Assembly: GCA_965228475.1 (NCBI GenBank)
Contig: OZ245817.1
Coordinates: 1,600,001 to 1,664,000, forward strand
Length of the DNA stretch: 64,000 bases
DNA from: Myxococcota bacterium
Lineage (GTDB): Bacteria > Myxococcota_A > UBA9160 > JAFDDA01
Direction of reading: 5' to 3'
A program made the translations under genes and the position numbers. Position 1 is the first letter of the stretch; the number at the start of each line of letters is the position of its first letter. The notes below the pieces were generated by a model. That model did not search any database and was not told the DNA's origin. It saw only the letters and a list, made by a program, of their open reading frames with translations. Positions 1 to 64,000 of the stretch are shown one piece after another.

Positions 1-3000
1 GAGGTCGACTCGCGCGGAAGACCGACGGACTTCGCGGGCCAGGCGGTGGAGATCGGCGAGGCGTCGGGCCAGATCGAGGCCTCGGGAACGCCGGACGAGC
101 CGGTGGAGCTCGAGTACGACACCGCGAACCCCGTCCACCGCTTCCGTGGACACCTCCGCTTCATTCGCACGCCGGGCGCGGTGGCCGAGATCGAGTACGA
201 CGGGTCGGCCTGGAACCGCGTCTCCAAGCGGACGTCGGCGGAAGGTGTGGAGACGCTCTACGCGTACTCGCCGAGCGATCAGTCCGGGCTGGACGCGACG
301 GACCCGATCGAGATTACGCGGACGTCCGGGCCGGTCGTCAACCGTGACCGATTCGACGGCCGGGGGCGGCTGCTGTCGCAGGAGCTCTCCGAAGGCGACA
401 CGACGTTCGAGCGCGAGATCCTCTTCGACGCCGACGGGTTCCCGGTGGGCGAACGCTCCGGAAGCTGGGTGACCACCCGCGTGAGTCGGGACGGCGCCCG
501 GCCCGACAGTGTCGAGCAGACCGGCGTCGCGTACGACGTGTCCCTGAACGACGACGGCCAGCTCGACGGCCTGACGAGCGGACAGGCGCCGGACGTTTCA
601 CGGGGCTTCGACGACGACGGCCTGCCGAATCTCGACACGGTCAGCGCGGACGGGCTCTCGGTCTCCGATTCCTACGAGTACGTTCCGGGCACGACGCGAG
701 TCGACTCCTCGACGCGCGAGGAGACCGGTCTCCCGGCCGTCGAGACCACCTACAGCTACGACGACGAGGGCCGCCTGACGGGCTGGGACAGCGCCGGCGA
801 GGAGACGACCCTCACCGTGGAAGGCCTTCGGGTCACGGGCGTGACGGCTCCCGGGATCGAGCGGTCGGTCGTCTACGACGATGCGGGGCGGGTCGAGAGC
901 GTCACCGAGCAGGGCGTGAGCATGACCCTCGGGTACGACGCCTTCGGGCGCGTGAACACGCACACCCAGTTCGGGGGCACCACGACCTTCACCTACAACG
1001 ACGGCACGGAGGTCCGGACCCGCACGCTCGAAGACGAGACGTACGGCGTCCTCGAAGACGAGACGTTCGGCTACGACGGGGCCGGGCGGGTGAACACGAT
1101 CGATGCGCTCGAGGGGCAGTACACCTACGAATACTTCCCCGACGGCCAGGTCCGGCGGATGATGCTCGCAGGTGAAGTGCTCCGCGAGGTCACGCGTGAC
1201 GCCGCGGGCCGGATCACGAGCGTCCGGATGCCGGGCATCGAGCGCACCTTCTCGAACTTCAACGCCGTGTCCGGCAAGCCGGAACAGGAAGACCTCGTCC
1301 TGTCTGGCGGTCTCGCGACGGCGCACACCACCACGTGGGACGCGCTCGGCCGCCCGGAGACCTTGACCGACGAAGCCGGGACGTGGTCCTTCGGCTGGGA
1401 CGACTTCGGAAATCCGACCTCCCACACCGACCCGGACGGCGTGACCCACGGTTTCGTGTACTCGCCCCAGGGGCTTCCGCTCGGCCAGACCTTCTCCGAC
1501 GGCACCGGCGTCGACTTCAGCTACGTCGGCAACACCCGCGTCGAGAGCCACGGCGACATGTCCTACGTCCTGGGCGACGACGGCATGCCGGACTCCGTCA
1601 CCTACCCGGACGGCTCCGTCGTCGAGTTCAATCACGTGAACGACCCCTTCGAGCCGGACGAGATCGTGCTCGGCGGCGTGGCCCGGAGGATCGAGCGCAC
1701 CCACGGCCGGGTGAGCCGGATCGACGTTCCCGCGACGAGCGAGGCCATCGACTTCCAGCGCGACGCCCTCGGCCGGCCGCGCTCGCTCGTGCGGACGGGA
1801 GTCGGGCCGACCGAAACGCTGACGCTCGCCTACGACGATTTCGGAAGCTTGACCGAGGAGGTCGGCTCGCTCGGGACCTGGTCCCACGCCGTCACCGCGA
1901 CCGGGAAGCTCGACACCGAGTCCTATCCGTCCGGCCTTGCCCTGTCCTACGAACCCGACGACAACGGATTCCCGACGACGGTCTCCGGGGCGGGAATCGA
2001 GAGCGTGGGGTGGCACGGGCCCGCTCGGGTGCAGGAGATCGCCTACGAAGACGGCGTCACGCTGCGCCACGAGCTCGACGCCTCGTTGCGGATCGAGCGG
2101 ATCGTCTACGAGGTCCCCGGTGAGGATCCCGAGGACGATCCGAGCGTCGTCGCGGGCTTCGAGTACGTGTTCAGTGCCGGCGGACGGGTCCTCTCGGAGC
2201 ACCGACCGCACGAGGGCCGTTTCGACGTCTACGAGCGCTCCACGCCCGAGACGGGCATGCGGGTGACGGGGTTCCGGCTGTCGGCAGCGGACGCCCAGGG
2301 CACCGCGCCCCTCGCGGAGGTCACCGGCTTCGACTTCGACGGCAACGGCGAGATCACGCCCCCGACGACGGCGGCCGGCGACGCGCGCGGGCAGTTCCCG
2401 GGCTTCGTGCCGGCGGCCGACGGCTATCGCCTCGAATCCCTCGACGGAGTCACGGTCCTCTACGACGCCGCGGGGCGCGTCGAAGCCACGCCGCTCTGGG
2501 TGCGGCTGCCGAACCAGTCGGCGCTGACCCGCGTCGTCGGAACGCTCACCTACGACGGCTTCGGCCTGTTGGCCCGCGTCGAGCGCGACGACGGCTGCAC
2601 GGTGGTCTACCGCCGCGACGGTTGGGGACGGATCGTGGAGCGGACGGTCACCGGCCCGGAGGCCCGTTGCCGGAACGCACGCCGGGCCTACGTCTGGCGC
2701 GCCCAGCAGCTGATCGAAGAGTACGAGGAGGTCGACGCCGCGCTCGTTCCGATCCGCCGCTACGTCTACCTCGGCGATCGGCTGGTGCGCGTCGAGGCAG
2801 CGCCGGCGCCGGGCGCCGCGCTCGCCGAATTCGTCCCGCTGGTGAACCTCCTCGGGAGCGTGGGGGGCTACCTCGCTCCGGACGGCACGCTCGTCGAGGC
2901 GATCACCTACGGCCCGTACGGGCTACCCGTCGTGCGCGGTGCTGCGGGCGCAGAGCTTTCGGGCTCGGCCATCGGCGACACGCTGCTCTTCCAGTCGGCC

Positions 3001-4269
3001 TGGTTCGACCCGGCCACCGGCCTCTACCAGATGGGCGAGCGGAACCTGCATCCCCTCGCCGGCCGGTTCCTTCAGCGGGACGGCGCGATCTACGTCAGCA
3101 GCCGCGCCCTGGCCACGGCCTTCAACGGCGACCCCGCGACCAACATCGACCGCGACGGCGCCGTCGCCGTACCCGCCGTCGACCTCGCGAAGAACGCGCT
3201 CCGCGAGCTGGCCGCCGCTCCGTTCAAGGACATCGACACCACGGTGAACTCGACGCTGAGCACGCTCACGGCCTACGAAGGCGCCGGGAAGGCCCTCGCC
3301 GACACGCGGATCGGGGGCAGCAAGGCCGTCGCGGGCCTCGCCGTCGCGGGCGCGGTGATCGGCTACGTCGAACTCGGCTCGAAGCTCTTCCCGAGCCAGC
3401 GCAAGGCCATCGCGAAGAACGCCATCGAGCCGTGGAAGAAGGTCAAGGCGGTCGCCGACATCGCGAAGGGCTTCCACGACCTTCGGGAGCAGCGTCTTCT
3501 CCAGACCGCGATCCGGGCCGGCCTGACCAGCCCGCGCGATTTCAACGCGCGCATGCGTTGGCTCTCCGCCGGGGGTGCGAACGCGAGCTTCAACCGCCTC
3601 ACCACGAGCTTCTGGAGCAAGGTCCCCCTGCGTGAGTTCAGGGGAGATGCCGAAGGTCTCGCGAAGGCCCGGGCGGGCGCGGTGTTGAACTATCGCAATC
3701 AGCGCTCGGCCACGATTCTGGGCATCACCAAGGGCGTCTTCGATCTGGTGAAGGGGCACCTCGAGCGCACCCACAAGTCCCGCATGGCTACCGACCGAAC
3801 GTCGCGCAACGTGATGGGCACGGTCATGATCGTGGACGGCTGGCTCAACGTGACGGAGGCCGTGCTCGCCGCACGGACCTCGAGCGATGCCATGCGCTTC
3901 GCCGCGATGACCAGCGGGGCCGGCAGCGCCGCGACGGCCACGGCGCTTCGGAGCTTCGCCGTGGTCGCGAACGTCCAGCTCGCCTACAACGGCGGGAACA
4001 AGATCGGGCAGGGCATCGTCTTTCTGGTCACCGAGGACGACGTCTATCGCGAGTACAAGCGCCAGGTCGATCTCTACAACAAGAACGGCGGCCTCCTCAC
4101 GGTCTTCTCGGGCGGCTTGATGACCGTCGGCCTGGACGAAGCGGCCCATACGATCCAGCAGTTCCAGGACGCGAACCATCAGCTTCCGAACTTGCGCGAA
4201 GCCTGGGACACCCAGCTTCGCGACTACGAAGTGCGCAGCCTCTACCTCTCGGGGCTCGACTATGAGTAG
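1..4269 (+). CDS. RHS/YD-repeat protein with RHS-associated core and ~369-aa C-terminal extension (5'-truncated by the window edge)
   Basis: Frame is open from base 1. Many YD-type repeats (YDDEGRL, YDDAGRV, YDAFGRV, YDGAGRV, WDALGRP). Core motif YGPYG...FQSAWFDPATGLYQMGERNLHPLAGRFLQRD...DPATNIDRDG. TAG at 4267-4269. Confidence 0.9.
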   Translation, partial: EVDSRGRPTDFAGQAVEIGEASGQIEASGTPDEPVELEYDTANPVHRFRGHLRFIRTPGAVAEIEYDGSAWNRVSKRTSAEGVETLYAYSPSDQSGLDATDPIEITRTSGPVVNRDRFDGRGRLLSQELSEGDTTFEREILFDADGFPVGERSGSWVTTRVSRDGARPDSVEQTGVAYDVSLNDDGQLDGLTSGQAPDVSRGFDDDGLPNLDTVSADGLSVSDSYEYVPGTTRVDSSTREETGLPAVETTYSYDDEGRLTGWDSAGEETTLTVEGLRVTGVTAPGIERSVVYDDAGRVESVTEQGVSMTLGYDAFGRVNTHTQFGGTTTFTYNDGTEVRTRTLEDETYGVLEDETFGYDGAGRVNTIDALEGQYTYEYFPDGQVRRMMLAGEVLREVTRDAAGRITSVRMPGIERTFSNFNAVSGKPEQEDLVLSGGLATAHTTTWDALGRPETLTDEAGTWSFGWDDFGNPTSHTDPDGVTHGFVYSPQGLPLGQTFSDGTGVDFSYVGNTRVESHGDMSYVLGDDGMPDSVTYPDGSVVEFNHVNDPFEPDEIVLGGVARRIERTHGRVSRIDVPATSEAIDFQRDALGRPRSLVRTGVGPTETLTLAYDDFGSLTEEVGSLGTWSHAVTATGKLDTESYPSGLALSYEPDDNGFPTTVSGAGIESVGWHGPARVQEIAYEDGVTLRHELDASLRIERIVYEVPGEDPEDDPSVVAGFEYVFSAGGRVLSEHRPHEGRFDVYERSTPETGMRVTGFRLSAADAQGTAPLAEVTGFDFDGNGEITPPTTAAGDARGQFPGFVPAADGYRLESLDGVTVLYDAAGRVEATPLWVRLPNQSALTRVVGTLTYDGFGLLARVERDDGCTVVYRRDGWGRIVERTVTGPEARCRNARRAYVWRAQQLIEEYEEVDAALVPIRRYVYLGDRLVRVEAAPAPGAALAEFVPLVNLLGSVGGYLAPDGTLVEAITYGPYGLPVVRGAAGAELSGSAIGDTLLFQSAWFDPATGLYQMGERNLHPLAGRFLQRDGAIYVSSRALATAFNGDPATNIDRDGAVAVPAVDLAKNALRELAAAPFKDIDTTVNSTLSTLTAYEGAGKALADTRIGGSKAVAGLAVAGAVIGYVELGSKLFPSQRKAIAKNAIEPWKKVKAVADIAKGFHDLREQRLLQTAIRAGLTSPRDFNARMRWLSAGGANASFNRLTTSFWSKVPLREFRGDAEGLAKARAGAVLNYRNQRSATILGITKGVFDLVKGHLERTHKSRMATDRTSRNVMGTVMIVDGWLNVTEAVLAARTSSDAMRFAAMTSGAGSAATATALRSFAVVANVQLAYNGGNKIGQGIVFLVTEDDVYREYKRQVDLYNKNGGLLTVFSGGLMTVGLDEAAHTIQQFQDANHQLPNLREAWDTQLRDYEVRSLYLSGLDYE

Positions 4270-7200
4270 GCTGTGCACGCTCCTCGGGGTCGCGCTCGCG
4301 CTCTTCGCGAACGCAGCGAGCGCCCAGGTCGTGCGGCCGCTGGCGGTGCTCGAGATGCGCGTTCAGGGCGTCGGCGCGATCGTCTCGCCCGAGACGCTCG
4401 CGGTGCCCAAGGGCATCGCCGGCTCGATCCGCGTGGACGTGATCGCCGGGGATTCGAGCGGGGCTGCGGCCACCTCGACGCTGCCCGACACCGCCATCGT
4501 GGAGGCGACGCTCCGCGGCCCCTCGTTCCCGGCCCGCCGGATCCTCGGCCTCCCCGGTGAGCCGATCCTGCTCCCCGCGCTGCCGCTGGTCGGGGACTAC
4601 CGCCTCGACGGGATCCGCATCCTCGACGAGGCGACCGGCGAGGTGCTCGTCGAGGGCAACCCGGCGAGCATTCCGATCCAGGTCTTCGAGGAGGTGCTCG
4701 TCTCGCGGGTCACCTCCCGGCCGCTGACCCTCGACGAGATCCGCGGCAAGGGCATCGTGATCGACGACTCGAACTTCCGGGCGGTCGAGTTCGAAGTCGG
4801 GTTCGTCGTGGACGGTCAGACCTTCCCGGTGAAGTTCCCGGTCGTGGCGCCGCGATTCGCGCAGTCGACGGAGATCATCCCGACGGCCGAGGTCGAAGCC
4901 GCCCTGGTCGAGGCCGAGCGGATCAACCGCGAGCTGGGGATCGACGCGTCCCTCCCGCCGGAACTCGAAGCCAGCGGCCTCAACATCGAAGTGCAGGGCA
5001 TCAACGTCCAGCTCGTGGACCCGGGAGGCGAGGTCGATCTCGAGCTCCAGGTGCCGCCGATCCCCGCGCTCGTCGTGATTCCCGGGAACATCGGGTACCT
5101 GAACCAGTTCTTCAGCGTGCAGCTCTACACGGAGAACGCGTCGCCCCTGGGTTCGGGCCTCTCGGTCCACGGGCTCGAGGCGCAGCTCGATCTGCCGCCG
5201 GGTCCGGACCGGATCGCCGCGGCCCCGGAGCTCTCCTGCCGCGACGCGGGCGACGACCCCCTGCGCTTCGCGCGCGTCGGCGAAGCCGCGGCGATCGAGC
5301 CCGTGCAGCCCGTCGTGACGCCGGGCTTCGACGGCGTGCTCGGCACGCCGGACGACGGTACGCGCCTGCAGCCCGGCGACACGGGCCAGGCCGAGTTCCT
5401 GGTCGAGGGCTGTCGAGAAGGCCTGCACGTGATGGACATCTCCCTGCGCGGCCGCCTCGACGGCCTCGTCGCCGGGACCGTCGACATCGAGGGCCGGGCC
5501 TCGGGCTCCGTCCTCGTGCGGAACCCGAACTTCTCGCTCGCCTTCACCCATCCGCGAACGATCCGGACGGGGGAGCCCTACACCGCGAGCGTGACGCTGC
5601 TGAATACCTCGTTCACCGCGGCCAACCTCGTGAGCGTGACCCTGCCCGAGGCGAGCATCAGCGGCGCCGAGTTCGCCGACCCCGAGTTCGACGGCACCAT
5701 CGAGCTCGGCACGATCCTTCCCGGCGAGACGGCCACGGCGGAGTTCGAGCTGCTCGCCCAGCGGACCGGGAGCATCACGTTCTCCCAGCTCACGAGCGAC
5801 AGCGACGTCACCGGGCGCTTCCGGCTGAAGATGGGCGTCGACGAGCGGGGCGTCGCGCTCTCGCCGGACGCCGTGGGCTTCCCGGAGTTCGCCGGGGAGG
5901 TCGAGGAGCGCCTGCCGGACCTCTTCGCGGCCGCCAACCGCGTGCTCGGCCAGGCCCTTTCCGTCGCCAGCGCACCCCAGCGGCCGGCGGGTGTCCTCGC
6001 GCTCGGGAAGAGCGTCGTCCGGCAGCGGGTGCTCGAGGTCGCCGAGGCGGGCCAGCGCCTGCGCTACGGAGACTCGGTGGAGCGGGTGCTGCTCGACTGG
6101 GCACTCGACTGGCAGGGAGCGCGAAGGGCGAGCCCCGGCTTCGACCAGATCCTGCGCGAGACGGACGCGGGGCGGCTGTATCGCGAAGCGCTCGCCGCGG
6201 CTCTCGAAGCGGCCACGGGGCAGGGTGCCGCCGCGGCGCTGCTCGACCGTGCGGCGGATCTCGCGGGACGCGGGGAGACCTGGACCTTCGTCGGCGCGCC
6301 CGCGGGCATCGATCCCGTCCGGCTCGAGGGCGAGGAGCGAGCCACGCTCGGCGAGAGCGCACTCGAGCGCGTCGTCGGCTATCGCGGCGCGCTCGGGGGT
6401 TGGGTCGCAGGCCCGGCTTCTGCCGCCGCGCTGCATCGCTTCGAGGTGACCTCCGACGTCGGCTCGCAAACGATCTGGCGCTTGGACCTGCTGGGCGATG
6501 GCAGCGGCGTCCTCCGCGAATGGTCGGCACCGGGCGCTTTGGCGGGAGACTGCTTCGTCCACGAAGGGGGCGATGCGCTGAGCGTCGATGCGGGCTGCGA
6601 TGGCAGCCTCGAGGAGACCCTCACGGCTTCCGCGACGCCCGTCGTGGAAGCCGGCCCCGAGGTCCTCGCCGCGATCCAGGACATCACGGTGAACACGGGC
6701 CGGCCGCGCAGGACCTGCGATGGGCCCACCGAGTACAGGAACTATGGAACCGTGGTCGCCGTGCTCTTCTCGAAGGCCATGGCCCAGGCGGGGATCGACG
6801 CGCCGGGCGCATTCCGGCTCGACAACGGCGTCGAAGCGACTTCGGTCCAGATCCAGCCCGGCGGCCGGGTGGCGCTCCTGCAGCTCGCCTCCGCGGTCGG
6901 GACCCTCCGCGAGCGGCAGCTCGGCGTCGACGGCATCGTCGATCCGCGCGGCAACCCGCTCGAGGCCGCGAGCGTTCCGGTGCAGGCCACCGCAGATCTC
7001 GGCGTCTCGATCGTCGGCCGGGTGGCGTTGGCGAACGGCGAGCCGGCGCCCGGCGTTCCCGTGACGCTGACGATGTACGACTCGCAATCGACGTCCTTCG
7101 AGTGCATCCCCTTCGTGAGCCGCGTCTCGCAGGTCGAGAGCGACGAGGAAGGCCGCTTCTCCTTCGACTTCGTGCTTGCGGGCCTTCCCTACTCGCTCTC

Positions 7201-10200
7201 GGCGACCAACACGGTGGGTCTCTCGGGCGCGGCCGTGGAGCTGATCCTCGAGTCCGCCCAGGGCGATGCCTTCACGCGGGAGAAGCTCCAGGAGCTGGCG
7301 AGCCTGCCGGAGAATCGGGACACCCTGCTCGAGGCGTTCGCGATCGGAGCGATTCCCGAGGCGATCGCCCTGGCGGAGGGGCTCGATCGCGCCCTGCTGC
7401 GCGACCGGATCGCCGCCGGATCCCCGCGCGTCGGGACGGAGGTTCCGGTCGCGCTGCGGTTCCGCGGGCGTGGCTCGGTCGCCGGCGTCGTGCTCGATGC
7501 CGCGGGCTTCCCGGTCGCCGACGTGGCGGTGAACCTCTTCCCCGACGTCGGGTCCCGCGAGCTCGGCCGAGGCGTCTTCAGCGACGACCAGGGACAGTTC
7601 GCCTTCTTCGGTGTGCCGCTCGGCGCCTACAGCATCGAGGCGGTCGCGCCCGACGGCACCTCGCGCCGGGTGTCCGGGCGAGTGGATCGGGCCGACGAAG
7701 CCGACGAGATCGAGATCGTCCTCTCGGCCGAGGTGATCGCGACGACGGGCCTGTCCGGGCGCGTCCTCGATCCCGACGCGATGACGGGGCACGGTGGGGC
7801 GCGGGTCTTCGTGGGGCGGTTCGAGGGCGGAGCGTTCGGCAATGTCGTGGCGGCCGCGACGGCGGACAGCGAGGGCTTCTGGTCCGTCGACGGCGTGCCG
7901 GTCGGTGGATGGGACGTCGTCGCCGTCTCCTTCGACGGAAGGACCAAGGCCACCCGGATGGGCGTCGCAGCGAGCGAGGGCGTCACGAGCCGCGTGAGCC
8001 TGGTCCTCCAGGGACGAGCCACGGTCGTCGGCCGCGTCGAGTTCGCGAACGGGCAGTCCGTTCCGGGTGCGATGGTGGCCGGCGGGGAAGGGATCGTCAC
8101 GACCGACGAGAACGGTGCCTTCCGCCTCGAAGGTGTGCCCACGGGCCAGTCGAGCATCAGCGCCGGGCTGGCGAAGGACCCGGCGGCGGGGATCGACTTC
8201 ACACGCCTTGGATCGGCGACGGTCGACGTCGTTCCCGGCCAGGAGAACTTCGCGGTGATCCGGCTCGAGCCGCGCGGGCGGATCCAGGGCCGGGTCTTCG
8301 ATGCGGCCGGGAACCTCCTGACCGGCGTGAACGTCGCGATCCCGTTCCCGGGCGGAGGCGGCTTCTACTGGACCGAGGTCGATGAGGAAGGGCGCTACGC
8401 CTTCGACAACCTGCCCCTCGGCGAGTGGGTCGTCTCGGCGCCCGCGCCGCCGGTGGCGGACAAGGACGTCGGCGACATCCTCTCGGTGATCGCGAGCCCG
8501 GATTCGACCCAGGGCGAGATCCTGGCGGCCATCGGCGATGCCTTCGCGATCTTCACCGGTGCGAACGATCCGCTGCTGAACGGCGAGGGCCTCGAGTTCA
8601 ATCCCCTTTCCTGGGGCTTCCAGAACGTCAGCCTCGCGGCCGACGGCGAGACCGTCGAACGGGACGTCCGGTTCTTCCGCAACGGGACGATCGCCGGGAC
8701 CGTCCTGAACGGGCAGGACGTCCCGATCGGCGCGCGCGTGCGCCTCACGGGGATCGGCCCGAGCCCGGCGGGAGCCCCGACGATGGTCATCCGTGGCGAG
8801 CGCAACAGCGACGCGGCGCTCGGCACCTTCGAGTTCCCGGGGCAGGCGCTGGCCGGCGATTGGGGCATCCAGGTCGCCTCCCCGTTCTTCCCGGACCCGA
8901 TCGCCACCTCCGGGCGCACCAACGACGCATCGCCGGACGCGCTGGGCCTGACGCTCCAGTTCCCGCCGGAGAGCGAGGTCAACGGACGGCTCGCCGGAGT
9001 CGTGCTCGGGCCCGACGGGCTGCCCGTCGGCGAGGACGTCCTCGTTCGCATCAGCTTCGGCGACCTCGAGATCCGCACCAACCCCGAGGGGCGCTTCGAT
9101 ACCCAGCTCGACCTACCGGCGGTGGACGATCGCGGGCGCCGGCGGTCGTACCAGGTCGAAGCCGAGGACGGCGCCGGCCTGCGCGGGCGGACCATCGCCG
9201 CGATGTCGCCCGGCATCACCACCGAGGTCGAGGTCCGTCTGCTCGCGCGCGGCGGCGTGGCGCTCACGGTGTTCGATGCCAGCGGCAACCGCGTGGAGGG
9301 CGCGTCCGTCGAGATCCGCGGCGGCGGGTTCCCGTACGAGCACTTCCCCGGGCTTCCGACGAACGCCGCGGGCGAGGTCTCCCTCGGCAACCTCACCGAG
9401 GGGCCGTACGCGGCGGAGGCCCGCATCGCCAGCGGTCCGACCACGATCTGCGGCCGGGTGGGCTTCACCGTGGTCGCGGGCGAGACCGTGACGGCGACCG
9501 TCGTGCTGCGTCCGACGGGCACCGTGGCGGGGCTCTTCGTCGAAGAGGACGGGGAGACGCCCATCCCCTTCGCCCAGATCGACGTCCAGGGGCTCGGCTT
9601 CGCCGCGACCGATGTGGCCGGCGCCTTCGAGATCGAGGGCATCCCGCTCGGGAACTATCGCATCGTCGCGCAGGACCCGGTGAACGGCCGGCTCGCGATC
9701 GGAGAGGCGTCGGTGGGGTTCGAGGGTGAGCGCGTCGAGGTCCTGTTGCGCGTTCGCCGGCTTGCGGAGGTGCACGGGGCGGTGATCTCCGGCTTCGGCG
9801 ACGCCCTGGTGCCGGGCGCCACGGTGACGCTCGGCGTCTTGGACGGCATCACGCCGTCGAGAAGCGTGACCACGGATCCGGGCGGCTTCTTCGTGTTCCC
9901 GGGCGTCCCGTCCGGCCCGTTCAGTCTCTCTGCCACGGATCCGGTCCGCCCGGGCGTCGCAGCGGGAGTCGCCGCGGTGATGCCGGATGACGTCGACGAA
10001 TTCCGCGTCGACCTGGCCTTGAGCGCACTCGTGAACGTCTCCGGAACCGTCTACCGAAGCGACGGATTCACCCCGGCGACCGAGGCCACCGTCACTCTGA
10101 CCGGGAACTCCTTCTCCCAGTCCGCGGATACCGATGCCCTCGGTCGCGTTCGCTTCACGGGGCTTCGGGCCGGGAGGCTCGACGTCCGGGCGCGCTCGAA

Positions 10201-13200
10201 CGCGGTCGGCCGCATGCGCAGCGCGGGCGAGATCGAGCATGCCGCATCGCAGCGGGGCGAGGCGCCCGAGTTCACCGTGACCCTCGCCGGTGTCGGTACG
10301 GTTGGAGGCCGGCTCTTGTCGAGCGACGGCACGACCCCCGTCGAGGGCCGCGAGGTCCGCCTCGAGATGACGGGCGATTTCGTCCGGGACACCGCGACGG
10401 TCCTGAGCAGCGCCGACGGCAGCTTCGCCTTCGACGACGTGCCGGTCGGTGACTTCCGCCTGACGGCGACGGATGCGGCTCTCGCGGCGACGGCGAGCGG
10501 CACGATCGCGGTTCCGGGGGAGCATCGCGACCTCGACCTGGTGCTCTCCGCCAGCGGCAGCGTGGCCGGGCGCCTGCTGCGGGCCGACGGCAGCCCCGCG
10601 CCCGGTCAGGACGTGCTGCTCGCCTTCGTCCCGCCGTCCGGGCTGCTCGGCAGGGCGCTCGTCGAGACCGGCGCCGACGGCAGCTTCCAGTTCAACGAGG
10701 TTCCGGTCGGGCCGGTGTCCGTCGCCGTGGCGGCCCTCGGCTTCAGCGGCATCGTGAACCGCGACGCGGAGCTCGTGACCAACGGTGAGCTGCTCGACCT
10801 TGGCGACCTCACGCTCGACGAAGTCGAACCGGCCGTCGTCGACTCGGACCCGTTCCCCCAGGACGAAGACGTCCCGACCGACGTCCCGATCCGGATCACC
10901 TTCAGCGAGGCCCTCGCCCCGGAATCCGTCGACGAGAGCGGCATCTATCTCCGTTCCGTCGCCGGGGTCGTGCCCGCGGAAACGGTCCTGGTCGAGGACG
11001 ATGCGTCCGGCGAGCTGCGCCTCGTCGAGATCCGGCCCGATGCGGAGCTCGAGAGTGAGACGGCCTACGAAGCCGTGGTCCTCGCCGGGGAGTTGCGGGA
11101 TGCGCTCGGTGGCCTGATCGGCAGCGGGCCGCGGGACCTCGCCGGCCGTCCCCTGCGCGTTTCCGCGATCATTCCGTTCACGACCCGCGACTCCCGTCCG
11201 CCCGAGCGCCTCTCCTTCACCCCGGGCGCGGGCCAGATCCAGGTCGATCCGAGTGCGGTGATCCGGCTCTCCTACGACGAGCCGCTTCGCAGCGACGAGA
11301 TCGTCGTGACCCTGCGCGACGGCGGCGGTCAGGAGCTGCCGGGGCGTGTGGACGTCGGCGTCGGCCAGCAGGTGGTGGTCTTCACCCCGGACGCGTTCCT
11401 CGATCCGAACGCGCTCTACTCGGTGACGGTCGACGGCATCCGGGACCTCGCCGGAAACGCTGCCGTGGACCTGCCGCTCGAGCGGAGCTTCGCGACCCTC
11501 GACACGGTCGGGCCGACGATCTCCGAGCTGAGGGTCGTGGGCGGAGCCGCTCCGGTCGCCGGGGCGATCCTCCCGATCGAAGCGGTCCTGGCCCAGCCCG
11601 AGGCGGCGGCCTCGGTTCGCATGACCGCGGATCTCGTGGTCTTCGGGCAGAGCACGCCGGGCTCCCTCACGCTGCCCTACGAGGTCCCCGCCGACGGCCA
11701 GGTCACGATCCGGGGCATCGCCATCGATCGCTTCGGCAACGAGGGGCCGATCGGGCCCGAGCTCGTGCTCGACGTGGTTCCGAACCAGCCGCCCTCGGTG
11801 ATCTTCATGCCCGTCACGCCGCCCGGGGGCCCCGTCGCGACGGGCGAGACGCTCGAGGTCGAGGTGAGCGCGAGCGACGACGTCGGCGTCGTCGAGATCC
11901 GCGCCGCGGCCCAGGGAGCGTGCACGGCGCCGCTCGCGACGAGCGCCGGTGCGCCCATCCGGGTGACCTGCACGGTCGACCCGGAGGCCGGCCCGGAAGA
12001 TGCGATCGAGATCCTGGCCGAGGCGATCGACGGGGCCGGCGCTTCGAGCGGCGAGCAGGCCTTCGCGGTCGGGCTCGCCGACGGAACCGCGCCGACCGTC
12101 GCCATCGTGTCTCCGGGGGCGGACGAGGAGGTCGCCGCCGGGATGACGCTCTCCGTCGAGGTGGACGCCGCCGACCGCTTCGGCGTGACCGAGATCGTGC
12201 TCGAGGCGAGCGGTGCCCTCACCGAGCAGCAGACGATCACGCCGCCCGCGCCGGAGACCGAGGGCCGCTACGTCTTCGGCCTCGACGTCCCCGCCGAGCT
12301 CGACGCCGGCGAAGAGATCGTGCTCCTCGCGACCGCGCGGGATGCCGCCGGCTTCGAACGCTCGGCCGAGCTCCGCTTCCGCACGGCGGACCTCGTCGGC
12401 CCGACCCTCGTCGAGATCCTCCCGGTGCAGGACGCCCTCGATCGGTCCGCGGTGCCGGTGCTGCGCGCGCGCTTCGACGAGCCGATCGATCCGACCTCGC
12501 TCCCGATCGACGGCTTCGTCCTGGCGGAGGAGGGCGGACCGAATCTGGCGACCCACCTCGGGCTCGGCGACGACGGGCATACGCTCACCCTGCGGCCGCA
12601 GGCGCCGCTGGCCCTGGGCGGTCGCTACGAGTGGAACTTCGCCGGGGGCGTGACGGACCTCTCCGGGAACGTCCTCACGGCGACCGACGGCACGCCCTTC
12701 GTGGCGGTGGCGCAGGCCTTCACGGTCGGGACCGCGGACATCGTGGCGCCCGCGGACGGCACGGTGCTGATCGAGGGCGAGCCGCTCCAGCTCGCCGTCG
12801 ACGCAGCCCGCCTGCCGGGGACGCGACGCCTCACGTTCTTCGGGAACGCCGCCGAGCTCGGAAGCGACGAGTCCGAGCCCTTCGTGCTCGACGGCACCGT
12901 CCCGACCCAGGCCGACCTCGGCGGTGATACCTGGACCCTCGGCGCCGACGTGAACGGCGGCGACCTCGCAGCGGGCCGGCCGGTGAGCCTCGGCGGAGCG
13001 GGCGTTGCCTGGCGCGAGGTCGACCTCGGTGCGGTGGCCGGGCTCGAAGGCGTGGAGGTCGACCTCTCCGCCGACGCGGCCTTCGCGCTCCTCCTGGCCG
13101 AAGCGCCCTTCGACGAGAGCGACTTCGCCGGGAGCGGGCTGCCCGCCGGCTTCCGCAACGGTGCGATCGAGATCCATCGCAGCGTGGCGCCCGAGAACGG

Positions 13201-16189
13201 AACGGTCTCGATCGCAGGTCCCTTCTCGGGCCGGTACCTGAGGCTCGCGGCGCTCACGCAGGGCGCGCCCCTGCCGGTCGCGGACCTTCGCGCTGCGGGA
13301 GCCCCGATCGCGCTCCCGGACGTGACCGTTCGCGTGCTCGACGCCCTCGGCGACGCGGACGGCGACGGCATCCCGAACGGGGTGGAGGTCGCGAACGGCC
13401 TGAACCCCCTCGTCGACGATGCCGCGGACGATCCCGATGGCGACGGTCTCGGCAACGCCGAAGAGGTGGGTCTCGGGACGGATCCCTTCGCCAGCGACAC
13501 CGATGGCGATGGCCTGCTCGACGGCGAAGAAGCGAACACCACGGGAACGGACCCCCTCGATCCGGACAGCGACGGCGACGGCATCGAAGACGGGCAGGAC
13601 CTGGCGACCGGACCGCGCCTGATCGAGCTCGCACCCGCCGACGGCGCGACGAACGTCTCCGTGCGACCGATCGTCCGCGCCCGCTTCGACGAGCCGATCG
13701 ACGAGACCACCGTCGACGCGAGCCGATTCCAGCTCCTCGACCCGGCCGACGCCCCCGTTCCCGCCACGGTGGCGCTCACCGAGGGCGGCCGGGTGCTCAC
13801 GCTGACGCCCGACGGTCCGCTCGCCTTCGAGGCCGCCTACACGGTGGTGCTCTCGGAGGAGCTCGCGGCCGACGACGGCAACGGCATCACGGCCGCCGAC
13901 GGCAGCGCGATCGCGCCGGCCCGGTTCACCACGGGCAGCTTCGGCCTGACGAACCCTGCCGATGGGGCCCGCCTGCTCGAGGGCGACGTCATCGAGCTGG
14001 CGGCCAGCGGCAGCGCCGCCCTCGGCATCGCCCAGGTCGATTTCGAGGTGAACGGTGCGCTCGCGGCCGAGGACACCGAGGAGCCCTTCGCGACGCCCTA
14101 TGCCGTCCCCGCGGCAACGGATGCGCCGGCGCTCGAGATCGTCGCCATCGCGCGGGACGCGGAGGGCGTCGAGATCCAGCGCGACACGGTGAACGTCGAG
14201 GTCATCGTCGGCCTGCGCTCGGGCGTCCGCCTGCTCGGCGTGCCGCTCGGCGGAACGGCCGCATGGCGTCTCGAGCTGCCGGTCCCGCGCCTCGACGACC
14301 TCCCGGTGACCTTCGAGGTCGTCGACGAGACGATCGCCTCGGCGCCGGCCGCCGCGGTGCTGCCCGCGGGCGAGACGGTCCTGGCGCTTCCGATCACCGG
14401 TCTCACCGAAGGCGCGACCCTCGTCATCGCACGAACGGAGCAGGACGAGGTGGTGCTGACGGCCTCCGTGAGCCAACCGCTCTCCGGTCAGACGCTCGAT
14501 GCCGTCGCCGTGTCGATCGGCGCGGTCGTCCGGCCCTTCCCGAGCGCCGGGGTGGTGGTCGTGCCGGCCTCCTCCTCTGCGACGGTGAGCGTCCAGCTGC
14601 TCGAAGCGCCCGCGCCCGCGGCGACGCCGGTCACGGTCGAGAGCCTCGATCCGGCGATCGCCGACGCCGTCGTCGGGGTCACCGTGCCGGCGGGCGAGAC
14701 CCAGGCGGAGGTCACCGTCCTCTCCGGCATCGAAGGGGAGACGAAGCTGAACCTGCGCGCCGGGAACGAGGGCCGGGAGCTCCGCGTCGTCGTCGGCGCC
14801 GTCGCGCCGGACCGGACGACGCCGGTGGTCGCCCGCCCTGTCGGCGCGGCCGTCCGCAACTTCCCCTTCGCCGGGCAGGTCGTCGTCCCGGCCGGCGGCG
14901 AGAGCACGATCACCGTGCAGGCGCTCTCCGGGCCCGCGGGCACCGAGACGCCGGTCTCCGTCACGAGCAGTGCTCCGGGCGTCGCAGAGGTCTCCGGCAC
15001 GCCCGTGGTCGGCGTCGGCGAGACCGACGTGGCGTTGACGATCGTGCCGGGCGCCGAGGGCCAGGCGATTCTCACCATCGTGGCCGGCGGCGAGGGCCGC
15101 GAAGTGCGCGTGATCGTCGGCGAGCCCGCGGCGGACCGCGTGATCCCCGTCGTCGCGCGGCCCGTCGGTGCGGCGGTCCGAAACTTCCCCTCGGCGGGCC
15201 AGGTCGTGGCCGATCCGGAGACCGTGCAGACGGTCACGATCGACCTGCTCGACGCGCCCGCCGTCGGAGCCACCCCGGCAAACGTGAGAAGCACCGACCC
15301 GGCAGTCGCGCAGGTCACGACGCCGGTGATCGTGCCCGACGGCGCGACGTCCGCGACGCTCGTGATCGAGGTCGGCGTCGAAGGCGACGCGATCCTGAGC
15401 GTCACCGCGGCCGGCTCCGGCCGCGAGGTCCGCGTGGTGTCTGGCCCGCTCGCCCCGAACCGGACGGCGCCCGTCGTCGCCCGGCCGGTCGGCGCCGCGG
15501 TGCGCAGCCTGCCTTCGGCCGGGAACGTGATCCTCCCGGAGGCCGCGACCCGGACCGTGCGCGTGGAGCTTCTGGGTTCGGGGGCGTCGGAGCCGATCCC
15601 CGTCGTCATCACGAGCGGCGACGCAGGCGTCGCGACGGTCCTCGGCGCGCCCACGATCGGAGCCGGCGAGACCGGCGTGGACCTCGAGATCGCCGCGGGC
15701 GCCGCGGGCCGCACGGCCTTCACCCTCGTTGCGGGCACGGTCGCCCGCGAACTCAGCGTCGTGGTCGGGGATGCGTCGTCGTCGACGACGCCCCCGGTCG
15801 TGGCCCGGCCGGTCGGTGCGGTGGTGCGCGAGGACGGCGGGCTCGGAGCGCTATATCTCGAGCCCGGCGGATCGCGCCTCACCACGCTCACCGTCCTCCC
15901 GTTCCCGTCCCTCGCGGATCTCCCGGTCACGGCGAGCAGCGACGATCCCGGCGTCGCCGGCCTGAGCCCCTCGAGCCAGACGCTCTTCACCGGAACCCGA
16001 ACGATCACGCTGAACATCACCGCCGGCGGAACGCCGGGGGCGACCCGGATCCTCGTGGACGTCCCGGGCCGCCCGCAGGAGAGCCTGCGCGTCTTCGTCG
16101 GCGAGGTGCCGACAGCAGAAGTCCCCACGACCGTGGCGCCGCCCGTCGGCGTCGAGGTCGAAACCCCCGTCGATGAGGGGCCGTTTTGA
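4262..16189 (+). CDS. Giant (3975 aa) secreted multi-domain Ig-like protein: carboxypeptidase-regulatory-like repeats, Big_5-like Ig domains, TSP3-like Ca-binding repeats, 108-aa C-terminal repeats
   Basis: Sec signal MSRLCTLLGVALALFANAASA|Q. 13 GxVxGxVxxxxG...TDxxGxFxFxxVPxG repeats. F[SD]E[PA][IL]D motifs. DxDGDG repeats at 13352-13600. ATG overlaps the RHS stop (ATGAGTAG). Confidence 0.9.
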   Translation: MSRLCTLLGVALALFANAASAQVVRPLAVLEMRVQGVGAIVSPETLAVPKGIAGSIRVDVIAGDSSGAAATSTLPDTAIVEATLRGPSFPARRILGLPGEPILLPALPLVGDYRLDGIRILDEATGEVLVEGNPASIPIQVFEEVLVSRVTSRPLTLDEIRGKGIVIDDSNFRAVEFEVGFVVDGQTFPVKFPVVAPRFAQSTEIIPTAEVEAALVEAERINRELGIDASLPPELEASGLNIEVQGINVQLVDPGGEVDLELQVPPIPALVVIPGNIGYLNQFFSVQLYTENASPLGSGLSVHGLEAQLDLPPGPDRIAAAPELSCRDAGDDPLRFARVGEAAAIEPVQPVVTPGFDGVLGTPDDGTRLQPGDTGQAEFLVEGCREGLHVMDISLRGRLDGLVAGTVDIEGRASGSVLVRNPNFSLAFTHPRTIRTGEPYTASVTLLNTSFTAANLVSVTLPEASISGAEFADPEFDGTIELGTILPGETATAEFELLAQRTGSITFSQLTSDSDVTGRFRLKMGVDERGVALSPDAVGFPEFAGEVEERLPDLFAAANRVLGQALSVASAPQRPAGVLALGKSVVRQRVLEVAEAGQRLRYGDSVERVLLDWALDWQGARRASPGFDQILRETDAGRLYREALAAALEAATGQGAAAALLDRAADLAGRGETWTFVGAPAGIDPVRLEGEERATLGESALERVVGYRGALGGWVAGPASAAALHRFEVTSDVGSQTIWRLDLLGDGSGVLREWSAPGALAGDCFVHEGGDALSVDAGCDGSLEETLTASATPVVEAGPEVLAAIQDITVNTGRPRRTCDGPTEYRNYGTVVAVLFSKAMAQAGIDAPGAFRLDNGVEATSVQIQPGGRVALLQLASAVGTLRERQLGVDGIVDPRGNPLEAASVPVQATADLGVSIVGRVALANGEPAPGVPVTLTMYDSQSTSFECIPFVSRVSQVESDEEGRFSFDFVLAGLPYSLSATNTVGLSGAAVELILESAQGDAFTREKLQELASLPENRDTLLEAFAIGAIPEAIALAEGLDRALLRDRIAAGSPRVGTEVPVALRFRGRGSVAGVVLDAAGFPVADVAVNLFPDVGSRELGRGVFSDDQGQFAFFGVPLGAYSIEAVAPDGTSRRVSGRVDRADEADEIEIVLSAEVIATTGLSGRVLDPDAMTGHGGARVFVGRFEGGAFGNVVAAATADSEGFWSVDGVPVGGWDVVAVSFDGRTKATRMGVAASEGVTSRVSLVLQGRATVVGRVEFANGQSVPGAMVAGGEGIVTTDENGAFRLEGVPTGQSSISAGLAKDPAAGIDFTRLGSATVDVVPGQENFAVIRLEPRGRIQGRVFDAAGNLLTGVNVAIPFPGGGGFYWTEVDEEGRYAFDNLPLGEWVVSAPAPPVADKDVGDILSVIASPDSTQGEILAAIGDAFAIFTGANDPLLNGEGLEFNPLSWGFQNVSLAADGETVERDVRFFRNGTIAGTVLNGQDVPIGARVRLTGIGPSPAGAPTMVIRGERNSDAALGTFEFPGQALAGDWGIQVASPFFPDPIATSGRTNDASPDALGLTLQFPPESEVNGRLAGVVLGPDGLPVGEDVLVRISFGDLEIRTNPEGRFDTQLDLPAVDDRGRRRSYQVEAEDGAGLRGRTIAAMSPGITTEVEVRLLARGGVALTVFDASGNRVEGASVEIRGGGFPYEHFPGLPTNAAGEVSLGNLTEGPYAAEARIASGPTTICGRVGFTVVAGETVTATVVLRPTGTVAGLFVEEDGETPIPFAQIDVQGLGFAATDVAGAFEIEGIPLGNYRIVAQDPVNGRLAIGEASVGFEGERVEVLLRVRRLAEVHGAVISGFGDALVPGATVTLGVLDGITPSRSVTTDPGGFFVFPGVPSGPFSLSATDPVRPGVAAGVAAVMPDDVDEFRVDLALSALVNVSGTVYRSDGFTPATEATVTLTGNSFSQSADTDALGRVRFTGLRAGRLDVRARSNAVGRMRSAGEIEHAASQRGEAPEFTVTLAGVGTVGGRLLSSDGTTPVEGREVRLEMTGDFVRDTATVLSSADGSFAFDDVPVGDFRLTATDAALAATASGTIAVPGEHRDLDLVLSASGSVAGRLLRADGSPAPGQDVLLAFVPPSGLLGRALVETGADGSFQFNEVPVGPVSVAVAALGFSGIVNRDAELVTNGELLDLGDLTLDEVEPAVVDSDPFPQDEDVPTDVPIRITFSEALAPESVDESGIYLRSVAGVVPAETVLVEDDASGELRLVEIRPDAELESETAYEAVVLAGELRDALGGLIGSGPRDLAGRPLRVSAIIPFTTRDSRPPERLSFTPGAGQIQVDPSAVIRLSYDEPLRSDEIVVTLRDGGGQELPGRVDVGVGQQVVVFTPDAFLDPNALYSVTVDGIRDLAGNAAVDLPLERSFATLDTVGPTISELRVVGGAAPVAGAILPIEAVLAQPEAAASVRMTADLVVFGQSTPGSLTLPYEVPADGQVTIRGIAIDRFGNEGPIGPELVLDVVPNQPPSVIFMPVTPPGGPVATGETLEVEVSASDDVGVVEIRAAAQGACTAPLATSAGAPIRVTCTVDPEAGPEDAIEILAEAIDGAGASSGEQAFAVGLADGTAPTVAIVSPGADEEVAAGMTLSVEVDAADRFGVTEIVLEASGALTEQQTITPPAPETEGRYVFGLDVPAELDAGEEIVLLATARDAAGFERSAELRFRTADLVGPTLVEILPVQDALDRSAVPVLRARFDEPIDPTSLPIDGFVLAEEGGPNLATHLGLGDDGHTLTLRPQAPLALGGRYEWNFAGGVTDLSGNVLTATDGTPFVAVAQAFTVGTADIVAPADGTVLIEGEPLQLAVDAARLPGTRRLTFFGNAAELGSDESEPFVLDGTVPTQADLGGDTWTLGADVNGGDLAAGRPVSLGGAGVAWREVDLGAVAGLEGVEVDLSADAAFALLLAEAPFDESDFAGSGLPAGFRNGAIEIHRSVAPENGTVSIAGPFSGRYLRLAALTQGAPLPVADLRAAGAPIALPDVTVRVLDALGDADGDGIPNGVEVANGLNPLVDDAADDPDGDGLGNAEEVGLGTDPFASDTDGDGLLDGEEANTTGTDPLDPDSDGDGIEDGQDLATGPRLIELAPADGATNVSVRPIVRARFDEPIDETTVDASRFQLLDPADAPVPATVALTEGGRVLTLTPDGPLAFEAAYTVVLSEELAADDGNGITAADGSAIAPARFTTGSFGLTNPADGARLLEGDVIELAASGSAALGIAQVDFEVNGALAAEDTEEPFATPYAVPAATDAPALEIVAIARDAEGVEIQRDTVNVEVIVGLRSGVRLLGVPLGGTAAWRLELPVPRLDDLPVTFEVVDETIASAPAAAVLPAGETVLALPITGLTEGATLVIARTEQDEVVLTASVSQPLSGQTLDAVAVSIGAVVRPFPSAGVVVVPASSSATVSVQLLEAPAPAATPVTVESLDPAIADAVVGVTVPAGETQAEVTVLSGIEGETKLNLRAGNEGRELRVVVGAVAPDRTTPVVARPVGAAVRNFPFAGQVVVPAGGESTITVQALSGPAGTETPVSVTSSAPGVAEVSGTPVVGVGETDVALTIVPGAEGQAILTIVAGGEGREVRVIVGEPAADRVIPVVARPVGAAVRNFPSAGQVVADPETVQTVTIDLLDAPAVGATPANVRSTDPAVAQVTTPVIVPDGATSATLVIEVGVEGDAILSVTAAGSGREVRVVSGPLAPNRTAPVVARPVGAAVRSLPSAGNVILPEAATRTVRVELLGSGASEPIPVVITSGDAGVATVLGAPTIGAGETGVDLEIAAGAAGRTAFTLVAGTVARELSVVVGDASSSTTPPVVARPVGAVVREDGGLGALYLEPGGSRLTTLTVLPFPSLADLPVTASSDDPGVAGLSPSSQTLFTGTRTITLNITAGGTPGATRILVDVPGRPQESLRVFVGEVPTAEVPTTVAPPVGVEVETPVDEGPF
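13352..13600 (+). repeat. Thrombospondin type-3-like DxDGDG Ca-binding repeats (4 units) in the giant protein
   Basis: DADGDGIPNGVE, DPDGDGLGNAEE, DTDGDGLLDGEE, DSDGDGIEDGQD, linked by G[LT][ND]P motifs. Confidence 0.85.
14210..16186 (+). repeat. Tandem ~108-aa (324-nt) protein repeats, about 6 units
   Basis: PVVARPVGAAVR-like motif at 14498, 14822, 15146, 15470 and 15794 (exact 324-nt spacing), and again at 16124. Confidence 0.9.
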
Positions 16190-16206
16190 GTTGGAAGGAG
16201 TCGAAC

Positions 16207-17514
16207 ATGGAACGACGAAACACGCTGACAAGAAGGAGCACGTGGCTCACCGGGTTCGTCCTGGCGGGGCTCGCCCTGGCTCTTGCGCCGAGTGCGCAGG
16301 CCCAGAGCTTCGACATCTGCGGCTGTGAGGGAAGTCCGGACTCGCTCGGAGACTTCGTGTCGGGCGACCCGGAGACCTGGCCCGAGGGGACTCAATACTC
16401 GAGCGGCAGCTCCTTCATCGGGCTGCCGCCGACCGAGGACGGCGTGCACGTCTTCGACAACGTCACGATCTCCAACTTGCCGAGCGGCCGCCAGGCCTAC
16501 CTGTACTTCCAGCGCAACGGAAAGAACTCGCCGGCGACCCTGCTCGTCAGCGGGAATCTGGTCATCGGTAGTGGGGACCAGATCAACGTCGACGGCGGGC
16601 CTGGAACGAGCGGGAACGGTTCGGTCGCGGGCCTGGGCGGGAACGGCAGCCCCGGAGGCTTCGCAGGCGGCGACGCGGCCTTCCCGGCTTCGAACCTCGA
16701 GACCGACGGCGGGGCCGGGGTCGGACCCGGCGGAGGCCTGGGCTCCGTGGGCTACGCCGCGGGGGGTGGCGGAGTCTTCGTCGGCACGCCGGAGCTTCGC
16801 CCGCTGCTCGGGGGATCGGGCGGCGGCGGCGGCGGCGCGACTGCGGGCTGCAGCTCCGGCGCGGGAGGCGGCGGCGGCGGTGGCGGCGCCGTCTTGATCG
16901 CCGTCAACGGAACCGTGACCGTCACCGGATCCATCGAGGCGGACGGCGGGAACGGCGGCAGCACCAGCAACGGCAACTGTGCGACCGGCGGCGCGGGCGG
17001 CAGCGGCGGCGCGATCCGGATCCTCGCGAACCAGGTCGTCGGCAACGGCGGGATCTTCGCTCGAGGTGGTGCGGCCGGCTACTTGAGCAATGGCGGGTCC
17101 CCCGGTGTCATTCGCATGGAGGTGATCTCCAACAGCTACGGCACGAACACGGATCCGGTGGCGCTCCGCCTGGCCGCGCCGGGGCCGCTGGCCAATCCCA
17201 TCACGCCGATGGTTGCCATCACGGCCATCGACGGGGCTGCGACGCCCGCCGAGCCGATCGGCTACCTCGGCGACATGGACATGATCGTCTCCGCCCCCGG
17301 CTCGATCCAGATGGACCTCGAGACGAGCGCGGTGCCGAGCGGAACGGACGTCGAGGTCACGGTGAAGCCGAAGCTCGGCGATCCGCCGATCGTCGAGCGG
17401 GTGACCCTCGAGGCCGCCAACTGCAGCGCGGGCGTCTGCACCGCCGCCGTGAACGTCGACCTCGACCCGGGCGCCTACATCGTGGAGGCCCGCGCCACGT
17501 TCGAGACGCCCTAG
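16207..17514 (+). CDS. Secreted glycine-rich protein (polyglycine GGxGG repeats) with C-terminal beta-sandwich-like region
   Basis: ATG 16207 follows SD AAGGAG (16195-16200). Signal peptide ends in AQA|QS. GGSGGGGGG, GAGGGGGGGGAVLI and GGAGGSGGAIRI motifs. Several Cys. Confidence 0.85.
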   Translation: MERRNTLTRRSTWLTGFVLAGLALALAPSAQAQSFDICGCEGSPDSLGDFVSGDPETWPEGTQYSSGSSFIGLPPTEDGVHVFDNVTISNLPSGRQAYLYFQRNGKNSPATLLVSGNLVIGSGDQINVDGGPGTSGNGSVAGLGGNGSPGGFAGGDAAFPASNLETDGGAGVGPGGGLGSVGYAAGGGGVFVGTPELRPLLGGSGGGGGGATAGCSSGAGGGGGGGGAVLIAVNGTVTVTGSIEADGGNGGSTSNGNCATGGAGGSGGAIRILANQVVGNGGIFARGGAAGYLSNGGSPGVIRMEVISNSYGTNTDPVALRLAAPGPLANPITPMVAITAIDGAATPAEPIGYLGDMDMIVSAPGSIQMDLETSAVPSGTDVEVTVKPKLGDPPIVERVTLEAANCSAGVCTAAVNVDLDPGAYIVEARATFETP

Positions 17515-17554
17515 GCCGACGCGAGCAGGCGCGAGCACCCCGAGCCCGCTCGCG

Positions 17555-17583
17555 TTGACGGCGCTCGGGGGGCGAGTTACCCA
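17555..17583 (+). promoter_or_regulatory. Possible sigma70-type promoter for tRNA-Cys
   Basis: TTGACG-N17-TACCCA about 10 nt upstream of the tRNA. The -10 match is weak. Confidence 0.35.
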
Positions 17584-17593
17584 CTCGTCCTCC

Positions 17594-17667
17594 GGCGCCG
17601 TGGCCAAGTGGTAAGGCAGAGGACTGCAAATCCTTTATCCCCGGTTCGAATCCGGGCGGCGCCTCCA
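17594..17667 (+). tRNA. tRNA-Cys (GCA)
   Basis: GGCGCCG acceptor stem, anticodon loop CTGCAAA, GGTTCGAATCC T-arm, encoded CCA. Confidence 0.97.
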
Positions 17668-17695
17668 GCCTCTCTTCCCTCCGACCCATCCGTCC

Positions 17696-18058
17696 CTAGA
17701 TCTGGATGCGGTAGCCGTCCGGATCGGCCACGAACGCGGTCGGGAGCCCTCCCGCCAGCGTGTCGCGCTCCAGCAATCGCCCGCCGGCCGCCTCGACCTC
17801 CTTGATCGCGCTCTCGAGGTCCGCCGCGTCTTCGAGCGGGAAGCCGAAGTGGTCGATGCCTCCCTGATGGCCGACGCGCTCGCTGTGCTCTTCCTTGAGG
17901 GTGACGACCTCGGCCGTTCCCGGCGTCTGGAGGAAGGCCATCTGGCGTTCTTCGTGGCGCAGGATGACGCGCAGACCGAACGCGCTCTCGTAGAACGCGA
18001 TCGAGCGTTCGAGGTCCGCCACGACGAGGTGGATGTGGATCATTCCCTTGTGTCTCAT
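17696..18058 (-). CDS. VOC/glyoxalase family protein
   Basis: MRHKGMIHIHLVVADLERSIAFY...IDHFGF...FVADPDGYRIQI. Its start overlaps the MFS stop (ATGA). Confidence 0.9.
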   Translation of the reverse strand: MRHKGMIHIHLVVADLERSIAFYESAFGLRVILRHEERQMAFLQTPGTAEVVTLKEEHSERVGHQGGIDHFGFPLEDAADLESAIKEVEAAGGRLLERDTLAGGLPTAFVADPDGYRIQI

Positions 18059-19308
18059 TGCCGGGTCTCCTGTTGGGGTTGTCGAGAGTCGATGTCCTCG
18101 AGCTCCTTGCCGGCCGTTTCCGGCAGGAAGAGCGCGACGGCTCCGGCGGCCAGGGCGGCGGCGGGGAGAACGCGGAGGATGGAGGGGCCGTGGCCGGCGC
18201 CCGCTTGATGGAACGCACTCTCCAAGGCGAGCCCGAGGGCCCCGCCGCCGGCGAGCGCGAGCATCCGGAGGCCCGAGGCGGTGGCCCGTTGCAGCGTCGG
18301 AAACATCTCGGTCCCGATGGCTCCGAGCAGCACGTCCGCCGCCATGAAGCCCATCATCATCGCGACCCAGGCCACGGCGACCTGACCCTCTCCGGTGTAG
18401 AAGCCCAGCGCGCCTGCCAGGTGGAGGGCGAGCGCTCCCAGCAGGACGGGGCGTCGGCCGAGACGGTCGGAGAGGGCTCCGGCCAGCGGATAGGCCACGA
18501 GCGCGAGTGTTCCGCCCCCGATGACGAGCCGGGTCACGTCCGGGGGCGAGTAGCCATGAACCTCTTGCAGGGTCTTCGAGACGAAGGCGAGGGCGGCGCC
18601 GGAGCTCGCGCCGAAGCCGGCCATGGCGACGAGGAGAGCGAGGCTGGCACCCCGTCGTGTGCGGAACAGCGCAGCGAGCTTCGCTCGCACGGACGGCGCC
18701 CCCTGGGAGGCGCGCTCGCGAGTGAACCGGGGGCTCTCCGCCAGGTTGCGGCGCATCCACCAGAGCAGCGGGAGGGGCAGGGCGCCGAGCAGATAGAGCG
18801 CGCGCCAGCCGAACGGCAGGTGCTCGACGAAGCCGTAGGCGATCGCCGCGAGCCCGTGGCCGGCGGCGCCGAAGATCGCGAGCCAGCCGAAGGCTCGCCC
18901 TCGAACGGCGGCGGGGAGTGCCTCCGCGACGAAGACGATCGCGATCACCTCTTCGGCGGCGATGCAAGCCCGGGCCAGGAACTGGAGCGCTCCGAAGGTC
19001 CGCGCATCGGGGGCGAAGGCGGAGAGGGTCGTCGTGAGGGCGAAGCCTGCGATCGTCAAAGCAAGGAGTCGTCGGCGCCCGGTGTGGTCTGCGGCGAGGG
19101 CGAAGCCGAGGGCCGCGATCGCGCCGAGACGCACCGCCGCGAGGAAGTTTCCCGTGCTCCCCTCGGCGATGCCGAGCTCGGCCTGGATCTGGGGCAGGGC
19201 GAGCCCGAGCAGGGCCATGTCGTATTGGTTCATGAGGAAGGTCAGGCCGAGGACCGAGACGAGGGAGAAGCCGCCAGGTCCGAAGCGCGGTTCGCGACGT
19301 TCCTTCAT
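18055..19308 (-). CDS. MFS transporter
   Basis: About 12 hydrophobic segments. Motif A-like ADHTGRR and SDRLGRR. EMFPTLQRATASG and LPETAGK motifs. Start could instead be 19323. Confidence 0.9.
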   Translation of the reverse strand: MKERREPRFGPGGFSLVSVLGLTFLMNQYDMALLGLALPQIQAELGIAEGSTGNFLAAVRLGAIAALGFALAADHTGRRRLLALTIAGFALTTTLSAFAPDARTFGALQFLARACIAAEEVIAIVFVAEALPAAVRGRAFGWLAIFGAAGHGLAAIAYGFVEHLPFGWRALYLLGALPLPLLWWMRRNLAESPRFTRERASQGAPSVRAKLAALFRTRRGASLALLVAMAGFGASSGAALAFVSKTLQEVHGYSPPDVTRLVIGGGTLALVAYPLAGALSDRLGRRPVLLGALALHLAGALGFYTGEGQVAVAWVAMMMGFMAADVLLGAIGTEMFPTLQRATASGLRMLALAGGGALGLALESAFHQAGAGHGPSILRVLPAAALAAGAVALFLPETAGKELEDIDSRQPQQETRQ

Positions 19309-19358
19309 CGCGCGGCCCTGCATCGGGTAGAGTCGAACCCGCCGATGAAGGAGATGGC

Positions 19359-20003
19359 ATGAGTCGACGCGAAGAGTCGGACATGCGCCGGCGTCCCCGG
19401 CAGAGTCGTTCGCGAGACCTGGTCGAGGCGATCCTCGTCGCGACGGAGCGCGTGATCGCCGCCCACGGCATCGAGGGTGCGACCACGAACCGGATCGCGG
19501 AGGTCGCCGGTGTCAGCATCGGTTCGCTCTACCAGTACTTCCCGAACAAGGATGCGCTCGTCGCGCTCGCACGAGAACGCAGCGCGGGCCGGTTCCAGGC
19601 CGACGTCGACCCCGAGGTCGAAAAGCTCCTCGAGCTCCCGCTCGAAGCCGCGGTCCGCGGCCTCGTCGGGCTGTTGATCGAGCGGCATCGCGAGGAGCTC
19701 GCGTTGCACAACGCGCTGGTCGAGACGCCGGACACGTTGCACGACGCCCTGCAGGAGCGTTGGGCCGGGGTCGTCGAAGCCTACCTGGCCGCGCACCGGG
19801 CCGAGATCCGGCCGACGAACCTCGCGCTCGCCGCGCGCATCGGTCTCGAGGTCATCGAATCCCTGACCCACGGCGTCGCGCTGCGCGACCCGGCCCTGCT
19901 CGAAGACCCCGAGTTCGCCGAAGAGCTGTGCGCGCTCCTGCTCGGCTACCTGCGCCGGTCTCCCGGATCTGGCGTCGCGTCCGTCCATCCCGAAAGAGGA
20001 TGA
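19359..20003 (+). CDS. TetR/AcrR family transcriptional regulator
   Basis: PRQSRS...ATTNRIAEVAGVSIGSLYQYFPNK helix-turn-helix. Divergent from the MFS-VOC pair. SD AAGGAG. Confidence 0.92.
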   Translation: MSRREESDMRRRPRQSRSRDLVEAILVATERVIAAHGIEGATTNRIAEVAGVSIGSLYQYFPNKDALVALARERSAGRFQADVDPEVEKLLELPLEAAVRGLVGLLIERHREELALHNALVETPDTLHDALQERWAGVVEAYLAAHRAEIRPTNLALAARIGLEVIESLTHGVALRDPALLEDPEFAEELCALLLGYLRRSPGSGVASVHPERG

Positions 20004-20145
20004 GGGGCCGGGCGCCGTCGGACCGCTCGCGTTCGAAGCCTGGAAGGGGAGCCGCAACTCCCTGCCGTTCCAGGAGAAAGGCGCTTTCCGGGGATGGCGT
20101 GGCGGGCGCTCGCCCGGCGCCACTCGCGTTCCGGTCCGCTTCGCC

Positions 20146-21573
20146 CTAGCGCTCGCGGAAGAGCGCGGCGAAGAACACCAGCACCGCCAGGATCTCGAGC
20201 CGGCCGGCGATCATGACGGCCGAGAGCATGAGCTTCGTGTGGGCCGGGAACCCGGCGTAGCCCTCGGTGGGGCCGGCATCGCCGAGCGCCGGGCCGACGT
20301 TGCCGACGGCCGACGCGCCGACCGAGACCGCCGTCGCGAGGTCGTACCCCGAGGCCGCCACCCAGAACGCGGTGAACGCCACGAGCAGCGCGTAGGCGAA
20401 GAGGAATCCCCAGACGCCCGAGAGGACGGCGTTCGTGACCGGCCGGTCGTCGTGCTTCACGCGCTGGACGGCCTTCGGGTGGAGCTGCTGGATGATCGCG
20501 TCCGAGAGCACGCGCAGCGAGAGCAGGACGCGCATCCCCTTCACGCCGCCCGTGGTCGAGCCGGCCATTCCGCCGAGCAGCATCAGCACGAGCAGGATCA
20601 TCTGGGGCCCCATGGGCCACTCGTCGAAGACGGCGCTGTGGTAGCCCGTGCCGGTCATGAGCGCGACGACCTGGAAGGCGGCTTTGCGGATCCCGTCCTC
20701 CTCGGCCCCGGCGCGGCCCAGCAGGATGGTCATCAGGATCGAGACGAACCCCACCATGAACAGGAAGTAGTGGAGTTCCCGGTCGCGCAGGGCCTGCCGG
20801 AAGCGGCCGGTCAGGAGCTCGAAGTGGACGGCGTAGTTGATGCCGCCGATCACCATGAAGACGATCACGATCCACTCGATCGCCGGCGAGGCGAAGGCGC
20901 GGATGGAGTCGTCGCGCGTCGAGAAGCCGCCCGTCGCGGCGGTGGTCATGGAATGGCAGACTGCTTCGAAGACGGACATGCCGGCCAGGGAGAGCAGCAC
21001 GATCTCGGCGCCGGTGACGCCCAGGTAGATCAGCCAGAGGCGCCGGGCCGTCTCGGCCATGCGCGGCGCGATCTTCTCGGTCACCGGAGACGGCGACTCC
21101 GCGCGGAAGAGCTGCATCCCGCCGACGCCGAGCAGCGGGAGCAGGGCGACCGCGAAGACGATGATCCCCATGCCTCCGAGCCACTGGGTGAGCGAGCGCC
21201 ACAGGAGGATCGAGCGGGGCTGCTGCTCGAGGCCCGAGAGGACCGTTGCGCCGGTCGTGGTGAAGCCGGCGCTCGATTCGAAGAGCGCGTCGACCACGCC
21301 GGCGGTGCTCGAGAAGACGTAGGGCGCCGCGCCGAGCAGCGAGGCCACGACCCAGGCGAGCACCACGACCACGAACCCGTCGCGCGGGCGGAAGGGCTGG
21401 GGGTTTCGGGGCAGGGTGCCGATCAGGATCGCCCCCGGTACGGCCGCGAGCAGCGCCGAGGCGACGAAGGGGAGGGTCGGCTCCCCGTAGAGCCACGCGG
21501 TGGCGATCGGCAGGAGCTGGAAGGCGCCGAGCCCGAGCCCGAGCCAGGCGAGGATCTGGACGATCGTCGTCAT
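20146..21573 (-). CDS. trkH: TrkH family potassium uptake membrane protein
   Basis: FESSAGFTTTGAT, WLGGMGII, TAATGGFS, GGMAGSTTGGVK, GNVGPALG and GRLE motifs. Confidence 0.93.
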   Translation of the reverse strand: MTTIVQILAWLGLGLGAFQLLPIATAWLYGEPTLPFVASALLAAVPGAILIGTLPRNPQPFRPRDGFVVVVLAWVVASLLGAAPYVFSSTAGVVDALFESSAGFTTTGATVLSGLEQQPRSILLWRSLTQWLGGMGIIVFAVALLPLLGVGGMQLFRAESPSPVTEKIAPRMAETARRLWLIYLGVTGAEIVLLSLAGMSVFEAVCHSMTTAATGGFSTRDDSIRAFASPAIEWIVIVFMVIGGINYAVHFELLTGRFRQALRDRELHYFLFMVGFVSILMTILLGRAGAEEDGIRKAAFQVVALMTGTGYHSAVFDEWPMGPQMILLVLMLLGGMAGSTTGGVKGMRVLLSLRVLSDAIIQQLHPKAVQRVKHDDRPVTNAVLSGVWGFLFAYALLVAFTAFWVAASGYDLATAVSVGASAVGNVGPALGDAGPTEGYAGFPAHTKLMLSAVMIAGRLEILAVLVFFAALFRER

Positions 21574-21620
21574 GGAGCGCGAAAGGTAACCCTCGCCCGG
21601 TTCCCAGGGGAAGGCTTTCG

Positions 21621-23504
21621 CTACGGGAGTTCGAGCTCTCGGGGCGGGCGCTCGATGCCTTCGTCCCGCAGCCGGAGCGCGTGGTCGAGGCGCACGGCGG
21701 CCTGGATCAGGCCGAGGTGGCTGAAGGCCTGGGGGAAGTTCCCGAGCGGCTCGGCGGATTCCGGATCCACCTGTTCGGCCAGGAGCCCCACGTGGTTGCT
21801 GGCCTGCTGATGGAGCTGATAGACCTCGAGGGCTTCGTCGAGCTCGCCGGCCAGGGCGAGGGCTTCGGCGAGCCAGAATCCACACAGGACGAAGGCGCCT
21901 TCGCCGGTGCCGATGCCGTCGTCGGTCTTGTAGCGATAGAGGAAGCGGCCGGCGCCGAGCTCCTGGACGACCCGCTCCCGGGTGCGCACGACCGCCGGGT
22001 GCTGGGCGTCGAGGAAGCCGTGCAGCGGGAAGAGCAGGAGCGTCGCATCGACCGCGCTCCCGCCGTAGACCGAGGCGAAGCTCCCGGTGGCTTCGTCGAT
22101 GCCCCGGGCGAGGATCTCTTCCCGGAGCGAATCGCGCTCGGCCCGCCAGGCCTTGGCCTGCTCCGCCTGCCCGAAGAGCGGTGCGAGCTCGACCGCTTCG
22201 CTGAGCGCGACCCAGGTCATGAGCTTCGAGTGCACGTGGTGTTCGGGCTTGAAGCGCGGCTCCCAGATGCCCTGGTCCGGCTGCCGGCCGGAGATGGCGG
22301 CCTGGTCGACCAGCACCCGGATCTGTCGCCAGAGCCCGAGGTCGAGGGCGCTTCCCTGGCGTTCGTGCAGCGCGATGGCGTCGAGCAGCGACCCGGTGAT
22401 GTCGTTCTGGAGCTGGTCCTTCGCGGCGTTCCCGATGCGCACGGGCCCGGCGCCGCGGTAGCCCGAGAGGTGGTCGAGCAGCAGCTCTTCCGGGACCTCG
22501 TCGCCTTCGATGCCGACCATGAGGTCGAGCTGGCCGCGGCGGTCGATCGTTTCGCGCACGAAGTGGAAGAAGCCGCGGGCCTCCTCGTGGTACCCGATCA
22601 GGTTCATGGCGCGGATGGCCATGGCGCTGTCGCGGACCCAGGAGAAGCGGTAGTCCCAGTTGCGCGAGCCATCGAGGGCTTCGGGCAGGCTCGTCGTCGG
22701 CGCGGCGACCATGGCGCCCGAGGGCTTGTACTGCAGGAGCTTCAGGGTGAGCGCCGAGCGCATCACGTCGTGGCGCCAGGGGCCTTCGTACTGGAGCTGC
22801 GACGTCCAGCGCCTCCAGAAGGTGCGGGTGGCGCGCATGTGGTCGTAGGGGCGATAGGCGAGCACCGGCTCGGGCTTCACGCCGCCCCAGGAAAGGATGA
22901 ACCACGCGCGCTCGCCCTGGCGGAGCTGCGCGCGCGCCACGAGCCCGCCGCCGGCACGCGGTTCGAAGCGGAACGCGCTGCTCACCGAGAGCGAGCAGCG
23001 CTCGCCGCCCGGCCCCTCGGCCACGGCGCCGTGCTCGGCGGTGTGCACGCGGGTCTCCCCGCGGCCGTAGTCGAAGCGCGGATCGAAGACGATCTCGAAC
23101 TCGAGGGTGCCCTCGTGCACCTCGAGCAGGCGGTGGACCTGGCTGACGGTGAAGCGCGGGTCCTCCGTCCAGGGCATGAAGTCGGTCAGGCACGCGACGC
23201 CGCGGTCCGGGGCGCGGAAGAGCGTCTGGAGCACGTTGGTCTGGGAGTCGTAGGCCTGCAGGCTCTCGAAGGGGCGCCGCGCCGGGCACACGCGGAAGCT
23301 CCCGCCGTTCTCGGGGTCGAGCAGGGAGGCGAACAGGCTCGGCGAGTCGAAGCGCGGCAGGCACAGCCACTCGACGCCCCCATCGACGCCGACGAGTGCC
23401 GCGGTCGACCCATCGCCGATCACGGCGTGACGGCCGAGCGGCGCGGCTTCGCCGTCGACGACGAAGGGTTCGGCCAGGCGCGCAGCGGTGGTGTAGAGAT
23501 CCAT
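21621..23504 (-). CDS. Glycoside hydrolase family 15 (glucoamylase/trehalase-like)
   Basis: WLCLPRFDSPS, AAPTTSLPE, RNWDYRFSWVRD, GIWE and GNFPQAFSH motifs. Confidence 0.93.
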   Translation of the reverse strand: MDLYTTAARLAEPFVVDGEAAPLGRHAVIGDGSTAALVGVDGGVEWLCLPRFDSPSLFASLLDPENGGSFRVCPARRPFESLQAYDSQTNVLQTLFRAPDRGVACLTDFMPWTEDPRFTVSQVHRLLEVHEGTLEFEIVFDPRFDYGRGETRVHTAEHGAVAEGPGGERCSLSVSSAFRFEPRAGGGLVARAQLRQGERAWFILSWGGVKPEPVLAYRPYDHMRATRTFWRRWTSQLQYEGPWRHDVMRSALTLKLLQYKPSGAMVAAPTTSLPEALDGSRNWDYRFSWVRDSAMAIRAMNLIGYHEEARGFFHFVRETIDRRGQLDLMVGIEGDEVPEELLLDHLSGYRGAGPVRIGNAAKDQLQNDITGSLLDAIALHERQGSALDLGLWRQIRVLVDQAAISGRQPDQGIWEPRFKPEHHVHSKLMTWVALSEAVELAPLFGQAEQAKAWRAERDSLREEILARGIDEATGSFASVYGGSAVDATLLLFPLHGFLDAQHPAVVRTRERVVQELGAGRFLYRYKTDDGIGTGEGAFVLCGFWLAEALALAGELDEALEVYQLHQQASNHVGLLAEQVDPESAEPLGNFPQAFSHLGLIQAAVRLDHALRLRDEGIERPPRELELP

Positions 23505-23580
23505 GGCTTCTCGCGTCTTCGGCCCGCGGGCCAAAAACTCAATGAAAATCAGTCAGTTGTGCGAATTCGGGCGCCCGGGT

Positions 23581-23609
23581 TTGACGGCCTCTCCGGCGTG
23601 CTTATCCAT
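23581..23609 (+). promoter_or_regulatory. Possible promoter upstream of the Hsp20 gene
   Basis: TTGACG followed by CTTATCCAT in an intergenic region. Could be sigma70- or sigma32-like. Confidence 0.35.
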
Positions 23610-23636
23610 GCTGCCACGTCACGATAGGAGGACGCC

Positions 23637-24047
23637 ATGACTCTGCACACTGCACCCACCTTGTTCGATCGATTCTTCACCGATTTCGATTCGTCCTTCG
23701 TGAACCGAGCGACGCCGCAGGCTGCCCGGCCCGCCGTCGATCTCGTGGCTTTCGAGGACCGGATCGAGCTCCACGCGGACCTGCCCGGTCTGACGGAGAA
23801 GGACATCGAGGTCCACTTCGAGGACGGTGCGTTGACCGTCCGCGGCAAGCGCGATCTCGACGTCCCGGAGGGCGGCCGGCTGCTCCGGCGCGAGCGCGGC
23901 GGCGCGACCTTCGTCCGCTCCTTCGCGCTCGGCGAGGAGGTCGACGTGGATGGCATCGCCGCCACGATGAAGGACGGCGTGCTGCGCATCACGCTCCCGA
24001 AGAGCGAGCGTGTCCGCCCGCGCCAGATCCAGGTCCAGGTGAACTAG
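23637..24047 (+). CDS. Hsp20/alpha-crystallin small heat shock protein
   Basis: PAVDL...ADLPG...F.RSF.L...A.MKDGVL.I.LPK. SD AGGAGG. Confidence 0.95.
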   Translation: MTLHTAPTLFDRFFTDFDSSFVNRATPQAARPAVDLVAFEDRIELHADLPGLTEKDIEVHFEDGALTVRGKRDLDVPEGGRLLRRERGGATFVRSFALGEEVDVDGIAATMKDGVLRITLPKSERVRPRQIQVQVN

Positions 24048-24057
24048 CTCGCCTGCG

Positions 24058-24876
24058 CTAGGACGCGCTCGAGCCTGACGCCGCTTCGTTCCCTGCCGTC
24101 TCTCCCCGAGGCGGCAGGGCGAGGCGGCGTCCGTTCTTCAGGTCGAAGATCGGGGTGCGCGCGAGTCCGCGCCGCTCGAGCCAGAACCGGAAGGACGTCT
24201 CGAGGACGCCGAGGCCGTAGGTCACGGAGCGCTGGAAGTTGATCGAGGACGCTTCCTCGAAGTAGGCCGTCGGGCAGCTCACCTCACCGATGCGGAACTT
24301 CGCGAACAGGATCTGCGCGAGCATCTGGTTGTCGAACACGAAGTCGTCGCTGTTCTCTTCGAGCGGGAGCGCTTCGATCACCTCGCGCCGGAAGGCGCGG
24401 TAGCCCGTGTGGTACTCGCTCAGCTTGGCGCCGCACAGGAGGTTCTGCGTCGCCGTGAGCAGGCGGTTCGCCAGGTACTTGTAGCCGGGCATGCCGCCGG
24501 CCCGGGCGGTGCCGCCGAGGATGCGTGAGCCGAGCACGGCGTCGTAGGGGCCGTCGGTCAGCAGGCCGACCATCGCCGGGATCAGCTTCGGCGTGTACTG
24601 GTAGTCCGGGTGCAGCATGATCACGACGTCGGCGCCGAGGGCGAGCGCCTCCGCGTAGCACGTCTTCTGGTTGCCCCCGTAGCCCCGGTTGTTCGGGTGG
24701 ACGAGGGTGCGCAGGCCGAGCCGGCGGGCGATCTCCGCCGTGTCGTCGTGGCTGGCGTCGTCGGTCACGACGATCTCGTCGACGAGATCCATCGGGACCT
24801 CGGCGACGGTGCGCTCGAGGGTTTCGGCCGCGTTGTAGGCCGGCATGACGACGACGATCTTTTTTCCGTGGAACAC
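24058..24876 (-). CDS. Glycosyltransferase family 2 (DPM/DPG synthase-like)
   Basis: [24 protein letters not shown] and HPDYQY motifs. GTG start. Confidence 0.92.
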
Positions 24877-24904
24877 GTGGACTGGCTATCCTTCGGCGCT
24901 GCGC

Positions 24905-24987
24905 GCCCGGGTGGCGAAATCGGTAGCCGCGGACGACTTAAAATCGTTTGGCCAATGGCCGTGCAGGTTCGAATCCTGCCCCGGGCA
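24905..24987 (+). tRNA. tRNA-Leu (TAA), CCA not encoded
   Basis: GCCCGGG/CCCGGGC acceptor stem, anticodon loop CTTAAAA, long variable arm, GGTTCGAATCC. Confidence 0.93.
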
Positions 24988-24990
24988 CGC

Positions 24991-25013
24991 CGTTCGGCGC
25001 AACGCGCCGAACG
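24991..25013. terminator. Perfect 10-bp hairpin between convergent tRNA-Leu and the small ORF
   Basis: CGTTCGGCGC-AAC-GCGCCGAACG. No strong U-tract. Confidence 0.5.
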
Positions 25014-25040
25014 AATTCAAACAAGGCTGGGCCGGACCAT

Positions 25041-25340
25041 CTAAGCCGGCTTGATCCGCGTCCGCACCTCTTCGATCTCGAGCAGGGCATCGAGGGCCTC
25101 GCGGTCGAGCAGCGTCGTGCGCTGATAGCCCATCTCGGGAAGCTCGAGCTCGAGGCGGAAGATCTCGCGGGGCGTCTCGAAGACCCGCCGGACACGGACC
25201 GCGCCGTTGCCCTCGACGATCTCCTTGCGAAGCGATTCCACGATGCGCTGGACGCGGTGTTCGCGGCGGGCGACCGGGTCGACCGCCGCCTCGGCGGTGC
25301 GCGCTCGGTTCGCGATCTTGTAGAGGCCGCGCGGCTTCAT
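25041..25340 (-). CDS. Hypothetical protein (99 aa)
   Basis: MKPRGLYKIANRAR... has protein-like composition and GC3-biased codons. Lies downstream of the PilZ gene. Confidence 0.65.
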   Translation of the reverse strand: MKPRGLYKIANRARTAEAAVDPVARREHRVQRIVESLRKEIVEGNGAVRVRRVFETPREIFRLELELPEMGYQRTTLLDREALDALLEIEEVRTRIKPA

Positions 25341-25376
25341 GTCGCTTCCCAGCATACCGCCGCGTCCCGTCGAGCA

Positions 25377-25823
25377 TCAACCGACGGAGGAGGGGTCGTC
25401 CCCTCTCCGTCGCTTGCCTGCCACCAGGCCTTGCAGGGTGGCGAGCTGATCCGGCGTCCCCCCGACGAGCTCGACGCCGACGCCGCGCTCTTCTCCGGGG
25501 GCCAAACTCTTTTTGACCCAGGCCACGCGCCCGACGGCCTCGACCTCGTCCCCGCCGGGGAGCTCGACCTCGAGCAGCAGGCGCCGCCCCGGTTCGAAGG
25601 GTTCGGCGGTGCGAATGAACAGGCCGTTGCGCGAGACGTTCGAACACACCTCCCGGCTCGCCCGGAAGAAGGGCCGTCCGCTGCGCGGGTCGCGCTCGGC
25701 ATCGATGGTGGAGATGCGCACGGGGACGTTCAGGTCCGCGCGGCGCTCCCGGCGAAGCGCCGGCCGCGGCGCTGCCTCGCTCGCATCCCCCGGGCGGCGT
25801 TCCGGATTCTTGGGCTCGTCCAT
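25377..25823 (-). CDS. PilZ domain protein
   Basis: RRERR (RxxxR) and NVSRNG ([DN]xSxxG) motifs, GRVAW and GVGVE strands. SD GAGGAG before ATG 25823. Confidence 0.88.
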   Translation of the reverse strand: MDEPKNPERRPGDASEAAPRPALRRERRADLNVPVRISTIDAERDPRSGRPFFRASREVCSNVSRNGLFIRTAEPFEPGRRLLLEVELPGGDEVEAVGRVAWVKKSLAPGEERGVGVELVGGTPDQLATLQGLVAGKRRRGDDPSSVG

Positions 25824-26044
25824 CCCGTTCTCCTCGGCGGCAATACGCCCGCCTTTCCCGTGCGCATCGGCTTCGGGCGGCGGCAACTGGAGCGCGGCGG
25901 GGCCGTCTCGGGAGGGCGAACGGGCGGCAACTCGCGCTCAAGCCGGGGGCCCGCGCGGCCGAAAAATCCGGGGTCGAAAACCCTCTTTCCTCCGGTCCAG
26001 GACCCCCGCGTTCGTGGCCGGAACCCTGTTTGGAGGACGCGCGC

Positions 26045-27277
26045 GTGGCCCACGCTGATGCCCTGGCGCTGTTCGAGGCCCGTGAGGCGCCCGTCGGGAG
26101 CGTCACGCTCTCCCAGGCGCTCCGCGAAATGCTGCCCTTCGAGGTGCCCGACCGGATGCCTCTGGGCCCCGAGGCCGAAGGCGAGGGCGTTCCGTGTCTC
26201 GCGATCGCCGCGGACGTCCGCCACGTCGCCATCGGCGACCTGCTCGGCCTCGTGCACCGCGCCGAGCTCTCGGGCCTCCTCCTGTTCGGGCACCGCGACC
26301 ACGCCAAGTCCGTGTACGTCCACCGCGGCGAGGTCGTCTTCGCCGCGTCGAATCTCGCGGGGGACCGGATCGGTGAATCCCTGGTGCGCTCCGGCGCGCT
26401 CTCCCTCGACGCCCTGCGCCTGGCCGAGCGCAGCTTCGCGCCGGGCCAGCGCTTCGGGAAGGTCCTCGTCGAACTCGGCCACGTGACGCCGCGCGAGCTC
26501 TGGCACGGCGTGAAGTTCCAGGTCGAGGAGATCGTGCGCTCCCTCTTCTCCTACACGAACGGGTCGGTCTACTTCTTCGCCGGCGAAGTGAAGCCCGACA
26601 ACGTCGTCCGCCTTTCGCTCCCGACCGAGCGCCTCGTCAGCGACGGGAAGGAGCACCGCGAGGAGCTGCGCGCCTTCGTGGAGACCCTGCTGGAACCCGA
26701 GATGGATCTCGTCCGCGTGCCCGGTGCCGGGGAGAACCTCGAGGGGCTCGACCGCCTGATCTACCAGAGCCTCGAGGACGAGACGCGCTTCGAGTCCCTG
26801 CTCGAGAGCGTCGACGTGGAGCCCTGGGCGGCGGCGCGCACGATCCAGATGCTGCGCGGCGTCGGGGCCGTGCGCCTCGAGCCGAAGAGCGCGGCGCCCC
26901 CGCGCGAGCCCGGCGAAGAAGAGCAGTTGCGCAGCTCGGTCACCGCGCACCTGAAGCTGATGACGGAGCTCGCGGCGCCGATCGTCGCGCTCGAGGGCGC
27001 AGCGCCCCTGCGCGAACGCTTCGCGGCCGTCGTCGAAGAGGTATCGCACCGCTACCCGGCGATTCTCCGCGGGGTGCCGGTGCTCGACTCCGGAACGCTC
27101 GACCCCGCGGCGCTGCTCAAGCGCGTGCTCGCCATCGCCGGGGATCGGGAGGAGCCCGTCCGCGTCGCCCTCGGCGAGCTCGTCTCCTACCTGGAGTTCG
27201 AGCTGAAGAACCACCCGGAGATCCTCGACGCCCATCCCTATCTCGCGGCAGTCGAGGGGCTGCGCGCCGAGATCTAG
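26045..27277 (+). CDS. DUF4388/PATAN-like domain protein
   Basis: IGDLLGLVHRAELSGLLLF...KSVYVHRGEVVFAASN...RIGESLVR...RFGKVLVELG pattern. GTG 26045 follows GGAGG. Confidence 0.75.
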   Translation: MAHADALALFEAREAPVGSVTLSQALREMLPFEVPDRMPLGPEAEGEGVPCLAIAADVRHVAIGDLLGLVHRAELSGLLLFGHRDHAKSVYVHRGEVVFAASNLAGDRIGESLVRSGALSLDALRLAERSFAPGQRFGKVLVELGHVTPRELWHGVKFQVEEIVRSLFSYTNGSVYFFAGEVKPDNVVRLSLPTERLVSDGKEHREELRAFVETLLEPEMDLVRVPGAGENLEGLDRLIYQSLEDETRFESLLESVDVEPWAAARTIQMLRGVGAVRLEPKSAAPPREPGEEEQLRSSVTAHLKLMTELAAPIVALEGAAPLRERFAAVVEEVSHRYPAILRGVPVLDSGTLDPAALLKRVLAIAGDREEPVRVALGELVSYLEFELKNHPEILDAHPYLAAVEGLRAEI

Positions 27278-27346
27278 CCGCCCGGCGCGAGCGACCGCGC
27301 CGGCGCCCGGCCCGGAATCGTGCTCCGGCTTCGGGTAGGGTCCGGC

Positions 27347-28102
27347 ATGGCCCAAGGCGAGATCCTCTACGGCGTCCACCCGGTTCGGGAAGCCCTGCGC
27401 GCCCGCCGGCGCAAGCCCGTGCGGCTCCACGTGCGTTCGCGGATGCGGGAGGAGGTCGGGGACCTCGTCCGGCTGGCCCGGGAGATCGATCTGCCGGTGG
27501 TGGAGGTCGAGCCCGAGGCCCTGGTGCGTCTGGCCGGGGAGGAGGCGCGGACCCAGGGCGTGGTCCTCGAGGCGGGGCCGCTTCCGGAGGTCGAGCTCGG
27601 TGCCCTGGCCACGGACGGCTCGGACCAGGCCTGTCTGGTCGCCCTCGACGGGGTGGAAGACCCTCAGAACGTCGGTGCGATCGTCCGGGTCGCCGAATCC
27701 GCCGGGGTTACCGGGCTGATCCTCACGCGGCGGCATGCCCCGCCGCTGTCGCCCGCCCTGGCCCGGGCCAGCGCCGGGGCCATCGAGCATCTCCCGGTCG
27801 CCCGGGTCCCGAACCTGGCCCGGTCCCTCAAGTCCTTGAAAGCGAAAGAGTTCTGGGTCTTCGGGGGCGTCGCCGAGGGCGGCGAGGACCTGTTCGGGCT
27901 CCCCGACCGCCTGGCCTCGGGCAAGAAGATCGTGGTGGTCGGCGCGGAGGGGAAGGGGCTCCGGCCCTCGGTGCTCGCGGAGGTCGACCACCGGGTGCGG
28001 ATCCCCCTGGCCGGCCAGGTCCAATCCCTCAACGTCTCGACCGCGGCGGCGGTCCTGCTGTTCGAGCTGAGGCGCCGGGGCGGGGTCGGGCCGACCGGCT
28101 GA
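27347..28102 (+). CDS. rlmB: 23S rRNA (Gm2251) methyltransferase, TrmH/SpoU family
   Basis: YGVHPVREAL, LDGVEDPQNVGAIVR, GAEGKG and SLNVSTA motifs. Confidence 0.92.
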   Translation: MAQGEILYGVHPVREALRARRRKPVRLHVRSRMREEVGDLVRLAREIDLPVVEVEPEALVRLAGEEARTQGVVLEAGPLPEVELGALATDGSDQACLVALDGVEDPQNVGAIVRVAESAGVTGLILTRRHAPPLSPALARASAGAIEHLPVARVPNLARSLKSLKAKEFWVFGGVAEGGEDLFGLPDRLASGKKIVVVGAEGKGLRPSVLAEVDHRVRIPLAGQVQSLNVSTAAAVLLFELRRRGGVGPTG

Positions 28103-28140
28103 TTCGGGTGATTTCCCGCGAGGTTCCGGGCTCAGTCGCC

Positions 28141-28169
28141 TTGCTGGCTCGGGCCGGGCGCCGTATATT
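28141..28169 (+). promoter_or_regulatory. sigma70 promoter of the tRNA-tuf operon
   Basis: TTGCTG-N17-TATATT followed by a GC-rich discriminator (CCCGCG). Confidence 0.7.
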
Positions 28170-28216
28170 CCCGCGACTTCAGCAACAAGTGGATCCAGCG
28201 AAACGACTCGCTTCCG

Positions 28217-28292
28217 GCCGGCGTAGCTCAACTGGTAGAGCAGCTGATTTGTAATCAGCAGGTTGCGGGTTCGAGTCCCATCGCCGGCTCCA
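28217..28292 (+). tRNA. tRNA-Thr (TGT)
   Basis: Cloverleaf, anticodon loop TTTGTAA, CCA end. Confidence 0.97.
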
Positions 28293-28469
28293 TGCGGTTC
28301 GGGCACGGGTGGCGGCGCACGGCGTCGTAACGAAAAAGAAGAGGAACCCAGGCAGTTCCCGTCGGCGGTTGCCGCGCTTCGGCGCGAACGCGGACCGCCG
28401 GGACGGTAGGGCTGCTTACGCTTTTGTGTTTCACGCCTTCGCGCGGCGAAGGCAAGTAGGGAAACGGAC

Positions 28470-28555
28470 GGAGAGGTACCGAAGCGGCCAAACGGGGCAG
28501 ACTGTAAATCTGCTGGCTTATGCCTTCGGAGGTTCGAATCCTCCCCTCTCCACCA
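28470..28555 (+). tRNA. tRNA-Tyr (GTA)
   Basis: Cloverleaf with variable arm, anticodon loop CTGTAAA, CCA end. Confidence 0.97.
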
Positions 28556-28615
28556 CGCTCGGGTCGGAACGAGAATGAGTCGGAACGAGGCCGAGTTGGA
28601 ACGAGACCGAGACTG

Positions 28616-28692
28616 GCGGGAATAGCTCAGCTGGCTAGAGCACAAGCCTTCCAAGCTTGGGGTCGCGGGTTCGAATCCCGTTTCCCGCTCCA
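28616..28692 (+). tRNA. tRNA-Gly (TCC)
   Basis: Cloverleaf, anticodon loop CTTCCAA, CCA end. Confidence 0.97.
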
Positions 28693-28788
28693 TGGAATCC
28701 GGCGAAGGCGCGGCCTTCGCGAGACGAAGCGAGAGACGAAGAAGGCGAAGACGGAGTCTTCGCGAGAGAAGAACTAGAAGGAACGTTC

Positions 28789-28864
28789 GCCCACGTAGCT
28801 CAGTCGGTAGAGCACGTCCTTGGTAAGGACGAGGTCAGCGGTTCAATCCCGCTCGTGGGCTCCA
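28789..28864 (+). tRNA. tRNA-Thr (GGT)
   Basis: Cloverleaf, anticodon loop TTGGTAA, CCA end. Canonical thrU-tyrU-glyT-thrT-tufB order. Confidence 0.97.
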
Positions 28865-28930
28865 CCGAAAGACGACCGCACCCGAGGGTGCAATGCCAGT
28901 GCGTGGCACAGCGAGGAGAAGAGGGATCCG

Positions 28931-30121
<1,191 letters not shown>

Positions 30122-30261
30122 GCGAGGAAGAAAGACCCGGGCCGGTTGCGGCTCGCCGTGCGCAAGCGAAGCGCGCAGTGAGCCAAGGGCGAACGAAGGC
30201 GGGCAGGGCGACACGCGCGGCCGATAACCCGCCAGGTTGGCACGGCCGATACCCGGCAAGT

Positions 30262-30337
30262 AGGCGCGTAGCACAATTGGTAGTGCATCGGACTCCAAAT
30301 CCGGAGGTTGGGGGTTCAAGTCCCTCCGCGCCTGCCA
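30262..30337 (+). tRNA. tRNA-Trp (CCA)
   Basis: AGGCGCG stem, anticodon loop CTCCAAA, CCA end. Usual position before secE. Confidence 0.96.
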
Positions 30338-30364
30338 GCTTCGACCGGAGAGGAAAGGAACGAC

Positions 30365-30568
30365 ATGGCGAATCCTGCCGATTGGGTGCGTGACTCCCGA
30401 CAGTTCCTCTCCGAGGTGCAGGCGGAGTTCAAGAAGGTCACGTGGCCCAGCCAGAAGGAGTACGTGGGCGGGACCATCGGCGTGGTGGTGGTGGTCACGA
30501 TCGTGACGATCGTGTTGGGCTTGACGGACTTCGTCCTCGGCGGAGCCGTCAAGGCGATCCTTCCTTAG
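30365..30568 (+). CDS. secE: Preprotein translocase SecE
   Basis: [16 protein letters not shown] plus a TM segment. Confidence 0.95.
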
Positions 30569-30584
30569 GGGAATGGAGCGAACG

Positions 30585-31175
30585 ATGACGGACCCGATCG
30601 AAACGACCACGCCGGCCCCGGCGACGAGCACCGGCGCTCCCAAGCGCTGGTACATCGTGCACACGTATTCGGGGCACGAGAACAAGGTCAAGCAGTCGCT
30701 GCTCGAGCGGGCCAAGCTGCTCGAGCACGAGGACGCCTTCGACGAGGTGCTGATTCCGGAAGAGACCGTGGTGGAGCTGGTGAAGGGCGGAGAGAAGCGC
30801 ACGTCGAAGCGCAAGTTCTTCCCCGGCTACATCCTGGTGCACATGGATCTGAACGACGAGACCTGGCACATCGTGCGCGACACGCCGAAGGTGACGGGCT
30901 TCGTCGGGACCGACGGAGGGAAGAAGCCGACGCCCATCTCGGACGACGAGGTGGCGCGGATGACCCAGCAGATGAAGGAGGGTGCCTCCAAGCCCAAGCC
31001 GCGCATCAGCTTCGAGGAAGGTGAGAGCGTGCGGGTGACGGCCGGGCCCTTTGCCAACTTCTCCGGCTACGTGGACGAAGTCCGGCCCGAGAAGGAGAAG
31101 GTGCGCGTGATGGTTCAGGTGTTCGGTCGGGCCACGCCGATCGAGCTCGATTACATCCAGGTAGAGAAGGCGTAG
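30585..31175 (+). CDS. nusG: Transcription antitermination factor NusG
   Basis: [20 protein letters not shown] and [11 protein letters not shown]. Alternative start at 30573. Confidence 0.97.
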
Positions 31176-31178
31176 GCG

Positions 31179-31604
31179 GTGGCCAAGAAAGTCGTTGCAG
31201 TCGTGAAGCTCCAGTGCCCGGCCGGGCAGGCGAACCCGTCGCCGCCGGTGGGCCCGGCCCTGGGCCAGCACGGCGTGAACATCATGGAGTTCTGCAAGGC
31301 GTTCAACGCGCGGACGCAGGACAAGCCGGGTCTGATCATCCCGTCGATCATCACGATCTACGCGGACCGGACCTTCACCTTCGAGCTGAAGACGCCGCCG
31401 GCGGCGATCCTGCTCAAGAAGGCGGCGAAGCTCGAGAAGGGCTCGGGCGAGCCGAACCGCAACAAGGTCGGCAAGGTGACCAAGGCCCAGGTGAAGGAAA
31501 TCGCCGAGCTGAAGGCCCCCGACCTCAACGCGAACGACATCGACATGGCGATGCGCATCATCGAGGGCACGGCCCGTTCGATGGGCATCGAGGTGGAGGG
31601 TTAG
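31179..31604 (+). CDS. rplK: 50S ribosomal protein L11
   Basis: [21 protein letters not shown]. Confidence 0.98.
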
Positions 31605-31606
31605 GC

Positions 31607-32311
31607 GTGGGCAAGCTCGCCAAGCGATACCGCGCGGCTCTCGAGGCCATCGACAAGGAGCGCCACTATCCGCTCTCCGATGCGGTGGGTCTCGTGAAGG
31701 ACCACGGCGCGACCAAGTTCGACGAGAGCGTGGACCTCGCGATCAATCTCGGCGTCGACCCGAAGCATGCCGACCAGATGGTGCGCGGCGCGCTCGTGCT
31801 GCCCCACGGCACCGGCGGCGACACCCGCATCCTGGTCTTCGCCAAGGGCGACAAGGAGAACGAGGCGCGCGAAGCCGGTGCGGACCACGTCGGCGGCGAG
31901 GACCTCGCCAAGAAGATCACGGACGAGGGCTGGCTCGAGTTCGACCGCGTGATCGCGACGCCGGACATGATGGCCGTCGTCGGCCGCCTCGGGAAGGTGC
32001 TCGGCCCGCGCGGCCTGATGCCGAACCCGAAGCTCGGCACCGTGACCATGGACGTCACGACCGCCGTGCAGGAGAACAAGGCGGGCAAGGTCGAGTACCG
32101 CGTCGACAAGAACGGCATCGTTCACGTCGCCGTCGGCAAGCGCTCGTTCGACAAGGACCACCTGGTGGACAACGCGGCGGCGATCCTCGACGCGGTGATC
32201 AAGGCCAAGCCGGCCGCCGCCAAGGGCACCTATCTCAAGAAGATCTCGATTTCGTCCACGATGGGGCCGAGCGTGCGCATCGACGCCGCCTCCGTCGGGG
32301 CGGCGGCGTAG
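31607..32311 (+). CDS. rplA: 50S ribosomal protein L1
   Basis: KFDESVD...[11 protein letters not shown]...SSTMGP. GTG start. Confidence 0.98.
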
Positions 32312-32320
32312 GGGGCGGAA

Positions 32321-32848
32321 GTGCTTACGCGAGGCCAGAAGGAAGAGCAGGTCGCGGACCTGCGCGGGAAGTTCGAAGCCGCGACGAGCATCATCGTGGC
32401 GGACTATCGCGGGCTCGACGTGCCGGCGGTGAACGACCTGCGCGGGAAGCTGCGCGAGGGCGGCCACGAATACCGCGTCGCCAAGAACTCGCTCATGAAG
32501 ATCGCGGCGGCCGGCACCGGCGCCGAGGTCATCACCGAGAAGTTCACGGGGCCGACGGCGATCGCCATCTCCGCCGGGGATCCGGCCGGGCTCGCCAAGA
32601 CGCTGGTCGAGTACGCGAAGGAGAACGAAGCCTTCGAGATCACCGGCGGCATGGTGGATGGCAAGGCACTCGAGGTGGCCGAGATCGGCACCCTCGCCAC
32701 GCTGCCTTCGCTCGACTCCCTGCGCGGCAAGATCATCGGCCTGCTGCAGGCGCCGGCAACGAAGATCGCGGGCGTGCTCCAGGCGCCGGCCGGGCAGCTG
32801 GCCCGCCTCGCCGCGGCTCGCAAGGACCAGCTCGGAGAGGGCGCCTAG
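32321..32848 (+). CDS. rplJ: 50S ribosomal protein L10
   Basis: DYRGL, VAKNSL and LATLPS motifs, plus synteny. Confidence 0.96.
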   Translation: MLTRGQKEEQVADLRGKFEAATSIIVADYRGLDVPAVNDLRGKLREGGHEYRVAKNSLMKIAAAGTGAEVITEKFTGPTAIAISAGDPAGLAKTLVEYAKENEAFEITGGMVDGKALEVAEIGTLATLPSLDSLRGKIIGLLQAPATKIAGVLQAPAGQLARLAAARKDQLGEGA

Positions 32849-32973
32849 CGCCACGTGTCATGCGGACGGCCCCCGCCCTGGGCGGGGAGCGTCCGAGGGA
32901 ATCCAAAACCGTCGCGGGACGTATCCCGCCCATCCGGCCGTCGAGCCGGAGCAGCAAGAAGGACTGAAACGAA

Positions 32974-33354
32974 ATGGCCGATCTCAACGCAATTGCCGAT
33001 CAGCTCTCGGAGCTCACCGTCATGGAAGCCGCCGAGCTCGCCACGCTTCTCGAGGAGAAGTGGGGCGTCTCCGCCGCTGCACCCGTGGCCGTCGCCGCCG
33101 CCGGTGGCGGGGGTGGCGAAGCCGCCGCTGCCGCCGAGGACAAGGACGAGTTCGACGTCATCCTCGTCTCCGCCGGCGACAAGAAGATCCAGGTCATCAA
33201 GGAGGTGCGTGGCATCACGTCCCTCGGCCTGAAGGAAGCCAAGGAGCTCGTCGAAGGTGCACCCAAGCCGATCAAGGAAGGCGTGCCGAAGGACGAGGCC
33301 GAAGAGATCAAGAAGAAGATCGAAGAGGCCGGCGGGCAGGCGGACGTCAAATAG
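32974..33354 (+). CDS. rplL: 50S ribosomal protein L7/L12
   Basis: [11 protein letters not shown]...KIQVIKEVR...LGLKEAK. Confidence 0.98.
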
Positions 33355-33448
33355 CCACCGGGTCGAGCATTCGGTTCGAGCCCGCTGACGCAGAGTCGCG
33401 TCCGCGGGCCATTTCCTGTTGCACCTTCTCCGGAGGGGGGTACCGAGC

Positions 33449-37636
<4,188 letters not shown>

Positions 37637-37648
37637 AGGGGCTGCACC

Positions 37649-41818
<4,170 letters not shown>

Positions 41819-41843
41819 GGCCCTCGAGCGGATTTCGAACGTC

Positions 41844-41884
41844 GAGCGGCGCTGTCCCCGCGGGGGCAGCGCCGCTCTGCTTTT
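41844..41884 (+). terminator. Rho-independent terminator after rpoC
   Basis: GAGCGGCGCTGTCCCC/GGGGGCAGCGCCGCTC stem followed by TGCTTTT. Confidence 0.7.
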
Positions 41885-41933
41885 CGGGGGCCGGGCGGCC
41901 TCGAAAGGCCGGATCCGGGGCTCCGGCAACCGG

Positions 41934-41961
41934 TTGACAGCCCACCTAAGCCAGTTAGAAT
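41934..41961 (+). promoter_or_regulatory. sigma70 promoter of the str operon
   Basis: TTGACA-N16-TAGAAT. Confidence 0.8.
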
Positions 41962-42219
41962 GCTGCCGTTTTCGCGATCAGTGCGCAGGTTCTTCGACCG
42001 CGCCTTGACCCGTCGGAGTGGGTTGCCCGAGCTCCCGCGTTCCGGTCTCTCCGAAGGTCAAGGTTGGACGGCCGGGGGCTTGTCGTCTCTGCTTTCCGGT
42101 GCATTTCCAGGGCACCGGGTTTCTTCAACGGTCGGTTCGCGCGGCATGCCGTGCGCGCCACCACAGAACGGCCGCCGCGTGCGTGCACGCCGGCCACATC
42201 GGAATGGAGTGGGGATCTC

Positions 42220-42591
42220 ATGCCCACATTTCAGCAGTTGGTTCGAAAGGGTCGCAAGCGCAAGCCCAATCGCTCCACCGCCCCGGACTTGATGAAGTCG
42301 CCGCAGAAGCGCGCCGTTTGTCTGCGCGTCTACACCGCGACGCCGAAGAAGCCGAACTCCGCGCTCCGCAAGGTCGCGCGTGTTCGTCTGACGAACGGGC
42401 GCGAGGTGAACGCGTACATCCCGGGCGTCGGGCATACGCTCCAGGAGCACTCGGTGGTCCTGGTTCGCGGCGGGCGCGTGAAGGATCTGCCGGGCGTGCG
42501 TTACCACATCGTGCGCGGTGCGCTCGATGCCACGGGCGTGGCGGATCGTCACCAGAGCCGCTCGAAGTACGGCGCCAAGCGCCCGAAGTAG
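42220..42591 (+). CDS. rpsL: 30S ribosomal protein S12
   Basis: [11 protein letters not shown] and [10 protein letters not shown]. Confidence 0.98.
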
Positions 42592-42664
42592 TTTTTTCCC
42601 CGATGGCCGGCGAGGGTTGCCCCGCCGGCCGTTGCTCGTTTGCAAGCGGAGGACGCAGGACACC

Positions 42665-43135
42665 ATGCCTCGTCGACGAGAAGTACCCAAGCGCGACATG
42701 CAGCCGGACCCCCGATACGGGGATCGGCTGCTCGGTCGTTTCATCAACGTCGTCATGCGGGACGGCAAGAAGAGCACCTCGGAGAAGGTGATCTACGGCG
42801 CTTTCGAGATCATCGAGAGCAAGACGCGCAACGACCCGCTGCAGATGTTCCGCCGCGCCATGGACAACATCCGGCCCCGCGTCGAGGTGAAGTCCCGGCG
42901 CGTCGGCGGCGCGACGTACCAGGTGCCGATCGAGGTGCGCCCCGAGCGCGCGACGTCCCTCGCCATGCGCTGGCTGAAGGACTACTCGCGAGCCCGTGAC
43001 GGCAAGAGCTTCGCGGACAAGCTGGCGAACGAGATCATCGATGCGGCCAACGAGCGTGGCGAGAGCGTGAAGAAGCGCGACGACACGCACCGCATGGCAG
43101 ACGCGAACAAGGCGTTCGCGCACTACCGCTGGTAA
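42665..43135 (+). CDS. rpsG: 30S ribosomal protein S7
   Basis: MPRRR...[12 protein letters not shown]...[10 protein letters not shown]. Confidence 0.98.
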
Positions 43136-43183
43136 CGAACCCCCTGGCGTAGCGGGACGGTCCCGCAGCGCCCCGAGTGAGAC

Positions 43184-45250
43184 ATGGCACGCACGTCCCT
43201 CGAAAGAACAAGGAACATCGGCATCATGGCGCACATCGATGCCGGGAAGACCACGACCACGGAGCGGGTCCTGTTCTATACGGGCGTGAACTACAAGATC
43301 GGTGAAGTTCACGATGGCGCGGCCACGATGGACTGGATGGAGCAGGAGCAGGAGCGTGGCATCACGATCACGTCCGCTGCGACGACCTGCTTCTGGAAGG
43401 ACCACCGCATCAACATCATCGACACGCCCGGGCACGTGGACTTCACCATCGAGGTCGAGCGTTCGCTCCGCGTGCTCGACGGTGCGGTGGCCGTGTTCTG
43501 TGGCGTCGGCGGCGTCGAGCCCCAGTCCGAGACGGTCTGGCGCCAGGCGGACCGCTACGGCGTGCCCCGCATCGCCTTCGTCAACAAGATGGACCGCGTG
43601 GGCGCGGACTTCGGCCGCGTGGTCGAGATGATCCGCGAGCGCCTGGGCGCGAACCCGGTGCCGCTCCAGGTTCCGATGGGCGCCGAGGACACGTTCCGCG
43701 GCGTGATCGACGTGATCGAAGAGAAGGCCATCGTCTGGAACGACGACTCCCTCGGCGCGGAGTTCCAGGAGGAGCCGATCCCGGAGGATCTCGTGCCGGC
43801 CTTCGAGGCCGCCCGCGAGCTGGTCATCGAGGCCGCCGCGGACTTCGACGACGACCTCGCCGTCCGCTTCCTCGAGGGCGAGGCCATCGAGCCGGCCGCC
43901 CTGCGCAAGGCGCTTCGCCAGGCCGCCCTCGAGCTCAAGATCGTGCCCGTGCTGTGCGGCACGGCCTTCAAGAACAAGGGCGTCCAGCCGTTGCTGGACG
44001 CGATCATCGAGTATCTGCCTTCGCCCCTCGACGTGCCGCCGGTGGAAGCCCAATCCGTGAAGCGCGGCGAGACGGTGCTGCGGAAGGCCAGCGACGACGA
44101 GCCCTTCTCGGCCCTGGCGTTCAAGATCATGAGCGACAAGCACGTCGGCAGCCTGACCTACGTGCGCGTCTACTCCGGCAAGGTCGAGCCGGGCAAGCAG
44201 CTCCTGAACGCCGCGACGGACAAGAAGGAGCGCGTCGGGCGCATCCTCCAGATGCACGCGAACAAGCGCCAGGAAGTGGATTCCCTCCACGCCGGCGACA
44301 TCGCGGCGATCGTCGGCATGAAGACGGTCCGCACGGGCGACACCCTGGCCGACCCGAAGCATCCGGTGCTGCTCGAGTCCATCGAATTCCCGGAGCCGGT
44401 CATCTCGATCGCGATCGAGGCCAAGACCAAGGCCGACATGGACCGCCTGGGCGCGGCCCTCGAGCGGCTGGCCCAGGAGGACCCGTCCTTCCGCGTCTCG
44501 GTCAACGAAGAGACCGCCCAGACCATCATCTCCGGCATGGGTGAGTTGCACCTCGAGATCATCACGGACCGCCTGGTGCGCGAGTTCAACGTCGACGCCA
44601 ACGTCGGCGCGCCGCAGGTCGCCTTCAAGGAGACGATCCGCAAGGCGGTGAGCGTCGAGGGCCGCTACATCAAGCAGAGCGGCGGCTCGGGCGACTTCGG
44701 TGTGGTCCAGCTCGAGGTGGAGCCGGGCGAGCCGGGCTCGGGCTTCGTCTTCGAGACGGCCGTCAAGGGCGGCAGCGTCCCGAAGGAGTACTTCAACCCG
44801 ATCCGCCAGGGCTGCGAAGAGGCCTGCCAGAGCGGCGAGCTCGCGGGCTATCCGGTGGTCGACGTGAAGGTCACCCTGGTCGACGGCCAGACGCACGAGG
44901 TCGATTCCTCGGAGCGCTCCTTCAAGATCGCCGGCTCCCTCGGCATGCGCGAGGCGCTGCGCACGGCGGGCCCGGTGCTGCTCGAGCCGGTGATGTCCGT
45001 CGAGGTCGTGACCCCGGAGGACTTCGTCGGCGGCGTGCAGGGCGACCTCAACAGCCGCCGCGGACAGATCACGGGAATCGAGATGCGCGCGGGGGCGCAG
45101 GTCATCCAGGCCGACGTCCCGCTCGCGACCATGTTCGGCTACGTCAACAACCTCCGGTCGATGACCCAGGGTCGGGCGACCTACACGATGCAGTTCAAGA
45201 ACTACATGCAGGTACCGGAGAACGTCGCCGCGGGGCTGGCACACCGCTAG
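43184..45250 (+). CDS. fusA: Elongation factor G
   Basis: [27 protein letters not shown] and GMGELHL motifs. Confidence 0.98.
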
Positions 45251-45313
45251 CTCGCGGAGATCAACCGCCCCGCTGGCAAGACGGTCAGGGTGGCGAAAGG
45301 AAGAGGCGAAGGA

Positions 45314-46504
<1,191 letters not shown>

Positions 46505-46554
46505 CCACCCGAGGGTGGAACTTCGGATGGCTCGGCCATCCAGGAAAGACTGTT

Positions 46555-46872
46555 ATGGCTGACCTCGCACAGCAGAAGATCCGGATCCGGATGAAGGCGT
46601 ACGACTTCCGGCTGCTCGACCAGAGCGCGTCGGAGATCGTGGATACCGCCATCCGGACGGGCGCCCGGCTCGCCGGCCCCATTCCGCTTCCGACCACGAT
46701 CAACAAGTACACGGTCCTCCGGGGCCCGAACATCGACAAGAAGTCGCGCGAGCAGTTCGAGGTGCGCACGCACCGCCGGCTGATCGACATCCTGGAGCCG
46801 ACCCCGCAGACGGTCGACGCCCTGATGAAGCTCGAGCTCGCCGCCGGTGTCGACGTGGAGATCAAGCTCTAG
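46555..46872 (+). CDS. rpsJ: 30S ribosomal protein S10
   Basis: [10 protein letters not shown]...GPIPLPT...KKSREQFE. Confidence 0.98.
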
Positions 46873-46874
46873 CC

Positions 46875-47528
46875 ATGGCGACCCTCGACGTGAAAACCCT
46901 CGCCGGGAAGAAGAGCGGCACCATCGACCTCGACCCCGTCGTGTTCGAGGCCACGGTGAAGCCGCACCTCTTCCACGCGGAGGTCCGAAGGCAGTTGGCG
47001 GGACGCCGTGCGGGCACCCACGCCACCAAGAATCGCTCGCGCGTTTCGGGCGGCGGTGCCAAGCCGTTCCGGCAGAAGGGCACGGGCCGCGCCCGTGCCG
47101 GTACGACGCGTGCGCCCCAGTGGACGGGCGGCGGCGTCGTGTTCGGCCCGGTGCCGCGCAGCTACGACCACAAGCTTCCGAAGAAGATGCGCCGCGCGGC
47201 CCTCCGCAGCGCCGTCTCGGCACGCGTGGCCGAGCAGGCCGTGACGGTGGTCGACGCACTCGAGCTCGAAGCGGCCAAGACCCGCGAGCTCGTGGCGAAG
47301 CTCGGCGCCCTGGACCTCGCCGAGCGCTCGGTGCTGATCGTGATCGCCGAGGCCGACGAGAAGGTCGAGCGCGCTTCCCGGAACCTGCCGAACGTCGGTG
47401 CGATTCGCGCCGACGGCCTCAACGTCTACGACGTCCTGCGCCACGAGCATCTGCTCATGACCCAGGCCGGCGCCGAGGCGGTGGCCCGGCGGCTCGGCGA
47501 CTCCGCCGAGGAAGGGGCTGCATCGTGA
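46875..47528 (+). CDS. rplD: 50S ribosomal protein L4
   Basis: [20 protein letters not shown]...GGGVVFGP. Confidence 0.97.
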
Positions 47529-47812
47529 ACGTGCATCAAGTCATTCGCCGGCCGCTCGTCACGGAGAAGAGCAGCATCGGGCGCGAGGAGCAGAACCTCG
47601 TGACCTTTGCCGTCGCTCCCGACGCGAACAAGCCGGAGATCAAGCGGGCCGTCGAGTCGCTGTTCCAGGTGAACGTGCTCGAGGTCCGGACCATGCGGAT
47701 GCCCCGCAAGTCGCGCCGGGTGGGCGCGCACATGGGGCGCAAGCCGGAGTGGAAGAAGGCGATCGTGCGGCTGGCCGAAGGCCAGGCGATCGAATTCTTC
47801 GAAGGAGTCTAG
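47525..47812 (+). CDS. rplW: 50S ribosomal protein L23
   Basis: [10 protein letters not shown]...ANKPEIK...[12 protein letters not shown] overlap with rplD. Confidence 0.96.
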
Positions 47813-47813
47813 G

Positions 47814-48644
47814 ATGGCCGTCAAGAACTACCGGCCGATGACCCCCGGACGACGGGGCATGTCCGTCTCGGACTTCGCCGAGCTGACGCGGGGCAAGCCC
47901 GAGCGCTCGCTCGTCACCGGTCTCGTGAAGAAGAGCGGCGGGCGAAACAGCAACGGGCGGATCACGGCCTGGCACCGGGGCGGCGGGCACAAGCGCCGCT
48001 ACCGAAAGATCGACTTCCGCCGCGACAAGCTCGGCGTTCCGGCCAAGGTCGCTGCCATCGAATACGACCCGAACCGGTCCGCGAACATCGCGCTGCTGCA
48101 CTATGCCGACGGCGAGAAGCGCTACATCCTCTCGCCGACGGACCTCCGCGTCGGGGACACGATCTCCTCGGGGCCGGATGCCGAGGTTCGGCCGGGCAAC
48201 GCGATCCCGATCGCCCGCATCCCGCTCGGCACCGTGCTGCACGCCATCGAGATGAAGCCCGGCAAGGGCGCCCAGCTCGTGCGGGCCGCCGGCGGCTCAG
48301 CGCAGCTCATGGCTCGCGAAGGCCGCTACGCCACGCTGCGTCTCCCGAGCGGTGAGCACCGCAAGATCCTCGTCGATTGCATGGCGACCATCGGCCAGGT
48401 CGGAAACCTGGACCACGAGAACCAGAGCATCGGCAAGGCGGGCCGCTCCCGTTGGAAGGGCAAGCGCTCGAACGTGCGCGGCGTCGCCATGAACCCGGTC
48501 GATCACCCGATGGGAGGCGGCGAGGGCCGCACTTCGGGCGGCCGCCAGCCTTGTACGCCCTGGGGCAAGCCGACCAAGGGCTACAAGACGCGCAGCAACA
48601 AGAGTTCCGATCGGTACATCGTCAAGAAGCGAGGGAAGAAGTAA
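47814..48644 (+). CDS. rplB: 50S ribosomal protein L2
   Basis: EYDPNRSA and [17 protein letters not shown]. Confidence 0.99.
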
Positions 48645-48919
48645 TGGCCCGTTCGCTCCGCAAGGGCCCGTTCGTCGAGCCGAGCCTCCAGCGCAAGGTC
48701 GACAAGCTGCAGGAATCCGGTTCGAAGCAGGTCATCCGCACCTGGTCGCGGCGCTCGATGATCGCCCCGGATTTCGTGGGACTCACGTTCCACGTGCACA
48801 ACGGGAAGCTGTTCATTCCCGTCTTCGTGACGGAGAACATGGTCGGTCATCGCCTCGGCGAGTTCTCTCCGACCCGCAAGTTCACCGGCCACGCGACGGA
48901 CAAGAAGGTCAAGGGCTGA
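48644..48919 (+). CDS. rpsS: 30S ribosomal protein S19
   Basis: [10 protein letters not shown]...TWSRRS...[11 protein letters not shown]. Confidence 0.98.
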
Positions 48920-49269
48920 TGGCGGCTGCGAAGGCGAGACTCAGGAACTACCGCGTCAGCACGCGCCGCGCGCGCCTGCTGGCCGACCAGATCCGCGGCA
49001 AGCAGGTCGAGGAGGCGCTCGCGCTGCTCGATCTCTCGACGCGCCGGTTCGCCCGGCCGCTCGCGAAGCTCGTGCGTTCGGCCGTGGCCAACGCGCAGGA
49101 GAGCAACGACCGCGACAAGGCCGGCATCGACGTCGACAACCTGGTCGTGAGTCAGATCAGCGTGGACGAGGGCGCCAGCATGTGGCGCATCAAGGCGCGT
49201 GCGCAGGGCCGGGCGGCCTGGATCCAGAAGCGCACGAGCCACGTGCAACTCGAGCTCGAAGAGCGTTAG
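48919..49269 (+). CDS. rplV: 50S ribosomal protein L22
   Basis: LVRSAVANA...RAQGRA...KRTSH, plus synteny. Confidence 0.96.
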   Translation: MAAAKARLRNYRVSTRRARLLADQIRGKQVEEALALLDLSTRRFARPLAKLVRSAVANAQESNDRDKAGIDVDNLVVSQISVDEGASMWRIKARAQGRAAWIQKRTSHVQLELEER

Positions 49270-49278
49270 GGGCGATTC

Positions 49279-49962
<684 letters not shown>

Positions 49963-49965
49963 GCC

Positions 49966-50382
49966 ATGCTCCAACCGAAGAAGGTCAAGCACCGCAAGCA
50001 GCACAAGGGCCGCATCCGTGGAAAGGCGCTCCGTGGCAACACGATCGCCTTCGGCGAATACGGCCTGCAGACGCTCGAGGCGGGGCGCATCACGGCCCGC
50101 CAGATCGAGGCGGCCCGGATCGCGATGACCCGCCACGTGAAGCGCGGCGGGAAGGTCTGGATCCGGCTCTTCCCGGACAAGCCCGTGACGAAGAAGCCCG
50201 CCGAAACCCGGATGGGTAAGGGCAAGGGCAACCCGGAAGAGTGGGTGGCGATCGTTCGCCCCGGCAAGATGCTCTACGAGATGGAGGGTGTGCCGGTGGA
50301 TATCGCGCGCGCGGCCCTGCGCCTGGCGGCCCACAAGCTGCCCGTCGCCACCAAGATCGTGGTGCGCGAGGAGGGCGTATGA
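49966..50382 (+). CDS. rplP: 50S ribosomal protein L16
   Basis: [11 protein letters not shown]...ETRMGKGKG. Confidence 0.98.
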
Positions 50383-50579
50383 AGGCGTCGGAGATTCGTG
50401 AGCTTTCCGAGGAGGAACTCGTGGCCAAGGCCGACGAGATCCGCGGTGAGCTCTTCAACCTCAAGGTGAAGCATGCCACCGGGCAGCTCGAAGACACCGC
50501 CCGGCTGGCGCACCTGCGCCGCGACGTGGCGCGGCTCGAGACGGTGGCCCGAGAGCGGCGGGAGGCGACGAAATCATGA
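50379..50579 (+). CDS. rpmC: 50S ribosomal protein L29
   Basis: [10 protein letters not shown]...[10 protein letters not shown]. Confidence 0.95.
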
Positions 50580-50839
50580 GCGACCGGGGGATGCGCCGGA
50601 CCCTCGTCGGGACGGTGGTCAGCGACAAGATGGACAAGACCGTGGTGGTCCGCGTCGATCGGCTGGTCAAGGACCGGACCTACAAGAAGTACGTCAACCG
50701 CTTCACGCGGTACATGGCGCACGACGAGGCGAATACGTGCGCGGTCGGAGACCGCGTCCAAATCATCGAGCACCGTCCGCTTTCGAAGAAGAAGCGGTGG
50801 AAGGTGCAGTCGACGCTGACCAAGGCCGTCGGCGTCTAG
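50576..50839 (+). CDS. rpsQ: 30S ribosomal protein S17
   Basis: [14 protein letters not shown]...RPLSKKKRW. Confidence 0.97.
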
Positions 50840-50854
50840 GCGAGGGAACGGGAG

Positions 50855-51223
50855 ATGATCCAAGCAGAGTCGACGCTTCAGGTCGCCGACAACTCCGGTG
50901 CCCGCAAGCTCTCCTGCATCAAGGTGCTGGGTGGCTCGAAGCGCAAGTACGCCTCGATCGGCGACATCGTGGTCGTCTCCGTCAAGGAGGCGATCCCGAA
51001 CGCTCGCGTGAAGAAGGGTGAGGTGCGCAAGGCCGTGGTCGTGCGGACGGCGAAGGGGATCGGTCGCGCCGACGGCTCGATCATCCGCTTCGACGACAAC
51101 GCCGCTGTCCTGATCGACAACCAGCGCGAGCCCGTCGGGACGCGCATCTTCGGCCCCGTCGCTCGCGAGCTCCGTGGGCGCCGCTTCATGAAGATCATTT
51201 CGCTCGCGCCGGAGGTCCTGTGA
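50855..51223 (+). CDS. rplN: 50S ribosomal protein L14
   Basis: VADNSGA...[12 protein letters not shown]...SLAPEVL. Confidence 0.99.
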
Positions 51224-51765
51224 TGGTCCCCCGTCTGCTCGAACGCTACCGCGGCGACACCACCGGCAAGCTCCGCGAGGAGTTCGGCTACGCGAACCCG
51301 CACCAGGTGCCGCGCCTCGACAAGATCGTGGTGAACATGGGTCTCGGTGAGGCCGTCGCCAACCCGAAGATCATCGAGCGCGCCGTCGAGGAGCTGGCCG
51401 AGATCACGGGCCAGAAGCCCGTCGTTCGCCGCGCTCGCAAGTCGATCGCCAACTTCAAGCTCCGCCAGGGGCAGGCGATCGGGGCGTCGGTGACGCTGCG
51501 CGGCGTCCGCATGTGGGAGTTCTACGACCGCCTCGTCAGCACCGCGCTGCCGCGCGTGCGGGACTTCCAGGGCGTCTCCCCGAAGGCCTTCGACGGCCGA
51601 GGCAACTACACCCTCGGGGTTCGTGAGCAGATCATCTTCCCCGAAGTGGACTACGACAAGGTCGAGCGGATCACCGGCCTGAACGTGACGGTGTGCACGA
51701 CGGCCCGGACGGACAACGAGGCGCGGGCGCTGCTCGCCCACCTCGGAATGCCGTTCCGGAACTAG
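51223..51765 (+). CDS. rplE: 50S ribosomal protein L5
   Basis: ITGQKP...LPRVRDFQG...[12 protein letters not shown] overlap with rplN. Confidence 0.98.
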
Positions 51766-51812
51766 GCCGCCGAGATCACCCGCGAGAACGACCTGCGAGA
51801 AGGAACGAAGCC

Positions 51813-52208
51813 ATGATGACCGACCCCATCTCCGACATGCTGACGCGCATCCGCAACGCGCAGCGCGCTCGCCATGCCGAGGTCCGGCTGCCCGCCTCGA
51901 AGCTGAAGCTCGCCGTCGCCCAGGTGCTCCAGGCCCAGGGCTACGTGACCGACGTCGGCCTCGACGAGACCGCGGACAAGCCCACCCTGCGCATGGGCAT
52001 GCGCTACCGCGACGACGGCCGCGAGATGATCGACGGTCTTTCCCGGATCTCGCGCCCGAGCCGCCGCGTGTACGTGGCCGCCGAGGAAGTGCCCAAGGTC
52101 CGCAACGGCCTCGGCATCGCGATCCTGTCCACCTCCCAGGGGGTGATGACCGACCAAGACGCCCGCGAGAAGAACGTGGGCGGCGAAGTGCTCTGCGAGG
52201 TCTGGTAG
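51813..52208 (+). CDS. rpsH: 30S ribosomal protein S8
   Basis: MTDPISDMLTRIRNA...STSQGVMT...GGEVLCEVW. Confidence 0.98.
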   Translation: MMTDPISDMLTRIRNAQRARHAEVRLPASKLKLAVAQVLQAQGYVTDVGLDETADKPTLRMGMRYRDDGREMIDGLSRISRPSRRVYVAAEEVPKVRNGLGIAILSTSQGVMTDQDAREKNVGGEVLCEVW

Positions 52209-52210
52209 CC

Positions 52211-52750
52211 ATGTCCCGCGTAGGAAACGCACCCATCTCCCTGCCGAAGGGAGTCGATCTGGCGCTCACCGAGGGCGAGATGCGCGTGAAGGGCCCGAAG
52301 GGGACGCTCGCGCGCCCGCTGCCGGCCGGGATCGCCCTCGACGTCAGCGACGGAACCGCGACGCTCAAGCGCCCGGACGATTCGAAGACGGCCCGCTCGA
52401 TGCACGGCCTCGCTCGCGCGCTGCTGAACAACATGGTCACGGGCGTGACCGACGGATTCACGAAGGTCCTCGAGATCCAGGGCGTCGGTTACCGCGCTGC
52501 AGCGAGCGGCAAGAACCTGAACCTCGTGCTCGGCTTCTCGCACCCGGTGGACATGCCGATTCCCGAGGGCATCAAGGTCTCCGTCGAAAACAACACCCTC
52601 ATCACCATCGAGGGGATCGACAAGGAGAAGGTCGGACAGTTCGCAGCGGACGTCCGCAAGTGGCGGCCGCCGGAGCCCTACAAGGGCAAGGGCATCCGTT
52701 ATCAGGGTGAGCAGATCCGCCGCAAGGTCGGCAAGGCAGGAGCGGCCTAA
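52211..52750 (+). CDS. rplF: 50S ribosomal protein L6
   Basis: MSRVG...LGFSHP...PEPYKGKGIRY. Confidence 0.98.
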   Translation: MSRVGNAPISLPKGVDLALTEGEMRVKGPKGTLARPLPAGIALDVSDGTATLKRPDDSKTARSMHGLARALLNNMVTGVTDGFTKVLEIQGVGYRAAASGKNLNLVLGFSHPVDMPIPEGIKVSVENNTLITIEGIDKEKVGQFAADVRKWRPPEPYKGKGIRYQGEQIRRKVGKAGAA

Positions 52751-52752
52751 CG

Positions 52753-53124
52753 ATGGCGCGCAAGATCGAAAACGACAAAGTCCGGCGCCGCGTCGCGCGC
52801 AGAACCCGTGTGGCCAAGGGCCTGCGGACGAGCGAGCGGGTGGCATTGACCGTCTACCGCAGCAACAAGCACATCTACGCGCAGCTCGTGGATGCGGCGA
52901 GCGGGAAGACGCTGACCTCCGTTTCGACGCGGACGCAGGCCCTCGCGGGCGAGGCGGCCTCGGCGAGCGGGATCGAAGCCGCGAAGAAGGTGGGCCTGGC
53001 GATCGCCGAGCGCGCCCGCGAGCGGCAGATCGAACGGGTCGTCTTCAACCGGAACGGTTTCCTCTATCACGGGCGCGTGAAGGCCCTCGCAGAGGCCGCT
53101 CGCGAAGCGGGCCTCCAGTTCTGA
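52753..53124 (+). CDS. rplR: 50S ribosomal protein L18
   Basis: RSNKHIYAQ...[19 protein letters not shown]. Confidence 0.97.
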
Positions 53125-53134
53125 GGACTTTTCA

Positions 53135-53632
53135 ATGGCATTCGCTGCTGTGACACAGATCAATCCCAACGACCTCGACCTCAAGGATCGCGTGGTCCAC
53201 ATCAACCGCGTCGCGAAGGTGGTGAAGGGCGGTCGCCGCTTCTCCTTCAGCGCGCTGGTGGTGGTCGGCGACGGCGCCGGCATCGTGGGCGTCGGCCTCG
53301 GGAAGGCCGGCGAGGTCCCGGAGGCGATCCGCAAGGGCGTCGAGCGGGCGCGCAAGACCCTGCTCGAGGTCCCGCTCGTCGAGGGGACGCTCCCGCACGA
53401 GATCATCGGCCGCTACGGCGCGGGTGCCGTCCTGCTCCGCCCGGCCTCGCCCGGTACCGGCGTGATCGCCGGCGGCGGCGTGCGTGCGGTGCTCGAGTCG
53501 GCCGGCGTTCGCGACGTGCTGACCAAGACCCTCGGAACGAACAACCCGCACAACGTGGTGAACGCCACGATGCAGGGGCTCCGCGAGCTGCGCGACCCGG
53601 AAGTGCGGCGACGGGAGCTGCTCGGAGCATGA
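53135..53632 (+). CDS. rpsE: 30S ribosomal protein S5
   Basis: [16 protein letters not shown]...GTGVIAGG. Confidence 0.98.
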
Positions 53633-53808
53633 GCCAGAAGATCTCGGTGAAGCTCGTGAAGAGCCCGATCGGATACGACCGGCGGCAGCGGGCGACGCTG
53701 CGCGGGCTCGGCCTGCGCCGCCTGCAGCAGACCGTCGAAGTGAACGACGAGCCCGCGATCCGCGGGATGATCGACAAGGTGAAGCACCTCGTCGTGGTGG
53801 AGGGCTAG
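53629..53808 (+). CDS. rpmD: 50S ribosomal protein L30 (not in the ORF track)
   Basis: Translated by hand: [31 protein letters not shown]...[15 protein letters not shown]. Confidence 0.96.
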
Positions 53809-53810
53809 TC

Positions 53811-54272
53811 ATGCTCGACCGATTGCAGCCGCGTCCCGGCGCCCGCAAGAAGCCGATCCGCGTCGGACGTGGCCATGCCTCGGGCAAGGGCAAGACCTGT
53901 GGCCGCGGCGTGAAGGGCCAGGGCCACCGCTCGGCCGGTCGCGAGGTGAAGATCTTCTTCGAAGGCGGGCAGATGCCGATGACCCGCCGCCTGCCGAAGC
54001 GCGGCTTCTGGCACGAGAAGAAGCCCGTCGAGGTGGTGAACCTCGCCGCGCTCGCCGCCCTGGGCGACGGCGCGACGGTGGACCGCGCGACGCTCGCCGC
54101 CAAGGGCCTCATCCGCGGCGCTGCGCCCACGGTGAAGCTCCTCGGTGAGGGCGAGGCCCCGAAGAACCTGACGGTGAAGCTCCAGGCCGTCAGCGCGGGT
54201 GCGAAGGAAAAGGTCGAAGCGGCCGGTGGCAGCGTCGAGATCGTCGCCGCCGAGGAGAAGAAGCAGTCGTGA
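53811..54272 (+). CDS. rplO: 50S ribosomal protein L15
   Basis: RVGRGHASGKGKTCGRG...FEGGQMP.TRRLPKRGF. Confidence 0.97.
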   Translation: MLDRLQPRPGARKKPIRVGRGHASGKGKTCGRGVKGQGHRSAGREVKIFFEGGQMPMTRRLPKRGFWHEKKPVEVVNLAALAALGDGATVDRATLAAKGLIRGAAPTVKLLGEGEAPKNLTVKLQAVSAGAKEKVEAAGGSVEIVAAEEKKQS

Positions 54273-55579
54273 CCGGTGGCGTGCAGAACATCGGGCGGAT
54301 CCCGGAGCTCCAGAAGCGGATCCTCTTCACGTTCGGGATGCTGATCGTGTACCGGATCGGTGCGCACATCGTCACGCCCGGAGTGAACCCCGACGTCATC
54401 CGCGCCTTCTTCGAGCAGATGAGCGGCAGCATCTTCGGGATCTTCAACCTGTTTTCGGGTGGCGCGATGGAGCAGCTCTCCATCTTCGCGCTGGGCATCA
54501 TGCCCTACATCTCGGCGTCGATCATCTTCCAGCTGCTGACCGCGGCCGTCCCGGCCCTCGAACGCCTGAAGCAGGAAGGCGAGCAGGGCCGCAAGAAGAT
54601 CACCCAGTACACGCGCTACGCGACGATCGTGCTGGCCCTGTTCCAGAGCATCCTGATCGCGACCGCTCTCGAGGGTGGGCAGTTCGGCGCCGGCGCCGTC
54701 TCGGAGCCCGGCTGGGGCTTCCGGCTGCTGTGCATGATCACGCTCACCACGGGCACGGCCTTCATCATGTGGCTCGGCGAGCAGGTCACCGAGCGTGGCA
54801 TCGGCAACGGCATCTCGCTCGTGATCTTCGCCGGCATCATCGTCGCCATCCCGGGTGCGATCGGGCAGCTCGGCGAGCTCGTCCGGACGGACCAGTTCAC
54901 GCTGCTCCGGGCGCTCTTCCTGATCGCCTTCATGATCGTAGTGACGGGCTTCGTGGTCTTCTTCGAGCGCGGCCAGCGGCGGATCCCGATCCAGCACGCG
55001 CGCCGGGTCGTCGGCAAGAAGGTGACCCAGGGGGGGATGAGCTACTTCCCGCTGCGCGTGAACACCGCCGGGGTGATTCCGCCCATCTTCGCCTCGTCGA
55101 TCCTGATGCTCCCGCTGACGGTCACGAGCTACGTCGAGTCCCCCCAGATCCAGGCCTTCGTCGACGAGTGGCTCTACTTCGGCGGCTTCACGTACAACCT
55201 CGTCTACGTCGCCCTGATCATCTTCTTCGCGTACTTCTACACGGCGATCATGATCGATCCGAACGACGTGGCCGACAACATCAAGAAGTTCGGCGGCTAC
55301 ATCCCCGGGATCCGGCCCGGCAAGAAGACGGCCGAGTACATCAACAAGGTGCTCACGCGTCTGACGCTCGCCGGGGGGATCTACGTCTCCGCCGTGTGCG
55401 TGTTGCCGGTGATTCTCGCGACCTGGGCGAACGTGACGTTCTTCTTCGGCGGCACGGCGCTATTGATCGTCGTGGGCGTGGCCCTCGACACGATCGGGCA
55501 GGTCGAATCGCACCTGGTGTCCCGCCAGTACGAAGGGTTCACCTCGGGCACGCGGCAGCGCGGGAGGCTCGGCCGATGA
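54269..55579 (+). CDS. secY: Preprotein translocase SecY
   Basis: SIFALGIMPYISASII, WLGEQVTERGIGNG and IPGIRPG motifs. Confidence 0.99.
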   Translation: MTGGVQNIGRIPELQKRILFTFGMLIVYRIGAHIVTPGVNPDVIRAFFEQMSGSIFGIFNLFSGGAMEQLSIFALGIMPYISASIIFQLLTAAVPALERLKQEGEQGRKKITQYTRYATIVLALFQSILIATALEGGQFGAGAVSEPGWGFRLLCMITLTTGTAFIMWLGEQVTERGIGNGISLVIFAGIIVAIPGAIGQLGELVRTDQFTLLRALFLIAFMIVVTGFVVFFERGQRRIPIQHARRVVGKKVTQGGMSYFPLRVNTAGVIPPIFASSILMLPLTVTSYVESPQIQAFVDEWLYFGGFTYNLVYVALIIFFAYFYTAIMIDPNDVADNIKKFGGYIPGIRPGKKTAEYINKVLTRLTLAGGIYVSAVCVLPVILATWANVTFFFGGTALLIVVGVALDTIGQVESHLVSRQYEGFTSGTRQRGRLGR

Positions 55580-56148
55580 GCGCGCGACGTCTCCTGCTGC
55601 TCGGCCCGCCCGGAGCCGGAAAGGGCACCCAGGCCCAGTTCCTGATCGAGCGGCTCTCCATTCCCCAGATCTCGACGGGCGACATGCTGCGCGCGGCGGT
55701 CGCCGCCGGTTCGCCGGTGGGGGAGCAGGCCAAGGGCTTCATGGACCGCGGCGAGCTCGTGCCGGACGAGGTCGTGATCGGCGTGGCCCGCGAGCGCCTC
55801 GAACAGGACGACTGCCAGACCGGCTTCATCCTCGACGGCTTCCCCCGCACGGCGGCCCAGGCCGAGGCCCTCGACCGCATGCTCCAGGAGCTCGGCGTCG
55901 AGCTCGAGCGCTGCGTGGCCATCACCGTCGACGTCGACGAGCTGGTCCAGCGGCTCCTGGCCCGCGCCGAGAAGGAAGGCCGCGCCGACGACAACGAAGA
56001 GACGATCCGCACGCGGATGTCGGTCTACGAGAACCAGACCCGGCCGCTGCTCGACTACTACGAAGCGAAGGGAATCCTCGCGAAGGTCGATGGGCAGGGC
56101 TCGATCGAGGAGATCGCCGAGCGCGTCTCCGAGGCGGTGGCCGGATAG
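55576..56148 (+). CDS. adk: Adenylate kinase (short-LID type)
   Basis: GPPGAGKGTQ, ISTGDMLR, LDGFPRT and GRADDN motifs. Confidence 0.97.
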   Translation: MSARRLLLLGPPGAGKGTQAQFLIERLSIPQISTGDMLRAAVAAGSPVGEQAKGFMDRGELVPDEVVIGVARERLEQDDCQTGFILDGFPRTAAQAEALDRMLQELGVELERCVAITVDVDELVQRLLARAEKEGRADDNEETIRTRMSVYENQTRPLLDYYEAKGILAKVDGQGSIEEIAERVSEAVAG

Positions 56149-56150
56149 CG

Positions 56151-56939
56151 ATGGCGTACGGAAACCGCATCACGATCAAGACCCGCTCCGAGCTCGAGAA
56201 GATGCGCGAAGCGGGGCGCCACGTGGGCGAGATCCTGCTCGAGGTCCGCGAGCGGGCCCGTTCCGGCATGACCACCGGGGAGCTCAACGACCTGGCGAAG
56301 CGCTGCATCGAGCGGCGCGGCGTGGTGTCGTCCTTCCTCGACTACGCCCCGGGCGGCGCGCCGCCGTACCCGGCCGTGATCTGCATCTCCGCGAACGAGG
56401 AGATCGTCCACGGCATCCCGGGGCCGCGGGAGCTGAAGGACGGCGACCTGTTGAGCCTCGACTTCGGCATCCACGTCGACGGATTCCATGGCGACTCGGC
56501 CGTGACGATCCCGATCGGCGACATCGGCCCGGAGAGCGAGCGCCTCATCGAGGCCACGCGGGACGCCCTCTACAAGGGCATCGCGCAGATGGTCCCGGGC
56601 AACCGCCTCTCCGACATCGGCCACGCCATCCAGGAGCGTGCGGAGTCCGAGGGCTTCGGCGTGGTGCGCCAGTTCGTGGGGCACGGCATCGGCCGCCTTC
56701 TGCACGAGCCGCCGCAGATTCCGAACTACGGCAACCCGGGCAAGGGCCCGCGGCTGCGAACGGGCATGGTCTTCGCGATCGAGCCCATGGTTTGCATGGG
56801 GAGCTACGATGTCCGCATGCTCGACGACGAGTGGACCGCGGTCACCGCGGATGGCTCGCTGTCGGCCCATTTCGAACACACCATCCTGATCACCGATGAC
56901 GGCCCGGAGGTCCTGACCGCCGTGCCGGGATCGCACTGA
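56151..56939 (+). CDS. map: Type I methionine aminopeptidase
   Basis: [23 protein letters not shown] and SAHFEHT motifs. Confidence 0.97.
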
Positions 56940-56956
56940 TCGGGAAGGGGAGAGAC

Positions 56957-57070
56957 ATGAAGGTCAGAGCCTCGGTGCGCAAGATGTGTGACAAGTGCCG
57001 GATCATCAAACGCCGCGGAGTCGTGCGCGTGATCTGCGACAACCCCAAGCACAAGCAGCGCCAGGGTTAG
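56957..57070 (+). CDS. rpmJ: 50S ribosomal protein L36 (Zn-ribbon form; not in the ORF track)
   Basis: [37 protein letters not shown]. Confidence 0.97.
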
Positions 57071-57079
57071 GAGGAACGG

Positions 57080-57460
57080 ATGGCACGCATCGCCGGAATC
57101 GACTTGCCGCGTCAGAAGCGGATCGTGATCGCCCTGACGTACATCTACGGCGTCGGGAACACGTCCGCCGCGAAGATCTGCGCGAGCTCCGGAGTGGATC
57201 CGGATACGAAGACCGAGCAGCTCTCCGAGGGCGACGTCATTCAGCTCCGCGAAGTCATCGAGCGTGACTTCAAGGTCGAGGGTGATCTGCGGCGCGAAGT
57301 CAGCCAGCAGATCAAGACCCTGATGGATCTGGGCTGCTACCGGGGGCTCCGCCACCGGCGCGGTCTGCCGGTGCGCGGCCAGCGCACCCACACGAACGCC
57401 CGCACCCGGAAGGGTCCGCGCAAGACGGTCGCCGGGAAGAAGCCGGCCGGGAAGAAGTAG
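57080..57460 (+). CDS. rpsM: 30S ribosomal protein S13
   Basis: MARIAG...[18 protein letters not shown]. Confidence 0.98.
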
Positions 57461-57466
57461 ACAAGC

Positions 57467-57850
57467 ATGGTCAAGAAGACGGGCAAGAAGAAGGTCAAGA
57501 AGAACGTCCAGAACGGGATGGCGCACATCCAGTCGACGTTCAACAACACGATCATCACGATCACGGACGTGGCCGGCAACGCGCTTTGCTGGGCGACGGC
57601 GGGGCAGCAGGGCTTCAAGGGCTCGCGCAAGTCGACGCCGTTCGCCGCGCAGGTGGCCGCCGAGCAGTGTGCGAAGAAGGCCGTCGACCACGGCATCCGC
57701 TCGCTGGGCGTCTACGTCAAGGGCCCGGGTGCCGGGCGCGAGACGGCGCTGCGCGCGCTCCAGGCCGCGGGCATCCGCATCACGCTCATCCAGGACGTTA
57801 CTCCGATCCCGCACAACGGCTGCCGCCCGCCCAAGCGGCGCCGGGTGTAG
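57467..57850 (+). CDS. rpsK: 30S ribosomal protein S11
   Basis: STFNNT...[18 protein letters not shown]. Confidence 0.98.
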
Positions 57851-57865
57851 GGAGGAAGGTTTCCA

Positions 57866-58492
57866 ATGGCTCGATACGTCGGTTCCGTTTGTCGTCTCTG
57901 CCGCCGGGAAGGCACCAAGCTCTTCCTCAAGGGCGATCGCTGCTTCAGTGAGAAGTGCGCGGTCGATCGGCGCAACTATCCCCCGGGCCAGCATGGCCAG
58001 GGGCGCCCGCGGTTCTCGGACTACGGGGTGCAGCTGCGTGAGAAGCAGAAGGTGAAGCGCATGTACGGCCTGCTGGAGCACCAGTTCCGCCGCACGATGA
58101 AGGAAGCCAGCCGCATGAAGGGGCTGGCGGGTGAGAACCTGCTCTCGCTCCTCGAGCGGCGGCTCGACAACGTCGTGTTCCGGCTTGGCTTCGCGACGTC
58201 CCGCTCGGAAGCGCGCCAGCTCGTGAAGCACGGTCACTTCAACGTCAACGGACGCCGCGCGACGATTCCGTCGATGCGCATGCGCCCGGGGACGAAGGTC
58301 GAGGTGCGGCAGAAGTCTCGCGAGGTCACGCGGATCGCGGGGGCTCTCGAAGCGCTCGAGGAGCGCAGCCTCCCGCAGTGGCTCGAGATCGACAAGGCCA
58401 GCTTCGAGGGCACCGTCAAGGCGCTCCCGACGCGCGAGGACATCACCCTGCCGATCGAAGAGCAGCTGATCGTCGAGCTGTACTCGCGCTAG
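57866..58492 (+). CDS. rpsD: 30S ribosomal protein S4 (Zn-finger form)
   Basis: [17 protein letters not shown]...[10 protein letters not shown] and IVELYSR. Confidence 0.98.
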
Positions 58493-58568
58493 CGGCGCCC
58501 GGAACCCGCGCCCGGGCGACCGGCGCGCGCAAGAAACATCCACTTCGGAGCACAAGGGGGCTCGAGGC

Positions 58569-59603
58569 ATGGAAGACATGAACCAGGAACTGATGGCTGC
58601 AAACTGGCGGACGCTGATCCGGCCGCGCCGGCTCGAGGTCGAAGAACCGAGCCAGACGGGTGCCTACGGGCGATTCGCCTGTGAGCCGCTCGAGCGCGGC
58701 TTCGGCATCACGCTCGGGAACGCGCTGCGCCGCGTGCTGCTCTCCTCGCTCCAGGGCGCGGCGATCACCTCGGTGCGCATCGAGGGCGTGCTCCACGAGT
58801 TCTCGACCATCCCGGGCGTCCACGAGGACGTGGCGGACGTGATCCTGAACCTGAAGGAGGTCCGGCTGAGCCTGAACTCCCTCGAGTCGAAGGTGCTGCG
58901 CATCCGCAAGAGCGGACCCGGGACGATCGTCGCCGGCGACCTCGCCGCGGATGATTCCTCCGTCGAGGTGAAGAACCCCGACCTCAAGATCGCGACGCTC
59001 GCCGACGATTCCGACGTCGAGATCGAGATCACCGTGGCCAACGGCAAGGGCTACGTGCTCGCCGAGAACAACAAGACCGAGGAGATGCCGATCGGGACCA
59101 TTCCGATCGACTCGATCTTCTCGCCGGTCCACCGTGTCAACTACACGGTGAACCCGGCCCGCGTCGGCCGGGAGACGGACTTCGACCGCCTGACGCTCGA
59201 CGTCTGGACCGACGGCACGCTGAACCCGGCGGACGCCGTGGCCTACGCCGCGAAGATCCTGAAGGATCAGCTCACCATCTTCATCAACTTCGAAGAGCCC
59301 GAAGAGGTGTCGCTGCCCGCCGCCGACGAGCCCGAGCCGCTCAACCCGAACCTGTTCCGCTCGGTCGACGAGCTGGAGCTCTCGGTGCGGTCGGCCAACT
59401 GTCTGCAGAACGCCAACATCCGCTACATCGGTGAGCTCGTGCAGCGCACCGAGGCGGAGATGCTCAAGACGAAGAACTTCGGCCGGAAGTCGCTCAACGA
59501 GATCAAGGAGGTCCTCGCCTCCATGGAGCTCGCTCTCGGCACGAAGCTCGACGGCTTCCCGCAGCGCACCGACATCGAGAAGATGCGGGAGCGCGAGGTC
59601 TAG
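58569..59603 (+). CDS. rpoA: RNA polymerase alpha subunit
   Basis: [17 protein letters not shown]...LSVRSANCL...[10 protein letters not shown]. Confidence 0.99.
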
Positions 59604-59607
59604 ACCG

Positions 59608-60051
59608 ATGCGACATGCCAAGCGCGGGGGCAAGCTCAACCGGACGAGCGCCCACCGAAAAGCCATGCTCCGGAATCTGGTGACGTCGCTGTTCGAGCAC
59701 GAACGCGTCGAAACCACCGACGCCAAGGCCAAGGAGCTGCGCCGGATCGCGGACCGGATGATCACCCTCGGCAAGCGCGGGGATCTTCATGCGCGGCGCC
59801 AGGCCCTGTCCGTGATCCACGGCAAGGACGTGACGGCCAAGGTCTTCGGGGAGCTCGCGGAACGCTTCCGCGAGCGGCCGGGCGGCTACACCCGCGTGTT
59901 GAAGACGCGCGTGCGGCCGGGCGACGCGGCCTCGATGTCGATCGTCGAACTCGTCGAGGGCATGGCGAAGCCGGAGCCCACCGAGAAGGCGAGCAAGAAG
60001 AAGGCGTCGAAGAAGAAGGCCAGCAAGAAGGCCGCCGCCAAGGACGAGTAG
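59608..60051 (+). CDS. rplQ: 50S ribosomal protein L17 with Lys/Ala/Ser-rich tail
   Basis: [17 protein letters not shown]...RPGGYTR. Confidence 0.97.
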
Positions 60052-60052
60052 C

Positions 60053-60580
60053 CTGTCTCCCCGGGTCGTCATCGCGGCCTTCCTGCTGGTGCTCGGGGGA
60101 ATCGGCCTGCTGCTGCTCGACGGCAGCGGTGCCGAGCCGATCGAACGCGGCAGCCCCGCGCCGGCCTTCGAGCTGCCGGCCCTCGAAGGCGAGCCCGTCT
60201 CCCTGGGCGCCTACGCGGGCCGCGTCGTGCTGGTGAACTTCTGGGCGACCTGGTGCAAGCCCTGCGAGGAGGAGATGCCCGCCATGGAGCGTCTCTACCA
60301 GGCGCACCGCGAAGCGGGCTTCGAGCTCCTGGCCATTGCGGTGGGTGAACCCGAGGAGGTGGTCCGGCCCTTTCGCGACCGGTTGGGCCTGACCTTCCCG
60401 GTGCTGCTCGACGAGGACAAGCGGGTCTCGCTCTCCTACCAGACCTTCCGCTTTCCCGAGAGCTACCTGATCGGGCCCGATGGCCGGGTCGTCGAGCGCT
60501 ACGTGGGGCCCCGGGTGTGGGATTCCACGGCCTACGTCGAGCGGGTCGGGCGCCTGATCGCCGAGGGCGACATTCGTTAG
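60053..60580 (+). CDS. TlpA/ResA-like thiol-disulfide oxidoreductase
   Basis: VNFWATWCKPCEEEMP plus an N-terminal TM anchor. Start is uncertain (CTG 60053 versus GTG 60089). Confidence 0.88.
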   Translation: MSPRVVIAAFLLVLGGIGLLLLDGSGAEPIERGSPAPAFELPALEGEPVSLGAYAGRVVLVNFWATWCKPCEEEMPAMERLYQAHREAGFELLAIAVGEPEEVVRPFRDRLGLTFPVLLDEDKRVSLSYQTFRFPESYLIGPDGRVVERYVGPRVWDSTAYVERVGRLIAEGDIR

Positions 60581-60641
60581 AGTCCGGGTTCGGGCGGCCT
60601 TCGCGGGCTGCCCCGAGGGCCGCACACGGGGGGTGGTGGCG

Positions 60642-60944
60642 GTGAAGCGCTTCTGGCTGGCTCCGGCGATGCTCGCCGCGGCCGTCGTCTATGCCGGGTT
60701 CGACTCGGAATCGGGTCTGCGGACCTGGTGGGAGCTCCGCGGGGCTCTCGCCGAGGCCCGTGGCCGGATCGAGGACCGCCAGCGCGAGATGGCGGCCCTG
60801 GACGCGGCGGCTCGCGAGCTCGACGGGGAGGGCGATTCCTTCGCGATGGAGGAGGCCATCCGTGTCGATCTCGGCCTGTCCCGGCCGGACGAGACGATCG
60901 TACTGTTCGACGACCCCCCGGGCCCAAGTGGCCGGAATCCTTGA
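60642..60944 (+). CDS. Septum formation initiator (FtsB/DivIC-like)
   Basis: TM segment, coiled coil and EEAIRVDLGLSRPDE motif. Start may be 60633. Confidence 0.78.
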   Translation: MKRFWLAPAMLAAAVVYAGFDSESGLRTWWELRGALAEARGRIEDRQREMAALDAAARELDGEGDSFAMEEAIRVDLGLSRPDETIVLFDDPPGPSGRNP

Positions 60945-60977
60945 CCGAAACCCAGACCCGGACGATTCTCACACACC

Positions 60978-62723
60978 GTGAAAGAAGCCTTGCTCGAGCA
61001 TGTTCGGGCCGCCGTCGGGCGGCTCGTGGCCGACGCCGCGGAAGCGGCGGGGGAGGGGGGAGATCCGCCCGCCTTCGCGCTGGACGTGCCGCGTCAGGCG
61101 GACCACGGGGACTTCGCCTGCAACGCCGCCATGGTGCTGACGAAGCGCCTGCGGCGCCCGCCGCGTGAGATCGCCCAGGAGCTGATCGACCTGCTCGGTG
61201 ACGCCGGCGGCCTGGTGGAACGCGCCGAGATCGCCGGCCCCGGCTTCGTGAACCTCTGGCTCTCGGACGCGCGCTGGCAGGGCCTTCTGCGCGAGATCCT
61301 CGAGGCCGGCCCGCGCTACGGCGCTTCGGAGGCCGGCGCCGGGCGCAAGATCCAGGTCGAGTTCGTCTCGGCCAACCCGACGGGCCCGCTCACGCTCGGC
61401 CACGGTCGCCAGGCCGTGCTGGGCGACAGCCTCGCACGGCTCTTCGCGCTCCAGGGCTGGGACGTCACCCGCGAGTACTACTTCAACAACGGCGGCCGCC
61501 AGATGCGCGTGCTCGGCCAGTCCGTGCGGGCGCGCTACCTCGAGCGGCTCGGCCGCGCTGCAGCGCCGCCCGAGTCGGCGCTGGCCGACGCCAAGGCCGA
61601 GTGGCCCGAGAGCGTCGACGGGCTGCCCGTGGCCTTCCCGCGCGACGGATACCAGGGCGGCTACATCCAGGAGATCGCCGCGCAGATCGCCGAAGCGCAC
61701 GGCGAGAGCTGGGCGGAGGACGCGGACGAGTCCCGCTTCCGCGAGGTCGCCGAAACGCGGATCTTCGCCGAGATCCGGGCGACGCTCGAGCGGCTCGGCA
61801 TCGTCTTCGACGAGTTCTACAACGAGACCACCCTCTACGACGAGGGCAAGCTCGAGGCGGCGGTGGAAGACCTGCGCGAGCGCGGGCTCGTCTACGAAGC
61901 CGACGGCGCCGTCTGGCTGCGCGCCACGGAGCTCGGCCTCGACCGCGATCGCGTGATCATCAAGAGCAGCGGAGAGCCGACCTACCTGCTGCCGGACATC
62001 GCCTACCACCGCGAGAAGTTCCGGCGCGGCTTCGACCTCGTGATCGACTGCCAGGGGGCCGACCACATCGAACAGTTCCCCTTCGTGGTGAAGGCCGCCG
62101 GCGCGCTCGGCTGCCCCGAGGACGCCATCGAGCTGGTGATGAACCAGTTCGTCACGCTCACGAGCGGCGGCGAGCAGGTCAAGCAGTCGACCCGCAAGGC
62201 GACCTACGTCACCGTGGACGAGCTGGTCGACGACGTCGGGACCGACGTCTTCCGCTTCTTCATGGTCCAGCGCAAGGCCGAGGGGCACCTCGATTTCGAC
62301 CTCGAAGTGGCCAAGGACACGGACTGGAAGAAGAACCCGGCCTACTACGTGCAATACGCCCATGCGCGCACCCACGGCGTCGAGCGCAAGGCGAAGGAGC
62401 TCGACGTCGCACTGCCCGAGCCCGCGGAGGTCGACGCTTCGCAGCTCTCGCTGCCCGAGGAGCTCGAGCTGCTGAAGAAGCTCGCCGAGTACCCGGAGGT
62501 CGTCGCGCGCGCGGCGGATCAGCGCGAACCGCATCACATGGCCTACTACCTGCGTGACCTCGCGGGCCTGTGGAACCCCTACATCCAGGACGGCACGCGC
62601 CACCGCGTGCTGTCGGACGACGCGGCCCTCACGCGGGCGCGGCTCGGCCTCGTGCTCGCCGTTCGGACCGTTCTCGCGAACGGCCTCGGCGTGCTCGGCC
62701 TCGGCGCACCGGAGCGCATGTAA
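60978..62723 (+). CDS. argS: Arginine--tRNA ligase
   Basis: [37 protein letters not shown] and APERM motifs. Confidence 0.98.
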
Positions 62724-63292
62724 TGCCGGCCGCCCGCAAGCCGAGCGCCTCCCGTCGCAACACCCGCAAGACCGCGCCCCGGCCGCGCCTCGCCCGGACC
62801 CTGTTCGCCACGGCTCTGCTCGTCGTGTTCGGCTTCGGTTTCGGCCTGGTCGCCGGTGCGCTCTGGGAGACGCCCTCGACCCTGCTCGGGCCCTTCCGGG
62901 GCGAGACCCACGTGGTGGATCTGACGGTGCTCGAGGACCCCACGGGCAGCGCCGAGCCCCTGGAAGGGGAGGGCGACGCCCCGGTCGAGCGCGTGATCGC
63001 CGAGGTCCCGGAGCCGCCGCCGGTCGCCGCGGCCCCGCCGCCGTCCTCGGGCCCCTTCGCCGTGCAGGTGGGGTCCTACGAGGAGCCCGTGCCGGCGTGG
63101 AAGCTCGCCGAGCAGCTCGGCGCCAAGGACTACGCCGTCTACGTCGACGAAGGCTCCGCGGCCGGCAAGCCCCGCTGGCGCGTGCGCGTCGGCCCGATCC
63201 CCGATCGCGACCAGGCCGAACGCGTGGCGCGACGTTTGAAGAACCAGGAGCGCTTGCCCATCTGGGTGATCGCCACGGAGCAGCGTCCGTGA
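62723..63292 (+). CDS. SPOR domain cell division protein (FtsN/DedD-like)
   Basis: Basic N-terminus, TM segment, Pro-rich linker and VQVGSY...WRVRVGP SPOR motif. TAATG coupling to argS. Confidence 0.88.
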
Positions 63293-63323
63293 TTTCTCCG
63301 CGACGTGGGGCGAGGGCCGGGCG

Positions 63324-64000
63324 ATGAAGCTGAAACGAGTGCTGGTGACGGGGGGCGCGGGCTTCCTCGGCTCCCATCTGTGCGAGCGGCTGCTCTCCGA
63401 GGGCTGCGAGGTCATCGCCTTCGACAACCTCCTGACGGGGCGCATGGACAACATCGCCCACCTGCTCGCCGAGCCCGGCTTCACCTTCGAGCACTACGAC
63501 GTCACGAACTTCCTCTACGTGCCGGGCCCGCTCGATGCGATCCTGCACTTCGCGTCGCCCGCGAGCCCCGCGGACTTCGAGCGCCTGCCGATCCAGATCC
63601 TCAAGGTCGGTGCGCTCGGCACCCACAAGGTGCTCGGGCTGGCGCGCGCGAAGAACGCCCGCATCCTGCTCGCCAGCACCTCGGAGTGCTACGGCGACCC
63701 GTTGGTGAACCCCCAGCCCGAGACGTACTGGGGCAACGTCAACCCGATCGGCATCCGCGGCGTCTACGACGAGGCCAAGCGCTTCGCCGAGGCGATGGCC
63801 ATGGCGTACCACCGTCATCACGGCGTGGACGTCCGCATCGTGCGCATCTTCAACACCTTCGGCCCGCGCATGCAGGTCGACGACGGCCGGGCGATCCCGA
63901 ACTTCTTCAGCCAGGCCCTGCGCAACGAGGACATCACCGTCTTCGGCGACGGCAGCCAGACGCGGGCGTTCATCTACGTCGAGGACCAGATCGAAGGCCA
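63324..64000 (+). CDS. UDP-glucuronate decarboxylase-like SDR (3'-truncated)
   Basis: [36 protein letters not shown] and [10 protein letters not shown] motifs. Confidence 0.92.

Follow-up and report, generated by a model that had tools for sequence, protein, structure and literature searches.

Probable stepwise erosion of the gene cluster S10-spc-alpha for ribosomal proteins in an uncultured bacterial order

In a 64,000-nucleotide stretch of bacterial DNA (the window), the S10-spc-alpha cluster runs from rpsJ to rplQ as 27 genes on one strand in the usual order, and lacks rplC (L3), rplX (L24), rpsN (S14) and infA (IF-1). The likely explanation is that the cluster eroded step by step in one lineage, an uncultured order that probably belongs to the Myxococcota, with essential genes leaving one at a time, and that the window shows the state inherited from this process. 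The pattern of gaps is an inherited gene-order trait, not a coordinated switch, and the composition of the ribosome is fixed rather than switchable. The positions, copy numbers, distribution and protein types of the displaced genes, and the conservation of their neighbourhoods, were all observed directly.

Every plus-strand gene of the cluster could be assigned by Pfam, giving a co-directional run in conserved order (46555–60051), with the str and rpoBC operons upstream and secY, adk and map kept inside (Table 1). At the canonical places of rplC, rplX and rpsN the flanking genes lie 2 nt apart, overlap, and lie 47 nt apart, respectively, and Map is separated from L36 by 17 nt; no gene remnant is present at any junction, all spacers being too short for one. 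The original prediction had described the absence of the four genes, the seamless junctions without pseudogene remnants, and the loss of the L33 gene upstream. Each of these observations was borne out: the first by the Pfam order, the junction sequences and bridging contigs, the second by the sequence, and the third by secE lying directly after tRNA-Trp. A search of the whole window with Rfam at the gathering score returned seven tRNAs only, and no ribosomal leader.

Table 1. Features of the cluster and its surroundings (window positions) and of the displaced genes (genome positions).
Feature	Coordinates	Position	Strand	Evidence
tRNA-Trp, then secE directly; rpmG (L33) slot of many bacteria empty	window	30262..30568	+	ARAGORN, Pfam
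tRNA-Trp	window	30262–30337	+	ARAGORN
secE	window	frame 30284–30568	+	Pfam SecE
tuf, second copy, immediately 5' of S10	window	45290..46504	+	Pfam GTP_EFTU, domains D2 + D3
rpsJ (S10)	window	46555..46872	+	Pfam PF00338, E 1.1e-34
Junction 1, S10-L4 spacer, 2 nt, usual rplC (L3) place	window	46873..46874	+	sequence
rplD (L4)	window	46875..47528	+	Pfam PF00573, E 6.6e-69
rplW, rplB, rpsS, rplV, rpsC, rplP, rpmC, rpsQ, canonical order	window	47525..50839	+	Pfam L23, L2, S19, L22, S3, L16, L29, S17
rplN (L14)	window	50855..51223	+	Pfam PF00238, E 2.6e-55
rplE (L5)	window	51220..51765	+	Pfam L5 and L5_C
Junction 2, L14 stop/L5 start overlap, usual rplX (L24) place	window	GTG 51220 (4 nt) or ATG 51223 (1 nt)	+	sequence ctgTGATGg
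Junction 3, L5-S8 spacer, 47 nt, usual rpsN/rpsZ (S14) place	window	51766..51812	+	sequence
rpsH, rplF, rplR, rpsE, rpmD, rplO	window	51813..54272	+	Pfam S8, L6, L18, S5, L30, L15
secY, adk, map	window	54269..56939	+	Pfam SecY, ADK, Peptidase_M24
Junction 4, Map-L36 spacer, 17 nt, infA (IF-1) place in many bacteria	window	56940..56956	+	sequence
rpmJ (zinc form), rpsM, rpsK, rpsD, rpoA, rplQ	window	56957..60051	+	Pfam L36, S13, S11, S4, RpoA, L17
rpsN (S14), alone	genome	159,697–160,002	-	PF00253, 86.7 bits
rplX (L24), 2 nt 5' of rpmG	genome	1,403,101–1,403,427		PF17136, 76.5 bits, cut-off 27, single match
rpmG (L33), single match	genome	1,403,430–1,403,600		profile search
infA (IF-1), alone	genome	near 3,308,845–3,309,075	-	PF01176, 70 bits, cut-off 30.2
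rplC (L3), directly 5' of rlmE	genome	4,950,846–4,951,490		PF00297, 48.8 bits, cut-off 22

A profile search located one copy each of rplC, rplX, rpsN and infA outside the cluster; the four loci are unlinked and lie at 0.16, 1.40, 3.31 and 4.95 Mb of the 5.0-Mb genome (in the order S14, L24, IF-1, L3). The score of the L3 match is at the level typical across the phylum, and the protein is full-length, its 214 aa aligning over their whole length with L3 proteins from other phyla. L24 has a KOW-like N-terminus visible in the sequence, and IF-1, with its S1-like domain, was the one match among 15 candidates and is the sole copy. The new neighbourhoods are conserved across the order: rplX and rpmG are paired in 25 of the 26 relatives' loci, with a ferredoxin gene and aroE usually next, and an acetyltransferase-like ORF follows infA in 26/29 relatives' loci; in the sister order, rpmG is flanked by other genes. 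The original prediction had inferred relocation, which stands in so far as the genes are kept elsewhere in single copies, but for S14 and IF-1 a different form took over and the in-cluster gene did not itself move. It had also asked whether the genes are clustered, duplicated or fused; they are single and dispersed, with L24 and L33 alone together, and the outcome that it had named as speaking against itself, single genes dispersed and sharing no regulation, is in essence what was found.

The distribution of the gaps was surveyed in 60 cluster loci, 18 of the same order, four of the sister order and 38 of other families. Of the 57 phylum loci with both genes located, 54 have L4 immediately after S10, and L3 lies outside the cluster in nearly the whole phylum and in both Bdellovibrionota genomes checked (2/2). 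It is retained inside only in four families (f18, f23, f27 and f30), which a branch with support 100 sets apart from the rest in a tree of 3310 columns. In the 151-genome sample, L3 is found 4.2–4.7 kb 5' of L14 in eight genomes, all from these families, and in a ninth (G062, of f30) the cluster is split over contigs, with S10-L3-L4 in locus L285. In the phylum tree, which was rooted at the midpoint only, the clan with L3 in the cluster is nested, not basal, a placement that would need several independent exits of L3, or its re-entry.

The remaining gaps have other ranges. IF-1 is outside the cluster in the whole class, being found inside in 0/15 same-order and 0/3 sister-order loci that reach L36, and in 19 of the 38 other-family loci. 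L24 is missing from the cluster in 18/18 same-order and 0/4 sister-order loci; the gap from L14 to L5 measures -1 to 12 nt in all 18 loci of the order, and 162–668 nt in the 42 others (42/42). S14 is missing from 14/18 same-order and 5/38 other-family loci, the L5-S8 spacer being 13–46 nt in 14 of the 18 same-order loci and a short CxxC...CxxC S14 being kept in four. Since the four departures lie at different phylogenetic depths (L3 roughly that of the phylum, IF-1 the class, L24 the order, and S14 patchy), they do not represent the single selective removal originally proposed; the gaps do recur in relatives, whose independent assemblies repeat the same junctions, but at a depth that differs from gene to gene.

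Two of the four proteins changed type. The in-cluster S14 copies recovered are all short, with a CxxC...CxxC pattern of four Cys; the S14 of the window genome has 101 aa, two isolated Cys and no CxxC pair, and is of the long zinc-free form. Exactly one S14 match is present in 146 of the 151 genomes, and two in none. Within the order, the long form lies outside the cluster in 22 genomes and the short form inside it in six, the state being either/or across genomes and patchy even within families. The short zinc-ribbon form of the cluster gave way to the long zinc-free form, replaced rather than moved. In the window genome, L33 also lacks the Cys motif, and L36 carries it.

The same is concluded for IF-1, whose canonical in-cluster type gave way to a divergent second type. 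The IF-1 of the window genome is 78–93% identical to others within the order and 35–48% identical to in-cluster IF-1 of the phylum, and it does not group with the canonical proteins and their pattern LPNAMFRVEL...GKMRMHFIRILPGD. In a tree built on a short alignment (69 columns) and containing long branches, 14 out-of-cluster proteins split from 20 canonical ones (branch length 0.97, SH-aLRT 98). Two genomes (G058 and G103) hold both types, with their in-cluster copies on very long branches.

A likely route for these departures, documented for other bacteria, is that a second copy or a different form of a gene arises, or pre-exists, elsewhere, and that the in-cluster copy is then cleanly deleted. 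Judged by the phylogenetic distribution, L3 would have been the first to leave, and now heads the rplC-rlmE pair; in the whole class, the canonical in-cluster IF-1 would then have been replaced by the divergent second type; L24 would have moved at the base of the order, to a place just ahead of rpmG; and, within the order, the short zinc-ribbon S14 may have been lost where a long zinc-free S14 lies elsewhere. No genome with two S14, two L3 or two L24 copies is in the sample, so the duplicated intermediate was not seen for these three genes. As far as the DNA alone indicates, the displaced genes are probably regulated independently of one another; in relatives, rplC and rplX each have conserved promoter-like hexamers of their own.

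The rplC-rlmE pair is present in 29 of the 30 loci of the order, the window genome included, the 30th being cut by a contig end; rlmE orthologues in relatives were located by tblastn. The rlmE ORF, which from its similarity to E. coli RlmE is taken to encode a putative RlmE/FtsJ-type SAM methyltransferase, shows DLGCWPGGW and RSRAAYKL, as read by eye. In most genomes of the order, and also in the sister order, a distance of 5–26 nt separates the rplC stop from the beginning of rlmE. For about half of the relatives, and in 28/35 junctions, rlmE has no ATG, GTG or TTG start, with ACG (often), CTG, ATT/ATA or GTC standing where other genomes have ATG or GTG. In the window genome rplC and rlmE share one reading frame, with one TAG between them; stop-codon readthrough giving an L3-RlmE fusion was rejected as a general mechanism, as the frame is kept in only about 7 of some 23 start-less junctions, which is the chance level.

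The sequence of the start-less rlmE behind rplC suggests coupling by reinitiation. The passages of the literature drawn on here describe termination-reinitiation coupling as known (PMC6728339, PMC10666635) and as most efficient at such short stop-to-start distances (PMC12548453), and the spacing of rplC and rlmE is like that of genes coupled in this way. It is unlike known coupling in the 28 of 35 junctions without a usual start, near-cognate starts not being found in the passages of the review (PMC12548453). A wider account, tentative and with a modest chance of being right, would join three parts: the capture of L3 in a unit where its translation is coupled to that of an enzyme modifying 23S rRNA; an exit of L3 that was a rare change shared by most Myxococcota and Bdellovibrionota; and a divergent IF-1 type that displaced the canonical one. 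If it were true, RlmE would be made only by ribosomes that had just finished with L3, at a low ratio, and an rRNA-modifying enzyme would be tied to the production of a protein that acts early in 50S assembly; coupling at near-cognate starts, if it holds, would be a natural example of expression that depends on reinitiation.

That one cluster should have lost four essential genes cleanly is in itself a ground for suspecting an artefact of assembly, binning or record editing, although no evidence for one was found, and its probability is negligible. All four junctions are bridged by Logan contigs from four runs in three studies (one of which may be the source sample), with 0 differences in X1–X3; 18 independent same-order assemblies share the L3 and L24 junctions, with the S14 gap in 14 and IF-1 absent in all 15 loci that reach L36, and all the missing genes are present elsewhere on the same single contig. 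An artefact is thus refuted by the bridging contigs and by the junctions of relatives. Xenologous displacement, in which the native genes for L3, and possibly L24, would have been ousted by the out-of-cluster versions, these being foreign or of ancient divergence, as appears to have happened for S14 and IF-1, is unlikely. In the L3 tree, in-cluster L3 of f23, f27 and f30 groups with a Desulfuromonadales L3 (support 97), and out-of-cluster L3 groups with that of the two Bdellovibrionota genomes, likewise out of the cluster, and with one Actinomycetota L3 (support 85); from these groupings, gene transfer may be part of the story. The L3 of the window genome shares only ~40–41% identity with in-cluster L3 from the same phylum yet 45–52% with L3 of other phyla, and its L24 is ~42% identical to the in-cluster L24 of the sister order, against 74% for L14 and 57% for S17. 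However, the deep split of L3 has a support of only 85 in a FastTree tree of a single gene with 206 columns, and the Actinomycetota protein falls on the out-of-cluster side. In that tree L098, a Gammaproteobacteria MAG with canonical S10-L3-L4, falls on the outgroup side. L24 proteins from outside the cluster are united by one branch (support 99), consistent with one change, in a tree that has no outgroup and in which the L24 of the order lies in an unresolved comb with the sister order; moreover, L24 evolves fast. A query of the ESM Atlas with L3 returned generic L3 clusters only.

Quite improbable is the proposal that the genes, notably those of the 50S assembly initiators L3 and L24, were removed for separate regulation, to a locus that gates ribosome assembly or allows alternative ribosome composition. 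Both genes do lie away from the cluster, in small operons that are each conserved in the order; the partner of L3 is rlmE, of a 23S rRNA methyltransferase family whose E. coli member RlmE acts late in 50S maturation, and elsewhere in the phylum a pseudouridine-synthase/methyltransferase fusion. Promoter-like hexamers of their own are conserved in relatives upstream of rplC (TCGACA in 75%, CTCCTA in 61%) and rplX (TTGACG in 67%). However, L3 left in nearly the whole phylum and L24 only in the order, so they were not removed together, and the displaced genes occupy four unlinked loci. Upstream of rpsN only a promoter-like TTGCAG...TATAAA is seen, and the best 7-mer common to the four upstream sets reached 0.11, against 0.13 when shuffled, giving no shared motif; the one k-mer above the shuffled level, the hexamer CGGGCC (0.32 against a shuffle maximum of 0.27), was rejected as G+C background. 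Searched with Rfam at E up to 1, the four displaced loci yielded a single sRNA match, at chance level, and no known RNA leader. A profile search of the window genome found no paralogous second copies of the displaced genes, and, as every one of them is single copy, an alternative ribosome composition is impossible. Nor is a Zur-type two-form system present, the genome having one S14 and one L33 match, and 146 genomes one S14 match each. In the absence of second copies and of a shared upstream motif, nothing supports an assembly gate or alternative ribosomes; the answer to the question of a separately controlled gate is negative, and stepwise erosion of the cluster remains the preferred reading.

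The S10-spc-alpha cluster is among the most conserved bacterial gene arrangements and its synteny makes it a marker block by which uncultured genomes are placed, and the position of L3 (nearly phylum-wide), L24, S14 and IF-1 outside the block matters for binning and marker tools that expect one scaffold. For the evolution of ribosomal operons, stepwise erosion would provide a dated succession in which essential genes left cleanly, in two cases through replacement by a different form of the protein. No description of clusters without rplC or rplX in Myxococcota was found in the literature searched.

The cluster of the window shares gene order, strand and the presence of secY, adk and map with those of E. 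coli and B. subtilis, and differs from them in the four genes that it lacks. In other phyla, S10 is followed by L3 in 73/73 loci obtained with an L3 query, and L4 is next in 72, in a sample that is biased and mostly Bacillota. Since Makarova et al. 2001, and in later work, S14, L33 and L36 are said to occur in zinc-ribbon (C+) and zinc-free (C-) forms, with Zur-regulated switching between paralogues. The S14 and L33 of the window genome would correspond to the C- forms, and its L36 and the relatives' in-cluster S14, which carry the Cys motif, to C+; unlike in Zur switching, no pair of forms is found in one genome, leaving nothing to switch.

Losses of this kind are described in the passages of PMC8046335 drawn on here: rpmG, adk, map and infA from Gammaproteobacteria's secE and spc operons; rplJL and secY by duplication and then in-cluster deletion; and, in Leuconostocaceae, rpsN from its place in the spc operon, a long rpsN2 being located at another site. 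The absence of infA and rpmG from the window cluster concerns known variable members, as in Gammaproteobacteria (PMC8046335), but unlike there the cluster keeps adk and map, and the sole IF-1 is of the divergent second type. Whereas about half of Firmicutes genomes hold both forms of S14 (PMC8046335), 0 of the 146 phylum genomes with an S14 match carry two. The likeness to Leuconostocaceae (PMC8046335) extends to three features: the short S14 is absent from the cluster, a long S14 outside it is the sole copy, and the junction left behind is clean.

The window has a G+C content of ~65–75% and carries on its forward strand, in order, four tRNAs, tuf, tRNA-Trp, secE, nusG, rplK, rplA, rplJ, rplL, rpoB, rpoC, rpsL, rpsG, fusA, a second tuf and the S10-spc-alpha cluster of ribosomal protein genes. 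The original prediction held that L3, L24, S14 and IF-1, along with L33 upstream, had been selectively removed from this cluster and relocated, perhaps to a separately regulated locus that gates ribosome assembly or composition. The four gaps in the cluster are real, as established by the junction coordinates and the naming of every cluster gene by Pfam, and rpmG is likewise absent between tRNA-Trp and secE. Nor are the gaps an artefact of assembly: Logan contigs from four public runs (three studies, one run possibly being the source sample), placed on window positions 46400–57200, bridge every junction. Bridging contigs with no differences include records 5, 7 and 8 of run X1 and 11, 14 and 16 of X2, and further examples are records 17, 19 and 24 of X3 and 26, 27 and 32 of X4, a marine metagenome with a slightly different strain.

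Positions of the four cluster junctions (window coordinates) and of the displaced genes (coordinates in the window's own genome)
Feature	Position	Strand	Basis
S10–L4 junction (L3 slot)	S10 end 46872, L4 start 46875	+	sequence
L14–L5 junction (L24 slot)	L14 stop 51221–51223 overlapping L5 start, GTG 51220 or ATG 51223	+	sequence
L5–S8 junction (S14 slot)	L5 end 51765, S8 start 51813	+	sequence
Map–L36 junction (IF-1 slot)	Map end 56939, L36 start 56957	+	sequence
L3	4,950,846–4,951,490	+	Pfam
L24	1,403,101–1,403,427	+	Pfam
L33	1,403,430–1,403,600	+	Pfam
S14	159,697–160,002	-	Pfam
IF-1	~3,308,845–3,309,075	-	Pfam; locus L004

Elsewhere in the window, the two tuf copies (28811–30121 and 45290–46504, +) lie 15 kb apart, and the contigs of many relatives start at tuf, ~4.3–4.6 kb ahead of L14, which suggests that the duplicate gene breaks short-read assemblies there. 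A SpoU-family RNA 2'-O-methyltransferase gene (27278–28102, +) sits just 5' of the tRNA-Thr/Tyr/Gly/Thr-tuf block, one more RNA-modification gene adjoining translation genes. Two very large forward-strand ORFs were also seen within 1–16189: an RHS-repeat protein (1–4269) that extends past the window start, and a 4021-aa protein with CarboxypepD_reg, Big_5, Big_7 and TSP3 repeats, likely a surface protein.

The genome is a single contig of 5,006,157 bases (the window being 1,600,001–1,664,000), in which Pfam searches for each missing gene returned exactly one match for L3, L24, L33, S14 and IF-1. Only L24 and L33 lie together, with 2 nt between the stop of one and the start of the other and a ferredoxin-like gene and aroE following, so the five displaced genes occupy four unlinked loci. 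The gene directly 3' of L3 reads as rlmE/ftsJ; in E. coli, RlmE methylates 23S rRNA and acts late in 50S maturation. S14 is of the long type (101 aa) and lacks a CxxC pair, and L33 is devoid of Cys; the in-cluster L36 has a Cys/His motif. Zinc-ribbon (C+) and zinc-free (C-) paralogues are known for S14, L33 and L36.

This arrangement recurs across the order, in which 30 relatives from 12 coded families were searched. L3 was matched in 29 of the 30 (the window's own genome not counted), and rlmE stands directly behind it in 29 of the 30 fetched loci, own included, the remaining locus being cut by a contig end; neither S10 nor L4 was found beside L3 in any of the 30. For L24 there were matches in 26 relatives, with rpmG directly behind in all except one cut locus (25/26) and, in most, a common dehydrogenase-like gene upstream and ferredoxin and aroE downstream. 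IF-1 gave one match in each of 29 relatives, 78–93% identical to the window genome's protein, with an acetyltransferase-like ORF downstream of infA in 26 of the 29 loci. S14 gave one match in each of 27; in 21 it is a full-length long S14 away from the cluster, and in the other six a short S14 between L5 and S8. The neighbours of the window genome's S14 are common only to the two genomes of its own family. Genomes without a match in these searches have completeness of 68–91%.

Across the phylum, L14 coordinates were obtained from 151 genomes and the cluster region was fetched from 60, comprising 18 loci from the same order, four from the sister order (f13) and 38 from other families, each represented once except for two additional f15 genomes, with gene order read by tblastn with the window's proteins and from gap sizes. 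Both S10 and L4 could be placed in 57 loci, and in 54 of these they are 2–325 nt apart, too short for L3; the gene lies between them in only three (families f18, f27 and f30), and in the f23 locus L3 and L4 are adjacent with S10 undetected upstream. Coordinates agree with gene order, as eight genomes, all of f18, f23, f27 and f30, have L3 on the strand of L14 and 4.2–4.7 kb upstream of it; G062 (f30) is a ninth in-cluster case, with S10-L3-L4 in locus L285. A FastTree tree built from 20 concatenated cluster proteins (61 rows, 3310 columns, midpoint root only) sets these four families apart on one side of a branch with support 100. For L24, the distance from L14 to L5 measures -1 to 12 nt in 18/18 same-order loci, and 41 of the remaining 42 loci have 321–668 nt, in-cluster L24 being matched in 4/4 sister-order and 34/38 other-family loci, and the one exception (f36, 162 nt) gave no L24 match. 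In-cluster S14 is absent from 14/18 same-order loci (L5–S8 gap 13–46 nt), present in 4/4 of the sister order, and absent from five of the 38 others (f29, f33, f37, f38 and f47; gap 28–127 nt). No in-cluster IF-1 was matched in the 15 same-order and three sister-order loci that reach L36, and one was matched in 19/38 other-family loci. From these differing distributions, the four departures lie at four different depths.

The gap pattern is thus a long-standing and stable trait of gene order in this lineage that arose stepwise. Of the predicted selective removal and relocation, the gaps and the single copies elsewhere stand; coordinated removal does not, given four unlinked loci and four depths. 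L3 and L24 are assembly initiators. An open alternative for L3, and possibly for L24, is that the out-of-cluster copies are foreign genes that displaced the native ones, rather than native genes that moved. In the L3 tree (FastTree, 125 rows, 206 columns), the out-of-cluster L3 of the phylum groups with two Bdellovibrionota and one Actinomycetota L3 (support 85), and the in-cluster L3 of f23, f27 and f30 with one Desulfuromonadales L3 (support 97). An L24 tree without outgroup, omitting 15 in-cluster loci whose ORF was not found by the motif used, separates the out-of-cluster proteins from the rest by a branch with support 99.

For S14, the form itself differs: every readable in-cluster S14 is short with CxxC...CxxC, and the gene outside is long without the zinc motif, hence S14 appears to have been replaced, not moved. 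Exactly one S14 was matched in 146 of the 151 genomes, and two in none. IF-1 may have followed the same course, as the window genome's sole IF-1 shares only 35–48% identity with the phylum's in-cluster IF-1 proteins, which are very similar to one another. Ten further genomes were searched, with IF-1 in-cluster only in three, out-of-cluster only in five, and both in two (G058 and G103). In a tree of 34 rows, a branch of length 0.97 (SH-aLRT 98) divides 14 out-of-cluster proteins (from the window's order, the sister order, G058, G067, G093 and G103) from the 20 canonical proteins, among which is the one encoded outside the cluster in G123. End branches of 1.2–3.3 lead to the in-cluster IF-1 of G058, G103 and G053; the search for a second copy covered G058 and G103. 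With an alignment of just 69 columns and a long-branch warning from the tool, replacement by a divergent second type, rather than movement, is suggestive rather than firm.

The proposed regulatory device found no footing, as an Rfam search returned no leader and, across the order, no word beyond the G+C background is common to all four sets of upstream regions. Conserved hexamers are confined to single sets: TCGACA and CTCCTA(T) upstream of rplC, and (G)TTGACG upstream of rplX. In the genome of the window, the rplC TAG is followed in the same frame by rlmE (G000:C1:4950846-4952105; locus L001 1207–2466), which has no ATG, GTG or TTG before its conserved N-terminal block. Among 35 such junctions (31 of the window's order, four of the sister order), one of these codons occurs within 15 codons upstream of a conserved Tyr in seven and in none of the other 28, of which 11 have only CTG, ATT, ATC or ATA and 17 none of these either. 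Of the start-less junctions, 12 carry ACG 2–3 codons ahead of the Tyr (table read by eye), the position of ATG or GTG in others. Where ATG or GTG is present the spacer is mostly long (47–562 nt, one at 17 nt); in start-less junctions it is mostly 5–26 nt, and these short spacers with the missing start codon would fit reinitiation by the ribosome terminating on rplC.

Beyond the window's order, rplC and rlmE are likewise paired in the sister order (4/4), two f15 genomes, and families f26, f29, f35, f37, f41, f43, f45 and f49. The pair is also present in four loci from named Myxococcota (NCBI rank) MAGs, with L3 identity of 62–64%, and these support a probable placement of the order in Myxococcota. 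In other clades L3 sits between a GYF/zinc-ribbon protein and convergent dapF, and in yet others between an Ig-like protein and IMP dehydrogenase. In two f15 loci (L292 of G141 and L328 of G117) the gene behind L3 encodes an RluA-type pseudouridine synthase fused to a PF10672 SAM methyltransferase, a further case of L3 beside enzymes that modify RNA; the gene for ribosomal protein L19 of G141 lies upstream of L3 in divergent orientation. Within f39, L3 follows rpoA after ~0.9 kb in G089 (locus L316), in the same cluster and at its far end, and is located elsewhere, beside IMP dehydrogenase, in G163.

Three features merit further attention: rplC-rlmE as a coupled unit, the second type of IF-1, and the exit of L3 in common with Bdellovibrionota. 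Two named MAGs of that phylum, a Bdellovibrionales bacterium and Bacteriovorax stolpii, have L3 loci without S10 and L4 (L040 and L041); in Bacteriovorax the stand-alone L3 precedes a pseudouridine-synthase-like gene, as judged by an HRLD motif. Their clusters (L351 of G167 and L352 of G168) have S10-to-L4 spacings of 45 and 28 nt, L5-to-S8 spacings of 24 and 14 nt with no S14 between, and no IF-1 before L36 (rpmJ), so the L3, S14 and IF-1 gaps are common with the window; L24, however, is retained in both, and a long S14 lies ~1 kb behind L17 in one. A literature search of limited coverage did not turn up any account of clusters lacking rplC or rplX in this phylum. PMC8046335 describes rpsN as cleanly lost from the spc operon in cases with a long form elsewhere, other essential genes as duplicated and their in-cluster copy then deleted, and the genes rpmG, adk, map and infA as variable cluster members of ancestral origin, and PMC2481283 presents another lineage-specific layout in Leptospira. 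The pattern described here is a more extensive variant of this already known cluster erosion.
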